Positions 1 through 64,000 of a stretch of 64,000 bases of DNA are shown here, piece after piece. The translations under genes and the position numbers were made by a program. This DNA is from Chloroflexota bacterium (GTDB lineage: Bacteria; Chloroflexota; Dehalococcoidia; Lucifugimonadales; UBA3495), in contig JAPPGG010000023.1 in the NCBI GenBank assembly GCA_028875055.1, positions 1,746 to 65,745 of the forward strand. The letters run 5' to 3'. The notes beneath the pieces were generated by a model. That model had not been told where the DNA came from. It worked only from the letters and a program-made list of their open reading frames with translations, and did not search any database. The first letter of the stretch is position 1, and every line of letters begins with the position of its first letter.

Positions 1-572
1 AAAAGGCCCGAAGCGCGGAGCATCAACGCCGCGGCCCCGAACAGCGTAATCGCCCCGACAGCCGGCCCGGCCAGCGGCGACAGGTCCGCCGGAACATCGT
101 CCAGCCGCGCTGCGCCAATGGGCATGGCGGCGACGGCCACCACCATGAGCGTCACGCCGGACACCACGGGCGTGATGATGCGCCGTAGCTGGGCCAGCCA
201 GAATGCCATGGCGAACTGCACCAGGGAAGCGGCGATTATCAGGCTCGCCATCACCGGCAGTCCTGCTTCAGTCACGGCCAGGACGCATACACCCATGAAG
301 GGTGCCGCCGGGCCCATCAGGAGTATATGCCCCGACCCAAGTCGGCCAATCCTGGATGCCTGCAGGGCGGTAGCTGCCCCCGCAATAACCAGGGAGGCGA
401 ATACCGCCCAGGCCAAATAACTTTCGCTGCCCTGGGCCGCCACCGCGAAAATCGTCACCAGGGACACCACGTTGGACAGTGCGATCACAACACCCTGCAA
501 CGCCACGTTCAGCGTTGCAACGGGAGGACTGCGGTCGTCAGGCTCGTAGCGCAATTGTTCGTTGGTCCGCAT
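1..572 (-). CDS. NCS2/xanthine-uracil permease-like membrane protein (5' part; runs off window), paralog of 9328..11091
   Basis: Hand translation of the minus strand from ATG at 572: MRTNEQLRYEPDDRSPPVATLNVALQGVVIALSNVVSLVTIFAVAAQGSESYLAWAVFASLVIAGAATALQASRIGRLGSGHILLMG...LRRIITPVVSG. It aligns with the N-terminus of the 9328 ORF. Not in the ORF track because there is no stop inside the window. Confidence 0.9.
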   Translation of the reverse strand, partial: MRTNEQLRYEPDDRSPPVATLNVALQGVVIALSNVVSLVTIFAVAAQGSESYLAWAVFASLVIAGAATALQASRIGRLGSGHILLMGPAAPFMGVCVLAVTEAGLPVMASLIIAASLVQFAMAFWLAQLRRIITPVVSGVTLMVVAVAAMPIGAARLDDVPADLSPLAGPAVGAITLFGAAALMLRASGL

Positions 573-955
573 ATGTCCTGCCTGGGGAGGTGGGGACTTC
601 AGGCCCCACCTCGTTGGCTCTACCCAAGGGATGGCTGCAACGGGCCCTTTCCCTTTTCCCTGAAGCGTCGCGGGAGCGCTGCCCGGGGTTGACGCGGCGT
701 CATTGGGAGGATGGTAGCGGGGCTGCCAATGGGTTGCCAATGGGTTGAAGGCGCCGCGGTAATTCTTGACTGACTTTTGAAATATAGTACCAGAAGGTAA
801 CGCCCTATGCGGAATTGGCCCGCCGATAACGCGGGGCAGCGCCTCCGCAATCGTCCTGGGCCCTGCCTGGACCGGCCACGGAATTGACAAGGCAGGTGGG
901 GTCTGTTGAAATTGGGCCATCACCGGACAGAATGCTGAGCATGGAGGAGAGCGTT

Positions 956-1939
956 ATGGCAGGCAGGACATTCATCTACGTCGGGGCCGAGGCCGATGGG
1001 CTCTATCGCAAGGAGGCGGGCGATTCCCGCTGGGAGAAGCTGGCCAAGGGTATGCCGCCCTCCCCGCAGGTACGCGCCATCGTCGTGCACCCCGAAGACT
1101 CCGGCACCATCTTCGTCGGTACCCAGCGGGGTATCTACCGCTCCAGGGATGGCGGCGACAGCTTCGAGCGCATGAACCTGACCGAGGGTCGCATCGTCTG
1201 GTCCATCAAGTTCCATCCCCACGACCCCAGCATCATGTTCCTGGGCACCGAGGGCTCCGAGGTGTTCAAGAGCACGGATGGAGGCGAGAACTGGGAGTAT
1301 CTGTCCACCGTATCCAATCCCGATGCCGTTCAGATGGCATTTGCCACCCGCATTCTGGGTATCGGCATCGAGGCGAGCGACACGGACCAGATGTACGCCG
1401 CCCTGGAAGTCGGCGGCGCCGCTCACAGTTCCGACGGCGGCAAGACCTGGACCATCGTCAACAGTGTTTTTGAGGGCGACGTGGACCTGCTGGACCTGCA
1501 CGGCGTAACCGTTGGTGTTGACGAGTCCGTGTTCATTTCCAACCGCACCGGGGTCTGGCGCACCCGCGACCGCGGCCGGACCTGGGACGACCTCCAGTTC
1601 GAGAACTTTTCCAACATCCGCTACTCTCGCGGTGTCGAGGTTGCTCCCAACGACCCCAGCACCCTCTACGCCTGCGTCGGCCTGAACTTCGGCAGCGAAG
1701 AGGGCGGCATCCTCCGCTCCACCGACGGCGGCAACAGTTGGAGCAGGTTCGACCAGGGCATTGAGCCGGCCAGCACCACCTTCGGCATCGCCGTAAACGA
1801 CCGCGCTCCCGAGCAGGTGTACTTCTGCACTCGCAAGGGCCAGGTGTTCGGCACCCACGACGGCGGCGCCACCTGGCAGGGCCACGACCTTCCCGAGATT
1901 GCTGCCAACGTCAAGGCCATTGCCTGCACTTCGGCCTAG
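956..1939 (+). CDS. Asp-box/BNR-repeat beta-propeller protein (Ycf48/VPS10-like), no signal peptide
   Basis: Six S/T-x-D-G-G-x-[ST]-W/F Asp-boxes; GGAGGAG RBS before ATG 956. Confidence 0.85.
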   Translation: MAGRTFIYVGAEADGLYRKEAGDSRWEKLAKGMPPSPQVRAIVVHPEDSGTIFVGTQRGIYRSRDGGDSFERMNLTEGRIVWSIKFHPHDPSIMFLGTEGSEVFKSTDGGENWEYLSTVSNPDAVQMAFATRILGIGIEASDTDQMYAALEVGGAAHSSDGGKTWTIVNSVFEGDVDLLDLHGVTVGVDESVFISNRTGVWRTRDRGRTWDDLQFENFSNIRYSRGVEVAPNDPSTLYACVGLNFGSEEGGILRSTDGGNSWSRFDQGIEPASTTFGIAVNDRAPEQVYFCTRKGQVFGTHDGGATWQGHDLPEIAANVKAIACTSA

Positions 1940-2031
1940 CCGGCCCCGGTTCCATTGGCGGGGTAGGTCGGCGCGGAGCGATCTCCCTGCCCCTGCAGCC
2001 TCCCTGCAACCGTTCAGGGGCCAGGGGTAGG

Positions 2032-2100
2032 GGTCCAGAATTGGAGGGATTTCCGTTCCAGCCAGCCCCGTCATTTCGCCGAAAGCCGGCATCCTGGTAG
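2032..2100. repeat. Partial copy of MITE family B (GGTTCAGAATTG end + GTCAT..CCG-GAAA-GCCGG..ATCC REP hairpin)
   Basis: ggtccagaattggagggatttccgttccagccagccccgtcatttcgccgaaagccggcatcc matches the copies at 23793 and 25610. Confidence 0.75.
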
Positions 2101-2469
2101 GCAGGAAGACCCGCCACATATGGAATCAGAGGCTTCCGGATGGCGAGTTTCACAGCTATGGCGGTTTCAGGCAGGAAGACCCCCTGAAGGGGAACAGTTG
2201 CGCCTCCGTGCGCGTCAGCCATGCCCCCACCAGGTTCCTGACAAGATTTTTGAAGGGCCGCCCAATCTGGACGGCTCTTCATTTTCCCCACAGGCGCTTC
2301 CCGGTTCGCCTCCAATACGGTATGCGCACCGGATGGCGGTGCTGCGCTGTTCGACTTGAACAAACCGGTTGCGAAAAGCATCCATAGGTCATCCTGTAGT
2401 TATGATTTTCCTTCGCCCGTCTGCCTGCCGCGCCTCAAAGAGCGGTTGATATTGCGCTGAGATGCAGGA

Positions 2470-2499
2470 TTGACATTACCCATTTCAGGTGTGTAGAGT
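2470..2499 (+). promoter_or_regulatory. Putative sigma70 promoter for the ABC operon
   Basis: TTGACA-N18-TAGAGT about 180 nt upstream of the SBP start. Confidence 0.4.
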
Positions 2500-2680
2500 T
2501 GCTCAACTATTATTGCAGGGCTTGAATTTGCGCTCCTCCGCGATCGCCGTTTCCGGATTGCATCATGATTCGGCAGGTTGCCGGGCCGGATGACCAGTGA
2601 GGCAGTTGCGCCGATGCGAGCCTGACAGTACAGGGCCGGTACCAGGTCCAATACCCATAACAAAGGAGACGCACAGAGAC

Positions 2681-4531
2681 ATGGTAAGTACCCAGTACGC
2701 CCGGGTATTCAGGCTTGCCCTCTTTTCCGCAGCGCTGCTTATGATTGTGGCCTTGGCCTGCGGAACATCGGCGCCTGAGGCTCCCCAGGCCCCTGAAAGC
2801 GGATCCACCTCCCAGCAGGCAGCCACCCAGCAGTCTTCTCAGCCATCCACGGGCCAGGAAGCCGCTCCCCAGCAGCAGGCCAGTTCCGGGCAGAGCCAAA
2901 GCGCCGCGCAGGACTCCGCCCCGCCGCCTACCAGGGTCCTCGCCGCCGCCACCGCGACTCCGCTGCCGCCGGCCATCCAGGCCGAGCCCAGCGCCGATGC
3001 CACCGAGGGCCTCGTTGACTTTGATATCAAGGACCCGGTGATAGACCCCGACCGTTCCAGGCAGGCTGAGGGCAAAATGGTCCTTGCCTACCACACGGCC
3101 CTCAGCCCCAAGTGGCTGGACCCCCAGGTGGCACCGGCCTCGCGGACTCCCTACTCCGCCTTCCTGCAGGCCGTGTTCGACCCCCTCATCGGGGCCATGC
3201 CCAACGGCCGGTTCGTGTATCTGCTGGCGGAAGACCTGGAAATGACCGACGACTTCAGGAAGGCTACCTTCCGTCTGCGCGAGGGCATAACCTTCCATAA
3301 CGGCGAACCCGTCACCACTGAAGACGTGAAGTTCTCCTACGAGAACTACTCCGGCGCCAATGCCGACATCTACCAGGAAAAGACCGAGCGCATCGAAATA
3401 GTGGACGAGCGCACCATTACCTTCTACTTCAATGAGGCGTTCATTGATTTCCTGGAGTTGTACGGCTCTGAGGCCTCGGGAGCCGGTTTCATCGTCCCCA
3501 AGGCCTACTACCAGGAGGTGGGACCCGAGAAGTTCATCGAGGCCCCCATCGGTACCGGCGCTTACAAGATTGTGGGGCAGACCACCGGCCAGTCCGTGAT
3601 CATGGAAGCCTACGAGGACTACTGGCGGAAGGTCCCCAACATCGAGACTATCGAGACAAAGGGCGTCCCCGAACTGGCCTCCAGGGTCGCCGCCCTGAAG
3701 ACCGGCGAAGTGGACGTGGCCTACTTCGTCACCGGGGCCCTGCTTCAGGATGCCATCGAAGACCCCAACATCCAGGTGGACCCCAACAACTCCGCTCCCT
3801 TCTGGCTGTTCTTCCCAGGCTACGAGGAGCCGGACAACCCCTTCCACGACAAGCGGGTGCGCGAGGCCGTAAGCCTGGCAATGGACCGCGAGTTCCTGTC
3901 GGCCACCGAGACCCAGAGCCTCGCCATTCCCACGGGGAACTTTATTCCCCCCGGCAAGGGTGACTACTTGGACCGACCGGTTCCCGAATACAATGTGGAA
4001 AAGGCCAAGCAGCTGATGGCCGAAGCAGGATATGCCGAAGGCTTTGAGCTGGACGCCTTCACCCCCTTCCCGCCCGTATTCTCCCTGGCAGAGAGGATAA
4101 TGGACTCCCTCAGGGAGATCGGCATCAAGAGCGAGCTAAACGTGACCCAGCGTCCCGTCTTCCTCAGCATGCTCCGGGAGCACCGGGCCGGATTCCCCGG
4201 CACACAGATCGCCTTCTCCATCTCCACCGGCCCGCCCAATGCCGCCGGTTACTTCCGGGCCTTTGGCCTTTGCGAGCAGGGCTCTTCGGTGATCTGCGAC
4301 GACCACATCGACGCCAGGATGGCCGAGTACGAATCCAGCCTGGACCTGGAAGAACGCTCTGCCATCGTCGAAGAGTTGCAGGCCTACATCCTGGACGAGC
4401 ATATCTTCGTGCCGGTGTACATCAACGCCTTCGCCATGGGCGCCGGCCCCAAGATCAAGGGTGATATTGCAGACTATTCAATGGTTTCCACGTCGCTGTT
4501 CCCGTATGAGGACATCGAGATAAACCCGTAA
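2681..4531 (+). CDS. ABC transporter substrate-binding lipoprotein, family 5 (peptide/nickel)
   Basis: Lipobox (VALAC), Q/S/P-rich linker, SBP_bac_5 motifs (F.LREG.TFHNGEP.T.EDV.FS; PIGTGAY); AAGGAG RBS. Confidence 0.93.
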   Translation: MVSTQYARVFRLALFSAALLMIVALACGTSAPEAPQAPESGSTSQQAATQQSSQPSTGQEAAPQQQASSGQSQSAAQDSAPPPTRVLAAATATPLPPAIQAEPSADATEGLVDFDIKDPVIDPDRSRQAEGKMVLAYHTALSPKWLDPQVAPASRTPYSAFLQAVFDPLIGAMPNGRFVYLLAEDLEMTDDFRKATFRLREGITFHNGEPVTTEDVKFSYENYSGANADIYQEKTERIEIVDERTITFYFNEAFIDFLELYGSEASGAGFIVPKAYYQEVGPEKFIEAPIGTGAYKIVGQTTGQSVIMEAYEDYWRKVPNIETIETKGVPELASRVAALKTGEVDVAYFVTGALLQDAIEDPNIQVDPNNSAPFWLFFPGYEEPDNPFHDKRVREAVSLAMDREFLSATETQSLAIPTGNFIPPGKGDYLDRPVPEYNVEKAKQLMAEAGYAEGFELDAFTPFPPVFSLAERIMDSLREIGIKSELNVTQRPVFLSMLREHRAGFPGTQIAFSISTGPPNAAGYFRAFGLCEQGSSVICDDHIDARMAEYESSLDLEERSAIVEELQAYILDEHIFVPVYINAFAMGAGPKIKGDIADYSMVSTSLFPYEDIEINP

Positions 4532-4545
4532 GGTTCGCCGGGGCT

Positions 4546-4668
4546 GTCGTCAATTTGAAGATAGGTGTCTCCGGGTTCTCTGTTTGGTCGTGTCCCCGAA
4601 GGCGGGAACCCCAACGGCCTGGGTCACAATCCCCGCTGGCGCGGGAACTATGCGGATCATTTGACGGC
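4546..4668. mobile_element. MITE family C (about 123 bp; TIR GTCGTCAA[A/T]TTG) containing REP-like hairpins
   Basis: Imperfect TIRs gtcgtcaatttg / catttgacggc; same length and layout as 38914..39035. Confidence 0.65.
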
Positions 4669-4788
4669 TCCCCTGGAGTGAATGGGGAACCGTGACAGCC
4701 GCTTCCCACGGGCGTCGCCCTCGGGGAAGCGGTATGGTTCTCCGGATCCCAACGGAGCTTTCCCTTCAGGCAGTAGCTCGGAGGTATA

Positions 4789-5724
4789 GTGAAGACCTTT
4801 ATCGCCAAGAGGCTCCTCTCCAGCCTGGTAACCCTGCTGGTGTTGAGCATGATCATATTCGCCCTGGTGCGCGCCTCGGGCAACCCCGCCGAGCTTCTGT
4901 ACGAATACCCCGGGGCTCGGGAAGAGGACATAGCCCGCCAGACGGCGGCCTGGGGCCTGGACAAGTCGTGGCCCGAGCAGTACGTCTCCTTCGTATGGAA
5001 TATTGCCCGCTTCGACTACGGCCAGTCCTTCCAGTACGGCACCTCGGTTCGTTCCCTCTATTTTGACCGGCTGCCCAACTCCCTGCTGCTGGCCTTCTGG
5101 GCCTTCCTGATTTCCATGGTCATAGGTATCCCGTTGGGCATTATGTCCGCCGTCAAGGTGGACTCCTGGTGGGACAGCGTGGGTAAAACCTTCGCTCTGC
5201 TGGGACTGTCGGTGCCTTCCTTCTTTGTTGCCTTATTGCTGGTGCTGTTATTTGGCGTTAAGCTGGAATGGTTGCCCTTCCTGGGCAAGGCTGAAGGCTT
5301 CTTCGACTGGCAGCACCTGATTCTTCCGTCCCTCGCCCTGGGCTGGTTCTTCTCCGGGGCCATGCTCCGGCTCACCCGTTCCAGCATGCTGGAAGTCCTG
5401 GGCAGCGAGTACATCAAGCTTTGCCGGCTAAAGGGCCTTCCCGAGACAGTGGTTATCGTCAAGCACGCCCTTAAGAATTCTTTCATTCCCGTGCTCACCC
5501 TGGCCGCCGTTAACCTGGTCGTAATGATCAACGTGGCGGTGGTCGTGGAGGTCGTATTCTCCTGGCCCGGCATCGGACGTTTGCTCTATGACGGCCTGAT
5601 CAATCGGGACTTCCCCCTGGTGCAGGGCGTGGTGGTTATGGCCGGCGTTATGATTGTGGGCACCAACTTCGTGGTGGATGTTCTTTACGGTTATCTCGAC
5701 CCCCGAATTCGACTGACCAGGTAG
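4789..5724 (+). CDS. ABC transporter permease (DppB/OppB-like)
   Basis: TM helices, EAA-like loop RSSMLEVLGSEYIKLCRLKGL, FSWPGIG motif. Confidence 0.95.
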   Translation: MKTFIAKRLLSSLVTLLVLSMIIFALVRASGNPAELLYEYPGAREEDIARQTAAWGLDKSWPEQYVSFVWNIARFDYGQSFQYGTSVRSLYFDRLPNSLLLAFWAFLISMVIGIPLGIMSAVKVDSWWDSVGKTFALLGLSVPSFFVALLLVLLFGVKLEWLPFLGKAEGFFDWQHLILPSLALGWFFSGAMLRLTRSSMLEVLGSEYIKLCRLKGLPETVVIVKHALKNSFIPVLTLAAVNLVVMINVAVVVEVVFSWPGIGRLLYDGLINRDFPLVQGVVVMAGVMIVGTNFVVDVLYGYLDPRIRLTR

Positions 5725-5732
5725 GTTGCGAT

Positions 5733-6644
5733 ATGGCAAGTGACCAGATATTAGTTACCTCTCCCCCCTCGGGGGCAGAGCACGTTTCGGCGGTGGCCCA
5801 CCGGTCGCTGGCAATATTGAGGGAGGCGCCCAAGCTGCCCGTGGGCATAATCCTGTTTGTGGCGCTGGTGGCAATTTTTGCCCCGCTCCTGGCTCCCCAC
5901 GACGCGGAGACATCCGTGAAGCCTATCAAGATTTTCGCTCCCGCCATTTACGCCGGCGGGACCTGGGATACAGCCCTGGGCACCGATTTCCAGGGCCGCG
6001 ACATACTCAGCCGCCTGATTTATGGGGCCAGGACCTCCCTGATCATCGGGCTTCTGGGAACGGTATTCGCCGGGATTCTCGGGGTAACGCTGGGCATCGT
6101 CTCGGGCTACATGGGTGGCCTATGGGACCAGGTTATCATGCGGATAACCGACGCCAAGCTGGCCTTGCCCTCGCTGGTCTTTGGCATTTTCCTGGCCGCT
6201 GTCCTCAGCCCCGGCCTGTGGACCATCATCCTGATCCTGATGATCGTCTTCTGGACGAGGTACGCCCGGGTAATACGCGGCGAAGTCCTCAGCCTCCGTG
6301 AGCGGGACTTCGTCAAGCTGGCCGAGGTTACCGGCGCCGGCAAAATCCGCGTAATGTTCCGTCACATCCTGCCCAACATTATGAACACCGCCATGGTCCT
6401 GTTCAGCCTCACCGTGGGCGTTGCCATCATCCTGGAAGCTTCTCTCAGCTTCCTGGGCGTGGGTGTCCCGCCCCCTACTCCCACCTGGGGCAACATGCTG
6501 GCGGACGCGCGCCCCACCCTGATTTCCGAACGCTGGACCCTGACCGTCGCCCCCGGTATCTGCATAATGCTGCTGGTGCTGGCCGCCAACCTTCTGGGCG
6601 ACTGGATGCGGGTGCGCCTGGACCCTCAACTGAGGAACCGATGA
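5733..6644 (+). CDS. ABC transporter permease (DppC/OppC-like)
   Basis: LGTDFQGRDILSRLIYGARTSL, HILPN, EASLSFLG.G motifs. Confidence 0.95.
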   Translation: MASDQILVTSPPSGAEHVSAVAHRSLAILREAPKLPVGIILFVALVAIFAPLLAPHDAETSVKPIKIFAPAIYAGGTWDTALGTDFQGRDILSRLIYGARTSLIIGLLGTVFAGILGVTLGIVSGYMGGLWDQVIMRITDAKLALPSLVFGIFLAAVLSPGLWTIILILMIVFWTRYARVIRGEVLSLRERDFVKLAEVTGAGKIRVMFRHILPNIMNTAMVLFSLTVGVAIILEASLSFLGVGVPPPTPTWGNMLADARPTLISERWTLTVAPGICIMLLVLAANLLGDWMRVRLDPQLRNR

Positions 6645-6786
6645 TGGCCGTTTCAGTACCCCTTCCCTCTCGCTGGGGGAAGGTCGGGATCGGCGCAACC
6701 TCCGTGTGGAGGTCGCCGCCCCGGTGTTGAACCGGTCGGTTATGGATGTCTGGAACAGCTTTTAAAAACTCGAGGAAGCGATTGCT

Positions 6787-7774
6787 TTGGTAACTGCAAC
6801 CAAGACTTTGCTGAAGGTCAAGGACCTGTACGCCCAGTTCACCGGCTTTGGGGGCGCCCGGGTGGTTCGGGCCATTGACGGTATCAATTTCTCCCTCGAC
6901 CAGGGGGAGACCATGGGCCTGGTCGGTGAGTCGGGCTGCGGCAAGACCACCACCTGCCACGCCATCTTCCGGCTGCTTCCCCCCGCCGGCAGGATCGTCT
7001 CCGGCTCCATAGAGTTCGATGGCCAGGACCTGATGCAGGTCAGCGACGGCGAAATGCGCAACATCCGGGGCCGTGACATGGGAATGATCCTTCAGGACCC
7101 CATGGCCTCCCTGGACCCCCTCTTCACCATCATGGACCAGGTGGCCGAACCGGCACACCACCACCGGGGCATCCGGGGCGGCACTCTCCGCGAGCGGGTG
7201 GTGGACCTGCTGCGGTCGGTGCGTATCCCCTCTCCGGAAGTGAGAATGAGGGAATTCCCCCACCAGATGAGCGGGGGCATGCGCCAGCGTATCGTCGGCG
7301 CCATCTCCCTTTCCGGCGGCCCCAAGCTGATTGTCGCCGATGAACCCACCACCAACCTGGACGTTACGATTCAATTGCAGTATTTGAACCTGCTGCGGGA
7401 CCTCCAGCAGGAAACGGGCGTTTCCCTGATATTCGTAACCCACAACCTGGGCATCGTTGCCAAGATGTGCGACAAGGTTGCCGTAATGTACGCCGGCAAA
7501 ATTGTCGAGCAGGGGAGCGTGCGGGATATCTACAACAACCCCCGTCACCCCTACACCCAGGCCCTCATCCAGTCCATCCCCCGCCTGGGCAACAAGGACC
7601 CTCTCTACGTGATTCCGGGGCAGCCTCCCAACCTGGCAGAGCTGCCTACCGGCTGCGCCTTCCACCCTCGCTGTCCCTTCGCCACCGAGAAGTGCATCAA
7701 CGAGGAACCACCCTACGTTTCATTTGGCGACGGACAGGAGTCCAAGTGCTGGCTGTCCGTAGAGGATGCAAAGA

Positions 7775-7782
<8 letters not shown>
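6787..7782 (+). CDS. ABC transporter ATP-binding protein (DppD/OppD-like)
   Basis: Walker A GESGCGKT, signature [13 protein letters not shown]-terminal CAFHPRC zinc motif. Confidence 0.95.
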
Positions 7783-8743
<961 letters not shown>

Positions 8744-9054
8744 AGGGAAAACGGTCCATTTTCCCCTGGGCCCGCCGAAAGTCCCGAAATTTTTCCCGGG
8801 GCGCGCGGCTTCAAGCTGCGACCCTGCGGTGGCTTGCCGGCTCCGTATCGCCATGTTTCCTGTCTCGACCCATCCCATGGCGTCGCTCCCCCGTACTCGA
8901 TTCCCTCGGCGCGATGCCCTGGAGAGTTGCTCTGCAGACTCGGGCGTGACGGTCTGGGCCCTGGAAAATCGCCCTCCGGGCCAAAGCCGGCAAATCGTTT
9001 TGACCACGTCAAGGCCCCTGCAGGGTGAACGGCTGCCATCGAGGCCTGTGCCGG

Positions 9055-9251
9055 CAGGGCAATCGCGTTATAGAAACGGGCAAAAGGCGGCACAAAATCG
9101 GTAGGCAAGAGTCATTTCGCCCTGAGCGTGCCGAAGGGCCTGGAGTCCTTGTACTCAGCCCGGTTGCGGGTAGGGAAGCTGGTTCCAGGGATAGATTTCA
9201 GATGCTTCGGCTTTGCTCAGCATGACATTCAATTGAAGCGCGGTTGCCCTT
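9055..9251. mobile_element. MITE family A (about 196 bp; TIR CAGGGCAAT..ATTGCCCTG) enclosing a REPIN-like inverted pair
   Basis: Internal ~140 bp nearly identical to 42784..42924; contains GCCCTGAGC.TGCCGAAGGG ... GATGCTTCGGC..TGCTCAGCATGAC. Confidence 0.8.
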
Positions 9252-9327
9252 GAAGCCGCTGCCGGCTGATGGTTCGCGGACCGGGATACTATTGTAGAAT
9301 GGTAGCCGGTCGCGTTCGCGGAGGAAA

Positions 9328-11091
9328 TTGAGCTCTCTATCAGTGAATCAGTCCATCAGGTACGAGGCGGACGAGCCTTGTCCGATCTGGATATCCCTGG
9401 GCATTGGCCTGCAGGGTGTGGTTTTTGCCCTGGCTCCCCTGGTGGTCGTCGTGGCGGTTACCGCTCGGGCGGGCGGCCAAAGCGAAAGTTACCTCTCGTG
9501 GGCCGTATTCGCTGCCCTTGTAATTGCGGGGTCGCTCACCGCCCTGCAGTCCAGCCGGATATGGCGGTTCGGCTCCGGGCACGTGCTCATCATGGGCGCC
9601 ACTCCCAACTTTGTGGCCATATCCGTGCTGGCATTGGTCCAGGGAGGGCCGGCCCTGCTGGCCAGCCTCATTGTCGTCGCCTCCTTTTTCTACCTCTCCC
9701 TTTCCCAGTGGCTGCCCTTGCTGCGCAGGTTTATCACCCCCGTAGTTTCCGGCACGGTCCTGATGTTGATTGCCGCCGCGGTGCTGCCCATTTCCCTGGA
9801 CCGGGTGCATGAAGTCCCCGCCGGCGCACCCGCGGCGGCAGGACCGGTAATTGCCGGCCTGTCCCTGGTCGCGTTTGTAGGGCTGGCTTTGCGCGCATCC
9901 GGTGCGTGGCGCCTCTGGTCGCCCATAATCGCTGTGGGCGTGGGTAGCATCGTCGGTGCCCTGTTCGGCGTGTACGATTTTCAGCGCATCCTTGATGCCC
10001 CCTGGTTCGGCATAACCTTTGGCGGCTTCTCCGGGTTCGACCTTAACCCCGGCGTTGGTTTCTGGTCCCTGCTTCCCCTGTTTGTCATAGTAACCCTGGT
10101 GGGCGGCATCAAGAACATTGGCGACAACGTGGCCGTGCAGCAGGCATCCCGCCGTCAGGCCCGGGCCACCGACTTCCGCCGGGTACAGGGATCCCTCAAC
10201 ACCAACTGGCTGGGAATCCTGGCCTCGGGGGTGGCCGGCACTCCCCCTACTACCGTTTACTCCTCCACCAGCGTATCCCTGATAAACCTGACCGGGGTGG
10301 CCGCGCGCCGCGTGGGTTTTGTCATCGGGGCCTCCCTTGTCGTCCTCGCCCTGTTCCCCAAGCTGCCGGCCCTGCTCCTCACCATCCCTTCCCCGGCTAT
10401 GGGGGCCTATCTGCTGGTCGCCACCGGACTGCTCTTCATGGAAGGGGTGCGCACGGTAATTCAGGCAGGCCTCGACCTTCAGAAGGTAATAGTGGTGGGA
10501 ATCTCCTTCTGCCTGGGCGCGGGGCTGGAACAGCAGACCATTTTCACGGATCTCTTTGGCGGTCCCTGGGGTGGCGTCCTGGACAATGGCATGCTGATGG
10601 GCGCCCTGACGGCCATCCTGCTCACCCAGTTCCTTGACCTCACCAGCCCCCACAGGGGAGGCCGCCTCCGGGTCAGCCTCGACCTGTCCTCCTTGCCCGC
10701 AATTCAACAGTTCGTCGTCCAGCAGGCCTCCAGGCTCGGCTGGAACGAGGCTTCCACCCAGCGCCTGCAGTCCGCCGCCGAGGAGACCCTGATGTCCCTG
10801 GTTCAGGGGAGTGAAGCGCATACTTCCGGGGAAGCGGCTCGCCTTATACTGGTGGCCCGTCCCGGCTTCGGATTGATAGAGCTGGAATTTGTGGCCGCTT
10901 CCGACGAAGAGAATCTCGAAGACCGGCTGGCCTGTTTGAGCGAGGAGACCGAAGCCATGGATGAAGGCGATTTATCGCTGCGCCTGCTGCGCCACTACGC
11001 CACCTCAGTGAATCACCAGAAATACTACGGCCTGGACATCATCACCGTGAGGGTCAGGGGTTCCCGCCCGCCTGGCGGAGTAGCCCCATGA
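9328..11091 (+). CDS. NCS2 (UraA-fold) permease fused to a C-terminal RsbW/SpoIIAB-like (HATPase_c_2-like) domain
   Basis: About 13-14 TM segments with NCS2-like pattern (ITPVVSGTVLMLI; LTGVAARRVG; FPKL.ALL.TIP..MG). Soluble C-terminal ~140 aa (L.LSSLPAIQQFV...GWNE...RLQSAAEE...GDLSLRLLRHYATSVNHQ...DIITVRV) follows the anti-sigma kinase pattern. Confidence 0.8.
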   Translation: MSSLSVNQSIRYEADEPCPIWISLGIGLQGVVFALAPLVVVVAVTARAGGQSESYLSWAVFAALVIAGSLTALQSSRIWRFGSGHVLIMGATPNFVAISVLALVQGGPALLASLIVVASFFYLSLSQWLPLLRRFITPVVSGTVLMLIAAAVLPISLDRVHEVPAGAPAAAGPVIAGLSLVAFVGLALRASGAWRLWSPIIAVGVGSIVGALFGVYDFQRILDAPWFGITFGGFSGFDLNPGVGFWSLLPLFVIVTLVGGIKNIGDNVAVQQASRRQARATDFRRVQGSLNTNWLGILASGVAGTPPTTVYSSTSVSLINLTGVAARRVGFVIGASLVVLALFPKLPALLLTIPSPAMGAYLLVATGLLFMEGVRTVIQAGLDLQKVIVVGISFCLGAGLEQQTIFTDLFGGPWGGVLDNGMLMGALTAILLTQFLDLTSPHRGGRLRVSLDLSSLPAIQQFVVQQASRLGWNEASTQRLQSAAEETLMSLVQGSEAHTSGEAARLILVARPGFGLIELEFVAASDEENLEDRLACLSEETEAMDEGDLSLRLLRHYATSVNHQKYYGLDIITVRVRGSRPPGGVAP

Positions 11092-11142
11092 GAACCTCCT
11101 CCAGCGCCCGTTTCCCCGCCGGCGCAGCCTTGCGGACGCTCC

Positions 11143-11239
11143 TCCTGGTGGCCCACAGCAGGTAGGGGCGGGTTTCAAACCCGCCCTGTCCGCATCCCGA
11201 CCCTTCTGCCGGTGCAATACCACCTGAAGTGAAACGCAA
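11143..11239. repeat. MITE/REP family D (GTAGGGGCGGGTTTCAAACCCGCCC core; right end CCACCTGAAGTGAAACGC)
   Basis: Homologous to 20505..20555 and 23620..23718. Confidence 0.75.
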
Positions 11240-11453
11240 TCTTGCTGCCCGGCCGCTCAAAGCAGTTTAGCCGCTGGCCCTGCGTGAAGCTGAAGCGACC
11301 TTCCCGAAGCACTCGGCATTGACCTCTGGCGCCTTCCCCCACGGCCGCAAAACGTGAGATTGAGTTCACAACAGGTTGACCCACGGCCCTTGTATTGCTA
11401 GGCTTGAAGTATCCGGTATTGCTTCAACCCCATCACATTTGGAGGAATCTCTC

Positions 11454-11690
11454 ATGGCGACCACCGAGGAAAGAATCAGGAAACTGGTAGATGATAACCT
11501 GGAAATCGAAGGGCGGACGGCCGGCACTCCGTTGCACCCGGAATACAGCTTGAGGGACTCGGGTGTTTCGTCCGTAGCCTTCGTGGCCTTTGCCAAGCTG
11601 GTGGCCGATGAGTTTGGCGTCACCTTCTCCCCGGAAGACTGCGCCAAGTACAACACTGTTGGCGAGCTGATAACCCGCCTGGAGGGTTAA
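11454..11690 (+). CDS. Acyl carrier protein (free-standing; SupB-like)
   Basis: 78 aa acidic helical protein with L.DSGVSSV motif (Ser at the phosphopantetheine position), EFGV.F, TVGEL; GGAGG RBS. Confidence 0.85.
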   Translation: MATTEERIRKLVDDNLEIEGRTAGTPLHPEYSLRDSGVSSVAFVAFAKLVADEFGVTFSPEDCAKYNTVGELITRLEG

Positions 11691-11744
11691 GCCTGCCTGG
11701 TCCGCAGGTCCTTTCGCAGCTTCCCGAGGGACTTCCCCAGGGGT

Positions 11745-12503
11745 ATGGCGTTGAGAGCCCGGTCAGCGAGTAATACTGGCCCTGGAGCTGACGACGCTCA
11801 CCTTTGGTGGAGTCCTTTTTGCGTGGCCGGCGAGGTTGCCGTCACCCACGTGGACCTGGCTCCCCATCCCGCGCGGGAAGCATCGGCCCTGGCCTGGCTG
11901 GACGAGGTCGAGCTGGCCCGGCGGGAAAGGTACCACTCCGGGCCCCGCCGCTGCTTCGTCCTTTGCCGCGCTGCCCTGCGCTCCCTCCTCTGCGCAGAAC
12001 TGGGGTGCCGAAACCAGCAACTCAGGTTCCAGGAATCCGAATACGGCAAGCCCTTTGCGCTGGTTGACGGCCAACCCGCTTCCATAGGCTTCAACGTAAG
12101 CCACAGCGGCAGCCACGGTCTCATCGCCTGTGCGCCCCGCGGACGTCTGGGTATTGATGTTGAGGAAATAGCGCCGCCCCGCCACCTGGAATCCCTCATT
12201 GAGGCCGTTATGGGCCCCCAGGAGCAGGCCGAGTTGAGCCGCATGTCCGGGGATGCCCAGCTCCGCCAGTTCTTTCGCCTGTGGACCTGCAAGGAGGCGT
12301 TGATCAAGGCCCTGGGGACCGGCTTCTCCACCGACATCTCCAGGTTCCAGGTTCCGGCCGGTCTCCGCCAGGGGGCCAGCTCCGGCGTCTTCCGGTTCGA
12401 GCAAATGCCCGGCGTGGCGTGGCAGTTGGACGATATCGGCAGCGCGGAGTTCGCGGCCGCCCTGGCACGGGAATTGCTTCCTGCGGAATCTGGGTTATCA
12501 TAA
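11745..12503 (+). CDS. 4'-phosphopantetheinyl transferase (Sfp-type)
   Basis: YGKP, FNVSHS, LGIDVE, FFRLWTCKEALIKALGTG. Start codon uncertain. Confidence 0.93.
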   Translation: MALRARSASNTGPGADDAHLWWSPFCVAGEVAVTHVDLAPHPAREASALAWLDEVELARRERYHSGPRRCFVLCRAALRSLLCAELGCRNQQLRFQESEYGKPFALVDGQPASIGFNVSHSGSHGLIACAPRGRLGIDVEEIAPPRHLESLIEAVMGPQEQAELSRMSGDAQLRQFFRLWTCKEALIKALGTGFSTDISRFQVPAGLRQGASSGVFRFEQMPGVAWQLDDIGSAEFAAALARELLPAESGLS

Positions 12504-12548
12504 GCGGAGACTCGGCAGCCTGGACCAGCGACCCCAAAGGTACCATGC

Positions 12549-13460
12549 GTGTTTGAACATCCCGACTTCCAGTGGCAATTGCCCGAACCCCTTTCCGTTC
12601 TCGAAGTGGCGGTGGACGCCGAGACTGTCATCCTGGTGCGCCGCCACGGCAACCCGGGTGGCCCCCGGCTGGTGCTGAGCCACGGTAACGGGATGGCCAT
12701 CGACCTCTACTACCCCTTCTGGTCCATACTCTCCGATACCTTTGACCTGGTGATGTACGACCTTCGCAACCACGGGTGGAACAAGGTCAGCTCACTGGAT
12801 GGACACAACATCCCCACCCTGGTCTCCGACCACGACCTGGTCCTGGAGGCCATCGAACAGGAATGGGGACGGAAGCCGCAGGCCGGCGTGTTTCACTCGG
12901 TCTCGGCCCTCATTACCCTGCTCTCTCCCACCCAGGGAGACCGCTACTCGGCCCTGGTCCTTTTCGACCCTCCCATCTGCAAGCCCGGTCGCAGCCACCG
13001 GGAGTTTGAGGCCGCTGCCGTACAGGCCGCCGGCTTCGCCCTTCGGCGCACCGACAAGTTTCGCCATAGGGAAGAGTTTGCCGAAGTCTTGCCCCTCCAT
13101 CCGGCTTTCCGCAGAATGGTGCCCGGCGCCTTCGACCTGATGGCCCTCACCACCCTTCGTCCCAGCGATGGCGAAGAGGGATTCGAGCTTCGCTGCCCCA
13201 GGGACTACGAGGCCCAGATCTTCAGTTATGCCAGCGTTTACGGGGTGGCCGTGGACTTCGAGTCCCTAGTCTGCCCGGTGAAGGTAATCGGCGCCGACCC
13301 GACGCTGCCCTTCTCCTACCTGCCCACCCTGGATTTGAGCGACATTCTCAGCGTGGACTACGACTTCCTCCCCGAGGCCACCCACTTCCTCCAGCTGGAA
13401 AGGCCCCAGGAGTGCGCTGCCGCCCTGAGGGACTACCTGGCAAGCCTCGCAATCTCCTGA
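12549..13460 (+). CDS. Alpha/beta hydrolase (possible thioesterase/acyltransferase)
   Basis: HGNG oxyanion motif, YDLRNHG, non-canonical nucleophile elbow FHSVSA, C-terminal THFLQLE His. Confidence 0.85.
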   Translation: MFEHPDFQWQLPEPLSVLEVAVDAETVILVRRHGNPGGPRLVLSHGNGMAIDLYYPFWSILSDTFDLVMYDLRNHGWNKVSSLDGHNIPTLVSDHDLVLEAIEQEWGRKPQAGVFHSVSALITLLSPTQGDRYSALVLFDPPICKPGRSHREFEAAAVQAAGFALRRTDKFRHREEFAEVLPLHPAFRRMVPGAFDLMALTTLRPSDGEEGFELRCPRDYEAQIFSYASVYGVAVDFESLVCPVKVIGADPTLPFSYLPTLDLSDILSVDYDFLPEATHFLQLERPQECAAALRDYLASLAIS

Positions 13461-13724
13461 AATTGCCCCGAACTTGAGCGCGTCCCCAGCAGGGAAAAGG
13501 GAGTTCGGCTGGCCCCGTCCCTTCACCGCCCGCTTTAATTCCGGTGTGAGGCCCTGCAACGGACCGTACCGTCGGGCTTGTTCAATATTGTTTTGGGTTC
13601 TATAAGCCAGGCCCCTTTGCGTATAAAGTCCTGGGACAAAGGGGGGATAATCCCTGCGGCGTCCCGGGCAATTGACGCGTCGTGATGTTGATAGTACAGA
13701 GCCGCTCACTGTCCGCATCGACAG

Positions 13725-15338
13725 CTACAACTCCGACGGCGCTGGCGCGGCCAGCGCTTCCCCCTCGTTCCAACCCGGCCCATTTACCTGGTCGAACGTT
13801 TCCACGACTTCAACCGGCGGCGGCGCGGTCAGCCGGGTGACTATGTAGGCGGCAACGATGGAGGCGACGAAACCGGGTACTCCGGGGTTGATGTTCCAGA
13901 CACCCAGGGCTTCCATGTGTTCGACTGTCGCGTGGAAGCCCAGCAGGTCCGCCACGGTGGAGTACCGTTCGTAACCCAGGCCAGCCAGCCACCACCAGGT
14001 GGAAACGATAGTACCGGTAGCCACCGCCGCCAATGCGCCCCAGCGGTTGAAGCGGCGCCAATACAGCGCGAGGATCAGGGCGGGACCAAAGGCGGCCCCC
14101 ATTCCACCCCACGCCAGGGACACCAGGGCGAAAACCGACTCCGGGGAAACTATGGAGATAGCAGCCGCGATAATGCCTACCAATACCAGCATGGCCCTGC
14201 CCATCCAGACCCGAGCCTGAGTCCGCATCGAATAGGTAATTCTCTGGATAACAGGCAGGTCGTCGGTGGCGATGGCGGAGGCCAACAACAGTTGGGAGTC
14301 GGCGGTGCTCATGACGGCGGCGATGACCGCGGTGAGCAGCAGGCCGGCCACTACCGGATGGAAAAAGGTCTCAGCCACTATGAGGTAAAGCTTCTCGGCG
14401 TCGGGCAATACGATTCCCCGGTCCAGCAGGGCCGGGGCGGCGACCAGGCCCATCAGCAGGGCGAACAGGAAAATCAGCACTACCCAGGCTGCGCCTACAT
14501 TCCTGCTGCGAAGGATGTCGCTTTCGCGCTGGACGGCCATGAAACGGGAAATAATGCGATGCGCCCCGAAGGCGCCCAGGCCCCAGCCAACGGAAGAAAG
14601 GAAGAACAGGACCCCGAGCTGGGAGTTTTCCTTGTCGGTGAAGGGATTCCAGAAGCCGGGAGCGGTGGACTCCAGGCCCTGGAAGGGGTTGCTCACCGTC
14701 AGGATCAAAGTGACTGGAATGATGATGAAGCCCGCCAGCATTATCAGGGACTGAAAGACGTCCGTGCGGGAAACGGCCAGGAAGCCGCCGATAAAGGTAT
14801 AGGAGACCACGGCAATCAGGGAAATAATGACCCCAATATTGTGGCCTTGTCCCATGTCGTCCAGGCCAAACACAACCTCCAGCAGCTTGGCGCCTGCGAT
14901 GAGGCCGGAACAGACGTAAAGCGTGATGAAGTAGATGCCAATCAGGCCCGAAAGTGTGCGAAGGGCGCCGCTGGTATCGCCAAAACGCTTTTCCAGGAAC
15001 TCGGGAAGGGTCAAGGAATTCTCCGCCGCCATGGAATAGCGACGGATTCGCCGTGCCAGCACGGTCCAGGCGAACCAGTGGCCCAAAATTATGGAAGCGA
15101 CGGTCCACAGGTGCATCATGCCTGCGGCAAAGGCCAGGCCAGGCAAGACCAGCATGGTCCAGCCGCTGGCCGCGGATGATGCCGCGCTCAGGGCCGAGGT
15201 GAAAAACCCCATCTTGCGGCCCCCCAGCACGTAGTCGGACATATCGTCCATGTGCCGGGACCGGACGACGGCAATACTGATCAGCACAGCGAAGTAGGCG
15301 ATGAAAACACAGAGTATCCAGATGGCGTTGGCGGGCAT
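13725..15338 (-). CDS. putP: Sodium/proline symporter (SSS family, PutP-like)
   Basis: DYVLGGR, ALSAA.S..SGW, TLPEFLEKRF, YTFIGGFLAVS.TDVFQ, AAVMSTADSQLL. Confidence 0.85.
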   Translation of the reverse strand: MPANAIWILCVFIAYFAVLISIAVVRSRHMDDMSDYVLGGRKMGFFTSALSAASSAASGWTMLVLPGLAFAAGMMHLWTVASIILGHWFAWTVLARRIRRYSMAAENSLTLPEFLEKRFGDTSGALRTLSGLIGIYFITLYVCSGLIAGAKLLEVVFGLDDMGQGHNIGVIISLIAVVSYTFIGGFLAVSRTDVFQSLIMLAGFIIIPVTLILTVSNPFQGLESTAPGFWNPFTDKENSQLGVLFFLSSVGWGLGAFGAHRIISRFMAVQRESDILRSRNVGAAWVVLIFLFALLMGLVAAPALLDRGIVLPDAEKLYLIVAETFFHPVVAGLLLTAVIAAVMSTADSQLLLASAIATDDLPVIQRITYSMRTQARVWMGRAMLVLVGIIAAAISIVSPESVFALVSLAWGGMGAAFGPALILALYWRRFNRWGALAAVATGTIVSTWWWLAGLGYERYSTVADLLGFHATVEHMEALGVWNINPGVPGFVASIVAAYIVTRLTAPPPVEVVETFDQVNGPGWNEGEALAAPAPSEL

Positions 15339-15940
15339 CGTTGGTAACCTCGGTAAATTCGACCATCGGCAAGGGCCGGGTGGCCTTTCAGGCGGAAGAG
15401 GACAAGTTCTTGAAACAGAATTCAAGCTAGTGCATCGATGTCAGGAGCCTTCCTCCTGATACTACAGTAGCAGATTTGCAGAAGTTGTTTGTAGTGGCAT
15501 TGTTTGGCTATGGCTTGATGGCGCCGTCTCCGCCATGACCAGTAGAGGGTGAAATCTGGCGGTGGGCTTTCCCGCCATACCAGTCGGGCGCGCAACCGCC
15601 GCGCCTCTGGAATCGTCACGGGAATCAGTTCCTCATTGGGGCCGTGGCAGCCCCGCTTCTCCCGGTTCCAGAGCCCGTTGCCTTACTGCCGCCAGGTAGG
15701 CGTGGGGTCAGAACGGCCAGAGCCTGCCCCGCGCCCCGAAAGGGGGGTGATGTGCCGGTGCCAGCCGTCCCAGCGCCGTGCTCCAGTCGCTGGTCCATTC
15801 ATACTCGGCCTGCATCTCATGGACATATTCAAAGCAGGTATCGTAGTGAATGTGTACTTCCCTGGTTCTGTGGTTCACCTTGAGGACGCAGCCCTTTAGT
15901 TGGCTCTACCGTAGAACGGCCTTAAGGGGTTTTACTCTCT

Positions 15941-16150
15941 TCACGCTGGCCACCAACAGCGGCGACAGGGTACCGGCAAAAACCCCGCGCTCAGCGCTGC
16001 GTCCCAGGCCTCACCAAGGGTATCGAAAGGACCTAACTGGTTTGGATCTTGCCTGTTTGCGGCAGACAGAGAACACGGGGGATTATCAGCTTGGTGAACC
16101 CGGGCAACCTGGTCGGAGCGGTCAAGATAGACATTAAACTTAGCCGACAT
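15941..16150 (-). CDS. Small hypothetical protein, possible Zn-binding (H..C ... CxxC)
   Basis: 69 aa: VHQADNPPC ... GPFDTLGEAWDAALSAGFLPVPCRRC. Confidence 0.55.
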   Translation of the reverse strand: MSAKFNVYLDRSDQVARVHQADNPPCSLSAANRQDPNQLGPFDTLGEAWDAALSAGFLPVPCRRCWWPA

Positions 16151-16365
16151 TGGTCATCTTCATCCATCCAGGAATCGCCCCATGTTCGGACTCTCAATTT
16201 CCTGTCAGCGGGGACTGGTTGGCGGTTCGTCTCACAATTCGCCTTAGCCTACGCAATATCCTGGCCCACACCGCGGGCTTGGGTGTCCTGCGCCGATTCC
16301 TGGGTCGTTTTCTCGGAGCAACCGCGCCGTGGTAAGGCACGGAATCACGAAATATCTTGTGGCTT

Positions 16366-16830
16366 CTACCAGGCATTCAACGTCTTCTCACCAGGGAAAA
16401 GTATGTTAGCTATCTGCAGCACGATTCCGCCCCGGACCAGGGCATTTAGCCTGGCGAACAACTTCGGGTCCCGGTATCGAAGAATTTCTGCATGCATTCC
16501 CGAAGATATAAGGTCGCGATGAGAACCAAAGCAGTGGCAAGAGATCTGGCCACGAAGTTGCGAGAAGAGGAAAACCGGAGGATGGCAAGGGTCGCGGCCA
16601 CTACCAGGCCGGCAAGCAGAGTATAGACATAGCTCGGATTCACACCAAACTTCCCCGCAAACCAGCGCGCCTGATGCCCGGACCTTGAACGTGCCTCTCC
16701 TGCGGGCCCATTTTGCGCAGGACATGACGAAAGCAATCCAGTTCCTGATTATTCCCCTGCCTCCACAGTCGCTACAAGCTCTTGGACGAACCGTTGGTGA
16801 AGTCTGACTGGAAGCGGCCACAGCACTACC
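16366..16830 (-). pseudogene. Probable frameshifted membrane-protein gene with a degenerate CxxCxGxG zinc motif
   Basis: GGAGG RBS, then GTG...CSDCGGRG...CAKWARRRG. Two hydrophobic helices (YTLLAGLVVAATLAIL; SLATALVLIATLYL) lie in a different frame. Confidence 0.3.
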
Positions 16831-16877
16831 TCCATCTACAGACGACCACCCGGAAAATTCGTTGGGTTCCGTGTCTG

Positions 16878-17000
16878 TCAAGGAATAGGCCAACCTGTCC
16901 CTGTCCGCATTGTTCCAGCCCACCACAGCGCCAGGAGAGCCAGGAGTATGGCGGCGCCGGCTAGCATCAGGGCCCTACGTTCAAACGGGCTGATTTGCAT
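16878..17000 (-). CDS. 40-aa single-TM small protein
   Basis: GAGGTGG RBS, then MQISPFERRALMLAGAAILLALLALWWAGTMRTGTGWPIP*; below the ORF-track size cut-off. Confidence 0.5.
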   Translation of the reverse strand: MQISPFERRALMLAGAAILLALLALWWAGTMRTGTGWPIP

Positions 17001-17033
17001 CCACCACCACCTCAAGCGCTGCCAAGAGCCCGT

Positions 17034-17318
17034 TTAGCCTTGATCAGGGCGACTTCCCACCACGTCGAAGATATAGACAGTTTCGGGCTTTCCCCGTACG
17101 CCAATGCGGTGAACCAGGGTAACGCCCGCTTCCTCTTCGAACCATTGGCTTTCGAGAATTCGGCAGATTGTGGGTGTGCTGTCCATCTCATCCCAGCCGA
17201 ACTGTTCAGCAAGGTCTCTTGCCTTAAGGAATACCTGGCCCAGACCCCGGTCACGGGCGAGGTCCATGGAATTCAATAAGGACTCAAGTACTACCTCAGA
17301 AACGCTTGTGTCTTGCAT
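17034..17318 (-). CDS. Small hypothetical protein, possible winged helix-turn-helix
   Basis: GGAGGGAG RBS; 94 aa with LKARDLAEQFGW...TICRILE helix-turn-helix-like pattern followed by a beta-hairpin. Confidence 0.55.
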   Translation of the reverse strand: MQDTSVSEVVLESLLNSMDLARDRGLGQVFLKARDLAEQFGWDEMDSTPTICRILESQWFEEEAGVTLVHRIGVRGKPETVYIFDVVGSRPDQG

Positions 17319-17566
17319 TTGCCATTCTCCCTCCGTGAGCATCAACCATTCAGTGCAGCAAATTGATACAGACCCAACAGGATTAACAGCACTCCCCATA
17401 CGGTTGTCCATACGCGAAGACGTCTGCCCTGCCACGAGACGGGGTTAGGCTTGAAGCAGGAGCGCGCCTTGCCATGCCGGACGTTATAGGGCATAGCGAC
17501 CCGCTGTATCCATGGCATCTTCCATGGTTTTCCTGGGATATACGCCAGCCCATTTTAAAATATGGT

Positions 17567-17604
17567 TGTAAGTGTTTTGTTACATTAGTGACCAAACCTA
17601 TAAT
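17567..17604 (+). promoter_or_regulatory. Putative promoter with overlapping palindrome for the hybrid kinase gene
   Basis: TGTAA-N8-TTACA (17567..17584) overlapping TTGTTA-N16-TATAAT in an AT-rich intergenic region. Confidence 0.4.
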
Positions 17605-17680
17605 TAGTTGTAACATTACCTTGATGCATCCATAATCTACCTGCAAACTTGGGCAGAAGCTGTTTTAAGGAACAATAAAC

Positions 17681-20056
17681 ATGCATGCGAGAGAAGATCC
17701 GAAGCAGGATATCGAAAACCTGCGGAAAAGGCTTTCAAGGTTGGCGGAGGCCAGCATCCGCATAAACGAAAGTTTGGACTTTGACACTGTATTGCAGGGG
17801 GTTCTTGACTCTGCGTGTTCCTTGACGGGAGCCCAATACGGCGTCCTCACCCTGATGGATGAGTCGGGCAACCTTCGGGACCTGCTATTCTCGGGTATGA
17901 CCGAGCAACAGGGTCAACAAGTTCAGGACATACCGGATGGAAGGCGACTGTTTGAACATTTAAGTAGTTTCCTGGAGCCGCTGCGGGTTCCCGACTTGCT
18001 GGGGCATATCAAGTCTCTGGGCCTGCGGGATCTTCAACTTCCGATTCCAGTTGGGCCGGAAGTGCCCTTTATGGCGACTCCTGTGCTACACAACGGGGAA
18101 CGCGTGGGTATCTTCTTCCTCGCCAATATTGCTCCAGAGGATGAGTTCAGCCAGGAAGACGAGGAAACCCTGATAATGTTTGCAGCCCAGGCTGCGTTGG
18201 TGGTATCCAACGCCCGCAGGTTCCGCGAAGAACAGAGGGCTAGAACCGATCTGCATACTCTCATCGAGACATCACCCATTGGTGTGGTGGTGATTGACGC
18301 CAAGACGGGCGCCCCGGTGTCATTCAACCAGGAGGCACGGAGGATTGTTGACGAGCTCAGGCAGCCGGACCAGGCGCCTGAGGAACTTCTGAACGTGATT
18401 ACGGTACGGAGAGGGGACGGAAGGGAATACTCCCTTCAGGAATTTCCTTTGTCCCGGTTGCTTGGCGAAGGAGAGACAATTCGGGCGGAGGAGATTTCCA
18501 TGCGGGTTCCCGAAGGGCGCAGCATCACTGTCCTGGTAAATGCTACTCCTATTCGTACAGATCCAGGGGAGGTTGGATCAGTCGTAATTACCCTTCAGGA
18601 CATGTCGCCCCTAGAGGAACTGGAGAGCTTGAGGGCTGAGTTGCTGGCCATAGTCAGCCATGAGCTTCGCACCCCTCTAACGTCCGTCAAGGGTTCCATA
18701 ACAACCTTACTCGATGCTTCAGCATCCTTGAATCCGGCAGAGGTGGCCCAGTTCTACCGAATCATCGACACCCAGGCCGACCGGATGCGCACAATGATTA
18801 GCGACCTGCTGGATGTGGCCCGCATCGGCATGGGCACGCTCTCTATTTCCCCTGAACCAACCGATATATGGATGCTGATTGAGGATGCCCGGACCGCCTT
18901 CCTGAGTGGACAAAGGAGACAGAGGCTGGAAATAGACGTTTCGCCGGGCATCCCTTTCGTTATGGCTGACCGGCTGCGTATTGTACAGGTATTGACCAAC
19001 CTGCTTTCCAACGCGGCCAGGCATTCGGAGGAATCCTCGCCCATCAAACTGGCTGTAAACTCGGAAGGCGTCCAGGTCGTGGTTTGCGTGGCAGACGAAG
19101 GCAGGGGGGTGCTTCCGGAGCGGTTGCCCCATTTGTTCCGAAAATTTACCTGGGCGGACGAATCCGAACGGGCGGGCAATGAAAGTACCGGCTTGGGTCT
19201 GGCAATCTGCAAGGGGATTGTCGAGGCTCATGGTGGCCGCATTTGGGCCGAGAGTGACGGTCTGGGCCAGGGGGCCAGGTTCACGTTCACCTTGCCCGTG
19301 GCAGGGGGGTCGGAAGCGCCAAGCGCGACCGTTGGTATGGTAGTGGACCGGTTTTCGGAGTCCTCGACACTGGAGCAAGTGCGAGTGCTGGTAGTTGATG
19401 ATGATCCCCAGGTCCTGAGACATGTCCGCGAAACATTGGTGCGTGCCGGTTGCGCTGCGATCGTTACGGGGGACCCGCAAGAAGTCATTCCTTTAGTTGA
19501 AAGGGAGGAACCTCATCTTGTCCTGCTAGACCTCGCTCTTCCAGGCACCGACGGTATTGCCTTGATGTCAGAAATAGCCGAGGTGTCTGATATTCCTGTT
19601 ATCTTCCTGTCCGCATACGGCAGAGAGGAAAACATCTCCCGGGCCCTGGACCTGGGCGCTGCGGATTACATAGTAAAGCCATTCTCCTCGATGGAGCTTG
19701 CAGCCAGGGTCAGGGCCGCTCTGCGTCAGCGAGCATTTGCCGAATCATTGGCTCCGTTTGTGTTGGGCGATTTGACCATTGACTTCACTAACCGACAGGT
19801 AACACTGTCTGGTCAACCAGTCCAGCTTACCGCCATTGAGTATCGGACACTGGCCGAACTGGCGGCCAATGCCGGACGTGTCCTGGCATACGAACATCTG
19901 CTCGGTCAAGTGTGGAATGAACCGGATGGGGGCGACTTTCGCCCAATGCGTACAGTAGTAAGCAGAATCCGGCACAAGTTGGGAGACGACCCGGATAGTC
20001 CGACCTATATATTCACCGAACCGAGGGTAGGTTACCGCATGGCTCGGGGCGGCTAG
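17681..20056 (+). CDS. Cytoplasmic hybrid histidine kinase/response regulator: GAF-PAS-HisKA-HATPase-REC-OmpR/PhoB wHTH
   Basis: H-box SHELRTPL, N-box LTNLLSNA, DEGRG, GLGLAIC..IVEAHGG; receiver VDDD/LLDL/KPF; KdpE-like tail LGDDPDSPTYIFTEPRVGYR. Confidence 0.93.
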   Translation: MHAREDPKQDIENLRKRLSRLAEASIRINESLDFDTVLQGVLDSACSLTGAQYGVLTLMDESGNLRDLLFSGMTEQQGQQVQDIPDGRRLFEHLSSFLEPLRVPDLLGHIKSLGLRDLQLPIPVGPEVPFMATPVLHNGERVGIFFLANIAPEDEFSQEDEETLIMFAAQAALVVSNARRFREEQRARTDLHTLIETSPIGVVVIDAKTGAPVSFNQEARRIVDELRQPDQAPEELLNVITVRRGDGREYSLQEFPLSRLLGEGETIRAEEISMRVPEGRSITVLVNATPIRTDPGEVGSVVITLQDMSPLEELESLRAELLAIVSHELRTPLTSVKGSITTLLDASASLNPAEVAQFYRIIDTQADRMRTMISDLLDVARIGMGTLSISPEPTDIWMLIEDARTAFLSGQRRQRLEIDVSPGIPFVMADRLRIVQVLTNLLSNAARHSEESSPIKLAVNSEGVQVVVCVADEGRGVLPERLPHLFRKFTWADESERAGNESTGLGLAICKGIVEAHGGRIWAESDGLGQGARFTFTLPVAGGSEAPSATVGMVVDRFSESSTLEQVRVLVVDDDPQVLRHVRETLVRAGCAAIVTGDPQEVIPLVEREEPHLVLLDLALPGTDGIALMSEIAEVSDIPVIFLSAYGREENISRALDLGAADYIVKPFSSMELAARVRAALRQRAFAESLAPFVLGDLTIDFTNRQVTLSGQPVQLTAIEYRTLAELAANAGRVLAYEHLLGQVWNEPDGGDFRPMRTVVSRIRHKLGDDPDSPTYIFTEPRVGYRMARGG

Positions 20057-20118
20057 GCCCTTTGGTCGCAGGCGAGCCTGACCAACAAGGGGCACGGAGG
20101 CAGCGCGACCCGGGCCGC

Positions 20119-20253
20119 CAGGAGAACGGCGCCTCTGCACTGTACACCTGCCACGCCACCGATCCTGAGGGCAGCGACAACGTTTACCAGGTGACGGTGG
20201 AAGCCGGCGACGATGGCGGGAATACTGCCAGTCTGCAGGCAATTGCCACGGTC
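20119..20253 (+). pseudogene. Remnant of a bacterial cadherin-like repeat with an internal deletion
   Basis: QENGASALYTCHATDPEG joined directly to SDNVYQVTVEAGDDGGNTASLQAIATV; no start codon or signal peptide. Confidence 0.5.
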
Positions 20254-20294
20254 CACCCCGTATCCGCCCTTGCCAAAAGGGCGCGGATAGAAAC

Positions 20295-20316
20295 AAAAAA
20301 CCCGCCCAAAGGCGGG
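20295..20316 (-). terminator. Rho-independent terminator downstream of tRNA-Ser
   Basis: Minus strand CCCGCC-TTTG-GGCGGG-TTTTTT. Confidence 0.8.
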
Positions 20317-20344
20317 AATATTGAGATCAGGGGAATTAATACTG

Positions 20345-20436
20345 TGGCGGAGGGAGTGGGATTCGAACCCACGATCCCAGTTTCCCAGGATAAGCGCTTA
20401 GCAGGCGCCCGCACTAGACCACTATGCGATCCCTCC
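20345..20436 (-). tRNA. tRNA-Ser(GCT)
   Basis: GGAGGGA acceptor stem, anticodon arm GGCGC-CTGCTAA-GCGCT, long variable arm, GGTTCGAATCC T-loop, encoded CCA; 92 nt. Confidence 0.97.
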
Positions 20437-20504
20437 ACAAAGCGGATTTCCAATATAGCAGATTGGGCCCCAGCCCACAATACGGCCCCAAATCAAGGCA
20501 GCTT

Positions 20505-20555
20505 TGCGATTCAGGTGGCTTTTAGCAGGCAGGGGCGGGATTCAAACCCGCCCTG
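20505..20555. repeat. Partial MITE/REP family D copy
   Basis: gcgattcaggtgg...aggggcgggattcaaacccgccc. Confidence 0.65.
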
Positions 20556-20728
20556 GCTTCTCTTAGGCCGTTCTGCCCGTGTGGTGCCACCTAAAATGGA
20601 ACCCATTCCCAAATCAGCTCTGAACAGTTACCGGCATTGTGGGTTTTTGACTTTCTCAACCATTGCTGATACTTTAGTGACTGCCCTCTTCCAGATACAA
20701 AACTGGGCCCCGGAGAAAGAAAACATCC

Positions 20729-21235
20729 ATGCCGTGGAACGACATCATCGTTGACTCACTGAAGAAGTGGGATACCTCCCTGGTCGCCTATGTCCCCGAT
20801 ATTTCCATAGATCGGGTGACCAGCCTCATAGACGAGGACCCCTACTTCCACCTGGTATCCGCCACCCGTGAGGAGGAAGCCATTGGAGTGGCGGTGGGCG
20901 GGTACGCCACGGGGCGCAACTCCGCGGTGTTCATGCAGTCCAGCGGCTTTGGCAACAGCATCAACGCCATCGCCAGCCTGTGCATACCGGCCCGCACACC
21001 CATTCCCATTTTTCTGAACCTGCGCGGCGGCCCCGGAGAGTTCAACATCGCCCAGGTCCCCATGGGCAGGGCCACCCGGCCTATTCTCGACGTCTTTGGC
21101 CTCGTCCACTTTACCCTGGAGGACGAATACAACATGGAGAAGATTGTGGATGGGGCCCTGAAGCTGTGTCACGCCAACCGCCAGCCCGTGGCCATCTGCA
21201 TGACCCAATTGCTGCACGGAGGCAAACTTGCTTAG
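20729..21235 (+). CDS. comD: ThDP-dependent decarboxylase alpha subunit (sulfopyruvate decarboxylase ComD-like)
   Basis: VP..., ATREEEAIG, FMQSSGFGNSINAIASL, LRG motifs. Confidence 0.8.
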   Translation: MPWNDIIVDSLKKWDTSLVAYVPDISIDRVTSLIDEDPYFHLVSATREEEAIGVAVGGYATGRNSAVFMQSSGFGNSINAIASLCIPARTPIPIFLNLRGGPGEFNIAQVPMGRATRPILDVFGLVHFTLEDEYNMEKIVDGALKLCHANRQPVAICMTQLLHGGKLA

Positions 21236-21791
21236 GTTCGAAGCCACCCAAATGCTGCTGCGCCACATCGGCGACCTTCCCATTGTAAGCAACCTGGGGC
21301 CCACCACTGACGAGCTGTGGCACGCCGGCCACCGGGACCGCAACTTCTACACCTACGGAAATATGGGCCTCTGCTCCTCCATCGCCCTGGGTATGGCCGT
21401 TTCCACCGACGAGAAGGTGGTTTCGCTGGACGGCGACGGTTCCCTGCTGATGAACCTGGGCTCCATTGCCACCATTGGTCGCGAAATGCCCAGGAACCTG
21501 GTGGTTGTGGTGTGGGACAACGAGCAGTGGGCCCAGACGGGCCACCAGTCCAGCCACACCGCCTTCGGCACCGACCTGGAGCAGGTGGCGCGGAGCTGCA
21601 GCATTCCCCGCACCGCCACCGTCAATAACCTGGAGGACCTGGAGGCGGTGTTCTGCGACGCCCTGGAGCAGGACGGCCCCTGGTTTATTGTGGCCAAGAT
21701 TGAGGAGTCCGAATACATGCCCGTGGCACCCATCGAACCGGAGATGACCCTCTACCGGTTCCGGGAAAGCTTCGGCGCCAGCGGCGTGTAG
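21228..21791 (+). CDS. comE: ThDP-dependent decarboxylase beta subunit (ComE-like)
   Basis: DRNFY..G.MGL.SSIALG, GDGSLLMNLG...DN ThDP motif; overlaps comD by 8 nt. Confidence 0.8.
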   Translation: MLRFEATQMLLRHIGDLPIVSNLGPTTDELWHAGHRDRNFYTYGNMGLCSSIALGMAVSTDEKVVSLDGDGSLLMNLGSIATIGREMPRNLVVVVWDNEQWAQTGHQSSHTAFGTDLEQVARSCSIPRTATVNNLEDLEAVFCDALEQDGPWFIVAKIEESEYMPVAPIEPEMTLYRFRESFGASGV

Positions 21792-21910
21792 GGTTTTCCG
21801 GAATCCAGGCAGGGCGCGAAGAGAGAAGGGCGCGAAGAGAAACGAAGGGTTGCCGCAGTCCTTCACCCTAACCCGCCGTCGCCAACAGCCCGTGTGCCAG
21901 GGGGCCGACA

Positions 21911-22183
21911 GTGCACCAGCATACCCCCATTGAGATCATTGACGCGGTGCAGGTGTTCATCGCCGAATACCTGGAGCGGCCCCCGTCGGAGTTGATTTAC
22001 GAGTACGACCCCGGCGTCCGGTGCGACGACGCCTTCCCCGACGTTAACGATATGGACCAGGACGTCTGGAGAATCCACGTCCGGAACGCCTTCCCCGAGG
22101 ACGACGGCTTCCGCATCAACATTGCCGAACGCCTCTATGAAAAGTACGGCATCATCGCCGAGGTGGAGCTGGCCTGGCGGTGA
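21911..22183 (+). CDS. Hypothetical acidic 90-aa protein
   Basis: GGGG RBS-like sequence, host-like codon usage; no family recognised. Confidence 0.6.
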   Translation: MHQHTPIEIIDAVQVFIAEYLERPPSELIYEYDPGVRCDDAFPDVNDMDQDVWRIHVRNAFPEDDGFRINIAERLYEKYGIIAEVELAWR

Positions 22184-22206
22184 CGGGGGCGTGATAGAAT
22201 GGTTCC

Positions 22207-22614
22207 ATGATGAAAGAGCCGACGAAGAAGCATGTCGAAAAAGGAAAAGACGTGGGAGTTTTCGAAGTCCCGCTGGGCGTGGGTGGCCCTGCATCTGGAG
22301 AATTGACCTATGTTTCCGCCACTGTTGATACTGGCGCCGTCCACTCAATGATCCCGGCTTCCATGCTGCGGGTCCTGCACGTCACACCATTGGAGCGATT
22401 CAGCTATGCTTTGGCCGACGGCAGCCTGGTTGAGTATGACTTTGGGATGGCGCGTTTGGGCATTGAAGGGCATCCGGAGCGGTATTGTCCCGTGATTTTC
22501 GGGCCAGAAGACCAGCACCTCGTGGGAGCTACTACCCTTGAATTCTTCAACCTGATGGTGGACCCCGTGGACGGCAAACTGGTCCGCCGGGTGCCCCGTG
22601 CCAGGCCATTCTAA
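22207..22614 (+). CDS. Clan AA (retropepsin-like) aspartyl protease
   Basis: VDTGA catalytic motif; LVGATTLE..NL.VDP C-terminal motif. Confidence 0.85.
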   Translation: MMKEPTKKHVEKGKDVGVFEVPLGVGGPASGELTYVSATVDTGAVHSMIPASMLRVLHVTPLERFSYALADGSLVEYDFGMARLGIEGHPERYCPVIFGPEDQHLVGATTLEFFNLMVDPVDGKLVRRVPRARPF

Positions 22615-22637
22615 CCAGGCGCCGCCACCTCAAATGA

Positions 22638-22668
22638 CAGGGCCCGGCCTTCCAAAGGCCGGGCCCTG
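22638..22668. terminator. Hairpin between convergent genes (bidirectional terminator candidate)
   Basis: CAGGGCCCGGCCT-TCCAA-AGGCCGGGCCCTG perfect 13-bp stem. Confidence 0.6.
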
Positions 22669-22708
22669 CTGTTCACCCGTGAAATAAAGCCGCGCGCCGC
22701 GGCCTCCT

Positions 22709-23488
22709 CTAGCTCTTGAGGTGCTGGTCGAAGAAGCCCAGGGTCCGGGACCAGGCGTCTTCCGCTGCCTCCGCGTGGTAGCTGTCGCGCTCGTCGCAGT
22801 TGAACCCGTGACCGGCGCCTTCGTACATCTTGAAGTCATAACTGACGCCGGCGGCATCAAGCCTCGCCTCAATCGTCTCTACGTCAGCCGGCGAGGGGTT
22901 GCCGTCCTGGTCGCCAAACTGGCCCATCAGGGGAATCTTGATGTTCTCGCTCAGGTCGATGGGCGCCGGGTTGTCATCGCCGAAGGGCACCAGGACACGG
23001 CCGGGGTAATAGGCTACGGCCGCTTCAAGGCCCGGGCAGCTGGTGGCCGCCAGGTAGGTGATCCGCCCGCCCACGCAGTAGCCCACTATGCCCACCTTCT
23101 GGCCGGTGGTGCGCTGGTATTCGTTGCGGATGTAATTCAGGGTAACGTTGATGTCCGTTACGATCTCTTCATCCCGCATCACGGACATATAGTTGATTCC
23201 GGCCTGCATATCGTCGGCCGTGTAGCCAAGCTTGGGGTTCGGGTGTTCGCGGTGGAACAGGGACGGGGCGATGGCGACATAGCCGTTGGCGGCAAACCGG
23301 TCGCACACCTTCTGTATGTGCTCGTTTACTCCAAAAATCTCCTGTATGACTATGACGGCCGGCCAGCTGACGCCTTCGCTGGGGGGCGGATGGCTGATGT
23401 AGGCAACCATGTCCAGGCCCTGATAGCCGTGCATATCGTCGAACCCTCGGTCACCGGCGAACCTTAAATTCTCCCAAAACGATGGCAT
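22709..23488 (-). CDS. Dienelactone hydrolase family protein
   Basis: QEIFGVN, GYCVGG (Cys nucleophile), GAGHGF. Confidence 0.93.
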   Translation of the reverse strand: MPSFWENLRFAGDRGFDDMHGYQGLDMVAYISHPPPSEGVSWPAVIVIQEIFGVNEHIQKVCDRFAANGYVAIAPSLFHREHPNPKLGYTADDMQAGINYMSVMRDEEIVTDINVTLNYIRNEYQRTTGQKVGIVGYCVGGRITYLAATSCPGLEAAVAYYPGRVLVPFGDDNPAPIDLSENIKIPLMGQFGDQDGNPSPADVETIEARLDAAGVSYDFKMYEGAGHGFNCDERDSYHAEAAEDAWSRTLGFFDQHLKS

Positions 23489-23619
23489 AATGCTTCCTCC
23501 TCCTGTCACATTTCAAGCCATACTCAACTGCGACATGCAATCCGGTGGCTCCGGACTACGGGCCGATTGTAGCAAAGGAACTGGGGTTATACAAGCGGTA
23601 TTCAGCGACCGGCAGCGTT

Positions 23620-23718
23620 GCGTTTCAGGTGGTTTGTGGCAGGCAGGGGCGAGCCTCAAACCCGCTCCTGCCACATTTCGACCGCCCTGCCTGTGCGATA
23701 CCACCTGAAGTGGAACGC
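23620..23718. repeat. MITE/REP family D copy
   Basis: gcgtttcaggtgg ... ccacctgaagtggaacgc inverted ends around a GGGGCGAG-CCTCAAAC-CCGCTCC hairpin. Confidence 0.75.
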
Positions 23719-23792
23719 TTCCGCAGCGCCCCTCTGTCCGGCGGGCATTGAGCGGGAGCCAGGCCCCGTCAAGCCCCTGCCGCTGACGCAAG

Positions 23793-23961
23793 GGTTCAGA
23801 ATTGGTGGGATTTCCCAGCCAGCCAGCCCCGTCATACCGGCGAAAGCCGGTATCCAGGAGTTTTTGCTGCCCTTGACCCGTATGCGCCGTCAGCCTTGCC
23901 GGATTCCGGCCTGCGCCGGAATAACTCCCTCCAGGCCACCGCGCCTCAACAGTTCTGAACC
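23793..23961. mobile_element. MITE family B, complete copy (169 bp)
   Basis: TIRs GGTTCAGAATTG / CAGTTCTGAACC (1 mismatch) enclosing an inverted REP pair GTCATACCGGCGAAAGCCGGTATCC ... GGATTCCGGCCTGCGCCGGAATAAC. Confidence 0.8.
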
Positions 23962-23985
23962 GTTTCTTTCAGGGCAGCCGGTCCG

Positions 23986-24858
23986 CTAAAGGGACTGCCA
24001 GACCCGCTTGCCGCCCTCGGTGACAACCTTGCCGATCTGCTTGCCCGGGGGAAAGTGGCCGGCGCAGACGATCCAGTCCTCGCTTTCGGCCTTGTTCAAC
24101 AGCATTTCGCGGTTGGCGTGGCTGGCCGCCTTGTCGTAGTCCACCGACGCGCACCAGCTGGGCTCAGTCACCTGCGCGATGCAGTGGAGCAGGTCTCCCA
24201 CCAGCATGGCCTTTTGGCCCTCCGAGTTGACCAATACTACCTGGTGGCCCGGGGTATGGCCCACAGCCGGCATGGTGGAAATCCCGTCGGTTACCTCGTA
24301 TTCCCCTTCTACAATCTGCTGCAGGCGCAGGCGGCGCAGGGGCATAATCTGCTGCTGCACGTGGGGGTTCTGTTCCAGGATTTCCGGCTGGGTATAGTAG
24401 TCGTAGTCGTCCTTGGGGATGATGTAGCGGGCGCGCCGGAAGTTGGGCGCCGGCATGCCGCCGGAGTATCGGAGGTTCCAGCCCACGTGGTCGGCGTGCA
24501 GATGGGTGTGGACCACATAGTTCACCTGGTCCGACGGGGAAACGTTCGTGTTGTGGATGTCCACGTTGGGGGGCAGCATTACCGGCCTCAGTTCCTCGTA
24601 GAGGTTGCCTACCGCGTTCCCCCGGCTGGGATGTGGGCCCGGCCCCATGCCCGTATCCACCAGCACCGTATGGTTGTCGGACCGGACGACGAACACGCCG
24701 TAATAGAGCTGCAGCTGACCGTCTTCCAGCACGTCCTGGTGATCGTTCCATGCGCTGTCCGGCACGTCGGGGAACATCGCGGAGGTCGGCCTCGGGGGCG
24801 GGACCATGTCGATAACGGCGGTGATCTCGTAACTGCCTACAGTGACCTTTTCTGCCAT
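23986..24858 (-). CDS. MBL-fold metallo-hydrolase
   Basis: HTHLHADHVG, GHTPGH, GDLLH. Confidence 0.93.
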   Translation of the reverse strand: MAEKVTVGSYEITAVIDMVPPPRPTSAMFPDVPDSAWNDHQDVLEDGQLQLYYGVFVVRSDNHTVLVDTGMGPGPHPSRGNAVGNLYEELRPVMLPPNVDIHNTNVSPSDQVNYVVHTHLHADHVGWNLRYSGGMPAPNFRRARYIIPKDDYDYYTQPEILEQNPHVQQQIMPLRRLRLQQIVEGEYEVTDGISTMPAVGHTPGHQVVLVNSEGQKAMLVGDLLHCIAQVTEPSWCASVDYDKAASHANREMLLNKAESEDWIVCAGHFPPGKQIGKVVTEGGKRVWQSL

Positions 24859-24963
24859 AGAGTTCTTCCTCCTGAACCTGGTTGGTTTAAGTCTTCAAAA
24901 TTGGGGGCAGCGTTACCGTGGCGGCCCCGCCGGGCATTGCGTGCGGCGGGGCCAGCCTTTTTT

Positions 24964-25476
24964 CTAATACTGGATCAGCGAGAAGACCTCGTAGGCGCCC
25001 AGCACGTTCCGGCCGCCCAGGTCTTCCAGTTCGATTATCAGGCCCATGCCGGATACTTCGCCGCCGGACTCTTCCACCAGGTTGGCCGCGGCCGCCAGGG
25101 TGCCTCCCGTGGCCAGCAAATCGTCTATTACCACTACCCGGTCACCCGGGCCCACGTCCCCCTTGTGCATTTCCACGGTATTGGACCCGTATTCCAGGAA
25201 ATACTCCGATGAGATGGTATCTCCCGGCAGCTTCCCTTCCTTGCGCACCGGTACCAGCGGCTTGTTCAGGCGGCAGGCCAGGGGCGCGCCGAAGATGAAG
25301 CCCCGCGACTCGATGGCGACTATAGCGTCCAGGGGCCAGTCTCGGTACTTTTCGGCCAGCCGGTCTATGGTGTGGTTGAAGGCGGCGGGGTTGCGCAGCA
25401 GGGGAGTAATGTCGCGAAACAGAATGCCCGGCTGGGGGAAGTCGGGTATGTCGCGGATGTAGTCCTTGAGGTTCAT
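24964..25476 (-). CDS. apt: Adenine phosphoribosyltransferase
   Basis: IRDIPDFPQPGILFRDITPLL, ESRGF, RKEGKLP, LEYG, VIDDLLATGGT. Confidence 0.97.
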   Translation of the reverse strand: MNLKDYIRDIPDFPQPGILFRDITPLLRNPAAFNHTIDRLAEKYRDWPLDAIVAIESRGFIFGAPLACRLNKPLVPVRKEGKLPGDTISSEYFLEYGSNTVEMHKGDVGPGDRVVVIDDLLATGGTLAAAANLVEESGGEVSGMGLIIELEDLGGRNVLGAYEVFSLIQY

Positions 25477-25609
25477 AAAGTGGCGACCCTGCAATCTGAA
25501 CAGGTAAGAGATTGGCGGCTCAGCCGGGATGCCGAAATCATCCAGTTCAAGCCGAATGCAGTGTAGAATATGCCGCCACTAGCGTCAAGCTCTGCCAGTT
25601 GAGCGTAGG

Positions 25610-25752
25610 GGTTCAGAATTGGTGGGATTCCCTTGCCAGCCAGCCCCGTCATACCGGCGAAAGCCTGTATCCAGGAGTCCCGGCCTGCGCTTGACCTGTA
25701 TGCGTCGTTAGCCTTGCCGGATTTTTGCCGCCGATAGTCCGGTTCTATAACG
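25610..25752. repeat. MITE family B, degenerate copy
   Basis: About 110 nt closely matching 23793 onward; right end decayed. Confidence 0.75.
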
Positions 25753-25843
25753 CCTTTGCCCTGCGGGAGGCTCCGCCCCATCCTGCCCGTCCGGGCCATC
25801 CGTGTTAATATTGCCCCAGTCCAAACCTTGTAGAGGTGCCGCC

Positions 25844-26458
25844 TTGCAGATCGACCCCAACACCTTTGAGCACAACTTCTACCGCGTCCTTACCGGCGTG
25901 GTGGTGCCCCGGCCCATCGCCTTTGTTTCCACCATATCCACCGACGGCATCGTAAACCTCGCCCCCTATTCCTTTTTCAATGCCGTGGCCTCCGAACCGC
26001 CCACCATCGTCTTTTCCTCCTCCCGCCGGGCCGGTTCCAAGGCCAAGGACACCCTGACCAACGTGGAGGAGACGGGCGAGTTCGTGGTGAACGTGGTGGT
26101 TGACGACATCGCCGAAGCCATGAACCGGACCGCCGCCGAGTTCCCCGTGGAGGTCAACGAATTTGAGGTGGCGGGCCTTACCGAGGCCCCGTCGGTAAAG
26201 GTCAAGGCTCCCCGGGTCGCCGAGTCGCCCGTCAACATGGAGTGCCGGTTGAAGCAGGTGGTGGACCTGGGGGTGAACCCCGAAAGCGGGCACGGCCTGG
26301 TCATCGGCGAGGTTATCTACATGCACATCCGCGACGACCTGATCAACGGCCACCGCATCAACCACCAGTTGCTCAAGCCCACCGGCCGCCTGGCTGGCAG
26401 CATGTACTGCCACACCGCCGACGTCTTCGAAATGGAGCGCCCCGTTTATAGCGAGTAG
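25844..26458 (+). CDS. Flavin reductase family protein (DIM6/NTAB-like)
   Basis: VVPRPIAFVST, NLAPYSFFN, KDT..N..ETGEFVVN, APRVAESPV.MEC; TTG start with GAGGTG RBS. Confidence 0.92.
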   Translation: MQIDPNTFEHNFYRVLTGVVVPRPIAFVSTISTDGIVNLAPYSFFNAVASEPPTIVFSSSRRAGSKAKDTLTNVEETGEFVVNVVVDDIAEAMNRTAAEFPVEVNEFEVAGLTEAPSVKVKAPRVAESPVNMECRLKQVVDLGVNPESGHGLVIGEVIYMHIRDDLINGHRINHQLLKPTGRLAGSMYCHTADVFEMERPVYSE

Positions 26459-26500
26459 AAGAGCCGCAGCGCCGGAACAGGCCGGGGATCGGGGAGCAGG

Positions 26501-27277
26501 TCAGTAGAAAGCCCGATTGCCGGGTTCCGGCGGCTTATCCTGATCCGCACCGGAGCCCGGGGGGGCGTCCCCGCTTGCTTCCGGGGTACCAGGCGGTTCG
26601 CCTCCAACTTCGCCCTCCGCCTCGTTCGCCACTGGTTGTTCCGCTTCAGCATCTGGCGCTTCCAGCTCAACCTCTGCAGCCGGTTCAACCTCAGCCGTGG
26701 GCTGGGTTTCCCCCGCCGCTTCCTCTTCCCGAACCCGCGACTCTTCCTCAACGGCGGCCCCCGCGTCCGCCATTACCACTGGCTCCCCCTCAATCACCTC
26801 CGCCTCGCCGGGCTGCTCACGTCCGGTGACCTGGAAGGAGACGTTTTCGTCGGGGTGGGTATCGCGGTAGTTGTTCAGCGCGGCTTCCAGGGCGTCAAAA
26901 AAGGCGTCGGGCTCCCGCACCCGGATGGCCTGGCGCCGTCCCCGCACCGGCCGCACCCGCAACTGGTCCAGGGTCGCCATGGACCCCATTTCTATCACGG
27001 CTATGTTGCTGAAGTGGATGGTCTTCACCCGCGGCCTACCGTACGCGACGCAAAAGGCGTCTTCATACACCAGGTATTCCCGCGGCGTGAACAGCCACGT
27101 ATAAATGGCCACGGCAATACCCAGCAGGAAGATCAGGTTGGGATTGCCCCCCATATCCCAGAGGCCAAAAACGGCTCCGGCCCCCCAGGCTGCTATTCCC
27201 AGGGCCAGTACCAGGGTGAGGTTGAAGGGGACGCGGTCTTTGGCCGCGTAAAGGGGCTGGCGGTGCGTTTGCATCAT
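26501..27277 (-). CDS. Hypothetical membrane protein (2 TM + PH-like domain + acidic disordered tail)
   Basis: Two N-terminal hydrophobic helices, beta-rich middle, E/A/P-rich C-terminus. Confidence 0.7.
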   Translation of the reverse strand: MMQTHRQPLYAAKDRVPFNLTLVLALGIAAWGAGAVFGLWDMGGNPNLIFLLGIAVAIYTWLFTPREYLVYEDAFCVAYGRPRVKTIHFSNIAVIEMGSMATLDQLRVRPVRGRRQAIRVREPDAFFDALEAALNNYRDTHPDENVSFQVTGREQPGEAEVIEGEPVVMADAGAAVEEESRVREEEAAGETQPTAEVEPAAEVELEAPDAEAEQPVANEAEGEVGGEPPGTPEASGDAPPGSGADQDKPPEPGNRAFY

Positions 27278-27545
27278 AGGTGTTTTTCCTGAATTCGGTG
27301 GCGTGGTATTGGTGCCAACCCGCCGTTCCCGAGGCGAAATCCGAAGCGCCCACATTATATACCATCACCATCGTCCCAGCTACCAACCCCATCCCCGGTC
27401 CAGGGCGACTGTCAATTAAGGCGCGATAGCCCGGCATTCCCGGTAAAGCTTCAGTCGCTTGTCACCGCCACGGGCGCCGCGTCCGGCGCCCTGCTGATAG
27501 AATTACGCCCAAAGCCCCAACCCTTGCCAGGAGGACTCCCACCGG

Positions 27546-28733
27546 TTGGCTCGCCTGTCCCGCCTCATACTCTCCAACTTCCGTAATTTCGCCGCACTGG
27601 ATTTGGACGTCCCCTCCGGCGTGGTGGTCTTCTATGGCGCCAATGCCCAGGGCAAGACCACCCTGCTGGAGGCCGTGTACCTCCTGGCCATCGCCCGCTC
27701 CTTTCGCGCGGAAAACGAACGCGAGGTCGTCAGCTTTTCCGCCGCCGCCTCCGGCGATCAGGCCCTGGTGGGAGGCATCCTGGACAAGGCCGGCGAGCGG
27801 GTTCAGATTTACGCGGGATACTCCTGCACTGCTCCCTCCGCCGCCGTACCCGGTCCCGACGCCGTCGGGCCCGGCCTCAACTACTCCGTTCGCAAGGAAA
27901 TACGCGTAAACCGCATTCGGCGCACTGCAGCCGACCTCGTGGGCACCGTCGGCGCAGTCCTGTTCAACGCCGAGGATATCGACCTGGTCCAGGGGCCGCC
28001 CTCGGGTCGCCGCCGCTATCTCGACATCCTGATTTCCCAGGCCAATCCCCTCTACCTGAAGGCCCTCCAGCGCTACACCCGCATTGTGCGCCAGCGCAAC
28101 CGCCTGCTGCGTCTGCTCCGCGAGGGCCGCGCCGAAAACAGCGAGCTGCAGTTCTGGGACGACCGCCTGGTGACCGAGGGGGCCTGGCTTTCCTGGCAGC
28201 GGGCCAGCGCCCTCACGCTGCTGGGCGACCTGTGCTCCGACCACCACCAGACTCTCACCAGCCCTGGTGAACTCCTGTCCCTGGAACACCTCCCCAGCGT
28301 ACCCGTGGGAGACGGTGTCGAGGCTACGGCCGACCATTTCCGGGGGGCGCTGGCCGACCGCCGTTCCCGCGATCTGGCCGCCGGCAGCACTTCCCTGGGC
28401 CCCCACCGTGACGACTTCAAGCTGCTGGTTGACGGCGTGGACATGGGCACCTTTGCCTCCCGGGGACAGGCCAGGACCCTGGCCCTGGCTCTGCGCCTGG
28501 CCGAAGCCTCCTACCTGCTGCAGGTGCGCCAGGACGAGCCGGTGGTATTGCTGGACGATGTGCTGTCCGAAATGGACGAAGACCGCCGGACCCGCGTGCT
28601 TGAAAAGGTTGTTGGCTACGGCCAGTCCCTGATTACCACCACCGACCTCGACCTGGTTCGCGGCTACTTTGGCAACCAGGCCACCTACTTCCGCGTTGGC
28701 GACGGCGCCGTCACCCCCCTGCAAACCTCCTGA
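27546..28733 (+). CDS. recF: DNA replication/repair protein RecF
   Basis: NFRN, GANAQGKTTLLEA, GPPSGRRRYLD, GPHRDD, SRGQAR, LLDDVLSEMD. Confidence 0.97.
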   Translation: MARLSRLILSNFRNFAALDLDVPSGVVVFYGANAQGKTTLLEAVYLLAIARSFRAENEREVVSFSAAASGDQALVGGILDKAGERVQIYAGYSCTAPSAAVPGPDAVGPGLNYSVRKEIRVNRIRRTAADLVGTVGAVLFNAEDIDLVQGPPSGRRRYLDILISQANPLYLKALQRYTRIVRQRNRLLRLLREGRAENSELQFWDDRLVTEGAWLSWQRASALTLLGDLCSDHHQTLTSPGELLSLEHLPSVPVGDGVEATADHFRGALADRRSRDLAAGSTSLGPHRDDFKLLVDGVDMGTFASRGQARTLALALRLAEASYLLQVRQDEPVVLLDDVLSEMDEDRRTRVLEKVVGYGQSLITTTDLDLVRGYFGNQATYFRVGDGAVTPLQTS

Positions 28734-28815
28734 ACCCCCCTGCCCCCGCGCCAGAAACCCCACCCCCACTGACATCACCCCCGCCCAGCCCTACCATCAA
28801 ACGACAATACCAAAT

Positions 28816-28885
28816 CCCCCCTCTCCTCGTGGGAGAGGGGCCGGGGGTGAGGGCTGTCTCCCTTCTCCTCGTGTAAGAGGGCCCC
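28816..28885. repeat. REP-like hairpins (CCCTCTCC..GGGAGAGGG..GGGGTGAGGG type)
   Basis: ccccctctcctcgtgggagaggggccgggggtgaggg followed by a degenerate second unit; related hairpins at about 6660 and 44420. Confidence 0.55.
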
Positions 28886-29010
28886 AATGTCAGGCCTGAC
28901 CCCGGTCAGAAAGGGCTCCGGTGATATAATTTTCGCGGGCACAACGCAGAATCCATTTCCCAGGCTCCCCCCAAGGCATTCTGCGGGCGCGGGGAAGACA
29001 GAGGAGTAGA

Positions 29011-30243
29011 ATGCATTTCCTGGAACCCTGGCTGAGCGAGCTGGGCCTGGCATCGCAGGCCTGGCATCCGGTTATCGCCCTTTCCATTTTCCTGACTGGG
29101 GCGGTCGTTGCCTTCCTGTTCCACCAGGTTATCTACCCCATTGTCCTCAGGTTCACCAACTTCACCCCCACCAACCTCGACGTAAGCCTGGTCCGGGCCT
29201 TTCGCCGGCCGCTCGCCCTGGGCATTCTCATGGGGGGCCTCTACCTGGCGCTGGTCCTGTCCTTCGACTATTCCCCCGTCGTAAGGCATGCCATCGACCG
29301 CGCCGCCGGACTGCTCGCTCTCACCCTGGGCGTTTTCGCCGCCAGCGGCCTTGTCTCCGCCCTGTTCAACTGGTACTACGACGAGGTTGCTCCCCGTACC
29401 CCTACCTCCCTGGACGACCGGATCATTCCCATGCTCCGGCGCATTGTCATGGGCCTGGTCTATGCCATGGGCGGACTGCTGGTCCTCGACCTGCTCAACG
29501 TAAACATCAGCCCCATCCTGGCCAGCCTTGGCCTTGGCGGCCTGGCCGTGGCCCTGGCCCTGCAGCCCACCCTGTCCAACCTGTTCGCCGGCACCTACGT
29601 CATGACCGAGGGCGTCGTCAGCCAGGGCGACTACATTGAGCTGGAAAGCGGTGTAGCCGGCTATGTCATCGATGTGGGCTGGCGCAGCACCCGCCTCCGC
29701 ACCTGGACCAATAACCTGGTGGTGGTCCCCAACTCCCGTTTCGCCGAGACCATCATCACCAACTTCCAGGGACCCATTCCTGCGGTGAACATCTATCTGA
29801 CCTGCGGCGTCAGCTACGACAGCGACCTGCTCCTGGTGGAACAGGTCTGCCGGGAGGAAATGGACAAGCTGCTGGAGTCCGACCCCAGGGCGGTGAAGGA
29901 CTACGGCGCCTATTTCGCCTACGAGTCCTTCGACGATTCCAACATCACCTTCTATCTCTTCATCCAGGCCCGCGACCGCATCGCCAGCTTCGAGGTCCAG
30001 TCGGAGCTTATCCGCATGGTGCACCAGCGCTTCCTGGAAGAGGGCATAGTCATCAACTACCCCATGCGCACCATAAACTTCGCCGACAGTCACGGTCCCG
30101 CCGCCGATGCCCGGGCTGCCTCCCAGCGTCTCAGCGGCCCGGCCCCCGGCTCCCGCGAGGTCCCCGAGCGCAGGGAGGCGCCGGCCTCCAGCGTCGCCCA
30201 CGGCGACGGCGGCGACGGCCCCGATGGCCCCGACTTTGGCTAG
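29011..30243 (+). CDS. Small-conductance mechanosensitive channel (MscS family)
   Basis: LASLGLGGLAVALALQPTLSNLFAG, GDYI, VGWRSTRLRT..N..VVVPNS. Confidence 0.93.
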   Translation: MHFLEPWLSELGLASQAWHPVIALSIFLTGAVVAFLFHQVIYPIVLRFTNFTPTNLDVSLVRAFRRPLALGILMGGLYLALVLSFDYSPVVRHAIDRAAGLLALTLGVFAASGLVSALFNWYYDEVAPRTPTSLDDRIIPMLRRIVMGLVYAMGGLLVLDLLNVNISPILASLGLGGLAVALALQPTLSNLFAGTYVMTEGVVSQGDYIELESGVAGYVIDVGWRSTRLRTWTNNLVVVPNSRFAETIITNFQGPIPAVNIYLTCGVSYDSDLLLVEQVCREEMDKLLESDPRAVKDYGAYFAYESFDDSNITFYLFIQARDRIASFEVQSELIRMVHQRFLEEGIVINYPMRTINFADSHGPAADARAASQRLSGPAPGSREVPERREAPASSVAHGDGGDGPDGPDFG

Positions 30244-30259
30244 CGGTGGGCTGCCGGTT

Positions 30260-30444
30260 CAGGGCAATCCCGCCATAAGATGGCGTAGAGTTGCTGCTGG
30301 GAGTATTGTCACCCTGAGCCTGCCGAGGGGTCTGAAATTTCGGCTTGGAAAGCTGTTTGGGCCCCGGGTCAATGCCTCAACACTTACCTTGCAGGGCCTT
30401 CAGCTTCGCCGGGATTGACCCCCAATTAAGAGGCCATTGCCCTG
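30260..30444. mobile_element. MITE family A copy
   Basis: CAGGGCAAT / ATTGCCCTG termini with internal GTCACCCTGAGCCTGCCGAGGGGTCT. Confidence 0.7.
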
Positions 30445-30722
30445 GCGCCCGATTGTTCCGGTTGAATTCCCTTGTGCCAGCCCCCACCGGCGGCGTCCCT
30501 ACGGCTCCCCGGGCAAATTCCGGCCGCGTTTTCCCAGGGGTCGAGCTGGGAAATCGGCGCCTCGGTTCCCCTCGCCGTTCCCGGCTGCCGTGGCAAGGTC
30601 CGGCGCCCCCGGTGGCATCGGTAATTGGATGAATCTTTCCGGCAGCCATTTTGGCCGGTATTGGCGGAATTCGTAGTCGCCGAGCTTTCAAAGGAATGCC
30701 ATTCTTTCGTAAACTGCAATAG

Positions 30723-30751
30723 TTGACAATTGGAAAAAGAAGCATTATCGT
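30723..30751 (+). promoter_or_regulatory. Putative sigma70 promoter of the RdhA-like gene
   Basis: TTGACA-N17-TATCGT, 55 nt upstream of ATG 30806. Confidence 0.55.
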
Positions 30752-30805
30752 TCACTTCACCAATGTAACTTTTTGCCTGTCATGCAGAATTTTAGGAGGA
30801 GCAGT

Positions 30806-32083
30806 ATGCTGAAGATTGGGCACGAGGTTGTCCGTCCGGGCCGGAACCTGGGCGAGGCTGAAGTAACCATACCCATCCCCGAGGAATTGGAAACGGTTCC
30901 TGGTATCCCCATGACTTCGCGCGAAGTTGACTGGTACGCCCGCGAATATCCGCTGGAATCCATCAACATCACTGAGCGCGCTTCCCGCGACTGGGCTAAC
31001 ACCCTTCGCGACCAGCACGCCGAAATGCGCGAGATCCGGAAGGAGCACGAAAAGCTCAACCGGCCCTTGATCATGGCCTGCCGCATGACCGCCGATCTGG
31101 AGCCCACCGCGGAACCCACCGGCGAGGACATCAGCGAGCTGATCAAGACCAAGGCCCGTGAACTGGGCTTCGTCGAAGTCGGCATCACCGCCTTTGACCA
31201 TCGCTACACCTTCCAGAGCAAGAAGGGCAGCACGGTCTATTATCCCCATTTCGTCGCTCTTGCTTACGAGCAGGACTTCGAGCCCACCCAGACCATCCCC
31301 AGCGTTGACGCCGAGATCGTGCACTCCAGCACCTATCGGACCGAAGGCGCCGCGGCCCTGGAACTGGGTAACTACATCCGCAGCCTGGGCTACCACGCGC
31401 AGGTCATGGGCTCCGGCGACTCCGCCGGCCCGTACATCCCCATGCACGTCGCTGCTGGCACCGGTCAGCTGGGCGCATGCGGCTATCTGCTGACCCCCCA
31501 CGTCGGCTCCCGCTGCCGCCTGGTCGGTCTGACCACCGACGCCAACGTCAGCTATGACGAACCCGTGGACTACGGCATCCACGCTTTCTGCCAGGTGTGC
31601 CAGGTCTGCGTGAACCGCTGCCCCGGCCGCGCCCTCATGCGCGACAAGATCTGGTGGCGGGGAATTGAGAAGAACAAGCTCTACTTCAAGCGCTGCCGCC
31701 CCGTCATGGCCCGCTACCTGGGCTGCGGCATCTGCATGAAGGTCTGCCCCATCCAGAAGTATGGCCTGAAGAACGTCATGGACCACTATGCCGAGACCGG
31801 TCAGGTGCTGGGCAAGGGCACCCACGACCTGGAAGGCTACACCCTGGAAGGCAAGGGCTACTTCGGCCCCGGCGAAATGCCCGTCTTCGACGCCGCTTTC
31901 TTCGATATGCCCCACGGCGGCACCGACGAGCACGCTTTCGAGGTCTTCAAGCAGAGGGCCACGGCTGCCGGTGGCGAAGTCACCGAGGAAATGATGGCAG
32001 AACTGAAGGACGGGCTGGTCAAGTCCCTCTTCCAGGCCACCGACAACCTCGGCATGATGGACGAGGACGCCGACTACATCTAG
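30806..32083 (+). CDS. Reductive dehalogenase / epoxyqueuosine reductase superfamily cobalamin-[4Fe-4S] protein, no Tat signal
   Basis: AR.LG..EVGI; IPM.VAAG.G.LG..GYLLTP..G.R.RL..LTTD; FCQVCQVCVNRCP; C...GCGICMKVCP; AGGAGG RBS. Confidence 0.85.
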   Translation: MLKIGHEVVRPGRNLGEAEVTIPIPEELETVPGIPMTSREVDWYAREYPLESINITERASRDWANTLRDQHAEMREIRKEHEKLNRPLIMACRMTADLEPTAEPTGEDISELIKTKARELGFVEVGITAFDHRYTFQSKKGSTVYYPHFVALAYEQDFEPTQTIPSVDAEIVHSSTYRTEGAAALELGNYIRSLGYHAQVMGSGDSAGPYIPMHVAAGTGQLGACGYLLTPHVGSRCRLVGLTTDANVSYDEPVDYGIHAFCQVCQVCVNRCPGRALMRDKIWWRGIEKNKLYFKRCRPVMARYLGCGICMKVCPIQKYGLKNVMDHYAETGQVLGKGTHDLEGYTLEGKGYFGPGEMPVFDAAFFDMPHGGTDEHAFEVFKQRATAAGGEVTEEMMAELKDGLVKSLFQATDNLGMMDEDADYI

Positions 32084-32119
32084 TCCCTGTCCCCGGTCCA
32101 TTCCGGACCAGACCCGAAG

Positions 32120-32150
32120 AGGCCAGCATCCTTTCGATGCTGGCCTTTAC
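32120..32150 (+). terminator. Rho-independent terminator after the RdhA-like gene
   Basis: AGGCCAGCATC-CTTTC-GATGCTGGCCT-TTAC. Confidence 0.75.
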
Positions 32151-32307
32151 TTGTGCGCCCATTTACTGCCCCGCCCAGCTACTGACCCGATTTCTGATAC
32201 AGTCCGGCTACAGGAGCCACCGCCGGCGGTAGTCCCCCCGCGTCCGTAATCTGAAGGCGCTGAAAAATCTGATACCGCGAGAACAGAGCCAACCCCAGCC
32301 AGGCTGA

Positions 32308-35107
32308 CCGGCGGTACAACTACCCTGAAGTGATGGGGAGATAGTAGCCGTCAGTCCGGCAGAAGCCAGTATCCGGCATCCCGGGCCGCAATTGGGTTGC
32401 CTTGAACCAGCCAGTTCCAAATCCCGGCCGGCGCCCAACGCCGGCCAATGCCCAGGGCCCATCCCGCTGTTGCATCAGGTCAGTTGAAGCCCCTGGCACG
32501 GGCAGGCAAGGGTTCTGCCTGGGTTAGCAACCGGGCCCGTATTCTGTTCAAGGCCGGCGAGGGCTGGCTGGCGCCCAGGGTGGCTCAAGCGCTGGACGTG
32601 TCCCAGGGCACGGTGCTCCACGTCCAGCGGCGCTTCGCCGAGTGGAATTGGATGGGGCGCTGATGGACCGGCCACGTTACCACCGATGTGGAAGTAAGAT
32701 ACCAAAGCTTGGGAACGGTAGATAATGGTTTGCCTTAGTTGGAGAAGTCTGGTTGCTCTCTTATCGCTCTCTGTTCTGTCATTTCTTCTATCAGCCTGCG
32801 AAGGCGGTACCAGCATCCAGTTCGTTGAAATCAGCAGTGGGGAAAACCATACCTGCGCACTGCGCGACGACGGCACAGTCTCATGTTGGGGCCTGAACGA
32901 CTTTGGCCAGGCGTCGCCCCCTGCGGGTAAGCTCTTTGCCACTGTTGCCAGCGGTTCGTTGCATAGTTGCGGGATCACAAGAGATGGTTTCGTCAACTGC
33001 TGGGGTTCGGAGAACCTCGCGCCTGCGTATCCGGCGGAAGAGACGTTCGCGTCCATAGACGTGGGCTTTTTTAGCAGTTGCGGCATACGTGAGGACGGAG
33101 TGACATTTTGCTGGGGCGAGGTTTACGGCCATCCGGAAATGCTGGATGGTAACTACTCTTCTATCAGCAACGGCCCCTTTTTCCGGTGTGGACTACTTGT
33201 GAGCGGCGACCCAAGGTGTAGCGGTCTGGGTATTGACGGAAATCAGCTAACCCAGGGAGATTCAGTTCACGGAGAATTGACGCACATCAGCAGTGGATTG
33301 GCCCATGTTTGTGCGGTGAATGCGGAAGGAAGTCTGTTTTGTTAGGGCAATGATGAGTCCGGGCAGGCATCGCCCCCTCAAGGCAAGGAGTTTGTTTCGG
33401 TCAGCAGCGGTAGGGCCCACACCTGTTCGGTTCGGAAAGATAGCAGGGCGGTCTGCTGGGGGAGTAACGAGTTTGGTCAATCGTCGCCCCCTCAGGGGGA
33501 AGAGTTCTCATCAATCAGTAGCGGCGCAAACCACACATGCGGGCTTCTCACCGATGGCGAGATCATATGCTGGGGAAGCGACCTTCACGGGCAGTCGTCA
33601 CCCCACACGGAGATCGCCCCCCAGGCTGAAGTTGAGCAATCGTCGGTTACATTGCTGTGGCGCGTACCTTTTCCCGTCGAGGATGACTTGGCGTCGGCCC
33701 CGGTCGCCAGGGATGGCACCGTGTACGTAACCCAAAGAGACAACTCCCTGCACGCATTGGAGGCCCGAACCGGTCAGCTGAAGTGGAGCTATAAATCAGG
33801 TGGTTGGATTACCGCGTCGCCGGTCGTGGTTGAAGACGTCGTTTACGCGGGATCCTGGGATGGTTCCGTTTATGCCCTGAAAGCCGCAACAGGAGAGCAG
33901 ATTTGGAGACACAGGACCGAAGGCGAGGTCTCCGAGCCCCTGAAAGTCCTCGGAGGGTTCGTGTATTTGGTCGCGGATGATCAGGTCGTCGCATTGAATG
34001 CCCTTTCCGGCGAACTTGTCTGGGCCCAGAGACTGGATGGTCATGCCTCATTTTCTCCCTTATTGGATGGCCCAGTGGTATTCGTCGGTTCGTTAACGGG
34101 TGTTCTATACGCACTGGATGCCTCTACCGGGGACATACTCTGGCAACACAAGGCAAGTAGCGAGTCATACTCCATTTCCGCTGAAGGCGGCCAAGTTCTT
34201 GACCAGACCTTCTCGGAGCCTGCCGTGTCAAACGGGATCGTGTATCTGGTCACAGACAGCGGTACTGTTCGCGCTCTGGATTCAACCAATGGGGGAATGG
34301 TATGGGAGCACCAGATCTTACCCGGAGTTAGCCATCCGCCGGTCTTGGACGGTGACACTATTTACTTGGCAGGTCTATTTGAGGGCCCGCTCTACGCATT
34401 GGGCGCTCGTACCGGCGAACTGCTCTGGGAGAACGAAGAAGTGAGTGGGATTTTGCGCTTGGCCGCAAGTGAAGGACTGGTTTTCGCGTCCGGTCATATC
34501 GGCAGCCGAGGGCACGTATATGCCGTAGATGGCGGCACTGGTGAGGTGCGCTGGCGCTCCCCTGCCAGGAGCGCTCTCGACCCCTTCCTGGCCGACGGAA
34601 CGGTTTATGCCAGCTACGTTGATGGAACAGGAGAAAGAAATGTAACCGGGGTGTCTGCTCTGGATTCTGAAACCGGGGAAATCCTGTGGAGTTACCAGGC
34701 GAAAGTGGGTCTGGGGCAGCGCATGGCAGTGGCCGAGAATGTGGTTTACCTCACCCCCACTGAGAATTACCTGGACGGTCAGCTTGGCTACGTTGGCTGG
34801 TATCTTTATGCGCTTACCCACCCCTGATGTCTTACTGGCGGCGGCGGCGTGGCGCCTGGAGTTCCACTGCACCCCCCCAGGCCTGGCAGCTGGCTAAACG
34901 TGGCGAAGATCGAATTCAGCACGTTCTCCCGAAGTTGCCTCAGAAAGCGTGTCCCCGACGAGGATTCCCGATGCCGGAAAATTCATGCTTTGGAACACGA
35001 GAGAAACCAGGCTCAAGCCCGCATCAGCTGGCGCTTCGGCTTCCACGACGCTCGAACCATGCTCCATCGCCTCTATCCCATCATTTCCTGATTTGGTCGA
35101 GTACTGG
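32308..35107 (+). mobile_element. IS630-derived non-autonomous element carrying a passenger gene
   Basis: Transposase HTH fragment at 32448..~32700 (RARILFKA.EGW...AQALDVS..TV.HV.RRF; frameshifted LDGALMDRPR) and C-terminal fragment at ~34840..35089 (RLEFH.TP..GSWLNVAKIEFS...DAR..L.RLYP) flank the 32725..34827 gene. Confidence 0.75.
32725..34827 (+). pseudogene. Lipoprotein with 7 RCC1-like repeats + PQQ/BamB-like propeller, interrupted by in-frame TAG at 33343..33345
   Basis: Track ORFs 32725..33345 and 33652..34827 are in the same frame. The sequence between them encodes two more intact RCC1 repeats. The TAG sits at the W of a C-W-G motif (tgt tag ggc). Lipobox LLSAC. Confidence 0.85.
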
Positions 35108-35294
35108 CGGTACAACTAACCTGAAATGAGGGGGCGAAGATTGGCCGTTATGACGGCAGAAGCCAGTATCCGGTATCCCTGGCCGTAATTGGGTTGTCTT
35201 GAACCAGCCACTTCCAAATCCCGGCCGGCGCCCCGGCTCCGGCCAATGCCATGGGCACATACCTCCCTGGCATCAGTTCAGTTGAAGCCCCTGG
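35104..35294 (+). repeat. Second copy of the IS630 left end and 5' transposase codons (direct repeat of 32308..32496)
   Basis: About 190 bp, roughly 80% identical by eye (GCGGTACAACTA.CCTGAA...CAGAAGCCAGTATCCGG...CAAATCCCGGCCGGCGCC...CAGTTGAAGCCCCTGG). Confidence 0.85.
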
Positions 35295-36039
35295 TCCGTG
35301 AACGGTAGCCATAGAAGTTGTCCCCATCCCCGTCATGCTCCACGAACACGATGATGGACGAGTCGTCGCCCTGGCTCCACCTGGCCGTACCCGCGCATTC
35401 CACCCTTGAGGAGGTGCTGACGAAAACTCGCAGGTCATAGACCTTCAAAATGGCCACATCCTGCTCACGGCTCAACTCCATGCTCAGTTCCGCAACCGTA
35501 CTGCAGTTGGCGCCTCCCAGGACGTGACTCCGTAGAATAGAGTCTGCCCTCCCGGTGGTGTCCAGTTCCGCGAACGAGCCCAGCGGCGGTCGCTGCACGG
35601 CTGCGGGGTCCACCGGAGCGGCCGTCGGAACTTCCGCCTGCTGGATGATGACCGAAGGTGGCGCCGGGGTCGGATAGGGCGTATATGTCGGCTGCGGCGT
35701 GGGCGTGGCCGCCTCAGTGGGCGTGGGATAGGGAGTATAGGTCGGGTAGGGCGTCGCCGTCGGGTAGGGACTGGCCGTGGGCAATGGCGTACCCGTCGGG
35801 TATGGGGTGGAGGTCGGATAGGCCGTGGCCGTCGGGTATGGCGTATGGGTGGGCCAGGCAGTCGCCGTGGGGACCGCCGCCAGTTGATTGACTACTTCGG
35901 CCTGTACGGTGGCCTGTACATCCGGCAGCGGAGAGGCCGGCTCCGGTTCGGCGGCGCAGGCTATCGCCGCCCCGATCAAAGTCAGCGGAATCACAATCCG
36001 CAAAGCCCGGGCCAGTATCTTTACGTTAACTTTCAGCAT
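35278..36039 (-). CDS. Lipoprotein with PTxTPY hexapeptide stalk and small two-Cys C-terminal domain
   Basis: Lipobox AAIAC; about 11 PT(A/S/Y/G/H)TP(Y/L)-type repeats. Confidence 0.8.
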   Translation of the reverse strand: MLKVNVKILARALRIVIPLTLIGAAIACAAEPEPASPLPDVQATVQAEVVNQLAAVPTATAWPTHTPYPTATAYPTSTPYPTGTPLPTASPYPTATPYPTYTPYPTPTEAATPTPQPTYTPYPTPAPPSVIIQQAEVPTAAPVDPAAVQRPPLGSFAELDTTGRADSILRSHVLGGANCSTVAELSMELSREQDVAILKVYDLRVFVSTSSRVECAGTARWSQGDDSSIIVFVEHDGDGDNFYGYRSRTRGFN

Positions 36040-36244
36040 CTGAGAGCGTCCTCAACGGGTAGCATACTAGCAAGAAACTATAGCAGACCAGTCCACTTCT
36101 TACCTCGCAAACGGGCGCTGCCTTTTGGCCACTTTGGGGTAATGGCAGCAATTGATCCTCAGAATTGCCCGGATACTCCAATAATTCTTCAGTTCCAAGT
36201 GCCCCAATAACGTGAATCCTACAAATTAGGTGATTAACCACAGG

Positions 36245-36273
36245 TTGACAGGCACTGATAGTATTGATACTAT
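36245..36273 (+). promoter_or_regulatory. sigma70 promoter with overlapping operator palindrome
   Basis: TTGACA-N17-TACTAT; perfect inverted repeat ATAGTAT-TG-ATACTAT (36258..36273) covers the -10. Confidence 0.65.
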
Positions 36274-36340
36274 TACCTAGTAACAGGTTAACAGTACTAA
36301 GCACTATCGGCCAAATCGGAGAGAACGAAGGAGGAATACA

Positions 36341-36778
36341 ATGCCAACTGTAAGAGTCGACGATGAAGTTTACGAGTGGCTTCAGTCATTGGCGGTTCCG
36401 TTTCAGGATACGCCAAACTCTGTCCTGCGGCGGGTGGCAGGGCTAGATGAAACGCCTTTAACCCAAAAAGGAAATCTCTTGGACAAAACCATAAATGCAG
36501 ACGAGATTGGAGTTGAGGAAATAGTGCCTATTAGAGCAACTGGCAAAGAACTCAGTAAAATCTTTCAAATCGAAGGCGAGCAGAGCTTGTACAGTGACAC
36601 CGGAACCTTTTATGGAAACCTGACAAAGTTCCCAGGCGTTCTTTGGGATAGACACGGATATGTGAGATTCCTATCCGAGTCTGACTATAGAACGTCGCCT
36701 TACCTGCAGATAGGCAAAAGGTTAAATGTTCCCAATGGAGGAATAGCCTCCATCCCTGGGTACACTCGGGTCAGATAG
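36341..36778 (+). CDS. Hypothetical protein with SeqA-N-like (ribbon-helix-helix) N-terminus
   Basis: MPTVRVDDEVYEWLQSLAVPFQDTPNSVLRR resembles E. coli SeqA MKTIEVDDELY...ESASDILRR; low GC; GGAGG RBS. Confidence 0.7.
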   Translation: MPTVRVDDEVYEWLQSLAVPFQDTPNSVLRRVAGLDETPLTQKGNLLDKTINADEIGVEEIVPIRATGKELSKIFQIEGEQSLYSDTGTFYGNLTKFPGVLWDRHGYVRFLSESDYRTSPYLQIGKRLNVPNGGIASIPGYTRVR

Positions 36779-36854
36779 TTCGTAGCATACAAAAGCCTCT
36801 TGGTATCACACTATTGGGTGGCCCCCTGAGCAGCCGAAGCCATGTTACCGATTC

Positions 36855-36883
36855 TTGACCCGCGCCCTTGCTGCGGGTAGGAT
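36855..36883 (+). promoter_or_regulatory. Putative sigma70 promoter
   Basis: TTGACC-N17-TAGGAT upstream of the hydrolase gene. Confidence 0.45.
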
Positions 36884-36921
36884 TGTGCTGACAATCAGGC
36901 AAGCTTGGAGGCTACGCAAAC

Positions 36922-37701
36922 ATGCCCAATTACACCGAGGAATTCGTTGAGGTTGGCGGCTCAAAAGTTCAGCTGCGCAAGGGAGGCTCCGGCGATCCCC
37001 TGCTGGTGCTGCACGGAGCTGGCGGCAGCGGCGGCTGGCTGCGCTACCTCGACGCCCTGGCCGAACGGTTCACTGTTTATCTGCCTTCCCATCCCGGGTA
37101 CGACGAATCAGAGCGGCCCGAGTGGATGGAAAACATGCACGATATGGCCTGCTTCTACAACTGGTTCGTCGAGAGCCAGGGCATCCAGGGTTGCCGGGCC
37201 ATGGGATTTTCCATGGGCGGCTGGCTGGCCTCGGAAATGGTGGCCGCCGCCGGACCCGTCTTCAGCAAGTTGATGCTCGTGGCGCCGGTGGGCATCAAGC
37301 CCAATGAGGGCGAGATTGCCGATGTCTTCATCATAACCCCGGCCCAGGTTATCGAGTTATTGTTCCACGACCCGTCCCAGGCCCCCGAGTACGACCAGGT
37401 TTTTGGCCAGGCTCCCACCCCCGAGCAGATGGCCATATTGGAGCGCAATCGCGAAATGTCGGTGCGCATCTGCTGGAAGCCCTATATGCACAGCCTCAGC
37501 CTCGCCGACCGGCTTGCCCGCGTCAACATCCCCACCCGCATCCTCTGGGGCCGGGACGACCGGCTGGCGCCCGTCGAATGCGGCTCCCTGTACCAGCAGG
37601 CCATTCCCGGCTCCGAGCTGGTAGTAATCGAAAACTGCGGCCACCTGCCCCAGATGGAAAAGCCCGACGAGTTCCTGCAGGCGGCCAATTCGTTCCTTTA
37701 A
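36922..37701 (+). CDS. Alpha/beta hydrolase
   Basis: LHGAGG, GFSMGG nucleophile elbow, WGRDD, CGHLPQME. Confidence 0.92.
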   Translation: MPNYTEEFVEVGGSKVQLRKGGSGDPLLVLHGAGGSGGWLRYLDALAERFTVYLPSHPGYDESERPEWMENMHDMACFYNWFVESQGIQGCRAMGFSMGGWLASEMVAAAGPVFSKLMLVAPVGIKPNEGEIADVFIITPAQVIELLFHDPSQAPEYDQVFGQAPTPEQMAILERNREMSVRICWKPYMHSLSLADRLARVNIPTRILWGRDDRLAPVECGSLYQQAIPGSELVVIENCGHLPQMEKPDEFLQAANSFL

Positions 37702-37831
37702 CCGTCAACTGAATTTACGTGGATGGACGGTACGTACCGGATGAGATGGATTGAGGGCAACGTAACGGCGGCCCCGGGCCATCCCTGTCCTGCTGGACCT
37801 GCCCATCCATGTTTTACCTAGGAGGAGAGCT

Positions 37832-38908
37832 TTGCTGCCACGATTCCGAGTTAACCTGGAAGAGGCCATTAACGTATCCGGCGACGACCTGAAGGCCACC
37901 GTAGCCTCCATTTTCGAAAAGGTGGGGGTGCCCGCCGATGACGCCGAACTGGGCGCCGACGTGCTGGTGCTGGCTGACCTGAGGGGTGTGGACAGCCACG
38001 GCGTCTCCAACATGCTCCGCAGCTACCTGGGCGGCTACCAGCGCGGCGAAATCAACCCCCGGCCCAACATCAGCATCGTCCGCGAAACCGCCGCCACCGC
38101 CAGCATTGACTCGGACCGCGGCCTGGGCACCATCGTAACCCCCAAGGCCATGGACATCGCCATCCAGAAGGCTAAAGAGGTCGGCGTTGGCATGGTCACC
38201 ATCGGCAACTCCCGCCACCTGGGCATGGCCTCCTACCACGCCATGCGGGCCCTCGAGCACGACATGATCGGCGTCTGCATGACCAGCGCCCCGCCGCGCA
38301 TGGTTCCCACCTTCGGCGCCGAGCCGCGCCTGGGCACCAATCCCATCGCCGTGGCGGTACCGGCCCGCAACGAGGCCCCCTTCGTATTTGACGCCGCCAC
38401 CAGCTCCGTGGCCCAGAACAAGATTGAAATTGCCCGCCGCCTGGGCGCCGACCTGGAGCCCGGCTGGCTGGCCTCCGAGGATGGCACCCCGATCATGGAG
38501 GAAGTGCCGGTACCTGAGAACTACCATCTGCTCCCCGTGGGCGCCACCCGGGAACTGGGCTCGCACAAGGGCTACGGCCTGGCCTGCGTGGTGGACATCC
38601 TGGCCGGCGTGCTGACGGGCTTTGGCTACGGCGCCGTCCCCGGCCGCCCCAACTTCGGCCACTACGTCGCCGCCTACAACGTTTCCGGCTTCGACGACCC
38701 AGACCACTTCAAGGACGAAATGGACGGCTGGCTTCAGATGATGAAGAGTACCAAGCCCGCCCCGGGCCACGACCGGGTACTGGTGGCCGGCCAGCCCGAA
38801 GCCGAAATGGAGGCCGTCCGCCGCCAGGAGGGCATCCCCCTGCACCCCGACGTGGTGCAATTCATCCGGGACACCTGTGCGGAATTGTCGGTAAGGTGCG
38901 TGTTCTAG
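37832..38908 (+). CDS. Ldh_2 family oxidoreductase (ComC/YbiC/AllD-like)
   Basis: ADLRGVDSHG, NSRHLG, GTNPIA, FDAATS, HKGYGL. Confidence 0.92.
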   Translation: MLPRFRVNLEEAINVSGDDLKATVASIFEKVGVPADDAELGADVLVLADLRGVDSHGVSNMLRSYLGGYQRGEINPRPNISIVRETAATASIDSDRGLGTIVTPKAMDIAIQKAKEVGVGMVTIGNSRHLGMASYHAMRALEHDMIGVCMTSAPPRMVPTFGAEPRLGTNPIAVAVPARNEAPFVFDAATSSVAQNKIEIARRLGADLEPGWLASEDGTPIMEEVPVPENYHLLPVGATRELGSHKGYGLACVVDILAGVLTGFGYGAVPGRPNFGHYVAAYNVSGFDDPDHFKDEMDGWLQMMKSTKPAPGHDRVLVAGQPEAEMEAVRRQEGIPLHPDVVQFIRDTCAELSVRCVF

Positions 38909-38913
38909 GGGCC

Positions 38914-39035
38914 GTCGTCAAATTGAAGGTAGAAATATCCAGGCGTACCCTTTCGTCGTTCCCGCGAAGGCGGGAACCTCGCCGGCTGAAGTCAAGATTC
39001 CTGCTCCCACAGGAAAGACGGGGCAATTTGACGAC
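38914..39035. mobile_element. MITE family C (122 bp) with perfect 12-bp TIRs
   Basis: GTCGTCAAATTG ... CAATTTGACGAC enclosing GTCGTTCCCGCGAAGGCGGGAACC and an inverted partner. Confidence 0.8.
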
Positions 39036-39116
39036 ACGCCATAGGAAGATTTGCCGGTGCGGCAATGCCAGCAACCCATATCACGGATACAAGGACTATC
39101 GAGGGCATAACTAACC

Positions 39117-40097
39117 ATGAAAGCAGTCTGGTTTGAACGGAACGGCCCCGCGGAAGTTATGCAGGTCGGCGAAATGCCCGAACCCGAACCTGGCCCCGGT
39201 GAGGTCCGGATCAAGGTAATCTCCTCCGGCGTAAACCCCTCCGACTGGAAGCGCCGCCTGGGCACAACCTCCCCCATGGCCTTCCCACGGGTCATTCCCC
39301 ACCAGGACGGCGCCGGCGTCATTGACCGGGTCGGTCAGGGCGTACCCGCTTCCCGCGTTGGCGACAGGGTCTGGCTCTTCGAGTCCCAGTTCGGGCGTCC
39401 CTTCGGCACGGCGGCGGAATACACGGTGCAACCCTCTGGTCATGCCGTCGCAATGCCCGATTCCATCTCCTTCGAGCAGGGCGCGTGCCTGGGCGTGCCG
39501 GCCATGACCGCCCACCGCTGCCTGTTCGCCGACGGCCCCCTGGAGGGCAAAGTGGTCCTGGTGCCCGGAGGCGCCGGCGCCGTTGGTCATTACGCGGTTC
39601 AGGAGGCCAGACTGGCCGGGGCCACCGTCATCAGCACCGTCAGTTCCGATCACAAGGCGGCCATCGCCACCGCTGCCGGCGCCGACCACATCATCAACTA
39701 CCGGACCGAAGACGTGGTTGCCCGCATTATGGACATTACCGGCGGCGAGGGAGTTGACCACATCGCCGAGGTGGACTTCGCCGGCAACTTTCCGGTGACC
39801 AGCCAGGTATTGAAAGCCAATGGTGTCGTAGCCATCTACTCCTGGGGTCTCATCCAGCAGCCCCCGGTTCCCCTCCAGTTCCGCAACAGCAACACCGTGG
39901 TGCGAAACGTGCTGGTGTATGAAATGCCGGAGCCGGCCAAGGAAGCCGCCATTGCCGACATTACTGCCTGGCTGGAGTCCGGCGCCCTTTCCCACCAGGT
40001 CGGCCCCCACTTCCCGCTGCAGGAAACGGTGGCCGCCCACCTGGCCGTGGAGGGTGGCGCCATCGGCAACGTCATCGTTGATGTGGGTGAAGAGTAG
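39117..40097 (+). CDS. NADPH:quinone reductase (zeta-crystallin/MDR family)
   Basis: GVNPSD, PHQDGAG, GGAGAVG; no catalytic Zn ligands. Confidence 0.92.
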   Translation: MKAVWFERNGPAEVMQVGEMPEPEPGPGEVRIKVISSGVNPSDWKRRLGTTSPMAFPRVIPHQDGAGVIDRVGQGVPASRVGDRVWLFESQFGRPFGTAAEYTVQPSGHAVAMPDSISFEQGACLGVPAMTAHRCLFADGPLEGKVVLVPGGAGAVGHYAVQEARLAGATVISTVSSDHKAAIATAAGADHIINYRTEDVVARIMDITGGEGVDHIAEVDFAGNFPVTSQVLKANGVVAIYSWGLIQQPPVPLQFRNSNTVVRNVLVYEMPEPAKEAAIADITAWLESGALSHQVGPHFPLQETVAAHLAVEGGAIGNVIVDVGEE

Positions 40098-40357
40098 GCG
40101 GCATTTAAGGATATATAAGAGGCCCCGCCGCCGGGCCGCTACCCTCCCCGCGGCAGCCAATTGAAGCTTAAAGGGAAAGACCGTTGCAAGGGCCATTGGA
40201 TGGGCCGGCCGGCGCGCCTGCTCCCCGGGGTCGCGAACCCGCTGCATTGGGCGCTTCCCTGCCCTCGTTGACCTACCAAAGGCTGGGCCCCCGGTCTATA
40301 ATCAAATAAGACTGACGCACAACCTTGTCACCCCAGCCTGCCATAATGGGGGCCGCC

Positions 40358-40726
40358 ATGTCGCGCTTCTTCCTTCCCGTTTTGATGATGCTCCTGCCCC
40401 GGTTCCTGCCCAGCATCATCCGTTACTTCATGCTGGTGTGGCGTCTTACCTTCGACCGGCGCGTAAACATCATCCTGCGGGCGCTGGTGCCGCTGGCCCT
40501 GGTCTATGTAGTATTTCCCTTTGACCTTATCAGAGACAACATCCCCCTCATTGGCCGGGTGGACGACATCATTATCCTGGGACTGGCGGTTCTGTTCCTC
40601 GTAAAGCTGGCCCCGCCTCACGTGGTAGATGAGCACCTGGGCCGTGCCGCTCCCTCCGACCGTCCCGAGGACAAGGACCCGTCCCAGGTGGTGGACGGCA
40701 AGGCCCGTTTCATCGATGACGACTGA
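40358..40726 (+). CDS. DUF1232 (YkvA) membrane protein
   Basis: LVYVVFPFDLIRDNIPLIGRVDD motif. Confidence 0.85.
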   Translation: MSRFFLPVLMMLLPRFLPSIIRYFMLVWRLTFDRRVNIILRALVPLALVYVVFPFDLIRDNIPLIGRVDDIIILGLAVLFLVKLAPPHVVDEHLGRAAPSDRPEDKDPSQVVDGKARFIDDD

Positions 40727-42011
40727 GGGAGGCCGGCTCCCTGCGGCCGCTGATCCCGCCCTCATTCCGGGCCCGGTTCCTGAAGCTCGCCCGGCACACA
40801 GCCTGGCCGATCTGCGTCAAACCGGCATCTCTCTCTACGTCCACGTTCCCTTCTGCCAGACCAAGTGCCCTTACTGCGATTTCAACACCTATCAGGGCAT
40901 AGAGGGTCTCATGTCGCCCTTCCTGGACGCCCTGCTGGCCGAGACCTCCACGTGGGCGCGGGCCCTGGACCACCCGCCCGTCAACACAGTTTTCTTCGGC
41001 GGGGGAACTCCCTCCTACCTTCCCGATGGTTTCCTGGGAAGAATTATGGAAACCATCGGACAGGGCTTTCCCGTCCGCCCCGACGCGGAAATTACCATCG
41101 AAGCGAACCCCGGTGACCTGATGATTCCCGACAAGGCCGCCAGCCTGCTGGAACAGGGCATCAACCGGGTCAGCATCGGGGTGCAGTCACTGGACAATGA
41201 CCTGCTTAACCTGCTGGGCCGCCGCCACGACGCCGACCAGGCGATTGCGGCCTTCCGGACTGTCGGCGAGGCAGGGTTCGACAACGTCAACCTGGACCTG
41301 ATTTACGGCCTGCCCCGGCAGTCTTTGGCTCAATGGCAGGACACCCTGTGCCGCCTGGCTGCCCTGGAACCGGCCCACATATCCCTCTATTGCCTGACCG
41401 TGGAGGAGGGTACACCCCTCCACCGCTGGGTCGAAAGAGGGGAAGTTCCCCTGCCGGATTCCGACCTGGCGGCGGATATGTACCAGTTTGCCAGGGAACA
41501 TCTGCGGGAGCAGGGATACCACCACTACGAGATCTCCAACTGGTCCCGGCCGGGGCTGGCCTCGCGCCACAACCTGGCCTACTGGCGGAACCTGCCTTAC
41601 CTGGGGGTGGGCCCGGGCGCCCACTCCTGCCTGGGCGGGTACCGCTTCTGGGATATGGACCCGCCCCGCGCCTACATCGAGGCGGCGCAAAAGTGGGCTG
41701 CTGCTATGCCGGAATGCCTGGACGCTGTGACCTCTGCCTGGCTGGAATCAGTGGGGCCCGTGGGCGGGCACGAACCCATTGACCTCGACCTCGCCGCCGC
41801 GGAGACCATGTTCCTGGGCCTGCGCCTGCTGGACGGCCTCGACCTGGCCGAAGCTTCCTCCCGCTTGGGCATGGACCTGGGAGCCCGCTATCGGGCCCAG
41901 ATTGTCCAACTCCTGGAGCAGGACTTGCTGGTGAGAGACGGCGACCTGCTCCGCCTTCATCCCTCCGCCTTCCTGATTGCCAACCAGGTCTTCACCCGCT
42001 TCCTCGACTGA
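40716..42011 (+). CDS. hemW: Radical SAM heme chaperone HemW (HemN-like)
   Basis: LYVHVPFCQTKCPYCDFN, GGGTPS, EITIEANP, YEISN, HNLAYW, GVGPGAHS. Start codon uncertain. Confidence 0.92.
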   Translation: MTTEGGRLPAAADPALIPGPVPEARPAHSLADLRQTGISLYVHVPFCQTKCPYCDFNTYQGIEGLMSPFLDALLAETSTWARALDHPPVNTVFFGGGTPSYLPDGFLGRIMETIGQGFPVRPDAEITIEANPGDLMIPDKAASLLEQGINRVSIGVQSLDNDLLNLLGRRHDADQAIAAFRTVGEAGFDNVNLDLIYGLPRQSLAQWQDTLCRLAALEPAHISLYCLTVEEGTPLHRWVERGEVPLPDSDLAADMYQFAREHLREQGYHHYEISNWSRPGLASRHNLAYWRNLPYLGVGPGAHSCLGGYRFWDMDPPRAYIEAAQKWAAAMPECLDAVTSAWLESVGPVGGHEPIDLDLAAAETMFLGLRLLDGLDLAEASSRLGMDLGARYRAQIVQLLEQDLLVRDGDLLRLHPSAFLIANQVFTRFLD

Positions 42012-42484
42012 CCCGCCCGTTCTCTCCACCGCCGCTCCTTCAACCCTTCCCCATTGACATCCACCCCTCGTCAAACAGCATAACCCGCCCATACCATAAG
42101 AATCGGCAGGCAAAAGGGTTTTACCAGGCGGTAGTCCAGTTTTCGCTCTTCGTCCCACCAGCGAAGCCATAATAAGAACCGCTGCAGGACACCTTTACCG
42201 GATATCCGGCCAGGCCGCCTGGCTTGCCTTCAGGAAATCGAGGGGCGGAAGCAAATTGACCACATTTGCCACCAGAACGGGTTAAGTCGTCACCGGAAAT
42301 CTCATTTCATCTCATCTTCAGATAGGACAACGGAGAACAAACCTGCAGAAAAGAGCCGCTTCCCCCTTTCCGGCAAGCCCGCTCCACATACAAAATGAGC
42401 ACAGATGAGATCAGATTGCGGGAAATTCCTTTTTTTCGGAAACACCTGGGGCGGTTCTGCGGCGCAGCCATCCCGAACATTACC

Positions 42485-42719
42485 CAGGGTAAATCGCCTC
42501 ATAGTTTCAACTCAAACTGCGCCAGGGCTGCCAGCCAGGAATCATGTCACCCTGAACACCGCCGCGCCATCCTGTCCAATATCATGTCACCCTGAGCCTG
42601 CCGAAGGGTCTAAACTCCCGGGTGGCAGCCGTGGTTCGGGTTCAGATGCTTCGACGCAGTCTATCCTGAGCTTGCCAATGGTCTCAGCATGGCACTCCCA
42701 TGAGAATTCAATTGCCCTG
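42485..42719. mobile_element. MITE family A variant (about 235 bp)
   Basis: cagggtaaatcg ... aattgccctg termini; internal GTCACCCTGAGCCTGCCGAAGGGTCT. Confidence 0.65.
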
Positions 42720-42728
42720 CGGAAACCC

Positions 42729-42924
42729 CAGGGCAATTGCACTATAGAATCAGGCTACAGGGGGCACAATTGGGTGGGCAGAAGTCATGTCGCCCTGAGC
42801 TTGCCGAAGGGCCTGAAGTCCTCATCCTCAGCCCGGCTGCGGGTAGTGAAGGTGGTTCCAGGGATAGATCTTAGATGCTTCGGCTTCGCTCAGCATGACA
42901 TTCAATTAAAACGCGATTGCCCTG
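42729..42924. mobile_element. MITE family A copy (196 bp), tandem with the previous copy
   Basis: CAGGGCAAT / ATTGCCCTG termini; internal region near-identical to 9111..9250. Confidence 0.8.
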
Positions 42925-43025
42925 GCGGAAACCCTGGCCAGCTTGCCAATGCTTTACATAAGCTTTAGCCTATATTGCAGGCCCGTTTCCCGGACCCAGA
43001 TTAAACGCCTGGAGAGTAACCCACC

Positions 43026-44405
43026 TTGGAATACCTGAAAGCCGCTCCCCGCCGTATGCTCCAGAATTGCCCTCCCAAAGCACTATTTACCCTAGGCTTG
43101 ATCCTTCTGGCCACGTTCCTTATGGCCGCCTGCGACTCGACACCCACTCCGGCGCCGGTCAGTCCTCCAACCCAGGCGCCGGCCCCCACGCCCGACATCC
43201 AGGCCACCATAGACGCGGCGGTGGCCGCTGCCATTGACGTCCAGGCAACAGCCTCGGCGGAATTCTCCGCTGAAGAACCGGCCGAGGAGGCCACTGAAGA
43301 ATCATCCGAGGAAGCCACCGGGGAAACCACCGGGGAAGCCACCGAGGAGCCTGCAGAAGAAGAGCCGGTGGAAGAGCCCACGGCTGCCCCCGAACCCACC
43401 CACACGCCGCAGCCCACGCCCACTCCGCGTCCGACGGTGACGCCCGTGCCCACGGCTACCCCCGCTCCTACGGCCACGCCGCAACCCACGGCTACGCCCA
43501 TACCGGCGCCTACCGCTACTCCCCTGCCCACGGCGGCGCCCACCCGGGTGCCTCCTACGCCCGTACCCACGCCGGCTCCCGTCACCATAACCAAGATTGA
43601 CGCCAACGGCGCCCACACTTGCGCCCTCTTCTCCGACGGTTCGGTACGGTGCTGGGGAAGCGACGTTAACCAGCAGCTGAGCGTGCCCATCGGCGTTACC
43701 TTCGCCGACGTAAGCGCGGGAGGCTCCTTCACCTGCGGCATCCAGGCCGACCCGGAACGGGAAGGCGCGGCCTTCTGCTGGGGCAAGGACCTGCTGGGGA
43801 CTCTGCAGGTTGACCGCAGCGCGCGCCTCAAGTCCATCAGCGCCGGCCGCCAGCACGTCTGCGGGGTAATGATGGACGACACCGTCGCCTGCTGGGGCAG
43901 CAACGAACGCAGCCAGACCGACGCCCCCGAAAGGCAGACCTTCGTCTCCGTAACCGCCGGTGGCTCCCATACCTGCGCTCTCCGAGACGATGGAACGGTG
44001 AATTGCTGGGGCGCCAACAATTACGGACAGCGGGACTATCCTGCCGGCGAAGTGTTTACGAAGATTGACGCCGGTGACGACCACACCTGTGGCCTGCGGC
44101 CGAACGGGACCGTGGCCTGCTGGGGCAACAACCTGTGGGAACCGCCTCAGATTGAGGGCATAGTGGACATCGGGTCCGGGGATGAATTTACCTGCGCGGT
44201 GGGCCACGACTCCAGCGCCTATTGCTGGGGACGCGACTCCGAACGGGACCTGGAACCGCCCGACCGGCGCGGGTTCGAGATTATCAGCAGCGGCGACCAG
44301 CACACCTGTGCCGTCCGGTTCGACGGGGTGGTGGTCTGCTGGGGCGGCAACCGCTACCTGGGGGCCACCAATCCCCCCGACGACCTGGAACATTCCCGCT
44401 ACTAG
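43026..44405 (+). CDS. Lipoprotein with acidic and Pro/Thr stalk plus 7 RCC1-like repeats
   Basis: Lipobox FLMAAC; seven (S/A)G..HTC.L..DG.V.CWG repeats. Start may be 43056. Confidence 0.88.
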   Translation: MEYLKAAPRRMLQNCPPKALFTLGLILLATFLMAACDSTPTPAPVSPPTQAPAPTPDIQATIDAAVAAAIDVQATASAEFSAEEPAEEATEESSEEATGETTGEATEEPAEEEPVEEPTAAPEPTHTPQPTPTPRPTVTPVPTATPAPTATPQPTATPIPAPTATPLPTAAPTRVPPTPVPTPAPVTITKIDANGAHTCALFSDGSVRCWGSDVNQQLSVPIGVTFADVSAGGSFTCGIQADPEREGAAFCWGKDLLGTLQVDRSARLKSISAGRQHVCGVMMDDTVACWGSNERSQTDAPERQTFVSVTAGGSHTCALRDDGTVNCWGANNYGQRDYPAGEVFTKIDAGDDHTCGLRPNGTVACWGNNLWEPPQIEGIVDIGSGDEFTCAVGHDSSAYCWGRDSERDLEPPDRRGFEIISSGDQHTCAVRFDGVVVCWGGNRYLGATNPPDDLEHSRY

Positions 44406-44467
44406 TGGCCCCTTTTGAAGTCCCTTCTCCCGCAAAAGGAGAAGGGACTTCTGTAAATGCTTCTCTG

Positions 44468-45379
44468 CTAGGGGTTGGCGGGGGCGCCGGCTATTACCAT
44501 GGCGCCGAACTCCTTGTCTATGCCGCGTGGCCACTCCCTGCCCTCGGGGTCGCTGATGTGGATTACCAGTGGGGGACCCAGTTCCGCAATTTCCATGCGG
44601 ATGGTGTCGCCGTCCTGCACTGGGCCGATCTCCTGGTGGTTGACTCCGGTTGCCACAACATCGCCGGGCTCCAGGGTGGTTACCTTGGAGAACTCGGAGA
44701 TCAACTCCCTGATGGGGTGGGCCATGTCGCTGGTGGGGAAGTTGTGCCGAGGTTCGTCATTGTTCCACAGGCGGACCTGCAGGTTCTGGGGGTCGGGTAT
44801 CTCGTCGGCGGTGACCAGCGCGGGCCCCATGGGCGCGAAGGTGTCCCAGCACTTGCCCAGGAAGAAGCTGTTGCCCAAAGCGCCGGGGATGCCGCGGGCC
44901 GACATATCCAGGAAGTTGGTGTAGCCGAACACGTAGTCCAGCGCATCGTCCTGGCTGACGTTGGTGGCCGTCTTGCCGATGACGAAGGCCAGTTCCGGTT
45001 CGTGGTGGAATATGGACGCCGGGGCGGGAGGCAGCACACAGGTGTCGCCATTGCCGATGATGGCCGTGGGAGACTTGAGGAAGGCGTCCAGCCTGGCTGC
45101 CAGGCGCTGCCCGTACTCCAGGTAATTGACGGCGGCGCAGATGAGCTTGGTGGGTTTGGGCACCGGCGCTCGCAGCCGCACGCTGTCCAATGCGACGCCG
45201 CTCTGGCCGGATATGGCGGCCTCAATCCTGGGCTTCATGGAGTCCCAGTTGGTTATGACCTCATCAATCAGGTCGTGGGGTCGCCGGAAGGTCATTCCTT
45301 CCACTGCGGCCATGGCATCCACCACGTTGCCGTTCTGAATCACGCCCAGCTGGTAATCGTTGTACAGGACCAGTTTCAT
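44468..45379 (-). CDS. Fumarylacetoacetate hydrolase family protein
   Basis: AAVNY, FLKS, HHEPELA.VIG, DYVFGYT..LDMSAR, GKCWDTFAPMGP, LEPGDVVATG. Confidence 0.93.
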   Translation of the reverse strand: MKLVLYNDYQLGVIQNGNVVDAMAAVEGMTFRRPHDLIDEVITNWDSMKPRIEAAISGQSGVALDSVRLRAPVPKPTKLICAAVNYLEYGQRLAARLDAFLKSPTAIIGNGDTCVLPPAPASIFHHEPELAFVIGKTATNVSQDDALDYVFGYTNFLDMSARGIPGALGNSFFLGKCWDTFAPMGPALVTADEIPDPQNLQVRLWNNDEPRHNFPTSDMAHPIRELISEFSKVTTLEPGDVVATGVNHQEIGPVQDGDTIRMEIAELGPPLVIHISDPEGREWPRGIDKEFGAMVIAGAPANP

Positions 45380-45425
45380 GGTTAATGTTCTCCTTAGCTA
45401 GTTTTCTCGGCTTTGTTTAGTTGTC

Positions 45426-45661
45426 TTAACTACCTTGCTGAATCTCGAAAAGGGTTCCAGGCAGACCAGACTGCCTTATTATGGAGAGCAGGGTCCCGGT
45501 GCGAAGCTCACTGTGATTCGGTACGGGGACAGAAACGGTTCCCCCTTCCTACACCCTTTGCATAACTATGTGACTACCCCCCGCCTTCTCACTTCGACAA
45601 ACCCCTGTTTTGCCAGGATGTCACATACTTCCCTGCCCGAGAGCACTCTAAGCCTGGCCAG
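45426..45661 (-). pseudogene. hicA: HicA toxin pseudogene
   Basis: LARLRVLSGREVCDILAKQGFVEVRRR / GSHIVMQRV*EGGTVSVPVPNHSELRTGTLLSIIRQSGL: CTG start, frameshift in a G6 run (45577..45582), internal TAG (45549..45551). Confidence 0.8.
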
Positions 45662-45875
45662 CGGTGACCTCTACCTGAGTAACATAGATTTCAGTGTGCA
45701 GCCAGTCCTCAATTTCGGTTGCAGATGCCGTTTCAAAGAATAGCTCCAAGGCCTCCTTGAGGTTGTCGCGAGCCTCTGAAACCGTATCCCCCTGGCTGGT
45801 AATGTCCAGCTCCGGGCACAAAGCCACGTAGCCGTCTCCCTCACGTTCAATGATGGCTGTTAGCTGTCTCGGCAT
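45648..45875 (-). CDS. hicB: HicB-family antitoxin
   Basis: TAIIEREGDGYVALCPELDI.SQGDTV.EAR.NLKEALELF. Confidence 0.88.
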   Translation of the reverse strand: MPRQLTAIIEREGDGYVALCPELDITSQGDTVSEARDNLKEALELFFETASATEIEDWLHTEIYVTQVEVTAGQA

Positions 45876-46099
45876 TGCCGCTCTCCACTTCCATGTCCGG
45901 TTCAAGCAATGGGTAGAATCAGGCAAGACGTTCACTACATTAGGGGTTCCTGACAAGGGAATCGTATCACCAACGTCCACACCGGTCTATGTCTGCCTCT
46001 CTTATAGGCTCTTAGTGCATGACGCTGAATTCGGCAAATGCAACTTTTGACAGTGCTACAATGGGCCCCACCATAGAATCTCTCATAAGGAGAAGGCTT

Positions 46100-47014
46100 A
46101 TGGAACGTCACATTCCCAGCAGGGACGAGGTCCTGGCATATCTGAAAGAGGACCGGAACTGGGGTCGGTGGGGCGATGACGACCAGTTGGGGGCGATGAA
46201 CCTGGTCACCCCGGAGAAGCGGGTGGCCGCGGCCCGCCTGGTCCGGACCGGCCGCGCCGTTTCCCTCAGTCGCGTGTATCCCAAGACGCCGGCGGCCAAC
46301 AACCCCAACCCTGCCCAGCATTTCATGAAGCGCAACCCCCGGGAGCCCGGTGGCGGCTCAGCCGTGGACTACTACGGTGTTTCCTACCACGGGCAGGCCA
46401 ACACCCACCTGGACGCACTGTGCCACGTCTGGGACGAGAACGGGATGTGGAACGGCCGCCGCGCCGAGGACGTCATTACCTATGACGGGGCCACCTGGGG
46501 CTCGGTTGAGCACTGGAAAGAGGGCATCATTACCCGTGGAGTTCTGTTCGACGTTCCCAGGCACCGGGGAGAGCCCTTCGTTACCATGGAAAAGCCCATT
46601 CACGGTTGGGAACTGGAGGACATCGCCAAAGCCGAGGGAATAACGATGGAGCCCGGCGATGCCGTGATTGTTTACGGAGGCCGCGAAAAGTGGGGCGAGG
46701 TCAATGGCATCTGGGGCGGCGATCCCTCCGGGCGGCCCGGCTTGCACGCCTCATGCCTGAAGTTTCTTCGAGAGTCGGACTGCTGCCTCCTGGTGTGGGA
46801 CATGATGGACTTCATGCCCAACGGCTACGACATACCCTGGAGCGTCCACGGGGCCATCTTCGCCTACGGTATTGGCCTCCTGGACAACGCCCTGCTGGAA
46901 CCGCTGGCCGAGGCCTGCGACGAAGAGGGGCGGTACGAGTTCATGCTGACGGTCAATCCGCTGCGGGTGGTGGGCGGCACCGGCTCGCCGGTTAATCCCA
47001 TAGCCTTGTTCTAG
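46100..47014 (+). CDS. Cyclase family (kynurenine formamidase-like) metal-dependent hydrolase
   Basis: NWGRWG.DDQLG.MNL, HGQANTHLDALCH, GGTGSPVNPIA. Confidence 0.92.
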   Translation: MERHIPSRDEVLAYLKEDRNWGRWGDDDQLGAMNLVTPEKRVAAARLVRTGRAVSLSRVYPKTPAANNPNPAQHFMKRNPREPGGGSAVDYYGVSYHGQANTHLDALCHVWDENGMWNGRRAEDVITYDGATWGSVEHWKEGIITRGVLFDVPRHRGEPFVTMEKPIHGWELEDIAKAEGITMEPGDAVIVYGGREKWGEVNGIWGGDPSGRPGLHASCLKFLRESDCCLLVWDMMDFMPNGYDIPWSVHGAIFAYGIGLLDNALLEPLAEACDEEGRYEFMLTVNPLRVVGGTGSPVNPIALF

Positions 47015-47042
47015 CCGGCTAACGGGCATCAGGGGGGCCAGG

Positions 47043-47070
47043 GTAGGGGCGCACGGCCGTGCGCCCCTAC
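47043..47070. repeat. GTAG-type REP palindrome
   Basis: GTAGGGGCGCACGGCCGTGCGCCCCTAC, a perfect palindrome. Confidence 0.8.
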
Positions 47071-47136
47071 CAGATTACGGCAACGCAACGGTCAGGAGCC
47101 TCTTCCTGGAATATCCTGCCCAACCACCCACCCAGC

Positions 47137-47607
47137 CTAAACCGCTTCGTAGCCCTTTTCCCGACCCACGGTTACTGGCTTCAGCCGCTTTTGCCCCTGT
47201 AATGATCGCAGCGCTTGCTGTACCTGGGGGTCGCCGTGCCTGCGGAAACGGTTCATAACCTTGCTGTGGGACTGGGGTCGGGCACAGAACTCCCAGATGC
47301 TGTCGGCCAGGTCGTCACCGGCGGCGGGCAGGGGTTTGAGGGTTGTAATCAGGGTGTGGCCGGGGTTGCCGTCCACAGTCTCGCCGGTGCGATAAGAAAG
47401 CAGGCCCAGGTTGCTCTGCCGTTCCAGGTAATTGCGCAGGCTGGTCTGGAGCCTGCCACCCTGTCCGGTGGAACCGTAACCGTGCACCACCTCCAATTGC
47501 ACACCGCCGCGCGGATGGCTTCGGGCGGCGGCGTTGTAGAAGTCCCGAAACTCGGTAAGAGCTTCGGCCCAGGTCTTGCCGTGCAGGTCCAGCTTCGAGG
47601 AAGGCAT
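47137..47607 (-). CDS. Smr-domain protein with a C-terminal wHTH-like extension
   Basis: LDLHG, VVHGYGS.G.GG.L Smr motifs. Confidence 0.85.
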   Translation of the reverse strand: MPSSKLDLHGKTWAEALTEFRDFYNAAARSHPRGGVQLEVVHGYGSTGQGGRLQTSLRNYLERQSNLGLLSYRTGETVDGNPGHTLITTLKPLPAAGDDLADSIWEFCARPQSHSKVMNRFRRHGDPQVQQALRSLQGQKRLKPVTVGREKGYEAV

Positions 47608-47618
47608 GTGGCGCTGGT

Positions 47619-48149
47619 TTACTCCGGAAGGTCTTCCAGGGGCGGCAGATTCTCCGCCGGAACCTGCTCCTGAACCGAGGGCTGCATCAACTGGCTGAGC
47701 CTGCGGCGTTGTTCGCTGCTGAGGCTGGAAGAGGCTAGGGGCTTTATGGGAGATTTCCGGAGGGCCTCAAGCCGGTCAACCATCTCATTGGCAGCATCTA
47801 TTCCTGCTTGAACCTGAACTGTGCTTAGTTCGTACTCGAAAAAGTTGTCGTGCAATGCTTTCACGGCCATGTGTAAGGTAACCAGGTTCGGGTCGGCCCA
47901 TTCTTCGCTTAGCTGGTCCAAGATGAGGCCAACCCGATAATGGTTATAGTGGTTCCAGCCCCGCAGTTCGGCATATGACTTGACGGCGTGGGATACGGCG
48001 CCGTAGGCCTTTTCCGAGGCCTGTACGGTGTCTCCCAGTTCCAGTTGTTGCTGGGCGTGCTTGAGCAGGCGCTGGCTGAGCCGGAAGTAGCGGTCCGACT
48101 TTTCGCGGCGCTGCTGTTCGGACTCGGGATTGTTTGGGGATGGGGTCAA
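47619..48149 (-). CDS. PaREP1-family (HEPN-like) protein, copy 1
   Basis: GDTVQASEKAYGAVSHAVK..AE.RGW.H..H...LH.NFFE; TTG start with GGAG RBS; 176 aa. Confidence 0.8.
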   Translation of the reverse strand: MTPSPNNPESEQQRREKSDRYFRLSQRLLKHAQQQLELGDTVQASEKAYGAVSHAVKSYAELRGWNHYNHYRVGLILDQLSEEWADPNLVTLHMAVKALHDNFFEYELSTVQVQAGIDAANEMVDRLEALRKSPIKPLASSSLSSEQRRRLSQLMQPSVQEQVPAENLPPLEDLPE

Positions 48150-48202
48150 AACAGTACTTTCTCCGAAGACGTGACTTGGCGGCGCAAACTCCACAAACGG
48201 GT

Positions 48203-48733
48203 TTACCCCGGCAATTCATCCGTCGGTGGAAGTTCATCTACGGAAGCCTGCTCCTGGACAGGCGGCTGCATCAGTTGGCTGAGCCTGCGGCGTTGTTCGT
48301 TGCTGAGGCCTGCCGGAGGCAAAGGACGGGGAGGAGCGTTCCTGATGGTTTCCAGTTTGTCCAGCAGCATACTGGCAGTCCGAATGCAGTCTCCCACTCT
48401 GGTAGTCCCCAACTCGTGCTCGAAGAAATTGCTGTGCAACTCTTTCACCACTGTGTGAAAGACTGTCAACTCGGGGTCGTCCCATTCGTCCCGCAATTGG
48501 TCGAGAATCAGTTCAACCCGGCGATGGTTGTAGTGGTTCCAGCCCCGCAGTTCGGCATATGACTTGACGGCGTGGGATACGGCGCCGTAGGCCTTTTCCG
48601 AGGCCTGTACGGTGTCTCCCAGTTCCAGTTGTTGCTGGGCGTGCTTGAGCAGGCGCTGGCTGAGCCGGAAGTAGCGGTCCGACTTTTCGCGCCGCTGCTG
48701 TTCGGACTCGGGATTGTTTGGGGATGGGGTCAA
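48203..48733 (-). CDS. PaREP1-family (HEPN-like) protein, copy 2
   Basis: Same motifs and the same 531-nt length as copy 1; tandem period 584 bp. Confidence 0.8.
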   Translation of the reverse strand: MTPSPNNPESEQQRREKSDRYFRLSQRLLKHAQQQLELGDTVQASEKAYGAVSHAVKSYAELRGWNHYNHRRVELILDQLRDEWDDPELTVFHTVVKELHSNFFEHELGTTRVGDCIRTASMLLDKLETIRNAPPRPLPPAGLSNEQRRRLSQLMQPPVQEQASVDELPPTDELPG

Positions 48734-48955
48734 AACAGCCTTGTCTCCATGGAACTGACCTAATGATAGCAGACAGGCCAATATCTCGGCTCGCAAGGCA
48801 GCCTTCCGTTCACCCAGAGTCCCTTTTGCTATAATGCTTACCGCGACAACGCAATCTGACTGAATCTGGCGGGCGGGAGAATTCGGGCTTCGCCGGGGCG
48901 GCCGCAAGACGCGTCCTGGTCGCAGCCCATTGAACCTTGCTTCTACGAGGAGCCA

Positions 48956-49903
48956 ATGACGGAACAGGACTGGCCTATTCTGCGGGCCCAGCCCCGCACC
49001 TTTTTCAAGACGCCCCTGTGTACCAACCTGGATGAACTGGATGCGGACATTGCCTTCATTGGCATGCCCTTCGACCAGGGCACCCTGGGGAGGCCAGGCG
49101 CCCGCTACGGTCCCGATGCTGTCCGCGATGCGCCCCGGGCCTATTCCTATACCGACCCCTTCGGCCGCCAGCAGGAAGCCGAGGGTTTCTATAACATCGA
49201 GGCCGGTGACGAACTTCTGCGGGGCGTCACCATGGCCGACTGCGGGAACATCACCACCATCCCCTCCAACGTGCACCGCAACTTCGACAAGCTGACCGAG
49301 GCGGTGGAAAAGGTGGTGGCGCGAGGTTCCTTCCCGGTCGTGGTGGGCGGCGACCACGCCATTACCTATCCGGTAGTGAGGGGATTGAGCAGCTTCGAGC
49401 CGCTGAACATCGTCCACTTTGACGCTCACCTGGACTACAGCCACGACTACCAGGGCGAGCTTTACACCCACGGCAGCCCCATCCGCCGCTGCCGGGAGCT
49501 GGACTTCGTCGGCCACATAACCTCGGTGGGCATTCGCACTGCCCGTCGCCAGCCCTACGAGGACTCGCAGCGGGATGGCAGCCTCATCATTACCACCAGC
49601 CAGTTCCGCTCCCAGGGCCCTGCGGCCATCGCTGCCCAGATACCCCGGGGCGAGAACCTCTACATAACACTGGACATTGACGTGATGGACCCCAGCCAGG
49701 CGCCTGGTACCGGCACCCCTGAGATTGGAGGCCTGTTCTATCACGAGATGCGGGACTGCCTGGCCGCTTTGGTTTCCGGCCATAACCTGGTGGCCTTCGA
49801 CGTGGTGGAGGTGGCCCCGCCCTATGACTCGTCGGAGTTGACCAGCCAGTTGGGCGCTGCCCTGATTATTGATATACTGGCGGCAAGGTTTCCTTCCAGG
49901 TAA
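48956..49903 (+). CDS. Agmatinase/ureohydrolase (arginase family)
   Basis: GARYGP, GGDHAIT, HFDAHLD, LDIDVMDP..APGTGTPE.GG. Confidence 0.93.
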   Translation: MTEQDWPILRAQPRTFFKTPLCTNLDELDADIAFIGMPFDQGTLGRPGARYGPDAVRDAPRAYSYTDPFGRQQEAEGFYNIEAGDELLRGVTMADCGNITTIPSNVHRNFDKLTEAVEKVVARGSFPVVVGGDHAITYPVVRGLSSFEPLNIVHFDAHLDYSHDYQGELYTHGSPIRRCRELDFVGHITSVGIRTARRQPYEDSQRDGSLIITTSQFRSQGPAAIAAQIPRGENLYITLDIDVMDPSQAPGTGTPEIGGLFYHEMRDCLAALVSGHNLVAFDVVEVAPPYDSSELTSQLGAALIIDILAARFPSR

Positions 49904-49961
49904 GCGGCGCCCCGCCAGTGCCCGAAGCGTGTAACCCTGGTTGATTGAGGTCCGAATTCCC

Positions 49962-51131
49962 ATGACGGCTGAAAGCGAGGAACAGGTTGGCCTGGCCCTT
50001 TCCGGGGGCGGCTTCCGCGCCAGCCTCTTTCATCTGGGCGGCCTGTGGCGGCTGAATGAAATCGGCAGGCTGGCAGAGATTGACGCCATTTCCGGCGTGT
50101 CCGGCGGCGCACTGGTAGCCGGGGTCCTGGGTACCCGGTGGGACCGGCTGCGGTTCCGCAATTGCCGGGCCGACAACTTCGGGGAAGAAGTGATCGAACC
50201 CGTCTTCCAGCTCTGCGGTCGCAATATTGACGTATCCAGCGCCTTCGCGGGCCTGTTTGCGGGGCCCACCGCACTGGAAAAACGCTACGAAGACCTGCTG
50301 GTGGGCAAGCGAACCCTGCGCCAGCTGCCCAGCAGTCCCCGCTTTATTTTCAACGCCTGCCACCTGGAAACGGAAAGCAACTGGGCCTTTTCGCGAGAGG
50401 GCGTCGATACCGGAGAGTTTGGCAGGGTAGAGAAAACCGATATCCCTCTGGCCAAAGTCCTTGCCGCCTCTTCGGCCCTGCCGCCGGTATTGCCGCCGGT
50501 GCGCTTGCCATTGCGGGGAATCGGTGCGACTGCCGAAGCACAGCCCGGCAGCGAACCACAACCTGTTATTGGAACGGCCACGCTGGCGGATGCCGGTCTC
50601 TGCGATAGTCTGGGCCTCCATGCCATTCGCCACATGAAACGTCTGCTGGTGTCCGATGGCACCAAGTCCTTCCGAAGGTCGGACATCCCTCCCTGGGAAG
50701 TCTGGACCTCCCGCATCATTAACCCGATGCACACGGCCTTTGAACAGAACCGTCATCTCAGGATGGAACAGCTTTCCTCCGACATCGAACGGGGTGAGAG
50801 GTCGGGGGTTGTCTGGGCCCTAAGAGACGATCCCCGCGACAACCATGACCGGCTGTCCTTTCCCGTGAGACCGGGGTGGACTTCTTACATCCGGTCAATG
50901 AGGACTCGGATGGCCGCGTTTACTGACGAGGAAAAGATGCGCCTGGTCAACTGGGGCTATATCCAGTGCGACCTGGCCATCGGAGCCGGCTTTCCGGACT
51001 CCGTACCCTCCTCGACGGGGCTGCCCTTTCCGGACTATGGCTTTGACCGGGAACCGGAGAGGAAGCGAAAGTCGCGCCGGAGCAGGGACTACCGCAAACT
51101 CAAGGCCAGGGGGCGACGGGCGACGGGCTGA
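49962..51131 (+). CDS. Patatin-like phospholipase
   Basis: GLALSGGGFRA, GVSGG (catalytic Ser), ASSALPP, L.DAG (catalytic Asp). Confidence 0.85.
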   Translation: MTAESEEQVGLALSGGGFRASLFHLGGLWRLNEIGRLAEIDAISGVSGGALVAGVLGTRWDRLRFRNCRADNFGEEVIEPVFQLCGRNIDVSSAFAGLFAGPTALEKRYEDLLVGKRTLRQLPSSPRFIFNACHLETESNWAFSREGVDTGEFGRVEKTDIPLAKVLAASSALPPVLPPVRLPLRGIGATAEAQPGSEPQPVIGTATLADAGLCDSLGLHAIRHMKRLLVSDGTKSFRRSDIPPWEVWTSRIINPMHTAFEQNRHLRMEQLSSDIERGERSGVVWALRDDPRDNHDRLSFPVRPGWTSYIRSMRTRMAAFTDEEKMRLVNWGYIQCDLAIGAGFPDSVPSSTGLPFPDYGFDREPERKRKSRRSRDYRKLKARGRRATG

Positions 51132-51163
51132 CGCTCCGATAGCCGCCGGACCAATACACCACT

Positions 51164-51961
51164 ATGCCCTTCCTCACCGGTGAAGACAAAGCCTTTATTG
51201 GCGTAATCCACCTGCCGCCCCTGCCAGGCTCACCCCGGTGGGGCGGCGACCTGTCGGCCGTCCTGGATCAGGCGGAACGGGAAGCGGCCACGCTGGCCGA
51301 AGGCGGGGCAAACGCCATAATCGTTGAGAACTTTGGCGACGCTCCTTTCCGAATTGGGCGGGTGGAACCGGAAACGGTGGCCGCAATGACCCGCGCTGTG
51401 GACCTGGTGTGCCGCGCCGCTCCCCTGCCGGTGGGGGTGAACATGCTCCGCAGCGACGCCCCGTCTGCGCTGGCAGTGGCGGTGGCTGGCGGCGCCCAGT
51501 TCATCCGCGTCAACATCCACTATGGAACCATGGCCGCTGATGAGGGACTGGTTACAGGCGAGGCCTTTGAAACCCTGCGCCGCCGGCGGTTGATGGATGC
51601 GGAGCACATCGCCATCGTGGCCGACGTGATGGTGAAACACGCGGTACCCCTGGGCGACCTGGACCTGGGCCTCATTGCCCGGGAGACGGCCTACCGGGGC
51701 CTGGCCGATGCCTTGATCGTCACCGGGCCGGTCACGGGCCAGCCCGCCGTTGCCGACGACGTGGCCACGGTGCGCCGCGCCGTACCCGACCGTCCCCTGC
51801 TGGTGGGCAGCGGGGTGGACGCCGCCAACGCGGACCGGTTTCTCGCCCATGCCGACGGCGCCATAGTGGGCACCAGTCTGAAGCAGGACGGAATAATCAC
51901 CAACCCGATAGACCCGGAAAGAGTACGGGCCACCGCTGCAGCCTTTCGCGCCGCAGGTTGA
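51164..51961 (+). CDS. BtpA/SgcQ family TIM-barrel protein
   Basis: GVIHLPPLPGSP, IIVENFGDAPF, GVNMLR, DVMVKHA, LIVTG, GSGV, IVGTSLK. Confidence 0.93.
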   Translation: MPFLTGEDKAFIGVIHLPPLPGSPRWGGDLSAVLDQAEREAATLAEGGANAIIVENFGDAPFRIGRVEPETVAAMTRAVDLVCRAAPLPVGVNMLRSDAPSALAVAVAGGAQFIRVNIHYGTMAADEGLVTGEAFETLRRRRLMDAEHIAIVADVMVKHAVPLGDLDLGLIARETAYRGLADALIVTGPVTGQPAVADDVATVRRAVPDRPLLVGSGVDAANADRFLAHADGAIVGTSLKQDGIITNPIDPERVRATAAAFRAAG

Positions 51962-52100
51962 GTAATTCGGTAGAGGCACACCGGTGTTTGCCCGCTTCCC
52001 GGGCTCACCTTTCGAGATTCGCGATTTCACCACGAAACAACTCCAGACCGGCCCCACCTACATCGGACCGGTACAACCAACAGGTTAAAGGAGCCAACCA

Positions 52101-52682
52101 ATGCCGGAAACCAACGAGACCGTCGCCTTCACCAGCATGGCGGAGGGCACCCGCGAGGACTACGAACTGCTGGAACGCCTGGAGGAAGAGTTTGCCCGGG
52201 GTACGGCGGACCGGGTACTGGATATGCTGAATGGCTTGTCCGGGTCCCTGTCCGGCTACAGGATTGACCGGCTGGAGCACTCGCTGCAGTCCGCCACCCG
52301 CGCCCATCGGGACGGGGCCGACGAGGAAATGGTGGTGGCGGCCTTGCTGCACGACATCGGCGACCTCTTGTCGCCCTTCAATCACAGTGAACTGGCCGCC
52401 GCGGTTCTGCGTCCCTACGTTTCCGAGCGTACCTACTGGATCGTCCGGCACCACGGACTGTTCCAGAGTTACTATTACGCCCACCACTCGGGCGGCGACC
52501 GCAATGCCCGGGATGCTTACCGCGACCATCCCTGGTACCAGGACACCGTGGACTTCTGCCACAAGTGGGACCAGTCCTCCTTTGATCCTGCATACCAGTC
52601 TCTGCCGCTGGAATTCTTTGAGCCCATGGTGCGCCGCATTTTCGCCCGGGAACCCTTCAGCCAGGTGGAGGAAAGCCGGTAG
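52101..52682 (+). CDS. HD-domain metal-dependent enzyme (PhnZ/TmpB-like subfamily candidate)
   Basis: LEHSLQSAT, AALLHDIGD, NH, WIVRHH, WDQ. Confidence 0.85.
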   Translation: MPETNETVAFTSMAEGTREDYELLERLEEEFARGTADRVLDMLNGLSGSLSGYRIDRLEHSLQSATRAHRDGADEEMVVAALLHDIGDLLSPFNHSELAAAVLRPYVSERTYWIVRHHGLFQSYYYAHHSGGDRNARDAYRDHPWYQDTVDFCHKWDQSSFDPAYQSLPLEFFEPMVRRIFAREPFSQVEESR

Positions 52683-53168
52683 CAGGCCCTTCTAACGCTT
52701 CCCATCTCAAGGGTCCACCTGGATAGTTGCCGGACGGCCTGTCATTCTACGGGGGCGGGAAATCAGACCCCGCCCTTCCGCAGAGCCCAAATCTCCTCGG
52801 GCCCGGAATTTTCAGGAATTCCCCGTGCTATTCCTCAAGCATTACCGCCTTGACCCTTAGGGGCGCCGGCCTTTCAATTTAGGTGGCGCGGCGGCGAAAC
52901 AGGAACAGATGCCCGGGGTCGGGGTGGTTCGCGGACCGCCCTTGCGGTTTTGCAGCCATCTTGTAGAAACGAAGGCGAAACGGTTCCCCTTATTGGTACC
53001 TGCTTTCATTTGATATACAATCTGGGGTGGTTCGAGCTTTTGGCGGGCGGGTTACTGCAGAGGGCCTGGAGCTTTGCCTGAAATGAACCGCCAACCTTTG
53101 GGCATGTTCCTTCCCGATATGAGCTCACAATACCAGGAGAAGCATCAACGCCGCTTTGAGGGCCAGCA

Positions 53169-53945
53169 ATGAATAACGAGCCGGGAGTAACTGTTACCGA
53201 CCTCACCGTGGAAAGGGACGGTTTTCGCGCCCTGGTCAACGTCAATTTTCATATTGGTCCAGGCAACCTGGTTGGGGTACTGGGTCCCAACGGGGCCGGC
53301 AAGAGTACCCTTTTCGGAGCTATCGCCGGCGTATTGCCCATTGCCAGGGGAACGGTGGAACTGCACGGTACCAACGACCGGGCCGGCGCCCTGGCCTACG
53401 TTCCCCAGCGTGACAGCATCAACCTGCGGTTCCCCGCCACCGTTTACGACGTGGTGATGATGGGCCGGTACTGCCACCTGGGGCTGTTCCGTTTCGCGGG
53501 CCGCAAGGACCGGGAAATTGTAAGGACGTGCCTGGAACGGGTAGGTTTGTGGGAAAGGCGCGACGCCCTCATTGAAGAAAACTCCGGGGGACAGCGCCAA
53601 CGGGTATTTATCGCCCGCGCCCTGGCCCAGGACGCCAGGATAGTGCTGCTGGATGAAGCCTTCAGCGGGGTGGACGTGGGAGCCCAGGAGGGCATTATCG
53701 GGGTACTCCAGTCCCTGCGGGACGAGGGCAGGGTGGTTATGCTGGCTACCCACGATTTAACCAACCTGGCGCAACGCTTCGACCAGATCATCTGCATCAA
53801 TCGGCACATCTGCGCATACGGCCCGCCAGAGGAGGCCTTCAACCCCGAGGTGTTGGAGGAGTTATACGGCTCTCACGGCCTCGTTATGGCCCACAGCCAC
53901 ATGGGAGGCGAAACTCACATCGAGACCCACATGCACAATGATTGA
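53169..53945 (+). CDS. Metal (Zn/Mn) ABC transporter ATP-binding protein
   Basis: GPNGAGKST, SGGQRQR, LLDE, His-rich C-terminus. Confidence 0.92.
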   Translation: MNNEPGVTVTDLTVERDGFRALVNVNFHIGPGNLVGVLGPNGAGKSTLFGAIAGVLPIARGTVELHGTNDRAGALAYVPQRDSINLRFPATVYDVVMMGRYCHLGLFRFAGRKDREIVRTCLERVGLWERRDALIEENSGGQRQRVFIARALAQDARIVLLDEAFSGVDVGAQEGIIGVLQSLRDEGRVVMLATHDLTNLAQRFDQIICINRHICAYGPPEEAFNPEVLEELYGSHGLVMAHSHMGGETHIETHMHND

Positions 53946-54780
53946 TTTCATCATCGGGCCCTTCCAGTACTCTTTCATGCTTCGGGCGCTGATAGTCTCG
54001 GCGCTGGTAGGGTTGCTGCTTCCCATGGTTGGGGCCTACATCATCACCCGGGGCCGCGCCTTTATGAGCGATGCCCTGGCCCACTCCATAGTGGTCCCCG
54101 TTGCCGTAGCCTCGCTCCTGGGCTTCACCTCTTACGTCACCGCCGTTCCCGGGGGCATCGCCATCGCCCTGCTTATGGGGTACCTGAGCCGGCACACGGG
54201 CATCAGTGACGATACCTCCATCGGCGTAGTCTTTGCCGGAATGTTCGCCATCGGGCTGATTATTCTGTCCATCAGCGTGGATGTTAATCCCGAGCGCGCC
54301 ATCAACATCGAAGATCTGCTGCTGGGCCAGGTGCTGGGAGTGACGCGCACCGACGTCCTGGTGTCCCTGGTCCTGACCGTAGCCGTGGCCGCCGGAATTT
54401 TCCTGTTCCACCGGCACCTGGTCTTTACTACCTTCGATCCGCTGGGCGCCCGGGTTGTGGGAATCAAGACCACGGTGGTCGAATATGTTCTGCTGGCCCT
54501 GCTGGCCCTGGTCATTGTCATCGGCCTGTCTGCTGCCGGGATTGTCCTGGTAATGGCCATGCTGGTGATTCCCTCGGCTGCCGCCTACCTGCTGGCCCGG
54601 AGGTTTACCGGGGTAATTCTCATTGGAGCGGCCATCGGCGTGGTGTCGGCTGTCGCGGGACTATACCTGTCCTTTTACGCCAACTGGCCCTCGGGCCCGG
54701 CCATGGCCTGTGTGGCGGCGGCCATCTTCGGCGTCGCCACTCTCCACAAGCGGGCCTTCCCCGTCAAATCCGAAGAATAG
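53938..54780 (+). CDS. Metal (Zn/Mn) ABC transporter permease (ABC-3)
   Basis: FMSDALAHS, DTSIG, LLGQVL, TFDP, P..AAYL. Confidence 0.92.
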   Translation: MIDFIIGPFQYSFMLRALIVSALVGLLLPMVGAYIITRGRAFMSDALAHSIVVPVAVASLLGFTSYVTAVPGGIAIALLMGYLSRHTGISDDTSIGVVFAGMFAIGLIILSISVDVNPERAINIEDLLLGQVLGVTRTDVLVSLVLTVAVAAGIFLFHRHLVFTTFDPLGARVVGIKTTVVEYVLLALLALVIVIGLSAAGIVLVMAMLVIPSAAAYLLARRFTGVILIGAAIGVVSAVAGLYLSFYANWPSGPAMACVAAAIFGVATLHKRAFPVKSEE

Positions 54781-54878
54781 CCCGCTCCCTGCCGATTTCC
54801 GGCGCCTCTCAGGTGGTATTATGGGGTTCGCCGTTTCTGGACGCGTCCTGAACGGCCATCTCCTGACTTGAGGGTGCA

Positions 54879-55634
54879 ATGATGCGATTGGCCGGCAAAA
54901 CAGCCTTTATCAGTGGCGGGGCCCGGGGAATGGGAGCCGCGGAAGTAGGCCTCTTCATCGCCGAGGGCGCCAGCGTTGCCTTCGGGGACGTGCTTGAGGA
55001 GGATGGAAGGGCCCTGGAAGCCGACATTGCCCGGCAGGGCGGTCAGGCCATGTTCCTGCCCCTGGACGTTACCAGCGCGGCCCAGTGGCAGGCCGCCATT
55101 GACGCTACCGTGTCCAGGTTTGGCAGGCTGGATGTGCTGGTCAACAACGCCGGAGTGAGGGGCGACGGCCTGGTGGAGGATGTGTCCGGAGAGGAGTGGG
55201 ACCGGGTGATGGATATCAACGCCAAGGGGACTTTCCTGGGCACACGGGCCGCGTTGCCGGCAATGCGCCGGAATGGCGGAGGCTCCATCGTCAACATTTC
55301 ATCCCAGCTGGGCCTGGTGGGGGTGGACAACAGCAGTTCCCAGTACCAGGCTTCCAAGGGCGCGGTGCGCATTTTCACCAAGGCTACTGCCATTCAGTAC
55401 GCTGGGGACGGGATCCGGGCCAACTCAGTCCACCCGGGGCCCATTGCCACGCCCATGACCGAGGGCGGCCGGTCCGACCCGGATCGCTTCAACACCACTG
55501 TATCCCGCATACCTCTGGGCAGATACGGGCAACCCGAAGACGTGGCCTTCGGGGTCCTCTTCCTGGCCTCGGACGAGTCCTCCTTCATGACGGGCAGCGA
55601 GCTCGTTATTGACGGAGGCTGGACGGCGCAGTAG
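54879..55634 (+). CDS. Short-chain dehydrogenase/reductase
   Basis: SGGARGMG, NNAG, S...YQASKG, NSVHPG. Confidence 0.95.
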   Translation: MMRLAGKTAFISGGARGMGAAEVGLFIAEGASVAFGDVLEEDGRALEADIARQGGQAMFLPLDVTSAAQWQAAIDATVSRFGRLDVLVNNAGVRGDGLVEDVSGEEWDRVMDINAKGTFLGTRAALPAMRRNGGGSIVNISSQLGLVGVDNSSSQYQASKGAVRIFTKATAIQYAGDGIRANSVHPGPIATPMTEGGRSDPDRFNTTVSRIPLGRYGQPEDVAFGVLFLASDESSFMTGSELVIDGGWTAQ

Positions 55635-55947
55635 AAGCCTGGCGGCGCCGGCAGCCTCCCACCACTCGACAACCTTCGTCAACCTTGATTTGAACGGCGT
55701 AGCCGGTCTGCCCGCGGGCCAGCCGCTGGTGTGCCTCCGACTACCTGTCCGGGCTGCGTCGCAGACATAACCTGAAGGCAGGCGTAGCCCTAAGTTGCCC
55801 GCCCGAGGGCGTTCAATGCCCGGGCTGCTGACCGGAGGGGTAATGCCTGGCTTTTGGGAGGAAGGGAAAATGCAGGCCTGGTAACGGTCAGGTTCGAGCC
55901 TGGCAACAGTGTCGCGCGATACATGGCCGGAAGAGGAGACCTCGGGG

Positions 55948-56853
55948 CTACACCGCTGGCTGGCCAGAGGGTGCCGGCGACCCGTTGGCGGCATAGGGCA
56001 CTCCGGGCATTCTGAGGCCCAGGCCCATCCACCAGTGACGCCCCTTGCCTCGCCGCTGCCGGTGAAACCCCCGGGCAGTCAACTGCATGCCAAAACTGCG
56101 CTGGGCCAGGGGTTCCTCGCCGCGCTGGTAGCACCAGTCCGTATAGTCCAGGTAAAGACCCTTGGCAATTACCTTCTCGGCGTCGCCAACCTCGCAGCGC
56201 TCGGCGATGTAGATGACCACATCGTCGGTGGTGGAAATCTTGCCATTCCCCTTCATGGCCCGTTTGCCGGAGGGTTCCTCCACGACGATTCTTTCCTCTT
56301 TTGGCACGTCGGAGGTGTCCTCGGCAACCCGCAGGCAGCAGTACTCCAGCAAACCCAGGTATGTCTGCAGCCCGCCGAAGTGGTCCCAGAACACTTCCTT
56401 GCCATCCAGGGCGGAAGTATCCAGGGAAAAGGGGACGTCGCGGACCTCAAACCTGGAGCGGAATTCAGGAGGACAGACCCAGATGGGAGAGAGAAGGTTC
56501 TGGGCTACTGTCTTGTTGAGGACGAAGAAGCTGCAACGGGCGCCCCGCAGGTCGTTGTCCATCTCCTGCAGGGGAGAGCCGCGGTAGGTTGTTTCCAGGG
56601 AACGGTAGGTCTGGATGGCGGAAAAGGCGAAGGCGCTGCGAATCTGGTTGCTGACGCAGCGGACCAGTTCCCGGTTGTCAGCCAGTTCCAGGGGGGTATC
56701 TACCTCCAGGAACCCGTTGCCGATGGACTTGAATGCGGATTTGGCCGGTACGCTGCTGGCGGTGATTACACCCCTCTGGGCCGCGGCCCAAAAGGCAATT
56801 GCGAGCGCCAAATTCTCCCGCACCATTTGAATGTTAGTCGCTGCTGGCCCCAC
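55948..56853 (-). CDS. Hypothetical two-domain protein: degenerate HEPN-like N-domain + P4/D5 primase C-terminal wHTH-like domain
   Basis: C-terminal DDV..YIAERC...LY.DY..WC...GE.P.AQRSFG..L..RGF.R.R..GR.W.GLGL; strong GAGGAGGTGA RBS before GTG. Confidence 0.65.
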   Translation of the reverse strand: MGPAATNIQMVRENLALAIAFWAAAQRGVITASSVPAKSAFKSIGNGFLEVDTPLELADNRELVRCVSNQIRSAFAFSAIQTYRSLETTYRGSPLQEMDNDLRGARCSFFVLNKTVAQNLLSPIWVCPPEFRSRFEVRDVPFSLDTSALDGKEVFWDHFGGLQTYLGLLEYCCLRVAEDTSDVPKEERIVVEEPSGKRAMKGNGKISTTDDVVIYIAERCEVGDAEKVIAKGLYLDYTDWCYQRGEEPLAQRSFGMQLTARGFHRQRRGKGRHWWMGLGLRMPGVPYAANGSPAPSGQPAV

Positions 56854-56952
56854 TACTTCACCTCCTCAATCGTGGCAGGCCTCTAAAAATACTCTCTCCA
56901 AAAAGATTTCCCCGGTATTCCTCACCGGGGGAAATTCAAATGGGGTACGCTG

Positions 56953-57924
56953 CTACTGATTAATGTCCATTACCACCTTGATGATGTTGTCCTGGCGCTG
57001 TTCGTACATATCGTAGGCCTTCTGGACGTCAGAGAAGGGAAGGCGGTGGGTTATCAGGTCTGCGGGTTCACACCAGCCGCGCTCACGCAGGCTGACCAGG
57101 TCCTGAATCTGGCTTATGGGGTCCGCGCTGCGGGCGCCGGTGGTGGGGAAAATGGTAGGCTGCTTCTCCATCAGCAGGTTGTGCTCAATGGGAACAAAGT
57201 CGTCGCTTTGAATGCCGAACAGGATGACGGTTCCGAACTGGCGCACCTGCCGGAAGGCCTCGTTGAAAGTGTCCGGGTAGCCGGCGGCCTCGACAACAAT
57301 GTCCGGCCCATTTCCCCGGGTAATCTCCATTACGGCCTCGGTAAGGTTGTCCCGGTCCGGATTGATGGTGTGGGAGGCCCCCATCTGCGCCGACTTCTCC
57401 AGCCGGTAGTCCAGGGGGTCCACGGTCATTACGTTGCGGGCGCCCATGCGGGAAGTGAGCATGGTGAAGCTGAGCCCGATGCTGCCCTGGCCCAGGATGA
57501 GGACGTTCTTCTGCAGAAGGGTGTCCATCCGCTTGCAGGAATACAGCACAGTGCCGGGGGGCTGGCACATTACCCATTCGTCCAGGGGGCCCTCGTCGGG
57601 AAGCAGAATCATGCGGCCCGGGCGGGAAACCATGTATTCCACCAGGCCGCCGGCGCCGCGCTCGGGAATGACGATGACGCGTTGCCCTTCGTGGTACTCG
57701 TCGGTACGGCTCTCCACGATGACGCCGGCCAGTTCGTGGCAGGGGCGCCCAGCGGGCATGGGATAATGCTCTTCGGGCTCAATGGGGCCGTATCCGTGAC
57801 GAATGTCGCTGCCGCAAACGGAAACCCGTTCCAGTTTTATGAGGCACTGGCCATCGTCGGCCTGGGGCATATCCAGGTCCACGAAGTCAAACTGCTTGGG
57901 AGCCACAATTCGAGCTGCTCTCAT
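56953..57924 (-). CDS. Zinc-binding dehydrogenase (MDR; threonine/sorbitol dehydrogenase-like)
   Basis: VCGSD, CHELAG, GQGSIG, EAAG. Confidence 0.92.
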   Translation of the reverse strand: MRAARIVAPKQFDFVDLDMPQADDGQCLIKLERVSVCGSDIRHGYGPIEPEEHYPMPAGRPCHELAGVIVESRTDEYHEGQRVIVIPERGAGGLVEYMVSRPGRMILLPDEGPLDEWVMCQPPGTVLYSCKRMDTLLQKNVLILGQGSIGLSFTMLTSRMGARNVMTVDPLDYRLEKSAQMGASHTINPDRDNLTEAVMEITRGNGPDIVVEAAGYPDTFNEAFRQVRQFGTVILFGIQSDDFVPIEHNLLMEKQPTIFPTTGARSADPISQIQDLVSLRERGWCEPADLITHRLPFSDVQKAYDMYEQRQDNIIKVVMDINQ

Positions 57925-58298
57925 GCTACAACGCTCCAGGATAGTAAGTGGTCCGCGAGATTCCGGAAACAGGCCCATCGGCAATCCGACGGGCCCAACT
58001 GGACAATACGGCGCTAATGCGATGTATCTCGGGATGCCCACTATCTTATAGGCTTCCCCCGGCGCAAGGCAAGCCAAAATTAATGATACAAGATATAGCA
58101 TTAAGAGATTGTGGGACGAATTCGTAACATCCTGGCTGATTATGCTTTTAAGTAGTCCTGATGCTAATTTTGACTCGAAAAAAAGGTGATTATAATCCGC
58201 AATATATTGGATTTTTTCTGGTTGACACCCTTTCCGACTTGCCTGTAGGCTACCGTTGAACTGGCTTGCAAAAGGCCTTTTTCCGACCGGAGGAGTTC

Positions 58299-59099
58299 AT
58301 GTCCACCACTACCCTGGATTACATTCTGCTGGACCGGCAGCCGCCCATAGCCACCCTGACCATTAACCGGCCCAGGCAGCGAAACGCCATCAACTACCAT
58401 ATGTGGGGTGAGCTGGCCGGCAGGTTGCGGGAACTGGACCGGGACCGCGAGGTCCGCGCGGTGGTGATTACCGGCGCCGGCGACGTGGCCTTTTCGGCTG
58501 GCGCGGACATCTCCGATTTCGACGAGTATCGCGCCGATTCGGCTAAAGGCAGGGTGTATAACGAAGCGGTGGACGGGCTGCTGGACACGCTGGCAAACAT
58601 GGACACTCCAACCATTTCCATGATTCGGGGTTTCGCCGCCGGCGGCGGCTGCGAACTGGCTGTGGCCACGGACCTGCGCATTGCCGCCGAGGGCAGCCGG
58701 CTGGGCATTCCAGCAGCCCGCCTGGGCATCAGCATCGGCCACCGGGAAATGCGGGGTCTGGTCAGCCTGGTGGGCAAGGGAAACGCCCTGTACATCCTGA
58801 TGTCCGGCCGGCTGGTGGATGCCCAGGAAGCCCTGCGCATGGGCCTGGTCAACCAGGTAACCAGTGCTGACGACCTGGAAGAAGTGACCTACCAGCTGGC
58901 CCGCGATATTGCCGCTTTGGCGCCGCTGTCCCATGCGGCCAACAAGCGCACACTCAACCAGGTACAGGCCAAGCCGTCCCTGGAGAACCTGACACCGGAA
59001 GAGGCGGGCATTCCCCTGGCCCAGTTCGACACCAGGGACTACCAGGAGGGCTATCGCGCTTTCCTGGAGAAGCGAGCGCCGAATTTCACCGGGGAGTAG
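58299..59099 (+). CDS. Enoyl-CoA hydratase/isomerase family protein
   Basis: INRP..RNA, FSAGADI, GFAAGGG.ELA.A.DLRIA. Confidence 0.93.
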   Translation: MSTTTLDYILLDRQPPIATLTINRPRQRNAINYHMWGELAGRLRELDRDREVRAVVITGAGDVAFSAGADISDFDEYRADSAKGRVYNEAVDGLLDTLANMDTPTISMIRGFAAGGGCELAVATDLRIAAEGSRLGIPAARLGISIGHREMRGLVSLVGKGNALYILMSGRLVDAQEALRMGLVNQVTSADDLEEVTYQLARDIAALAPLSHAANKRTLNQVQAKPSLENLTPEEAGIPLAQFDTRDYQEGYRAFLEKRAPNFTGE

Positions 59100-59227
59100 G
59101 TGCAGGTTGGGAACAGGCGGGTTCCTCCTGTGCAAGGTTATTGGGTGCGGGCCGCGCTTGACTGGCCCCTGGCCCACAGGAAACTCTCGCCGGAAATTTG
59201 CGCTCGCCCCCGTACTGACGGAAAAGA

Positions 59228-59992
59228 ATGACTGCCAGGGTTCGTAAAAGACGGGCCGACGTTCTGTTGGCCGAAAAAGGGCTGGCCGAAAGCCGGGAAC
59301 AGGCCCAGGTACTGATTATGGAGGGGCTGGTATTTGCCCCCGCCGGTCGGGTGCTTAAAGCCAGTTCTGCTCTGGCAGAAGACGTACCTCTGGAAGTCCG
59401 TGGACGTCTTCCCTACGTCAGCCGGGGCGGCCTGAAGCTGGCGGGGGCCCTGGACGAATTTTCGCTGGATGTCGAAGGGAAGACCTGCCTGGACGTGGGG
59501 GCTTCCACCGGCGGATTCACGGACTGCCTGCTTCAGCGCGGAGCGACCCACGTATTTGCGGTGGATGTGGGACACGGCCAGCTCCATCACCGCCTGCGCC
59601 GGGACTCAAGGGTAACGGTGATGGAGAAGGTCAACGCCCGCCACCCCTACGATCTGCCCGCGCCAGCGGACCTGGTAGTGGTTGACGTGTCCTTCATATC
59701 GCTGGCGTTGGTTCTACCTCCTGCTGTTACCCATCTGAGAGGTGGCGGCCACATAGTTGCCCTGGTCAAGCCCCAGTTTGAAGCCTCCCGGGGCGAAGTG
59801 GGCCGGGGCGGCATTGTACGGGACCCCAAGGTCCATGCCTCAACCCTGGGCAAGATGGTGTTGTGGGCCACAAACCAGGGTTTGCGCATCAGGGGGCTGT
59901 GCCCCTCGCCCATCCTGGGGGACAAGGGCAACCGGGAGTTTTTCCTCTGGCTGCAGAAGCCGCCCGAGGCGCGGGAAGGAATCCGGGCCTAG
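59228..59992 (+). CDS. tlyA: TlyA family rRNA 2'-O-methyltransferase
   Basis: S4 domain (RADVLL..KGL..SR), YVSRGG.KL, LDVGASTGGFTD, DVSFISL, LVKPQFE, GN.EF. Confidence 0.95.
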   Translation: MTARVRKRRADVLLAEKGLAESREQAQVLIMEGLVFAPAGRVLKASSALAEDVPLEVRGRLPYVSRGGLKLAGALDEFSLDVEGKTCLDVGASTGGFTDCLLQRGATHVFAVDVGHGQLHHRLRRDSRVTVMEKVNARHPYDLPAPADLVVVDVSFISLALVLPPAVTHLRGGGHIVALVKPQFEASRGEVGRGGIVRDPKVHASTLGKMVLWATNQGLRIRGLCPSPILGDKGNREFFLWLQKPPEAREGIRA

Positions 59993-59994
59993 GT

Positions 59995-60606
59995 ATGTTC
60001 TGGGACCGAATGTCCGGCCTCTCCCTGCTGCTGGCCTTTGTGGCCATTCTGTGGGTGGTGGAGGTCGTAAACCTCATCCTGGGTCACCGGCTGAACGTGT
60101 ACGGGCTGGTTCCCAGAACCATCGAGGGGTTGCGAGGGATTCCCCTCAGCCCCTTCCTGCACGGAGGCTTTGGCCACCTGATTTCGAACACCTTCCCTCT
60201 CCTTATCCTCGGAGGACTGGTGGCGGTGCGGGGCCAGGCCAACTTCGTGGGTGTTACCCTGTTCATAGTCTTCGTCGGGGGACTGGCCCTGTGGGTTATT
60301 GGGCGCCCCTGGCCGTGGGACGACCAGAACCTGATTCACGTGGGGGCCAGCGGCCTGGTATTCGGGTACTTCGGCTACCTGGTGGCCCGGGGCTGGTACG
60401 AGCGCAGTTTTCTTGCCATCCTGGTGGCGGTTGCCGTGGCCGTGGTGTTTGGTTCCGGTATTCTATTGGGCCTGCTGCCAACGGCCCCCTATATTTCCTG
60501 GGAGGGACACCTGTGCGGGCTGGTGGCGGGGGTACTGATAGCCCGCTTTACCCGCGACCGCTTGCGCAGGCCACGTACAGGCCAGGCGTCCGGGAGCAAG
60601 GCTTAG
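59995..60606 (+). CDS. Rhomboid family intramembrane serine protease
   Basis: H..FGHLI.N, GASG, SWEGHL.G. Confidence 0.92.
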   Translation: MFWDRMSGLSLLLAFVAILWVVEVVNLILGHRLNVYGLVPRTIEGLRGIPLSPFLHGGFGHLISNTFPLLILGGLVAVRGQANFVGVTLFIVFVGGLALWVIGRPWPWDDQNLIHVGASGLVFGYFGYLVARGWYERSFLAILVAVAVAVVFGSGILLGLLPTAPYISWEGHLCGLVAGVLIARFTRDRLRRPRTGQASGSKA

Positions 60607-60702
60607 AGAAGTCCCAGGGTCATAATTCCGGGCCGGGTCGTCGCCAGGTACAGCGATCCGGAATCGGGAACCTGCCTTAAGAACCTTTTGGGAGCGCCTG
60701 CC

Positions 60703-61785
60703 ATGAAGATTACGGATGTCGAGTGCCTGATCCTGGACCGCAGCTTCCCCTTCGTACGCGTCTTTACCGACGAAGGCATCGTCGGCATTGGCGAGTGCTT
60801 CCGCCGGCAGCCCACCATCGTCAAAACCCTTATAGATGAACTGCTGAAGCCCGCCCTGGTGGGCCGGGACCCCGTTGACACAGCCCTGCGCTTCAACGAT
60901 ATGCAGCGGGCCGCCAATGGGCTGGAAATGGGCGGCGCCATCTGGTGCGCGATTGCGGGGATAGACATAGCCCTGTGGGACATCAAGGGCAAGGTGATGG
61001 GAGAACCCATTTCCAGGCTTCTCGGCGGGGCATCGCGGGACAAGATCCGTATGTACGCCAGCTCCATGCGTCGGGATATGACGCCGCTGGAAGAAGCCCG
61101 CCGCGCGGCATCCTTTGTCGAAGAGGGTTACACCGCCTACAAGCTGCACAGCGCAGTCCCCGGGGCCATGGACGACACCGCCGACCATACCATCGCCACC
61201 GTAACCGAAGTACGAAGGGCGGTGGGGGATAACGTTGACATACTGGTTGACGTCAACGGGGCCTATTCGGTGCACCGGGGCATTGAAGTGGGCAAGGCCC
61301 TGCAGGCCCTGGGCGTGTTCCATTTTGAGGAACCCAGACCGCACTATGACCTGGAGGGCCTGGCGGCCGTGGCCGACGCGCTGGATATTCCCATAGCGTC
61401 CGGGGAGATGATCTACACCCGTTACGAGTACCGTGACCTCATCCTCAAGGGAAGGGTGGACATCATCCAGCCAGACATCGTGAAGGCGCCGGGCTTCACC
61501 GAGTTCCAGAAAATTGCGGCCTTGTGCGAGACTTTCGGCAAGCCCATCACGGTCCACAACACCCAGCCAACAATCAGCACGGTGGCGCACCTGCATTTCT
61601 GCGCCGCCTACCCCATAGTGCCCTACGCCCAGGAATACAACATTGAGCCCGTTACCATTCGCGACGAGATTTCGGTGCTGAAAGAACCCCTGGAAGTTAA
61701 GGATGGCTACCTGGGAGTGCCCACCGGACCCGGCCTGGGCGTTGAACTGGACGAGGAAGCCCTGAAAACCCTTTCCAGCCGTTAG
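60703..61785 (+). CDS. Mandelate racemase/muconate lactonizing enzyme family
   Basis: GIDIALWDIKGK, YKL, LVDVNG, EEP, ASGE, IIQPD, HN, PTGPGLG. Confidence 0.93.
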   Translation: MKITDVECLILDRSFPFVRVFTDEGIVGIGECFRRQPTIVKTLIDELLKPALVGRDPVDTALRFNDMQRAANGLEMGGAIWCAIAGIDIALWDIKGKVMGEPISRLLGGASRDKIRMYASSMRRDMTPLEEARRAASFVEEGYTAYKLHSAVPGAMDDTADHTIATVTEVRRAVGDNVDILVDVNGAYSVHRGIEVGKALQALGVFHFEEPRPHYDLEGLAAVADALDIPIASGEMIYTRYEYRDLILKGRVDIIQPDIVKAPGFTEFQKIAALCETFGKPITVHNTQPTISTVAHLHFCAAYPIVPYAQEYNIEPVTIRDEISVLKEPLEVKDGYLGVPTGPGLGVELDEEALKTLSSR

Positions 61786-61939
61786 TCTGCTCCAGATTTG
61801 GCGCCGTCCAGTCGAGCCGACTCTCCGCCATCCCAAAGGAGGCCGGGAACAGTGGCTGGAACAGTGGTAAGATACTGGCGCCAGGAAGTAATAGAATTAC
61901 TGGGATCCCAGTAATAGTCATATCTGCAGGAGGAATTTC

Positions 61940-62422
61940 ATGGATGTCAGCGAAGTAGCGGAAATGTTGATGGCCCAGGGCAAGCGGGTATCGGTAGCTG
62001 AGGCGGATACAGCAGGCCTAATCGGCTATTTGCTGGGTACCATCCCCGGCAGCTCCCAGTTCTTCCCGGGCGGCGTTATTGCCTACACCGGCGGTCTAAA
62101 GCAGAGCATCCTTGGCGTTTCCGATGAACTCTATGACACCAAGGGCAGCGTCTGCGAGGAGATGGCCATTGCCATGGCGCGCGGCGTGCTGGAGCTTACC
62201 GGCACCGACTATGCCGTCTCCACCACGGGCGTGACCGGCCCGGGCCAGGGACGTTCGTCCTTCCCCATTGGCACCTTTTACATCGGCCTGGCCGACGCCA
62301 ACGGCAACGACGTGGCAATCCACCGCCAGTTCGACAGCGACCGGGACGGCAACAAGCGGGCCGCGGCCCAGGCCGCCCTGGACCTGCTGGGCGAGCGGCT
62401 GAAGGAAGGGCAGGGGGGTTAG
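61940..62422 (+). CDS. CinA C-terminal/PncC family protein with non-canonical active-site motif
   Basis: AEADTAG in place of AESCTGG; PGSS.FF.GG...Y...K; VSTTGVTGPG. Confidence 0.85.
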   Translation: MDVSEVAEMLMAQGKRVSVAEADTAGLIGYLLGTIPGSSQFFPGGVIAYTGGLKQSILGVSDELYDTKGSVCEEMAIAMARGVLELTGTDYAVSTTGVTGPGQGRSSFPIGTFYIGLADANGNDVAIHRQFDSDRDGNKRAAAQAALDLLGERLKEGQGG

Positions 62423-62504
62423 GGGAGGGCTTGAACCTGCGCAAAGTACGGGAGGGTTCCCTGGCTCAAGCTTGGAACGAGTACAGTCCAAAGAAAAAGC
62501 AGTA

Positions 62505-62550
62505 CCCCGGCGTCTTCACCTGCTCAAGGCAGGGATAGGACGGCCCGGGG
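62505..62550 (+). ncRNA. Candidate structured RNA upstream of the Abi gene (abiF-motif-like)
   Basis: Three nested stems: CCCCGG/CCGGGG, CGTCT/GGACG, CCTGCT/GGCAGG; A-rich 5' flank; ends 31 nt before the start codon. Confidence 0.5.
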
Positions 62551-62581
62551 CTTACAAACGGAATATATCATAGGTTGCCAA

Positions 62582-63313
62582 GTGCGTCAAACCGAACTTT
62601 TCAGTGATTTGCAGCGAGCGCTTTCCGGCAACAGGCTTGAACCCTACTTGAGCCAAAGTACCCAGCGTGACACCGATGTGGCCCTTGCCACCTATCTGTG
62701 GAACCTGGCCTTGTGTGAGAGCTTGTATCCCTCCTTACATGGAATCGAAGTGTCCCTACGTAACAGCATTCATGACACGGCTTCAAGAAAATTTGGCAAC
62801 GAGTTCTGGTTTACAAGCCATTTGGTTGGCCGTGAGAAAGAGAATATCGAGAAGATAGGCCAAGGTTTTTCCCGGAGAAATATAGAAGCAACCCCTGGAA
62901 AGTACGTATCCGAATGCAACTTTGGCTTTTGGGTGAGTCTCTTCAAAAGCGAGTATGAGCTTACATTATGGAGAATACTAACTGGCGACGTTTTTCCTTA
63001 CGCGCCTCGACAGGCTAGAACACGAAGCTTACTTCGTGCCCGCCTCGATGGCATTCGCCGACTTCGTAATCGGGTCTTCCATTTCGAACCGATTTGGCAA
63101 TTGCCAGACCTGAGCCAGCAACATATCGAAATCTTGGAAACTATCGGCTGGATTAACCCGACGTTTCGAGAAATGACAGAAACAGTGGACCGATTTCCCC
63201 AGGTATTTGACGACGGCCCAGCGGCCTACCAGGCAAGGCTAAATACGTTGGGTCAGCTTCCTCAATCCGAGAGCGAAACGGCGATGCCGTCAAGAGGAAA
63301 CGAAAATGAATGA
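62582..63313 (+). CDS. Abi family protein (Abi_2; AbiD/AbiF-like HEPN RNase)
   Basis: YLWN..L...LYP.L..IEV.LRN, FGFWVSLF, RRLRNRVFHFEPI (R-x4-H HEPN motif); lower GC than flanks. Confidence 0.88.
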   Translation: MRQTELFSDLQRALSGNRLEPYLSQSTQRDTDVALATYLWNLALCESLYPSLHGIEVSLRNSIHDTASRKFGNEFWFTSHLVGREKENIEKIGQGFSRRNIEATPGKYVSECNFGFWVSLFKSEYELTLWRILTGDVFPYAPRQARTRSLLRARLDGIRRLRNRVFHFEPIWQLPDLSQQHIEILETIGWINPTFREMTETVDRFPQVFDDGPAAYQARLNTLGQLPQSESETAMPSRGNENE

Positions 63314-63695
63314 CATGGCAGACTCACGTAACCGCATAATTCTGCTGGGACAGAACCTGTTCTTCCAGGCCAGGATTGAGACGGTGGCCGAACCCCTGGG
63401 CTACTCGGTGCGGCAGGCCCACACCGAGACCGACTTCTGGGACACGTACACCGAGGGTGACACTGAACTGGTGCTGGTGGACCTGGAGGGAGACGCGGCC
63501 ACCTGGAACGGCGTACTGGCAGCGCTGGGAGAGCGGGCTGGGGCAGATGCCAGCGCTGGCCCCCGCATCGTGGCCTTTGGCCCGCATGAGGATACGGCCT
63601 CCATGGAGCGGGCGGCGGCCCTGGGCGCGCAGCAAACCCTGAACAAGGGTCGCTTCAGCGCGACGCTGGGGGAGATCGTTGGGGGTGGCGGTTAG
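63306..63695 (+). CDS. Stand-alone CheY-like receiver-fold protein
   Basis: LVLVDL, IVAFGPH, A.ALGA pattern; atypical acidic pocket. Confidence 0.7.
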   Translation: MNDMADSRNRIILLGQNLFFQARIETVAEPLGYSVRQAHTETDFWDTYTEGDTELVLVDLEGDAATWNGVLAALGERAGADASAGPRIVAFGPHEDTASMERAAALGAQQTLNKGRFSATLGEIVGGGG

Positions 63696-63726
63696 CTACC
63701 GACCCTCCCACCCCGCGTAGGGCAAT

Positions 63727-64000
63727 CTACTCTCTGAAGTGAGGCATAACCCTGTCCGCGAACAGTTCCAGGTTGCGGAGGCCGCGGCGCAGGTCCATGC
63801 CGGGCCACATCATGCGGAAGCTGCCATGAGACATGCCCAGTTCCCGCAGCTTTTCAATTTCACCGATGCAGTCTTCGGGGTCGCCGATGATAAAGCGGTC
63901 TCGGGCCAGTTCCTCGAAGGCTGAACTGAACTCCTCATCCATGGCCTTGTCCTGGCCCCACTGGGCGTAGGCGGCGTACTTGCCGCCCAGGAAGGGGGCC
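63727..64000 (-). CDS. LLM-class flavin-dependent oxidoreductase (3' end, partial)
   Basis: RFIIGDPEDCI.EI...RELG ... LELFADRVMPHF; the frame is open to the window edge. Confidence 0.85.
   Translation of the reverse strand, partial: APFLGGKYAAYAQWGQDKAMDEEFSSAFEELARDRFIIGDPEDCIGEIEKLRELGMSHGSFRMMWPGMDLRRGLRNLELFADRVMPHFRE

Follow-up and report, generated by a model that had tools for sequence, protein, structure and literature searches.

A SupE-type permease with a divergent NCS2 membrane domain and a predicted RsbW-like tail

One gene in the 64-kb stretch of Chloroflexota DNA analyzed here (the window) raises the question of what its product carries and how it is controlled. The gene, at positions 9328-11091, encodes a protein of 587 amino acids in which a divergent NCS2 membrane domain is followed by a C-terminal domain that is predicted to be RsbW-like. 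What would such a carrier transport, and what would a domain with the fold of an anti-sigma kinase do at its end? Automatic annotation offers little help, as it names the proteins of this family "xanthine permease" or "hypothetical protein".

The ORF begins with TTG, located 3 nt past GGAGG, although the GTG at 9343 could alternatively be the start. Full-length orthologs are 62-95% identical to the protein. The gap of 362 nt between the permease gene and the acyl carrier protein (ACP) gene that follows it matched nothing in Rfam, and motifs of promoters and terminators occurred in it no more often than in shuffled sequence. All features described below lie on the forward strand.

Genomic company of the permease gene

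Three genes are located directly downstream of the permease gene. These encode a free-standing, SupB-like ACP of 78 amino acids with a DSG serine motif (11454-11690; Pfam PP-binding, 1.3e-8), the homologs of which also have 78 amino acids; an Sfp/HetI-type, SupC-like 4'-phosphopantetheinyl transferase (PPTase; 11745-12503), which matches Pfam ACPS and AASDHPPT_N, and NCBIfam HetI at 1e-28, below its cut-off; and a SupD-like alpha/beta-fold hydrolase (12549-13460; Pfam Abhydrolase_6, 6.6e-11). Here we assume that the gene letters SupB, SupC and SupD denote the ACP, the PPTase and the hydrolase, respectively. Upstream, the ORFs at 2597-8743 make up an Opp/Dpp-type ABC importer (a binding protein, two permeases and two ATPases). 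This is a recurrent neighbor, since an SBP_bac_5 gene and two BPD_transp_1 genes are located directly upstream of SupE at related loci of Chloroflexota (L009, L013 and L018) and Acidimicrobiia (L047-L058). Judged by this recurrence, the importer is at most a candidate part of the SupE system.

In order to clarify how general this company is, we searched for related loci with a 9-sequence alignment as the query, and scored 8 kb on either side of the 80 best related loci for a PKS, an ACP, an Sfp-type PPTase and an alpha/beta hydrolase. At least one of these sup genes was present at 65 of the 80 loci; the PKS was found at 45 of them, the ACP at 36 (by tblastn), the PPTase at 35 and the hydrolase at 40. 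At 21 loci the PKS was present without the ACP, the PPTase and the hydrolase. Wherever all three of the latter genes occurred, their order was ACP-PPTase-hydrolase, and this unit was placed downstream of the transporter, upstream of it or convergent with it. The giant neighbor in the relatives is a PKS of the type KS-AT-DH-MT-ER-KR-ACP(-KS-AT), and this domain order was confirmed. No other gene is linked to the sup PKS as tightly as that of the permease. The idea that its link to the ACP is merely local synteny, which came from two loci without an ACP (L001 and L002), was overturned by this survey.

The window itself contains no PKS gene. The sup-type PKS of the same genome is broken over contig ends (C75:1350-6803 and C68:526-3081). 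Because the PKS is absent from the 64 kb, the role of the window copy in the Sup pathway rests on synteny in the relatives.

To our knowledge, no experiment has demonstrated the product of the sup cluster or what its accessory genes do. The sup (sponge symbiont ubiquitous PKS) cluster was published in 2007 (Fieseler et al.), where, as cited in PMC3908369, SupE is GenBank ABE03914 from clone pAPKS18. In PMC3908369, the sup PKS is described as the PKS dominating sponge metagenomes, a table gives ORF17 as "Permease, SupE (ABE03914)", and a "permease" of 557 amino acids beside a sponge PKS on a fosmid has SupE as its best match, with 44% identity. We assigned the window gene from its genomic company and from this naming of a family member. 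By these marks, the window locus is a sup cluster, which is polyketide/fatty-acid-synthase-like, and its permease is of the SupE type. The original prediction had proposed a link to ACP and PKS genes in a system that was not characterized. The link is real, as it recurs in three arrangements and in MAGs whose labels cover several phyla, yet the system is not new, because the locus is the known sup cluster and the gene its SupE "permease" (PMC3908369). In the literature searched, SupE is annotated as a "permease" alone, and neither the tail nor the lost nucleobase motifs described below are mentioned.

The sup-linked members of the family form one clade (support 95), with members in Chloroflexota, Actinomycetota, Latescibacterota, Acidobacteriota and Verrucomicrobiota. 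The MAGs with related loci had the labels of at least six phyla, and the proteins of these loci were 55-65% identical to the window protein. Such a spread at this identity clearly exemplifies a set of symbiosis genes that is shared. The record titles of these loci include SAR202 bin22, Ca. Poriferisocius, SB06xx, IRC1, COS and RHO1 bins, which we take to be from sponge MAG studies. The genome of the window also holds 5-6 paralogs of the permease, one of them on contig C8.

The membrane domain and its substrate site

The NCS2/SLC23-type transport domain covers residues ~25-438 (9400-10641) and aligns with the structures of UapA and SVCT1. Pfam PF00860 (Xan_ur_permease) matched residues 26-402 with an E value of 1.4e-35 over profile positions 6-385 of 389, and the score of 123.2 bits exceeded the gathering score of 27. 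The NCBIfam models, which matched residues 24-436, aligned end to end, but their scores fell short of the curated cut-offs, that is, 175.1 against 414.15 for pbuX and 142.5 against 291.8 for ncs2 (TIGR00801). An AF2 model of the full-length protein, built with 27 close orthologs, was poor (mean pLDDT 49); its helix pattern is compatible with a 7+7 inverted repeat of 14 transmembrane helices.

The residues that bind the substrate in nucleobase carriers are replaced in this protein, as the original prediction had noticed. In the phmmer alignment with UapA (PDB 5i6c, 31ey), the TM8 motif K262-N-I-G-D266 (10111-10125) stands opposite "CECIGD" (E356..D360), so that the Glu of the E-x-x-G-D motif is replaced by Lys262. 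In TM10, S313-TSVSLINLT-G323 (10264-10296) takes the place of the NAT signature, [Q/E/P]-N-x-G-x4-T-[R/K/G]. The same alignment sets the "QNNGVIALTR" of UapA opposite S313-T-S-(V)-S-L-I-N-L-T322-G323, where Ser and Thr replace the Gln and Asn of the signature; the family alignment also places the replacement here.

The replaced residues are conserved in their own right. K262, G265, D266 and T322 did not vary among the 27 orthologs, and K262 and D266 were likewise unvarying in two of our family alignments (A1 and A3). Position 262 was Lys in the rows of the sup-linked clade and Arg at one locus that is not sup-linked (L089); elsewhere in the family it was E, Q, R, H or D. From these residues, the window permease is an NCS2 carrier, presumably of the 7+7 type, that has lost the nucleobase-binding residues. 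SupE would thus not be a nucleobase carrier, which corrects the automatic annotation. The Lys in the binding site, together with the genomic context, suggests an anionic substrate.

The C-terminal tail

The tail begins straight after the last transmembrane helix and covers residues 439-587 (10642-11091), with a folded core at ~446-577. It is predicted to be a cytoplasmic RsbW/SpoIIAB-like domain of the GHKL fold. The AF2 model of residues 439-587, built with 58 homologous tails, had a pLDDT of 72.9 and a pTM of 0.69, and the lid region (domain residues 102-110) was predicted with low confidence. When this model was compared with the PDB by Foldseek, the 21 best matches were all anti-sigma GHKL kinases (E values of 3.4e-7 to 4.3e-4, probability 1.00), namely UsfX (8ih8/8jzt), RsbW (6m36/6m37), SpoIIAB (1l0o/1tid/1th8) and the RsbW domain of Rv1364c (3ke6). 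The target TM scores were 0.64-0.85 for the chains of single-domain anti-sigma factors, the highest being reached with RsbW, and 0.28-0.30 against Rv1364c, which has two domains and 350 amino acids. CheA and histidine-kinase domains appeared in the list only from E values of about 1e-3. This is the outcome that the original prediction had expected of a Foldseek search, and together with the PF00860 match it bears out the proposal that a carrier of the NCS2 fold is fused to an RsbW/SpoIIAB-like domain.

Sequence comparison gave much weaker signals. Pfam HATPase_c_2 (PF13581) matched the tail over profile positions 2-113 of 127 with an E value of 0.016 and 15.6 bits, below its gathering score of 27.4, and NCBIfam RsbA_anti_sig matched with an E value of 0.004. 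A PF13581 scan of the whole genome at E<=0.01 recovered none of the SupE paralogs, and neither the tail sequence by itself nor a profile of 58 tails gave a relevant match in searches of the PDB. The hhalign comparison of the tail profile with the sole genuine RsbW of the genome was weak (probability 2%). Thus the tail is apparently a GHKL domain on the evidence of one predicted structure of medium confidence, with sub-threshold sequence scores. Such a domain is unannotated on SupE; a fusion of an NCS2 permease with an anti-sigma-kinase fold was not found described in the literature searched.

When the tail was used alone as a query, 498 protein clusters (50% identity) were found with E values of up to 1e-3, and 275 with E values of up to 1e-10. 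In nearly all cases the match was at the C terminus of NCS2 proteins of 570-600 amino acids or of their fragments. With so many clusters carrying it in the same place, the tail is not a chance feature.

We then compared the tail with the ATP-binding boxes of the kinases. The N-box equivalent, A483-AEETLMS-L491 (10774-10800), reads AAEETLMSL; E485 and E486 are invariant, and S490 stands at the position of the Mg-binding Asn. The G1 region reads VAASDEENLED, without DxGxG, in a register taken from the weak hhalign alignment to the genuine RsbW that this genome encodes. In the G2 region, the sequence EGDLSLRLLRH has no Gly-rich loop, and the G2-box equivalent forms part of the family signature EGDLSLRLLRHYATSVNHQKY at residues 546-565 (10963-11022). 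The Asn, the DxGxG and the Gly loop were absent likewise across 115 aligned members of the family. The erosion of the ATP boxes that had been predicted from the window alone therefore holds for the family, and to judge from these motifs the tail is apparently ATP-dead.

The same regions are nevertheless well kept. The motif SLRLLRHxASSVxHQKY is almost invariant, and S550, R552, L554, H556 and H563 vary little or not at all throughout the family. E485, E486, N529, D532, R552, H556 and H563 form a near-invariant set of charged, polar and His residues in the former N-, G1- and G2-box regions, and the residues of these regions are highly conserved even among members that are just 30-47% identical overall. 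Across the family, the tail motifs are far better conserved than the substrate-site motifs, which fits a shared structural or regulatory role of the tail combined with varied substrates.

Possible roles of the tail and comparison with known systems

From these results, we think that the SupE-type permease is probably a carrier of the Sup pathway for a solute other than a nucleobase, and that its ATP-dead, RsbW-like tail is a module for dimerization, regulation or docking. The protein would be a secondary carrier of the elevator type, probably in homodimeric form, and its substrate would most likely be a carboxylate of the Sup pathway, either the acyl product that the hydrolase sets free or an acid that serves as a precursor. 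Lacking kinase activity, the tail would be incapable of phosphorylation and may be a cytoplasmic module common to the whole family, in the role that STAS has in SulP/SLC26 transporters. UraA and UapA function as homodimers, RsbW and SpoIIAB are homodimers as well, and in SLC26 proteins it is the STAS domain, located after TM14, that mediates regulation and the contacts within the dimer.

Other roles of the tail have to be weighed against this. If the tail were a pseudokinase that binds the adjacent SupB ACP or the ACP domain of SupA, it would couple acyl-carrier chemistry to the carrier. The genetic linkage of the transporter to ACP, PPTase and ACP-containing PKS genes at 65 of the 80 relatives is in favor of such docking, and the STAS domain of E. 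coli YchM/DauA, a carrier of the same fold, binds ACP. However, the tail and its signature are equally conserved where no ACP or PKS is nearby (L001, L002, L104, L105 and the C8 paralog of the same genome), and the 21 loci with a PKS alone also speak against it. Because paralogs without a nearby ACP have the tail as well, we regard a dedicated ACP dock as decidedly unlikely. The near-invariant residues around the former ATP pocket could in turn mean that the pocket retains ligand binding, in which case "dead scaffold" would be an understatement. With these residues, the pocket might have been rebuilt to bind a metal or a small molecule, such as a nucleotide or a derivative of CoA or phosphopantetheine, that gates the carrier allosterically. 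What argues for this is that polar, charged and His residues are extremely conserved exactly at the three box regions; against it, the lid was modelled at low confidence and none of the tools used suggested a ligand, and we consider it very unlikely.

It is also conceivable that the tail has retained the ancestral ability of RsbW/UsfX to bind proteins, and that it tethers a sigma factor or a STAS-type antagonist to the membrane until the transport state triggers its release. In that case the carrier would be a sensor controlling transcription, or a STAS protein acting in trans would control the carrier. The best fold matches of the tail, UsfX, RsbW and SpoIIAB, agree with such a role, several of them having been solved with STAS antagonists or sigma F. 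On the swf fosmid of Plakortis simplex, ORF17 encodes a SupE-like permease, and the very next gene, ORF18, encodes an anti-anti-sigma (STAS) protein (PMC3908369). A lone STAS gene lies ~650 bp upstream of SupE at L064, and the genome of the window has one orphan STAS gene (C31:4779-5120). In contrast, a STAS gene was present within 8 kb at only one of the 80 loci, where by a rough estimate about one is expected by chance, and no STAS gene was near any of the 5-6 paralogs of the same genome. Inspection of the other recurrent small neighbors by eye revealed none that was STAS-like. A STAS partner in cis was therefore rejected as being at chance level, and we judge this role of the tail to be unlikely. 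It is similarly doubtful that the SupE family as a whole (~500 clusters at 50% identity) is an undescribed class of "transceptor", in which the transport state decides whether the tail captures or releases its partner, be it a sigma factor, a carrier protein or a protein of the STAS type. If this were true, the design would mirror that of SulP/SLC26-STAS, and partner switching would be wired directly to transport in two sister carrier families.

The reading that we prefer, a non-nucleobase carrier with an ATP-dead module, has a wider meaning too. STAS and RsbW-like domains would each be fused to one of two carrier families of the same fold. That both partners of partner switching are carrier-fused suggests a general regulation of, or signalling from, elevator-type carriers.

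We finally compared the window system with known ones. It resembles the sup/SupE loci, with their single-module KS-AT-DH-MT-ER-KR-ACP PKS, free ACP, Sfp-type PPTase and alpha/beta hydrolase in sponge-associated metagenomes of several phyla, but it differs in that the PKS is not adjacent in the window. With the NAT/NCS2 carriers (UraA, XanQ/PbuX, UapA and SVCT1), it shares a PF00860 score above the cut-off, end-to-end alignment with pbuX and ncs2, and homology to the UapA and SVCT1 structures. In contrast to them, it has Lys for the TM8 Glu and Thr/Ser/Ser for the Gln/Asn/Gly of the NAT signature, its NCBIfam scores are less than half of the cut-offs, and it bears an extra cytoplasmic domain of 150 amino acids. 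This domain is like the RsbW/SpoIIAB/UsfX kinases (PF13581) in size and in its predicted fold, beta-alpha-alpha-beta-beta-lid-alpha-beta-beta, but it forms part of a membrane carrier and falls short of the Pfam threshold. The Asn of the N box, the DxGxG of G1 and the Gly loop of G2 are all missing from it, and no STAS partner is encoded close to it. The SulP/SLC26-STAS proteins (YchM/DauA, SLC26Dg and prestin) are similar in that a carrier of the 7+7 inverted-repeat type, to which SupE presumably belongs, is followed directly by a small cytoplasmic partner-switching domain. However, the domain fused in SupE would be the opposite partner, RsbW-like instead of SpoIIAA-like, and the SupE carrier belongs to the NCS2 branch and not to the SulP branch, so that the resemblance is an analogy of design and not membership.

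The membrane domain and the substrate site

The gene of the SupE-type permease lies at positions 9328-11091 (+) of the window and encodes a protein of 587 aa. GGAGG is located 3 nt upstream of its TTG start, and the position equivalent to the GTG at 9343 is often used as the start in homologs. The Xan_ur_permease model of Pfam matched residues 26-402 (E 1.4e-35), whereas the pbuX and ncs2 models of NCBIfam aligned with SupE from end to end at scores less than half of the cut-offs. Judged by this Pfam match and these low NCBIfam scores, SupE is a divergent member of NCS2.

In the phmmer alignment with the sequences of the UapA crystal structures, the TM8 motif of UapA, C-E356-C-I-G-D360, corresponded to I-K262-N-I-G-D266 of SupE, and the NAT signature Q-N-N-G-V-I-A-L-T-R corresponded to S/T-S-(V)-S-L-I-N-L-T-G. 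The residues K262, G265, D266, and T322 were invariant in 27 SupE orthologs (63-88% identity). The original prediction had described both motifs as altered, and the alignment and the invariance show that this description was correct. When 115 members of the SupE family were aligned, the NAT signature was lost in every member, and the TM8 position was Lys throughout the sup-linked clade, with other branches having E, Q, R, H, D or G there. The motifs of the C-terminal tail (xxEExL, ENLEDRL, and SLRLLRHxASSVxHQ[KQ]Y) were far more strongly conserved in these members than those of the substrate site.

The replacement of the substrate-binding Glu by Lys and the loss of the Gln/Asn pair argue against a nucleobase as the substrate of SupE. 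Lys262 and the Gln/Asn loss would fit an anionic solute, and, given the sup context described below, the solute may be a carboxylate or acyl compound from the sup pathway.

The C-terminal tail

Sequence methods alone hint at the nature of the tail. HATPase_c_2 of Pfam matched it at E 0.016 (profile positions 2-113 of 127) and RsbA_anti_sig of NCBIfam matched SupE at E 0.004; a PDB sequence search and a profile search with the tail gave no relevant match. Full-length SupE, with a shallow alignment as input, yielded a poor AF2 model (pLDDT 49). Residues 439-587 were also modelled alone, with 58 distinct tails gathered from related loci as input. This model (pLDDT 72.9, pTM 0.69) had the element order beta-alpha-alpha-beta-beta-helix-lid-helix-beta-beta, and its top 21 matches in the Foldseek comparison with the PDB were all anti-sigma-factor GHKL kinases at probability 1.00, namely UsfX, RsbW, SpoIIAB, and the RsbW domain of Rv1364c. 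The ATP-binding domains of CheA and histidine kinases were at least 3 orders of magnitude behind the best matches. With one medium-confidence predicted structure and sub-threshold sequence signals behind it, the GHKL/RsbW assignment of the tail, as originally predicted, is in our view well supported, though short of proof.

The position of the N-box Asn is S490, which is preceded by the invariant E485-E486; the DxGxG (G1) position reads VAASDEENLED, and the Gly-rich lid hinge (G2) position reads EGDLSLRLLRH. The ATP boxes are absent from the tail, in agreement with the erosion noticed earlier.

At E<=1e-3, the tail alone retrieved 498 clusters formed at 50% identity. Almost every match was the C-terminus of a protein of 570-600 aa or of an obvious fragment thereof, and no convincing case of another architecture was present among the tail matches. 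Five or six full-length family members are encoded in the genome of the window (75 contigs, 3.75 Mb). One of these, a second SupE-family paralog ~9 kb upstream of SupE and 49% identical to it with the tail present, has its first ~190 codons at window 1-572 (-) and continues to C73:599-2317 of the genome; it belongs to a branch whose studied members show no sup genes nearby.

The sup cluster and its distribution

In initial look-ups, the ACP, PPTase, and hydrolase genes were kept by two SupE orthologs and missing in two. We then surveyed one genome per species, which gave 546 confirmed relatives, and studied the best 80 of the 546 with 8-kb flanks. In these 80 loci, tblastn with the window genes showed that ACP, PPTase, and hydrolase form one travelling unit of constant order, which lies either downstream or upstream of the transporter in the same direction as it, or is convergent to it. 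Clustering of all neighbours showed that giant genes adjoin the transporter, which Pfam resolved as KS-AT-DH-MT-ER-KR-ACP followed by KS-AT in fragments. At least one of the four genes was found within 8 kb in 65 of the 80 loci (PKS in 45, ACP in 36, PPTase in 35, hydrolase in 40), and the PKS was the sole sup gene in 21.

This gene architecture is that of the "sup" (sponge symbiont ubiquitous PKS) cluster. Its permease, SupE (ABE03914), is listed in PMC3908369 as the best match, at 44% identity, of a 557-aa family member encoded on a sponge fosmid. We take the ACP, PPTase, and hydrolase to be SupB, SupC, and SupD, which agrees with the gene order in the surveyed loci. Of the original prediction, which is partly supported, the fold, the loss of the motifs, and the linkage to ACP and PKS genes stand, but the system, which was not recognised there as a characterised one, is the known sup cluster.

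The sup-type PKS of the window's genome is interrupted by contig ends, with one part at C75:1350-6803 (+) and the other at C68:526-3081 (-). At C68:6195-7934 (+), 3 kb away from the N-terminal end of this PKS, there is a third SupE-family member, in which Glu is kept in TM8 (VGAIETIGD); after it come another alpha/beta hydrolase-like gene and one more ORF. No Rfam match was obtained in the 362-nt spacer that precedes the window's ACP gene, and promoter and terminator motifs occurred in it at no higher frequency than in shuffled sequence.

In this SAR202-like genome, SupE directly follows an ABC importer of the Opp/Dpp type (SBP_bac_5 and two permeases; window 2597-8743, +). By loose clustering at 30% identity, a similar importer is placed likewise in loci L013, L018, and L047-L058, including sup loci of Acidimicrobiia (Ca. 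Poriferisocius). SupE is duplicated in tandem in Acidimicrobiia (L044, L047, L048, L051, L053-L058, L068); the copies, each ~59-64% identical to the window protein, are 5-20 bp apart, and no more than ~20 bp separates the pair from the PKS, which directly follows. In Tepidiformaceae-type genomes (L027, L029, L030, L033, L037, L038), a ~2000-aa bacterial alpha-2-macroglobulin gene (Big_5, MG2, A2M) adjoins SupE or the sup module.

According to their record titles, the 80 loci come from SAR202 and other Dehalococcoidia, from Ca. Poriferisocius and other Acidimicrobiia, and from Latescibacterota, Gemmatimonadota, Opitutales, Acidobacteriota, and one alphaproteobacterium; isolate names familiar from sponge MAG studies occur in many of the titles. 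In the FastTree phylogeny, the sup-linked proteins formed one clade (support 95) with phyla mixed at short distances. This fits horizontal spread of the sup cluster, a pattern that MAG binning errors can mimic. Family members in L081, L086, L091, and L092 (MAGs labelled Gemmatimonadota and Latescibacterota) were near-identical (branch lengths 0.006-0.017), reflecting either very recent inter-phylum transfer or mis-binned contigs.

The possible role of the tail

The tail was originally proposed to dock the downstream ACP. The genetic linkage to ACP is real, but the tail is equally conserved beside Rieske dioxygenases and an amidase, a TRAP transporter, ABC exporters, and PfkB, and the 21 PKS-only loci have no ACP, PPTase or hydrolase gene within 8 kb. 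We therefore do not favour ACP docking; a SupB-specific partner is unlikely for the same reasons, whereas a universal ACP might still be one. The tail might instead bind a STAS protein or a sigma factor, as the closest relatives of the fold do. A STAS gene was nearby, however, in only 1 of the 80 loci, about the chance expectation, and none of the three STAS genes of the window's genome was near any family member. In the swf fosmid from Plakortis simplex, a STAS gene comes right after the SupE-like gene (PMC3908369). Room should also be left for a ligand-binding role of the old ATP pocket, where polar residues are conserved.

The one nearby STAS (anti-anti-sigma) gene, in a Latescibacterota MAG (L064:6953-7273, +), is ~650 bp upstream of SupE and has no kinase or phosphatase nearby. 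In the sole canonical partner-switching set of the window's genome (C36:29615-31612; L093, L099), the RsbW-like kinase (146 aa) has kept its GGLG box intact; the set also includes a response-regulator-PP2C phosphatase and a STAS gene with one in-frame TAA stop in the search output.

Taken comprehensively, this "permease", long known but uncharacterised, represents, from its sequence and the predicted structure, a distinct subfamily of NCS2 that carries an ATP-box-less and hitherto unannotated RsbW-like domain. By default, we think that this tail would be a structural or regulatory module of the carrier, because RsbW-type proteins and NCS2 carriers alike form homodimers, because the conservation of the tail motifs is independent of the substrate site, and because the tail continues directly from the last TM helix, just as the STAS domain does in SLC26.

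Follow-up and report, generated by a model that had tools for sequence, protein, structure and literature searches.

Which synthase, if any, is served by a free-standing ACP, a PPTase and an alpha/beta hydrolase that are encoded side by side, away from any synthase gene? The question is raised by the window, which is the whole stretch of 64,000 nucleotides of DNA analysed here, and in which positions 11454-13460 of the plus strand carry a free ACP, a Sfp/HetI-type PPTase and a Ser-Asp-His alpha/beta hydrolase in the same orientation (Table 1). The original prediction had recognized a co-oriented free ACP, Sfp-type PPTase and hydrolase, together with the lack of any KS, AT or A domain in the 64 kb, and both observations were confirmed. 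The three open reading frames are present and their Pfam matches all exceed the curated cut-offs, while whole-genome family searches found no KS (PF00109), AT (PF00698) or AMP-binding (PF00501) domain on the contig that holds the window (C73). The spacers had also been described as short, which is true within the trio (54 nt between the ACP and PPTase genes and 45 nt between the PPTase and hydrolase genes) but not of the gap between the permease and ACP genes, which measures 362 nt and holds a conserved promoter-like element. No Rfam match was obtained in the region 8700-16000. As developed below, the trio very probably represents the equivalents of supB, supC and supD, joined with a supE-like permease gene and separated from supA.

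Table 1. Features of the trio locus and of the two synthase pieces found elsewhere in the genome (positions refer to the window unless a contig is named)
Feature	Position	Strand	Details
NCS2/xanthine-uracil-type permease, SupE-like	9328-11091	+	587 aa; Xan_ur_permease E=1.4e-35
Promoter-like element	11376-11404	+	TTGACC, 17 nt, TGC-TAGGCT; ~50 nt 5' of ACP start codon
Free-standing ACP, SupB-like	11454-11690	+	78 aa; Pfam PP-binding (PF00550) 36.3 bits
Predicted phosphopantetheine site of ACP	11571-11573	+	Ser40 codon
Sfp/HetI-type PPTase, SupC-like	11745-12503	+	252 aa; ACPS 65 bits, AASDHPPT_N 28.4 bits
Alternative start of PPTase	11823	+	GTG; 226 aa
Alpha/beta hydrolase, SupD-like	12549-13460	+	303 aa; Abhydrolase_6 43.7 bits
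Hydrolase nucleophile	12897-12899	+	S117 codon
Hydrolase triad partner Asp250	13296-13298	+	codon
Hydrolase triad partner His279	13383-13385	+	codon
PKS piece, KS-AT-DH N-terminus	C68:28-3210		genome family search
PKS piece, DH-cMT-ER-KR-ACP-KS-AT	C75:42-7286		genome family search

The sup (sponge symbiont ubiquitous PKS) cluster ranks among the most abundant biosynthetic gene clusters of sponge microbiomes. The relatives of the window may be of sponge origin as well, as hinted at by the names of their MAGs and samples and by PMC9426513. Apart from SupE, the gene roles of the cluster (supA to supD) are reportedly those of Fieseler et al. 2007 and Hochmuth et al. 2010. SupE of clone pAPKS18 was named a permease (Table 1 of PMC3908369). 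The Sup enzymes have been proposed to make mid-chain-branched (methyl) fatty acids (PMC4245539), and no experimental demonstration of the product of the cluster was found in the literature within reach. Orthology to the Sup proteins deposited in 2007 is assigned here by architecture, distribution and the name of the permease, not by direct alignment. Among the matches listed for the hydrolase and for the KS amplicon region, no protein is named Sup and all the names are generic. One match to the KS amplicon region, from Rhodospirillales, was set aside as a lone KS stump.

The first protein of the trio is a carrier of the expected kind, since its PF00550 match and the alignment of its serine indicate a four-helix carrier with the serine at the start of helix II. 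Ser40 lies within a G-V-S-S-V motif, aligns with the DSL serine of both the AcpP of the genome and the ACP domain of its PKS, and is conserved among orthologues. The start codon, an ATG, is preceded 9 nt upstream by GGAGG. Unlike in AcpP, helix II is non-acidic, and for SupB this makes elongation of the bound chains by the type II FAS the less likely course. In all, three carrier domains were counted in the genome, namely the PKS ACP, AcpP, which adjoins FabD on contig C26, and the ACP of the window. The PPTase displays the features of the Sfp type, with an ACPS domain, an N-terminal AASDHPPT domain and the motifs G-x-D and W/F-x-x-K-E-A, read in the translation as GIDVE and WTCKEALIKA. Its best NCBIfam match is HetI (E=1e-28), yet both the HetI and the AcpT models match below their equivalog cut-offs. 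The shorter reading from the alternative start is the gene call of a near-identical public assembly. The only other PPTase of the genome is an AcpS-sized one on contig C42 (open frame of 169 aa), so that the enzyme of the window is the sole one of Sfp type and therefore the only one of that type available to a PKS.

In the hydrolase, the oxyanion motif HGNG occupies residues 45-48 and an unusual nucleophile elbow reads G-V-F-H-S117-V-S, not G-x-S-x-G. H45, G46, N47, G48, H116, S117 and H279 do not vary across about 24 homologues of 62-80% identity, and 23 of the 24 also have D250. Judged by these residues, the Ser-Asp-His triad is intact despite the V-F-H-S-V-S elbow. In Pfam the protein matches solely the Abhydrolase_6, Hydrolase_4 and Abhydrolase_1 families and no thioesterase family, PF00975 included, and it has 2812 homologues at E<=1e-10. 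A comparison of its sequence profile with the PDB retrieved generic alpha/beta hydrolases and no close solved structure, the best match being of the KAI2/D14 type (E=8e-5) and covering only the N-terminal half. In parallel, an AlphaFold2 model built from the 24-sequence alignment reached a mean pLDDT of 59, which is of low confidence.

The genomic surroundings of related trios tell where such genes normally belong. A scan with the hydrolase, run on one genome per species, returned more than 574 coding stretches, of which the best 80, at 60-86% identity, were analysed. These 80 loci come mostly from Dehalococcoidia/SAR202 and also from Acidobacteriota, Gemmatimonadota, Latescibacterota, Binatia, Thermodesulfobacteriota, Opitutales and Acidimicrobiia, in at least eight phyla. 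A PKS lies directly upstream on the same strand, in the order PKS-ACP-PPTase-hydrolase, in 55 of the best 80 of more than 574; it is found within 10 kb in another orientation in 6 of them, and the remaining 19 have no PKS in the flank, which is short in 5 of these. The architecture of the partner PKS is KS-AT-DH-cMT-ER-KR-ACP-KS-AT0. The PKS is followed by the ACP, PPTase and hydrolase genes in G004, G009, G012, G049 and G058, the first three of which belong to the same genus as the window, while in G047 its neighbour is a PPTase-hydrolase pair encoded on the other strand, without a detectable ACP.

The window shares a split layout, in which supE is followed by the ACP, PPTase and hydrolase genes, with G008, G001, G011, L058 and L061. 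The order in G008 is PKS, BNR-repeat gene, ABC transporter, permease, ACP, PPTase and hydrolase, and its synteny with the window begins exactly at the end of the PKS. In G001 and G011 the permease-ACP-PPTase-hydrolase block stands far away from the PKS. A synthase adjacent to the trio in related assemblies, as in the 55 loci above, is what the original prediction had said would reduce the locus to a rearrangement, and this is how it has turned out: the locus is a rearranged, split copy of the known sup cluster. The same adjacency bears out its idea of a detached supB/C/D-like module with a distant supA, for which the synthase itself was found in the genome.

The assembly comprises 75 contigs and 3.75 Mb and is 98% complete. 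The search for supA or another type I PKS that had been proposed yielded six KS matches, only two of them of type I, and a single type I PKS with the Sup domain architecture, spread over contigs C68 and C75. The trio has no KS or AT on its own contig, and the sole Sup-type PKS lies on these two others. Each PKS piece runs into about 51 nt of foreign sequence where its contig stops, and the foreign ends form imperfect inverted repeats (17/20 matches) with a target duplication of 2-3 bp (TA/CTA) at the two junctions. When the flanks are joined with one copy of the duplicated bases, an open frame results (…VQEMQLHNPLIFSDGD…), and the joined flanks are colinear over 1200 nt and 95.1% identical with the closest relative, G010, which is uninterrupted there. 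The left end of the repeat closes 13 contig ends of the assembly and the right end 9; only these ends, of 51-52 nt, were assembled. Of the 17 genomes of the genus examined, the other 16 lack the left end, which points to a recent expansion, and the metagenome contig collection also lacks the repeat end. Hence, at least in the consensus of the bin, a multicopy IS-like element that expanded recently breaks supA within its DH region. As supA is split by the repeat, the pathway may be inactive in this organism's cells, and action of the trio in trans is perhaps not happening now.

This insertion gives substance to the idea that the trio is a relic, i.e. a set of true sup accessory genes left with no pathway since supA was broken, and too recently orphaned to have decayed. 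The split inside DH with its short duplication, the colinearity of G010 across the joined site and the confinement of the repeat end to this one genome of the genus all fit such a history. Moreover, other decayed sup loci are known: G074 keeps the AT0 tail only, G003 a KS remnant of 43 aa, and L048 a cut-down KS (KS-AT0) with a fragmented permease. Nevertheless, the three frames are intact, and comparison with G008, G001, G012 and G010, thus even with the nearest relative, gives dN/dS values of 0.06-0.24 for the three genes and the permease gene; by this measure the trio evolves under purifying selection. In addition, a metagenome bin is a consensus of a population, and the insertion may sit in part of that population only. 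A relic is consequently an unlikely description of the locus, and the reading of the trio as supB, supC and supD equivalents separated from their supA is preferred.

What such accessory genes could do for a synthase located elsewhere is suggested by the PKS itself. KS1 of the PKS of this genome has its Cys-His-His residues, and AT1 bears GHSVG and an xAFH motif of the malonyl type. Among relatives, KS2 retains its cysteine in 35 of 35 and its two histidines in 35 of 36 and in 36 of 36, respectively. In AT2, on the contrary, G, D or N stands in place of the catalytic serine in all 37 sequences (GQGVG here), the domain is shortened, and the polypeptide stops in the post-AT linker and has no carrier or thioesterase domain behind AT2. 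From these residues, KS2 looks active and AT2 is dead. A competent-looking KS2 that lacks its own ACP, with a separate ACP and a serine hydrolase invariably encoded behind it, suggests a split second module with its release enzyme, and in one genome of 5.9 Mb just KS-AT0, the ACP, the PPTase and the hydrolase are found; the free ACP is thus most likely the carrier of module 2, and the hydrolase the enzyme that releases the product.

In the scheme proposed here, SupC would convert two carriers to the holo form, the free ACP (at Ser40) and the ACP that is part of SupA, and module 1 of SupA would use malonyl units to make an acyl chain that is reduced and C-methylated. KS2 would accept this chain and condense it with malonyl carried by the free ACP. 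Because AT2 is dead, that malonyl would be loaded by AT1 or by FabD. SupD would then hydrolyse the product or transfer it off the free ACP, and SupE could transport either a substrate or the product through the membrane. The chemical steps, that is the product of KS2, hydrolysis versus transfer and the direction of transport, are ones that we only infer.

The permease gene also belongs to the usual surroundings of the hydrolase gene. Of the best 80 loci of more than 574, 45 have a permease homologue no further than 10 kb from the hydrolase; among these 45 it is convergent and just 3' of the hydrolase in 39, and upstream and co-oriented, as in the window, in 3. Its last ~140 residues weakly resemble an anti-sigma-kinase domain (HATPase_c_2 E=0.016, profile positions 2-113 of 127), and the tail gives a match to the RsbA family (E=0.004). 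On one swf fosmid, a SupE-like permease homologue is flanked by STAS (anti-anti-sigma) genes (PMC3908369).

The gap between permease and ACP holds a consensus match to a promoter, which a generic promoter and terminator scan did not report: nothing at the locus rose above background in that scan, and it missed this element because the -10 hexamer matches at only three of six positions. Of 76 orthologous loci, 56 have the pattern TTGACN-N16-18-TANNNT at 30-69 nt 5' of the ACP start codon. Ahead of the PPTase gene it is found at none of 71 loci and ahead of the hydrolase gene at one of 80, and 0.5% of random windows of 150 nt contain it. It often has a TGn extension and is present even where supA ends just 5' of the ACP. 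This conservation of position across phyla argues for a promoter belonging to supB-D. If supB-D are transcribed from it as proposed, they could work in trans from another locus, and the element may also explain why the trio is so frequently detached and its relocation tolerated.

The promoter-like element leads to a more daring proposal, in which SupB, SupC and SupD together with SupE form a self-contained, promoter-equipped carrier-and-release unit that stays functional when SupA is remote, broken or gone. Such a unit might be supplied with chains by a different ketosynthase or by fatty-acid synthesis, for example. If true, it would explain why the accessory genes are intact where supA is split by an IS-like repeat, as in the genome of the window, survives as remnants (G003, G074) or has shrunk to KS-AT0 (L048). 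The trio genes of G003, which has no detectable PKS, are free of stops, but dS is too saturated there to reveal a constraint specific to the lineage. We regard this proposal as doubtful and advance it tentatively.

A still less probable variant is that the ACP, PPTase, hydrolase and permease make up a synthase-independent carrier system, fed not by SupA but by an acyl group that is imported or derived from the FAS. The original prediction had offered a synthase-independent system of import and loading as its second option. The conserved promoter-like element would suit an autonomous module, as would the separation from the PKS in about a quarter of the species among the best 80 of more than 574, and the intact frames in up to six genomes in which no Sup PKS was detected. 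These six are part of the 19 genomes with an unlinked trio and leave room for a SupA-independent role. In the other 13 of the 19, a PKS of the Sup type is encoded at another site, in most of them by an uninterrupted frame of 3400-3500 aa, and contig C73 encodes no acyl-ACP synthetase, adenylation domain or acyltransferase that could load the carrier, so that the option of synthase-independent loading finds no support. Furthermore, the presence of the trio tracks that of the PKS within the genus (both in 12 genomes, PKS only in 1, hydrolase only in 1, neither in 3; Fisher p=0.022), the PKS remnants beside the trio in PKS-less cases speak for recent loss instead of independence, and a conserved KS2 next to a dead AT without a carrier needs exactly such an ACP. 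Finally, mere neighbourhood of a general Sfp-type enzyme with an independent ACP and hydrolase is hardly credible: the hydrolase matches generic families of the Abhydrolase_6 kind only and lacks a close solved structure, but the order ACP-PPTase-hydrolase is kept in 63 of the 80 species genomes (best 80 of more than 574) across the phyla and identities given above.

The apparently orphan module of the window has accordingly an ordinary explanation, as a part of the sup cluster that has been separated from its synthase gene. What it adds to the known cluster is modest and consists of a probable role for the free ACP, a probable internal promoter and a supA broken by an IS-like element. A second module that has no ACP of its own is probably served by the free ACP, which is useful to know for a reconstitution of the sup pathway. 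As the accessory genes appear to be a unit driven by its own promoter and are often unlinked from supA, mining for supA alone would miss needed parts. In addition, supA is disrupted or missing again and again in genomes that retain the accessory genes.

Among known systems, the sup cluster is the closest, with the same gene set of a small FAS-like C-methylating type I PKS, a free ACP, a Sfp-type PPTase, a hydrolase and a permease. The spread over unrelated phyla is also alike, and SUP-like clusters have been found in sponge MAGs of Chloroflexota, Acidobacteriota, Proteobacteria and Spirochaetota (PMC9426513). The window differs in that it has no synthase gene, which lies on other contigs with an IS-like repeat inside, and in that its permease gene is upstream and co-oriented instead of downstream and convergent. 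The swf (sponge widespread FAS) cluster, with SwfA, SwfB and SwfC, is a second mono-modular PKS/FAS cluster of sponge symbionts (PMC3908369). Unlike sup, it has no cMT, free ACP, PPTase or hydrolase and contains instead a reductase-sulfotransferase and a radical SAM enzyme (PMC3908369).

The type II thioesterases (PF00975) of PKS and NRPS are comparable to the hydrolase as discrete serine hydrolases encoded beside a carrier-dependent synthase. However, the hydrolase of the window has no PF00975 match, and its elbow reads F-H-S-V-S where theirs reads G-H-S-x-G. A last parallel is offered by fungi, in which the highly reducing PKS LovB is served in trans by a release enzyme, the LovG esterase. 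Sup is bacterial, has a second KS, a dead AT and a discrete ACP, and is not known to be related in sequence to LovG. Both systems nevertheless have in common a KS-AT-DH-cMT-ER-KR-ACP synthase without a built-in thioesterase and a separate alpha/beta serine hydrolase, which releases the chain in LovB/LovG and most likely does so in Sup.

Within the genus, the Sup-type polyketide synthases (PKS) fall into two paralogue types, which are about 73% and about 58% identical to the MT-ER region of the source genome, and only the second type is found as a neighbour of the ACP-PPTase-hydrolase trio. Both types occur together in some genomes (G005, G015), yet these carry a single hydrolase.

The left part of the window was compared with the related genome G008. 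The BNR/sortilin-like gene and the ABC transporter (window 884-8743, forward strand) are syntenic with G008, in which the synteny starts exactly where a second-type Sup PKS ends. In the source genome, the place of this synthase is occupied by a paralogue of the SupE-like permease, and no remnant of the second-type Sup PKS was found. The third SupE-like paralogue, at window 3-923, is 49% identical to the permease at 9328-11091 and shares its type of C-terminal tail. On the other side of the trio, the PutP-like symporter is common only to the source genome and its closest relative, G010, and it lies outside the conserved unit.

Features around the trio and the source genome's Sup-type PKS
Feature	Position	Strand	Remark
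Third SupE-like NCS2 permease paralogue	window 3-923, extending upstream to C73:581	-	
BNR/sortilin-like repeat gene	window 884-1939	+	
Dpp/Opp-type ABC transporter, five genes	window 2597-8743	+	
PutP-like sodium/solute symporter	window 13725-15425	-	convergent with hydrolase gene
FMO-like monooxygenase gene	C68:4245-5981	-	
Further SupE-like permease paralogue	C68:6144-7931		about 3 kb from supA 5' end
IS-like repeat ends	C68:1-51 and C75:1-52		outside window

The only Sup-type PKS of the source genome is split in its DH domain by an IS-like repeat with imperfect inverted ends of about 20 bp and a TA/CTA target duplication. The ends of this repeat close 13 and 9 contig ends of the source assembly, and none of the 16 remaining genomes in the genus has its left end. 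An IS630-family element would be consistent with the TA duplication; the interior of the repeat is unassembled. The FMO-like monooxygenase gene sits between the 5' end of supA and the further permease paralogue.

Variant sup loci were also observed in other genomes. In a 5.9-Mb genome, a cut-down locus (L048, 7110-11974) contains a stand-alone KS (453 aa), an AT stump of 103 aa, ACP, PPTase and hydrolase, together with a permease present as fragments in different frames. A Dehalococcoidia chromosome (L071) harbours a canonical PKS-PPTase-hydrolase locus and, 8 kb downstream of it (18166-20687), a second free ACP and a second permease that is 71% identical to that of the window; three hydrolase paralogues (68%, 55% and 43% identity) occur in the same genome.

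Follow-up and report, generated by a model that had tools for sequence, protein, structure and literature searches.

The window, a 64,000-nucleotide stretch from a Chloroflexota bacterium that was analyzed here, contains an intergenic spacer in which a lipoprotein gene is enclosed by two fragments of an IS630-family element. On the left, a gene occupies positions 30773 to 32083. Beyond its terminator lie a spacer segment, X (32157 to 32306), the left copy of a 190-bp direct repeat (DR-L; 32307 to 32496), the left IS630 arm (32481 to 32687, plus strand) and a leader of 37 nucleotides that runs from the end of IS homology, as set by alignment and nhmmer, to the ATG of the cargo gene (32688 to 32724, plus strand). 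The cargo gene itself (32725 to 34827, plus strand; 700 codons, 2.1 kb) stops 2 nucleotides before the right IS630 arm (34830 to 35107, plus strand), at the end of which the right copy of the repeat begins (DR-R; 35103 to 35294). Finally, a native gene on the minus strand (35278 to 36039) encodes a Pro/Thr-rich protein of 253 amino acids without a Pfam match, and its stop and last codons lie within DR-R. In IS coordinates, the layout is X-DR-[IS nt 145 to 352-cargo-IS nt 940 to end]-DR-native gene, with all parts of the unit collinear and in one orientation.

Intact IS630-type relatives measure ~1.23 kb and end in CTAGTAC...GTACTAG. With an nhmmer profile built from five intact family members, the left arm was matched to IS nt 145 to 352 (E value, 6e-43); it encodes the helix-turn-helix (HTH) part of the transposase (~aa 16 to 85), with Pfam matches to HTH_23 and HTH_29, and is 80% identical (blastn) to the IS of relative G033. 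The right arm (IS nt 940 to 1227) holds the transposase C terminus and the right inverted repeat (IR), and its nhmmer match extends from 34830 to 35105 (IS nt 940 to 1225; E value, 8e-60). The catalytic center in between (IS nt 353 to 939), including two catalytic Asp residues, is missing, and the cargo gene is found in its place; such an ORF-tight substitution of a transposase core is unusual. With only the HTH part and the last ~90 aa remaining, the transposase does not retain the DDE triad (DD34-35E type) characteristic of the IS630 family. In addition, the left arm has lost 1 nt near 32645 and acquired an early stop codon (32661 to 32663), and the right arm carries a 12-nt deletion and a 2-nt insertion (+2 frameshift) in a C-run near 34873 to 34879. 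Also in the right arm, the third catalytic Glu has been replaced by Lys (NVAKIE; codon 34906 to 34908); since this codon is still GAG (Glu) in a related genome, G010, the replacement is a late point mutation, and we rejected it as an adaptive or diagnostic feature.

Both arms are 77 to 80% identical to the type found in G033, G015 and G014, and they represent complementary, non-overlapping parts from the same IS630 sub-lineage. No inner IS ends were found between them, as a composite transposon, made of two IS copies with ends of their own, would have. An earlier note on this DNA had described a transposase HTH fragment reaching to ~32700, a lower-GC lipoprotein gene with RCC1 and PQQ repeats replacing the transposase center, a C-terminal fragment with the Glu-to-Lys change, and a right end, all in order and in one orientation, and each of these observations was confirmed. 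Descent of the arms from unrelated IS630 copies, which the note had named as fatal to its reading, is likewise not what we found. The intact parent IS630 that it expected did not turn up, however, with nothing closer than ~80% identity among 60 relatives.

Since the genome is a metagenome-assembled genome (MAG) from a sponge, and since the arms recruit IS630 relatives from foreign organisms in high depth, we considered whether IS reads of different organisms had been joined to the lipoprotein gene during assembly. This can be set aside with near certainty: a single 7.1-kb Logan contig of uniform depth (50) spans 31855 to 35700 with zero differences, and the junctions are common to three independent assemblies, among them a MAG from another study with another host label and a JGI contig, as well as to Logan contigs of other sponge samples.

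At the right end of the unit, the IR lies at 35093 to 35107 (..TTGGTCGAGTACTGG) and occurs once within the window (CCAGTACTCGACCAA). The IS copies of the community all stop at 35105, followed by AG, which completes CTAG at 35107. The left end of the family, in intact relatives, consists of a conserved (TA)CTAGTAC..GTCAA and a leader of ~100 nt, and for this part of the IS (nt 1 to 144, including the left IR) no match was obtained in 31000 to 37000 (nhmmer --max, E ≤ 10), nor was a left IR seen anywhere in the window. The feature at 32308 that the earlier note took for an IS left end belongs in fact to the direct repeat. In local alignments, fourteen IS termini (thirteen from relatives and the window's own right end, reverse complemented) scored no higher against 32287 to 32480 than against shuffled sequences (P ≥ 0.07), and with no match to either a terminus or the profile, we rejected the ideas that the repeat is an IS left end that has diverged or that it belongs to a second, truncated copy of the IS. 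An IS origin is also contradicted by the 3' part of the repeat: approximately the last 45 nt of DR-R are native, covering the 3' end of the minus-strand gene (..RGFN*) and the sequence downstream of it, and their ortholog is found in relative G008, where the site is empty. In other words, where the left IS end should be, the 190 bp of chromosome located just right of the IS right end occur a second time.

The two copies of the repeat are 84% identical in the present genome (G000) and merely 74% alike in G010, and they were therefore not identical recently; DR-R of the present genome looks partly converted. The last 16 nt of DR-L (CAGTTGAAGCCCCTGG) are also where the homology to the IS starts. 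A likeness of ATAGTAGCC-GTCAG, at 32340, to the IR consensus needs a gap and is not significant. We also rejected att repeats of an integrative element, since no integrase is present and the repeat is native sequence, and Rfam detected no structured RNA in the repeat. At the right junction, the sequence is GTAC|TG|G, and at the X-DR-L boundary it is C-TG-G, without a left junction to pair with. While CTAG bounds all family copies, TG rather than TA occupies the target in all four repeat copies, and neither a TA-flanked pair of ends nor the IR pair typical of the IS630 family could be defined. The definition of terminal IRs and a TA duplication, which the earlier note had proposed as a check, ended at the right IR.

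The same structure is present in the orthologous intergenic spacer of a congeneric sponge MAG, G010 (RHO2_bin_36), at 92.7% identity over 4 kb. A third copy, more eroded, occupies the same spacer in a JGI metagenome contig, L075. X is confined to these three cassette-bearing genomes (94% conserved in G010 and recognizable in L075), and homology with the empty-site relatives ends at 32145 to 32162. In six congeners (G008, G001, G004, G009, G011, and G002), the site is empty, with arms and cargo absent together. Empty sites were among the features that the earlier note had proposed to look for, and cargo without arms at this locus, which would have spoken against it, was not seen. The flanks of L075 are 94 to 98.6% identical to those of G004, which itself is empty; this empty state is presumably ancestral. 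In L075, the unit begins with the non-IS spacer X, and its right junction lies within the C-terminal arm, not at the IS end, with G004's own spacer next.

The arms are 87 to 91% identical between the present genome and G010, and their lesions differ. The cargo frame, on the other hand, is intact in both G010 and L075, with a dN/dS of 0.24 to 0.27. Cargo dS values (0.08 between G000 and G010; 0.26 between G000 and L075) are below most flank-gene values (0.16 to 0.31 between G000 and G010; 0.32 to 0.85 between G000 and G004), in a comparison of five flank genes of which one is equally low. The genome itself, 60 relatives, the GTDB species representatives and one metagenome scan yielded no copy elsewhere, with this or any other cargo; the earlier note had proposed to look for such copies. 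IS630 fragments are common in the present genome (contigs C4, C49, and C68), and contigs C39, C67, and C68 break inside IS630; since MAGs under-assemble IS copies in this way, complete copies could exist unassembled.

Having one transposon end and occupying a single chromosomal gap shared by the three carriers, the unit looks like a fixed relic. We therefore consider it probable that this is an immobilized IS630-with-cargo relic in one spacer, exchanged among congeners by recombination, and not a working mobile cassette. A currently mobile, two-ended, non-autonomous IS630 cassette, resembling a mobile insertion cassette (MIC) and spreading RCC1 proteins by transposition with the help of an intact IS630 acting in trans, was the reading of the earlier note, and it is very improbable. 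It would agree with arms from one IS lineage in correct order and orientation, with IS630 relatives that have similar IRs in the same genome and abundantly in the sponge community, and with the occurrence of the unit in two different genomic backgrounds. Against this stand the missing left IR and IS nt 1 to 144, the location of three of three copies in one spacer, the L075 unit that starts with X and ends inside an arm, and the lack of further copies in all collections searched. Because only one IR is left, an IS630 transposase cannot cut the unit out, which makes mobilization in trans impossible for the present structure, and nothing indicates that it occurred in the past. Of the proposed spread among symbionts, the part that stands is that the unit was moved or exchanged between congeneric sponge symbionts, as L075 in its G004-like background attests; the presence of all copies in one spacer speaks against the rest.

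An ancestral version of it, in which a hollowed IS with cargo and both IRs transposed into a CTAG-like X|DR site and lost its left end later, is a possibility to which we give limited but real weight. It would explain why the well-preserved right IR adjoins ..GTAC|TG|G, why the X-DR-L junction (..C TG G..) resembles an unfilled target when CTAG bounds all family copies, and why the cargo is tightly limited to an ORF, as fits a compact element; furthermore, one composite Tn630 has been published (PMC11544213). However, a complete copy was not found, the target carries TG instead of TA in all four repeat copies, and the cargo may equally have replaced the center of a resident, inserted IS. Somewhat more doubtful still is the wider proposition that this was, before the left end disappeared, a genuine IS630-derived, transposase-less element whose catalytic core had given way almost codon-exactly to the double-propeller gene, that it brought this gene into a genus of sponge Chloroflexota by transposing to a CTAG-like site, and that two-ended copies may still circulate in sponge microbiomes. 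If such an element did exist, IS630 would act as a carrier of repeat-protein ("eukaryote-like") genes in symbionts. We deem it unlikely, finally, that two separate IS630 copies flanked the gene in a composite-like arrangement and that inner deletions later cost the left copy its 3' part and the right copy its 5' part. The fragments mentioned above show IS630 to be common in this genome, and arms supplied by two copies from the same lineage could not be told apart from those of one copy, but this scenario requires two deletions, independent of each other, with one ending 37 nt upstream of the ATG and the other 2 nt downstream of the stop codon, and exactly complementary survivors (nt 145 to 352 and 940 to end). 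Additionally, the gene is not resident, given the empty spacer in relatives, and the missing left IR is left unexplained.

For the relic that we favor, the left junction probably arose by illegitimate recombination in the 16-nt stretch shared by DR-L and the left arm, in which native and IS sequences are alike at 10 of 16 positions. Either an "empty" allele took part in a homology-facilitated illegitimate exchange, or an unequal exchange occurred and the complete copy was lost afterwards; cargo capture, arrival at the site and loss of the left end may have taken place in any order. Since then, the unit would have persisted in one intergenic spacer and would have been passed between congeneric sponge Chloroflexota by recombination, with selection presumably maintaining the cargo as the IS arms decay. 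Some observations count against this relic. Random illegitimate capture does not account for the tight fit of the arms around the ORF, and next to the right IS end lies a CTGG/CTAG-like site of which X-DR-L resembles the unoccupied version. Because of that site, transposition of a complete element to this position, possibly already with cargo, is still conceivable. Read as a relic, the locus provides a dated three-genome series, from an IS with cargo via the loss of one end to the erosion of arms around a cargo under selection. Its junctions also provide evidence that a locus of this kind is exchanged among uncultivated sponge symbionts by recombination, not transposition. For annotation, it shows that a gene lying between collinear transposase pieces should be called a mobile cassette only once both ends have been demonstrated.

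Among known systems, MICs, such as MIC231, an IS231 derivative of the Bacillus cereus group, come close: IS-derived flanks, the lack of a functional transposase, a passenger unrelated to transposition and, in principle, dependence on a transposase in trans are shared. The MIC, a class defined previously (PMC3129680), has both parental IRs, target duplications and several copies, whereas the present unit has the right IR only, no definable target site duplication and a single locus in its own genome, which is the same spacer in G010 and L075. Unlike a MIC, it also keeps sizeable N- and C-terminal coding fragments of the transposase. In transporter IS elements (tIS), passenger genes accompany an intact transposase (PMC3129680); here, too, the passenger lies inside the IS boundaries, but instead of being an extra, it replaces the catalytic core. 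Passenger-carrying IS630 elements have rarely been described, and Tn630-NC1 of Nitrosomonas communis was presented as the first composite transposon of the IS630 type (PMC11544213). Similarly degenerate and inactive, and also consisting of IS630-family sequences around genes without a role in transposition, Tn630-NC1 differs in having four cargo genes and two complete IS630 copies, each with its own pair of IRs, in contrast to the complementary pieces of one IS and the single ORF seen here. The junctions themselves are reminiscent of homology-facilitated illegitimate recombination (HFIR) and of partial-IS "scars": L075 is of host type up to the spacer on the left and has an illegitimate junction inside the right IS arm, and the DR-L|IS junction falls in a patch of partial identity. 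Experimental demonstrations of HFIR come from a few competent species and from conjugation in E. coli (PMC3240628; PMC3129680); in these uncultivated symbionts, we infer it from junction anatomy alone.

The cargo gene has a GC content of 53 to 59%, compared to 60 to 69% for its flanks, and no sigma-70-like promoter was detected in 31900 to 36200. The context of one distant cargo homologue that was inspected (L076) contained no IS630 sequence. In the present genome, codon 207 of the cargo frame is an in-frame TAG (33343 to 33345, plus strand), turning a CWG motif into C*G. Both relatives have TGG (Trp) at this position, on the basis of which we rejected an alternative genetic code for TAG; the nonsense codon was probably just acquired.

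The encoded protein has a signal peptide with a lipobox (LLSAC; Cys24), followed by an RCC1-repeat propeller (~aa 30 to 290; RCC1_2, 2e-24) and an eight-bladed PQQ/BamB-like propeller (~aa 310 to 700; PQQ_2, 6e-56), i.e., every feature by which double-propeller lipoproteins are recognized. Approximately eight homologues (P0002 to P0009) share this architecture and the same C terminus at 46 to 54% identity. In the literature collection searched, there was almost nothing on RCC1 proteins in sponge symbionts. The host, a Chloroflexota bacterium, presumably lacks BAM machinery, in which case a BamB role would be ruled out. An AlphaFold2 model (pLDDT 72) was matched by Foldseek to BamB (TM score, ~0.7) and YxaL, and the Pfam matches and, as in BamB, the lipoprotein nature point in the same direction; unlike those propellers, the cargo is predicted to be a two-propeller fusion, RCC1 followed by PQQ. 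Most likely, it serves as a surface-anchored double beta-propeller scaffold.

The RCC1_2 (2e-24) and PQQ_2 (6e-56) Pfam matches of the ORF listing fall in a single frame at 32725-34827, broken by a TAG at 33343, with a GC content of 53-59% versus 60-69% outside. The 2142-bp segment that carries this frame stands in place of nt 353 to 939 of an intact IS630 relative (IS nt), beginning 37 nt before the ATG and stopping 2 nt past the TGA; since homologues stop at the same ...GWYLYAL..P position, we consider the cargo ORF complete. It starts with a lipoprotein signal (..LLSAC), and AF2 models it as an all-beta protein (pLDDT 72) in which a disordered linker (residues 293-308) joins two propellers, the C-terminal one resembling BamB (TM 0.63-0.73) and YxaL. 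The RCC1+PQQ architecture is common to about eight proteins (46-54% identity). The most that can be said is that the product is predicted to be a surface-anchored binding scaffold; a role in host interaction is conjecture. A second RCC1-repeat coding region in the window (43587-44396) shows 33-34% identity (tblastn) to the RCC1 part of the cargo.

The gene is flanked by a 71-aa HTH_23/HTH_29 fragment (32448-32663; ORF listing and Pfam) and, on the right, by an 80-aa ORF (34849-35091) bearing the IS630 'SWLN..E' tail. A genome of the same family, G033, has a 1229-bp IS (TA-CTAGTACTCGGTCAA...TTGACCGACTACTAG-TA), its transposase in two frames, in 11 near-identical copies, and full-length relatives occur in G015, G014, G027 and G030. 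A profile built from these five IS, run with all filters off on 31000-37000, gave exactly two matches: IS nt 145-352 at 32481-32687 (the left arm; E = 6e-43) and IS nt 940-1225 at 34830-35105 (the right arm; E = 8e-60). The same sub-lineage is nearest to both arms (77-80% identity). In G033-type copies (L018 1339-2567) and relatives, the two frames meet at CTGAAAAAAAC, and in the lineage found on contigs C39 and C67 at TTGAAAAAAAC; the two-frame arrangement of the G033-type transposase suggests programmed frameshifting or slippage. All copies are bounded by CTAG, in agreement with the known CTAG/TA target of IS630.

The left terminus and leader of the family are conserved across genera, as well as in three further copies of this MAG (on C39, C67 and C4). 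In the window, pattern searches matched the right terminal inverted repeat (IR) only; within 31000-37000, the profile found no match to IS nt 1-144, and local alignments of fourteen family termini with 32287-32480 and 35101-35280 were no better than those with shuffles. What the earlier note had taken for the IS left end at 32308 is instead the start of a direct repeat, with copies at 32307-32496 (DR-L) and 35103-35294 (DR-R) that are 84% identical; the gene-bearing IS630 of that note stands as regards the HTH fragment, the low-GC gene, the C-terminal fragment and the right end, but not the left. DR-R starts at the IS right end (..GAGTAC/TG/G CGGTACAAC..) and reaches the stop and last codons of a gene on the minus strand (35278-36039). 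The final ~45 nt of DR-R recur at the orthologous position in the insert-free congener G008, which marks at least this part as native chromosomal sequence. DR-L closes with the same 16 nt as DR-R (CAGTTGAAGCCCCTGG), and IS homology starts there; over these 16 nt, native sequence and IS consensus share 10 positions, as is typical of an illegitimate-recombination junction. The whole reads X (the left spacer)-DR-[IS145-352-cargo-IS940-end]-DR-gene.

The left-flank gene is present in 16/16 congeners, six of which (G008, G001, G004, G009, G011 and G002) have an empty site, with the left gene followed by a variable spacer of 76-377 bp and then the right-flank gene. The close congener G010, 'Chloroflexota bacterium RHO2_bin_36', has the entire structure in the same location, with 92.7% identity across 4 kb. 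With this identification, and with the window sequence present in several sponge metagenome runs, the host is a sponge-associated Chloroflexota, as had been guessed; the window's contig (C73) belongs to a MAG of 3.75 Mb in 75 contigs (G000). Between G000 and G010, the cargo is 96.7% identical without indels, the arms 87-91%, DR-L 89.5% and DR-R 71%. G010 still has the Glu in its C-arm (NMAEIE), without the +2 frameshift, but shows indels of its own; arm decay is independent in G000 and G010. In a four-way repeat alignment, DR-R of G010 stands apart (70-74% identity to the remaining three), and the middle of the G000 DR-R resembles the left copies; hence, the two repeat copies have not been identical recently, and the G000 DR-R was probably partly converted. 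A low-GC (~45%) block of ~700 bp at 36040-36847, adjoining the cassette and containing a 145-aa ORF (36341-36778) without a Pfam match, forms a second presence/absence polymorphism: found in G000 and apparently also in G008, it is missing from G010, G001, G004, G009 and G011, whose alignments skip from ~35925 or 36146 to 36848.

A JGI metagenome contig (Ga0131746_103915; L075) encodes an intact 700-aa cargo (88% aa identity). On its left lie X, two DR-L remnants and part of the HTH arm; on its right, the C-arm is cut down to ~50 nt and directly abuts a ~300-bp spacer and gene end, which match those of G004, itself empty, at 96-98.6% identity. Since the DR-L pieces have their native counterpart in the G000/G010/G008 locus type, that lineage is the most likely place of origin of the cassette, which would later have entered a G004-like genome. 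Host-type sequence up to the terminator on the left and an illegitimate junction on the right are what homology-facilitated illegitimate recombination (as defined in PMC3240628), and not transposition, would be expected to leave. The ~300-bp spacer (GATCAGGCAGGCGTCCGC...; G004 locus L055 2522-2841, L075 2690-3010), 96% conserved and absent from the spacers of other congeners, could be a small element or RNA.

Cargo dN/dS was 0.25 (G000-G010), 0.24 (G000-L075) and 0.27 (G010-L075), even over both propellers. No relaxed selection was visible along the G000 branch, suggesting that the TAG at 33343 is recent, although it was read from contigs only and might be an assembly error. Cargo dS was 0.079 for G000-G010 and 0.26 for G000-L075, against 0.16-0.31 for three G000-G010 flank genes (the fourth, the left gene, being 99% identical) and 0.32-0.85 for five G000-G004 genes. 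The cassette thus sits at the bottom of the local range or below it, which suggests, short of proof, that lateral exchange took place after speciation, in a neighbourhood that is mosaic in general. The RdhA-like left gene (30773-32083), 99% identical between G000 and G010:C414 where right-side genes have dS 0.16-0.31, has a low dS in all pairs (0.24-0.32), suggesting that a tract here recombined recently, that codon usage is under strong selection, or both.

As to origin, an IS630 copy would have inserted at a CTAG-like site on the X/DR boundary, with the cargo already aboard or gained later, and a later exchange would have joined the DR end to IS nt 145, duplicating DR and deleting the left IR. 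The partner in that exchange could have been an insert-free allele, in which case the homologous left flank would have served as anchor and resolution would have taken place in the 16-nt patch; this variant would also account for the strong divergence of DR-L and DR-R. Alternatively, the exchange could have been an unequal one between sisters, with the complete copy lost afterwards. Having lost its left IR, the unit would have been passed on by inheritance or recombination only. The ORF-tight capture (margins of 37 nt and 2 nt) finds no explanation in this scheme.

Searches of the own genome found only two repeat copies and one cargo; among 60 relatives, the cassette occurred in G010 only; GTDB representatives and one JGI metagenome scan gave distant cargo homologues only; and among 5.8 billion proteins, P0002 was the sole close relative. 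In other sponge runs, intact IS630 copies of other organisms were numerous; each ended at 35105 and continued with the AG that completes CTAG at 35107, and no alternative context for the cargo junctions was seen there. Of the gene-carrying vehicle proposed in the earlier note, the IS-derived passenger cassette survives, but not a functioning vehicle. We regard the locus as such a cassette persisting in scar form; it adds a new and well-documented case to a kind already known. Passenger-carrying IS630 elements have rarely been published (PMC11544213).

A transposase may be available in the own MAG, where another IS630 lineage lies at the ends of C39, C67 and C68, but it would have only one end to find at the cassette. 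A 100-nt IS630 relic (C49:77880-77981; L099 5381-5482; IS nt 945-1046) starts within 5 nt of the right-arm start in the window and lies ~520 bp upstream of another RCC1-repeat gene (720 aa; region C49:75199-77361); IS630 relics may be associated with RCC1 genes in this genome, or these two cases may equally be chance. The second lineage has the IR CTAGTACTCAGTCAAACTTG and an A7 frameshift site. Because contigs break inside it (C39:1984-2668, C67:2-661, C68:213645-213992 and C4:23338-23842), the real genome probably has several intact copies; on C4, its left 500 bp are fused to unrelated DNA.

Follow-up and report, generated by a model that had tools for sequence, protein, structure and literature searches.

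The window, by which we mean the whole stretch of DNA that was analysed (64,000 nucleotides), carries a short inserted cassette between two host genes, cinA and a receiver-like gene. The cassette contains an intact open reading frame (ORF 62582-63313, GTG start) encoding a putative HEPN RNase toxin. Approximately 30 nt upstream of this ORF lies a predicted small-RNA gene, which is found on the opposite strand, so that the two genes are divergent. Coordinates of all features are given in Table 1.

Table 1. Features of the cassette and of its flanks, with positions counted from the first letter of the window
Feature	Position	Strand	Basis
cinA, left flank, host gene	61940..62422	+	Pfam CinA, E 2.8e-43; stop codon 62420-62422
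Inserted cassette, ~892 bp	62423..63314		Empty-site comparison and G+C dip
Predicted small RNA, ~66 nt: short 5' leader, three-helix hairpin, U-rich tail	62490..62555	-	Model R1; ends inferred from promoter and U-tract
U-rich 3' tail, UACUGCUUUUUCUUU	62490..62504	-	Read directly after the hairpin
Hairpin: P1 6 bp, 2-nt bulge, P2 4 bp, internal loop CUAUC/UGAA, P3 5 bp, 5-nt loop	62505..62550	-	Folding and covariation
Predicted -10 hexamer TATATT with upstream TG (extended -10)	62562..62567	-	Consensus scan
Predicted -35 hexamer TTGACG, reverse complement of ORF codons 2-3 (CGT CAA)	62585..62590	-	Consensus scan
Putative toxin, AbiF-fold/PD-T4-5-like HEPN RNase gene, 243 aa	62582..63313	+	PADLOC PD-T4-5; AF2/Foldseek
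HEPN catalytic motif RNRVFH, R162...H167	63065..63082	+	Alignment of homologues; alignment with PbAbiF
Receiver-like gene, right flank, host gene	63315..63695	+	Weak Response_reg match

The insertion site is empty in eight congeneric species, where only 1-4 nt separate the stop codon of cinA from the ATG of the receiver gene. The window and four relatives have a cassette of about 0.9 kb at this position. It extends from just past the cinA stop (62423) to one base past the stop of the abi gene (63314). Because of the comparison with the empty sites we place the start of the receiver gene at the ATG at 63315 (MADSRNRII...), which is likely the true start, and not at 63306. No target-site duplication or repeats were seen at the cassette borders by eye. 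The G+C content of the ORF is 0.48-0.52, as compared to 0.62-0.69 in the flanks. A first-pass annotation of the sequence had proposed a gene of lower G+C content inserted between cinA and a receiver gene, and both points are borne out by these data. Distribution of the abi gene is patchy, with copies present in 10 of 41 related genomes, and decaying copies were met with, one carrying a frameshift (G010) and one an in-frame stop (G015). The toxin gene and the small-RNA gene travel together as one mobile unit of 0.9 kb.

The HEPN motif RNRVFH, already recognised as intact at first pass, occupies residues 162-167 of the encoded protein, and its residues R162, N163, R164 and H167 are invariant among 34 aligned homologues (42-80% identity). 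Homologues of the protein number at least 414, and members of this branch are usually annotated as 'hypothetical' or 'Abi family protein'. The initial assignment to Abi_2 was not confirmed, as the match to the Pfam family is sub-threshold (PF07751; 18.5 bits, cut-off 25.6); PADLOC PD-T4-5 (PDLC04038) is the better match and the best profile of all. This match (E 2.5e-19, 67.7 bits) covers profile positions 8-206 of 309 only and comes from a library that has no curated cut-off. Precomputed PF07751 matches exist for some homologues at 45-58% identity, and PADLOC AbiD matches the window's protein with an E-value of 0.003. The AF2 model is confident and all-helical (pLDDT 91.1). Its top PDB match in Foldseek is 8vz6_A, PbAbiF with its ncRNA (probability 1.00, TMq 0.56, E 1e-2, rmsd 10.7), every other PDB match having a probability of 0.13 or less. 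A profile-to-PDB search returned 8VZ6 as the sole match, which is marginal (E 0.64), and aligned R162 and H167 with R210 and H215 of PbAbiF. These two residues of PbAbiF are essential, as their mutation inactivates the protein (PMC12373285). Going by the model, the protein of the window has an AbiF-like fold, the similarity being moderate. A type I toxin-antitoxin system, in which an antisense RNA binds the mRNA of a small hydrophobic peptide, was also considered; the toxin candidate, a 243-aa soluble, all-helical HEPN protein, does not fit it.

Upstream regions were taken from about 100 homologues in related genomes, metagenomes and viral contigs. A hairpin is almost universal in them, and the conserved block reaches past the hairpin on both sides. 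In the window the hairpin folds with an energy of -29.2 kcal/mol (z = -3.4; 62505-62550), in agreement with the 46-nt three-stem structure that had been noted upstream of the gene. Covariance model R1, built from 72 minus-strand sequences, gave 93 matches in 97 sources, nearly all of them on the strand opposite to the gene; the exceptions are one locus with the RNA on the same strand (L071) and one with the RNA downstream (L106). The 64-kb window contains a single match, at 62486-62564 on the minus strand (65 bits, E 9e-18). Covariation across the upstream regions of homologues had been named at first pass as a check on the hairpin, and its outcome was positive. Among 90 distinct sequences, standard pairs fill 95% of the cells and compensatory changes on both sides occur in 13 of 15 pairs. 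Double-change cells amount to 154 versus 33.5 in shuffles, a value reached by none of 500 shuffles, and control structures slid by 1-3 columns are only 31-58% paired. Judged by comparison of sequences, the three-helix structure of the RNA is real. Throughout the family it consists of a G+C-rich P1 of 6-7 bp, a 5' bulge of 2-3 nt, P2 of 3-4 bp, P3 of 5 bp and a variable loop. The internal loop is nearly invariant: its 5' strand reads UCCUCUCC and its 3' strand GUGAUGA, or CUAUC and UGAA in the clade of the window. In contrast to these fixed internal loops, P3 and its loop are variable in both length and sequence. Two RNA copies are present at one locus (L079) as separate full matches about 108 nt apart, with no tandem repeat array, and the other loci have one hairpin each.

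Read along the minus strand, the window shows in this order TTGACG (62590-62585), 17 nt, TGaTATATT (-10 at 62567-62562), CCGTTTGTAAG, the hairpin and UACUGCUUUUUCUUU. TTGACG-17-TATATT, which agrees with the consensus at 10 of 12 positions and in addition has the TG, was the sole sigma-70-like site found on either strand when 62300-63500 was scanned for the consensus. The same layout recurs on the minus strand throughout the family: a -35 element TTGACA or TTGCAT, a 17-nt spacer, a -10 element TAtaaT, about 11 nt ending in (A)CAGU, the hairpin and a U-run. A promoter score of at least 9/12 is reached on the minus strand in 44 of 90 distinct loci, as against 6.6% of shuffles and 4 of 90 loci when the same DNA is read on the ORF strand. 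The distance from the end of the -10 element to P1 is 11-12 nt in 61 of the 90 loci, and 81 of 90 have at least six T among the 10 nt past the hairpin on the minus strand. Family-wide, TTGCAT and TTGACA are the reverse complements of ATGCAA and TGTCAA at the start of the ORF. Wobble pairs in the paired columns are asymmetric, with G.U to A.C counts of 60:21 in the model-fitted alignment and 42:13 in a structure-blind MAFFT alignment. Because promoter, U-tail and wobble asymmetry all favour the minus strand, we assign the RNA to this strand; on this evidence the hairpin belongs to a separate small-RNA gene with a predicted promoter of its own and a U-tract at its 3' end. The remark of the first-pass annotation that the hairpin lacks a U-tail and is not a typical terminator is correct for the plus strand only and fails on the minus strand, where UACUGCUUUUUCUUU comes after the hairpin. 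What it took for an A-rich 5' flank is this U-tail read backwards.

The RNA accompanies the HEPN gene closely. Of the 88 homologous loci whose upstream sequence spans at least 150 nt, 84 have it in divergent orientation within 350 nt, and the distance from the 5' edge of R1 to the start codon is mostly 17-20 nt. A search with R1 over the 41 related genomes gave 15 matches, of which 11 lie directly beside abi loci and cover every abi locus. Since the RNA also adjoins plasmid-borne homologues of E. coli (IncC), Aeromonas caviae and Picosynechococcus PCC 7002 (pAQ5), the family spans at least three phyla (Chloroflexota, Cyanobacteriota and Pseudomonadota). The literature on Picosynechococcus PCC 7002 yielded nothing on a small RNA of pAQ5. 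Two loci (L053 and L070) have no RNA despite full upstream sequence. At L071 the RNA, with a promoter of its own, lies directly upstream of the ORF on the same strand, as is canonical for AbiF; it is therefore the sense strand of the RNA that appears to be conserved, and not antisense pairing. Orphan RNA genes with their promoter kept occur as well. One of them, in G002, occupies the same cinA/receiver site where the toxin ORF has been lost, and further orphans lie elsewhere in G002 and in G016. An exact-pattern scan of viral contigs gave three loci that contain the conserved core but lack an abi ORF in their vicinity. Two of these (L135 and L137) have a complete hairpin scoring 40 bits. The third (L136, on a 315-kb contig) keeps UUC-CUCUC-CCGGC...GCCGG-UGAU and has a wholly different P1 (GGGAGGAG/CUCCUCCC).

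AbiF proteins have been proposed as ancestors of Cas13, and it was only in 2025 that pairs of AbiF and ncRNA were characterised. In these type III toxin-antitoxin systems an upstream ncRNA neutralises the toxin by binding directly to the HEPN dimer, whose active site it blocks (PMC12373285, PMC12737573, PMC13064643). The characterised pairs are AbiFCd-RCd22 of C. difficile (PMC12373285) and AbiF-AbiFr with PbAbiF (PDB 8VZ6; Zilberzwige-Tal et al. 2025, as far as related in PMC12737573 and PMC13064643). Canonical AbiF ncRNAs lie upstream of the toxin gene and share its strand (PMC12373285), and AbiF processes its own ncRNA (PMC12737573). Both pairs share with the window a HEPN RNase of AbiF-like fold with aligned catalytic R and H, and a mobile, patchy distribution. 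A further common trait is the short structured RNA encoded in cis, in which CUCUC is combined with a GC-rich outer stem and a short inner one. In contrast to AbiF, the protein of the window is sub-threshold for Abi_2 and shorter (about 230 aa versus about 300), and its RNA has the extra helix P3 and a conserved 3' strand GUGAU. Moreover, the RNA of AbiF is a same-strand upstream leader, whereas that of the window is divergent, has its own predicted promoter and terminator and carries its -35 element inside the first codons of the toxin.

The abiF RNA motif, Rfam RF03085, was reportedly described by Weinberg et al. in 2017 as a hairpin associated with abi genes. Its consensus reads CCCGCC-A-AGC-CUCUC[6]-GCU-CAAAUC-GGCGGG, that of the present family CCCCGGG-cua-UUC-CUCUC-[P3]-GUGAU-GAA-CCCGGGG. 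By eye the two are alike in the GC-rich outer stem, the 3-bp inner stem and CUCUC; they differ in that here the bulge is on the other side, P3 is added and the length is 46-50 nt versus 37. The RNA of the window thus resembles an abiF-like hairpin whose loop would have gained a helix. The RF03085 model gave no match in 131 nt of the window even at E <= 10, nor did it match in the genome, in 20 relatives or in eight plasmid loci, and when region, genome and plasmid loci were scanned against Rfam, no family of any kind was matched. The divergence from the Rfam motif suspected at first pass is hereby upheld. PD-T4-5 of E. coli ECOR34 is a plasmid-borne 'Abi-like' single-gene abortive-infection system that was cloned with a 184-bp flank, described as a distant AbiF/D relative and as toxin-antitoxin-like (Vassallo et al. 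2022, PMC9519451). Because its profile is matched in part (8-206 of 309), the protein of the window is more likely a relative than an orthologue of PD-T4-5 (ECOR34, QOXT01000046). ToxIN and AbiQ likewise combine a protein RNase toxin with a cis-encoded neutralising RNA and a role in abortive infection, the antitoxin role being putative in our case. However, their toxin fold is unrelated, and ToxI is a same-strand tandem repeat array processed by the toxin, as opposed to one hairpin gene on the opposite strand.

We consider it rather probable that the locus is an AbiF-like type III (RNA-antitoxin) defence cassette of two genes in a variant layout, and by analogy the small RNA is probably the antidote of the RNase. 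That a compact unit of HEPN protein and structured RNA related to AbiF is present here was the central proposal of the first-pass annotation. This part is supported by tight co-occurrence, strong covariation and the AbiF fold; the anatomy of a 5' leader had to be given up, the RNA being a divergent gene. Following PbAbiF-AbiFr and AbiFCd-RCd22, an abundant and stable small RNA would bind the HEPN dimer, and its single-stranded CUCUC-type loop would occlude the active site and keep the RNase silent. If the RNA were lowered or displaced, through phage infection or when the cassette is lost, the RNase would be freed and would then cut cellular or phage RNA, so that the infection is aborted. More speculatively, RNA polymerases engaged at the promoter of the small RNA may also hold down expression of the toxin; promoter occlusion or polymerase collision may be a second layer of control, because the RNA promoter overlaps the start of the ORF. 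Promoters for the ORF strand were not enriched either between hairpin and start codon or over 150 nt on the far side of the RNA gene (15% versus 14.5% in shuffles), and an obvious Shine-Dalgarno (SD) sequence is absent in 59 of 80 loci.

Part of these expression features would also suit a small RNA that acts on the mRNA or the transcription of the toxin in a type I-like manner, be it by cis-antisense pairing with a long 5' UTR, by masking the SD with its CU-rich loop, or by promoter occlusion and polymerase collision. Its promoter overlaps the first codons of the ORF, the loop UCCUCUCC is complementary to the SD-like GGAGAGGA and, as no separate ORF promoter was found, any read-through from upstream would produce an RNA complementary to the small RNA over its full length. 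Yet a purely antisense RNA does not need loops and helices that are conserved with covariation across phyla. Most ORFs lack a GGAGG-type SD for pairing, orphan copies with intact loops lie far from any abi gene, and the protein is a 243-aa HEPN enzyme and no type I peptide. We regard regulation of this kind as unlikely. Since loops are conserved and helices covary across phyla, the RNA at L071 is on the strand of the ORF and orphans keep their promoter, a trans-acting, protein-binding RNA is favoured over a purely antisense regulator. The arrangement at L071, which is co-directional, and the canonical AbiF ncRNAs, which lie upstream on the same strand (PMC12373285), could in turn speak for a structured element of the ORF strand within the 5' leader of the toxin, cis-acting or processed from the mRNA, particularly as the plus strand folds about equally well. 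This is very improbable because the minus strand is favoured by promoter and U-tail as well as by the G.U/A.C asymmetry; a plus-strand reading produces A.C mismatches in many helices, and no upstream plus-strand promoter was found.

The RNA might also not be an inhibitor of the HEPN enzyme. It could be a cofactor, a proto-crRNA-like guide or a sensor, or a substrate whose cleavage signals infection, as the proposed Cas13 ancestry of AbiF, its processing of its own ncRNA and the variability of P3 and its loop next to fixed internal loops might suggest. However, neither an array nor a hypervariable segment resembling a spacer was seen, P3 covaries as a plain helix, and orphan RNAs without toxin fit an antidote better than a guide, which makes such a function quite improbable. 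The position between a host gene and an inserted ORF, together with the GC-rich stem and its U-tract, would also suit a hairpin that is simply an insulating or bidirectional terminator at the cassette edge, with no specific role as a partner. A terminator hardly accounts for the dedicated promoter that most loci have some 5 nt upstream of the stem or for internal loops nearly invariant across Chloroflexota, Cyanobacteriota and Pseudomonadota. The association is also specific, with only 15 matches in 41 genomes and 11 of them beside an abi gene, and we hold this explanation to be extremely improbable.

On the preferred reading of an RNA-antitoxin cassette, the type of system is known, namely the AbiF protein-RNA toxin-antitoxin type, and what is new is an uncatalogued RNA family and the divergent layout. 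A distant and widespread AbiF branch, sub-threshold for Pfam Abi_2, keeps a putative RNA partner, which searches of same-strand upstream regions and Rfam would miss owing to the inverted layout and the different RNA family. As a broader and tentative proposal, possible rather than probable, the short PD-T4-5-like, AbiF-fold HEPN 'single-gene' Abi systems of Chloroflexota, Cyanobacteriota and Pseudomonadota, including those on E. coli IncC plasmids, would be obligate two-component systems. Their partner would be the uncatalogued small-RNA family with its promoter within the first codons of the toxin, so that antidote synthesis and toxin expression would be physically coupled, and the orphan hairpins of phages would be decoy antidotes that disarm the defence. 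For the viral orphans, a decoy function could be envisaged and is a lead, not a finding; they are candidate phage-borne RNA decoys. The cassette suggests that RNA components may be hidden in defence systems scored as 'single-gene'. With less than 900 bp it is a compact system open to experiment, and carriers are on plasmids of E. coli, Aeromonas and a model cyanobacterium.

Divergent RNAs are also seen beside more remote Abi proteins. Distant plasmid-borne homologues of Ancylobacter and Xanthomonas (28-33% identity) have a shorter divergent hairpin with CUCU, a mini-P3 and its own promoter. Larger enterobacterial Abi proteins (334-351 aa) are accompanied by an apparently different divergent RNA, which by eye is about 90 nt in length.

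Where the cassette is degrading, the order of decay is toxin first, small RNA later. The abi ORF, which encodes the putative AbiF-like toxin, carries a frameshift in G010 (L005/L011/L114) and an in-frame TAA in G015 (L002), and in both genomes the divergent small-RNA gene is intact, with scores of 65.8 and 71.4 bits, respectively, against its covariance model R1. At the cinA/receiver site of the same-genus species G002, the small-RNA gene stands alone and the abi ORF has been lost by deletion (Table). A second orphan small RNA is found within G002 (L128), and G016 holds one (L129).

Orphan copies also occur at three loci in viral contigs (Table), and no Abi ORF lies near any of these hairpins. 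The outer stem of the L136 copy is entirely unlike that of the other copies and the loops are kept. Possibly, the hairpins of the viral contigs serve as phage decoy antidotes.

Table. Positions of small-RNA copies and related elements within the extracted loci
Feature	Locus	Positions	Strand	Remarks
Orphan small-RNA gene	L130 (G002:C1:1650800-1652300)	651-729	+	73.6 bits; intact promoter
Orphan hairpin	L135	864-913		viral contig; conserved CUCUC/GUGAU loops
Orphan hairpin	L137	32-81		viral contig; conserved CUCUC/GUGAU loops
Orphan hairpin	L136	3435-3473		viral contig of 315 kb; conserved CUCUC/GUGAU loops
Small RNA, same strand as toxin gene	L071	85-164	+	gene start at 169; promoter TTGACA-17-TAAACT
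Two full-length small-RNA model matches	L079	187-266 and 295-373	-	upstream of one homologue
Divergent element of ~90 nt	L111	1400-1560	-	E. coli plasmid
Divergent element of ~90 nt	L134	1040-1180	-	Klebsiella plasmid

L071 is the sole homologue with the small RNA co-directional to the toxin gene and immediately upstream of it, which is the canonical AbiF arrangement. At L079, the two copies are spaced ~108 nt apart.

Concerning the cassette borders in the window, the receiver gene (MADSRN...) probably starts at ATG 63315 in the region 63306-63317, the same start as in the empty sites of same-genus species; the alternative upstream ATG at 63306 falls within the abi ORF end. Between the cinA stop and the small-RNA 3' end lie ~67 nt of insert (62423-62489), kept among close relatives having the cassette, in which no promoter, repeat or function could be assigned.

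The Abi-family proteins of the two plasmids are larger (334-351 aa; top score 84 bits with the PADLOC profile PD-T4-5). Their ~90-nt element is not matched by R1 and, judged by eye, appears to differ from the R1 small RNA; its promoter reads TTGAC(A/G), and its terminator, AAAAGCCAUCCUUCGGGGUGGCUUUUCU, is strong. Adjoining the Abi gene of E. coli pLAO49 is an IS3-family transposase containing an ALIL pseudoknot (RF01497, 121.5 bits; L111:3694-3810, minus strand), an ordinary frameshift signal.
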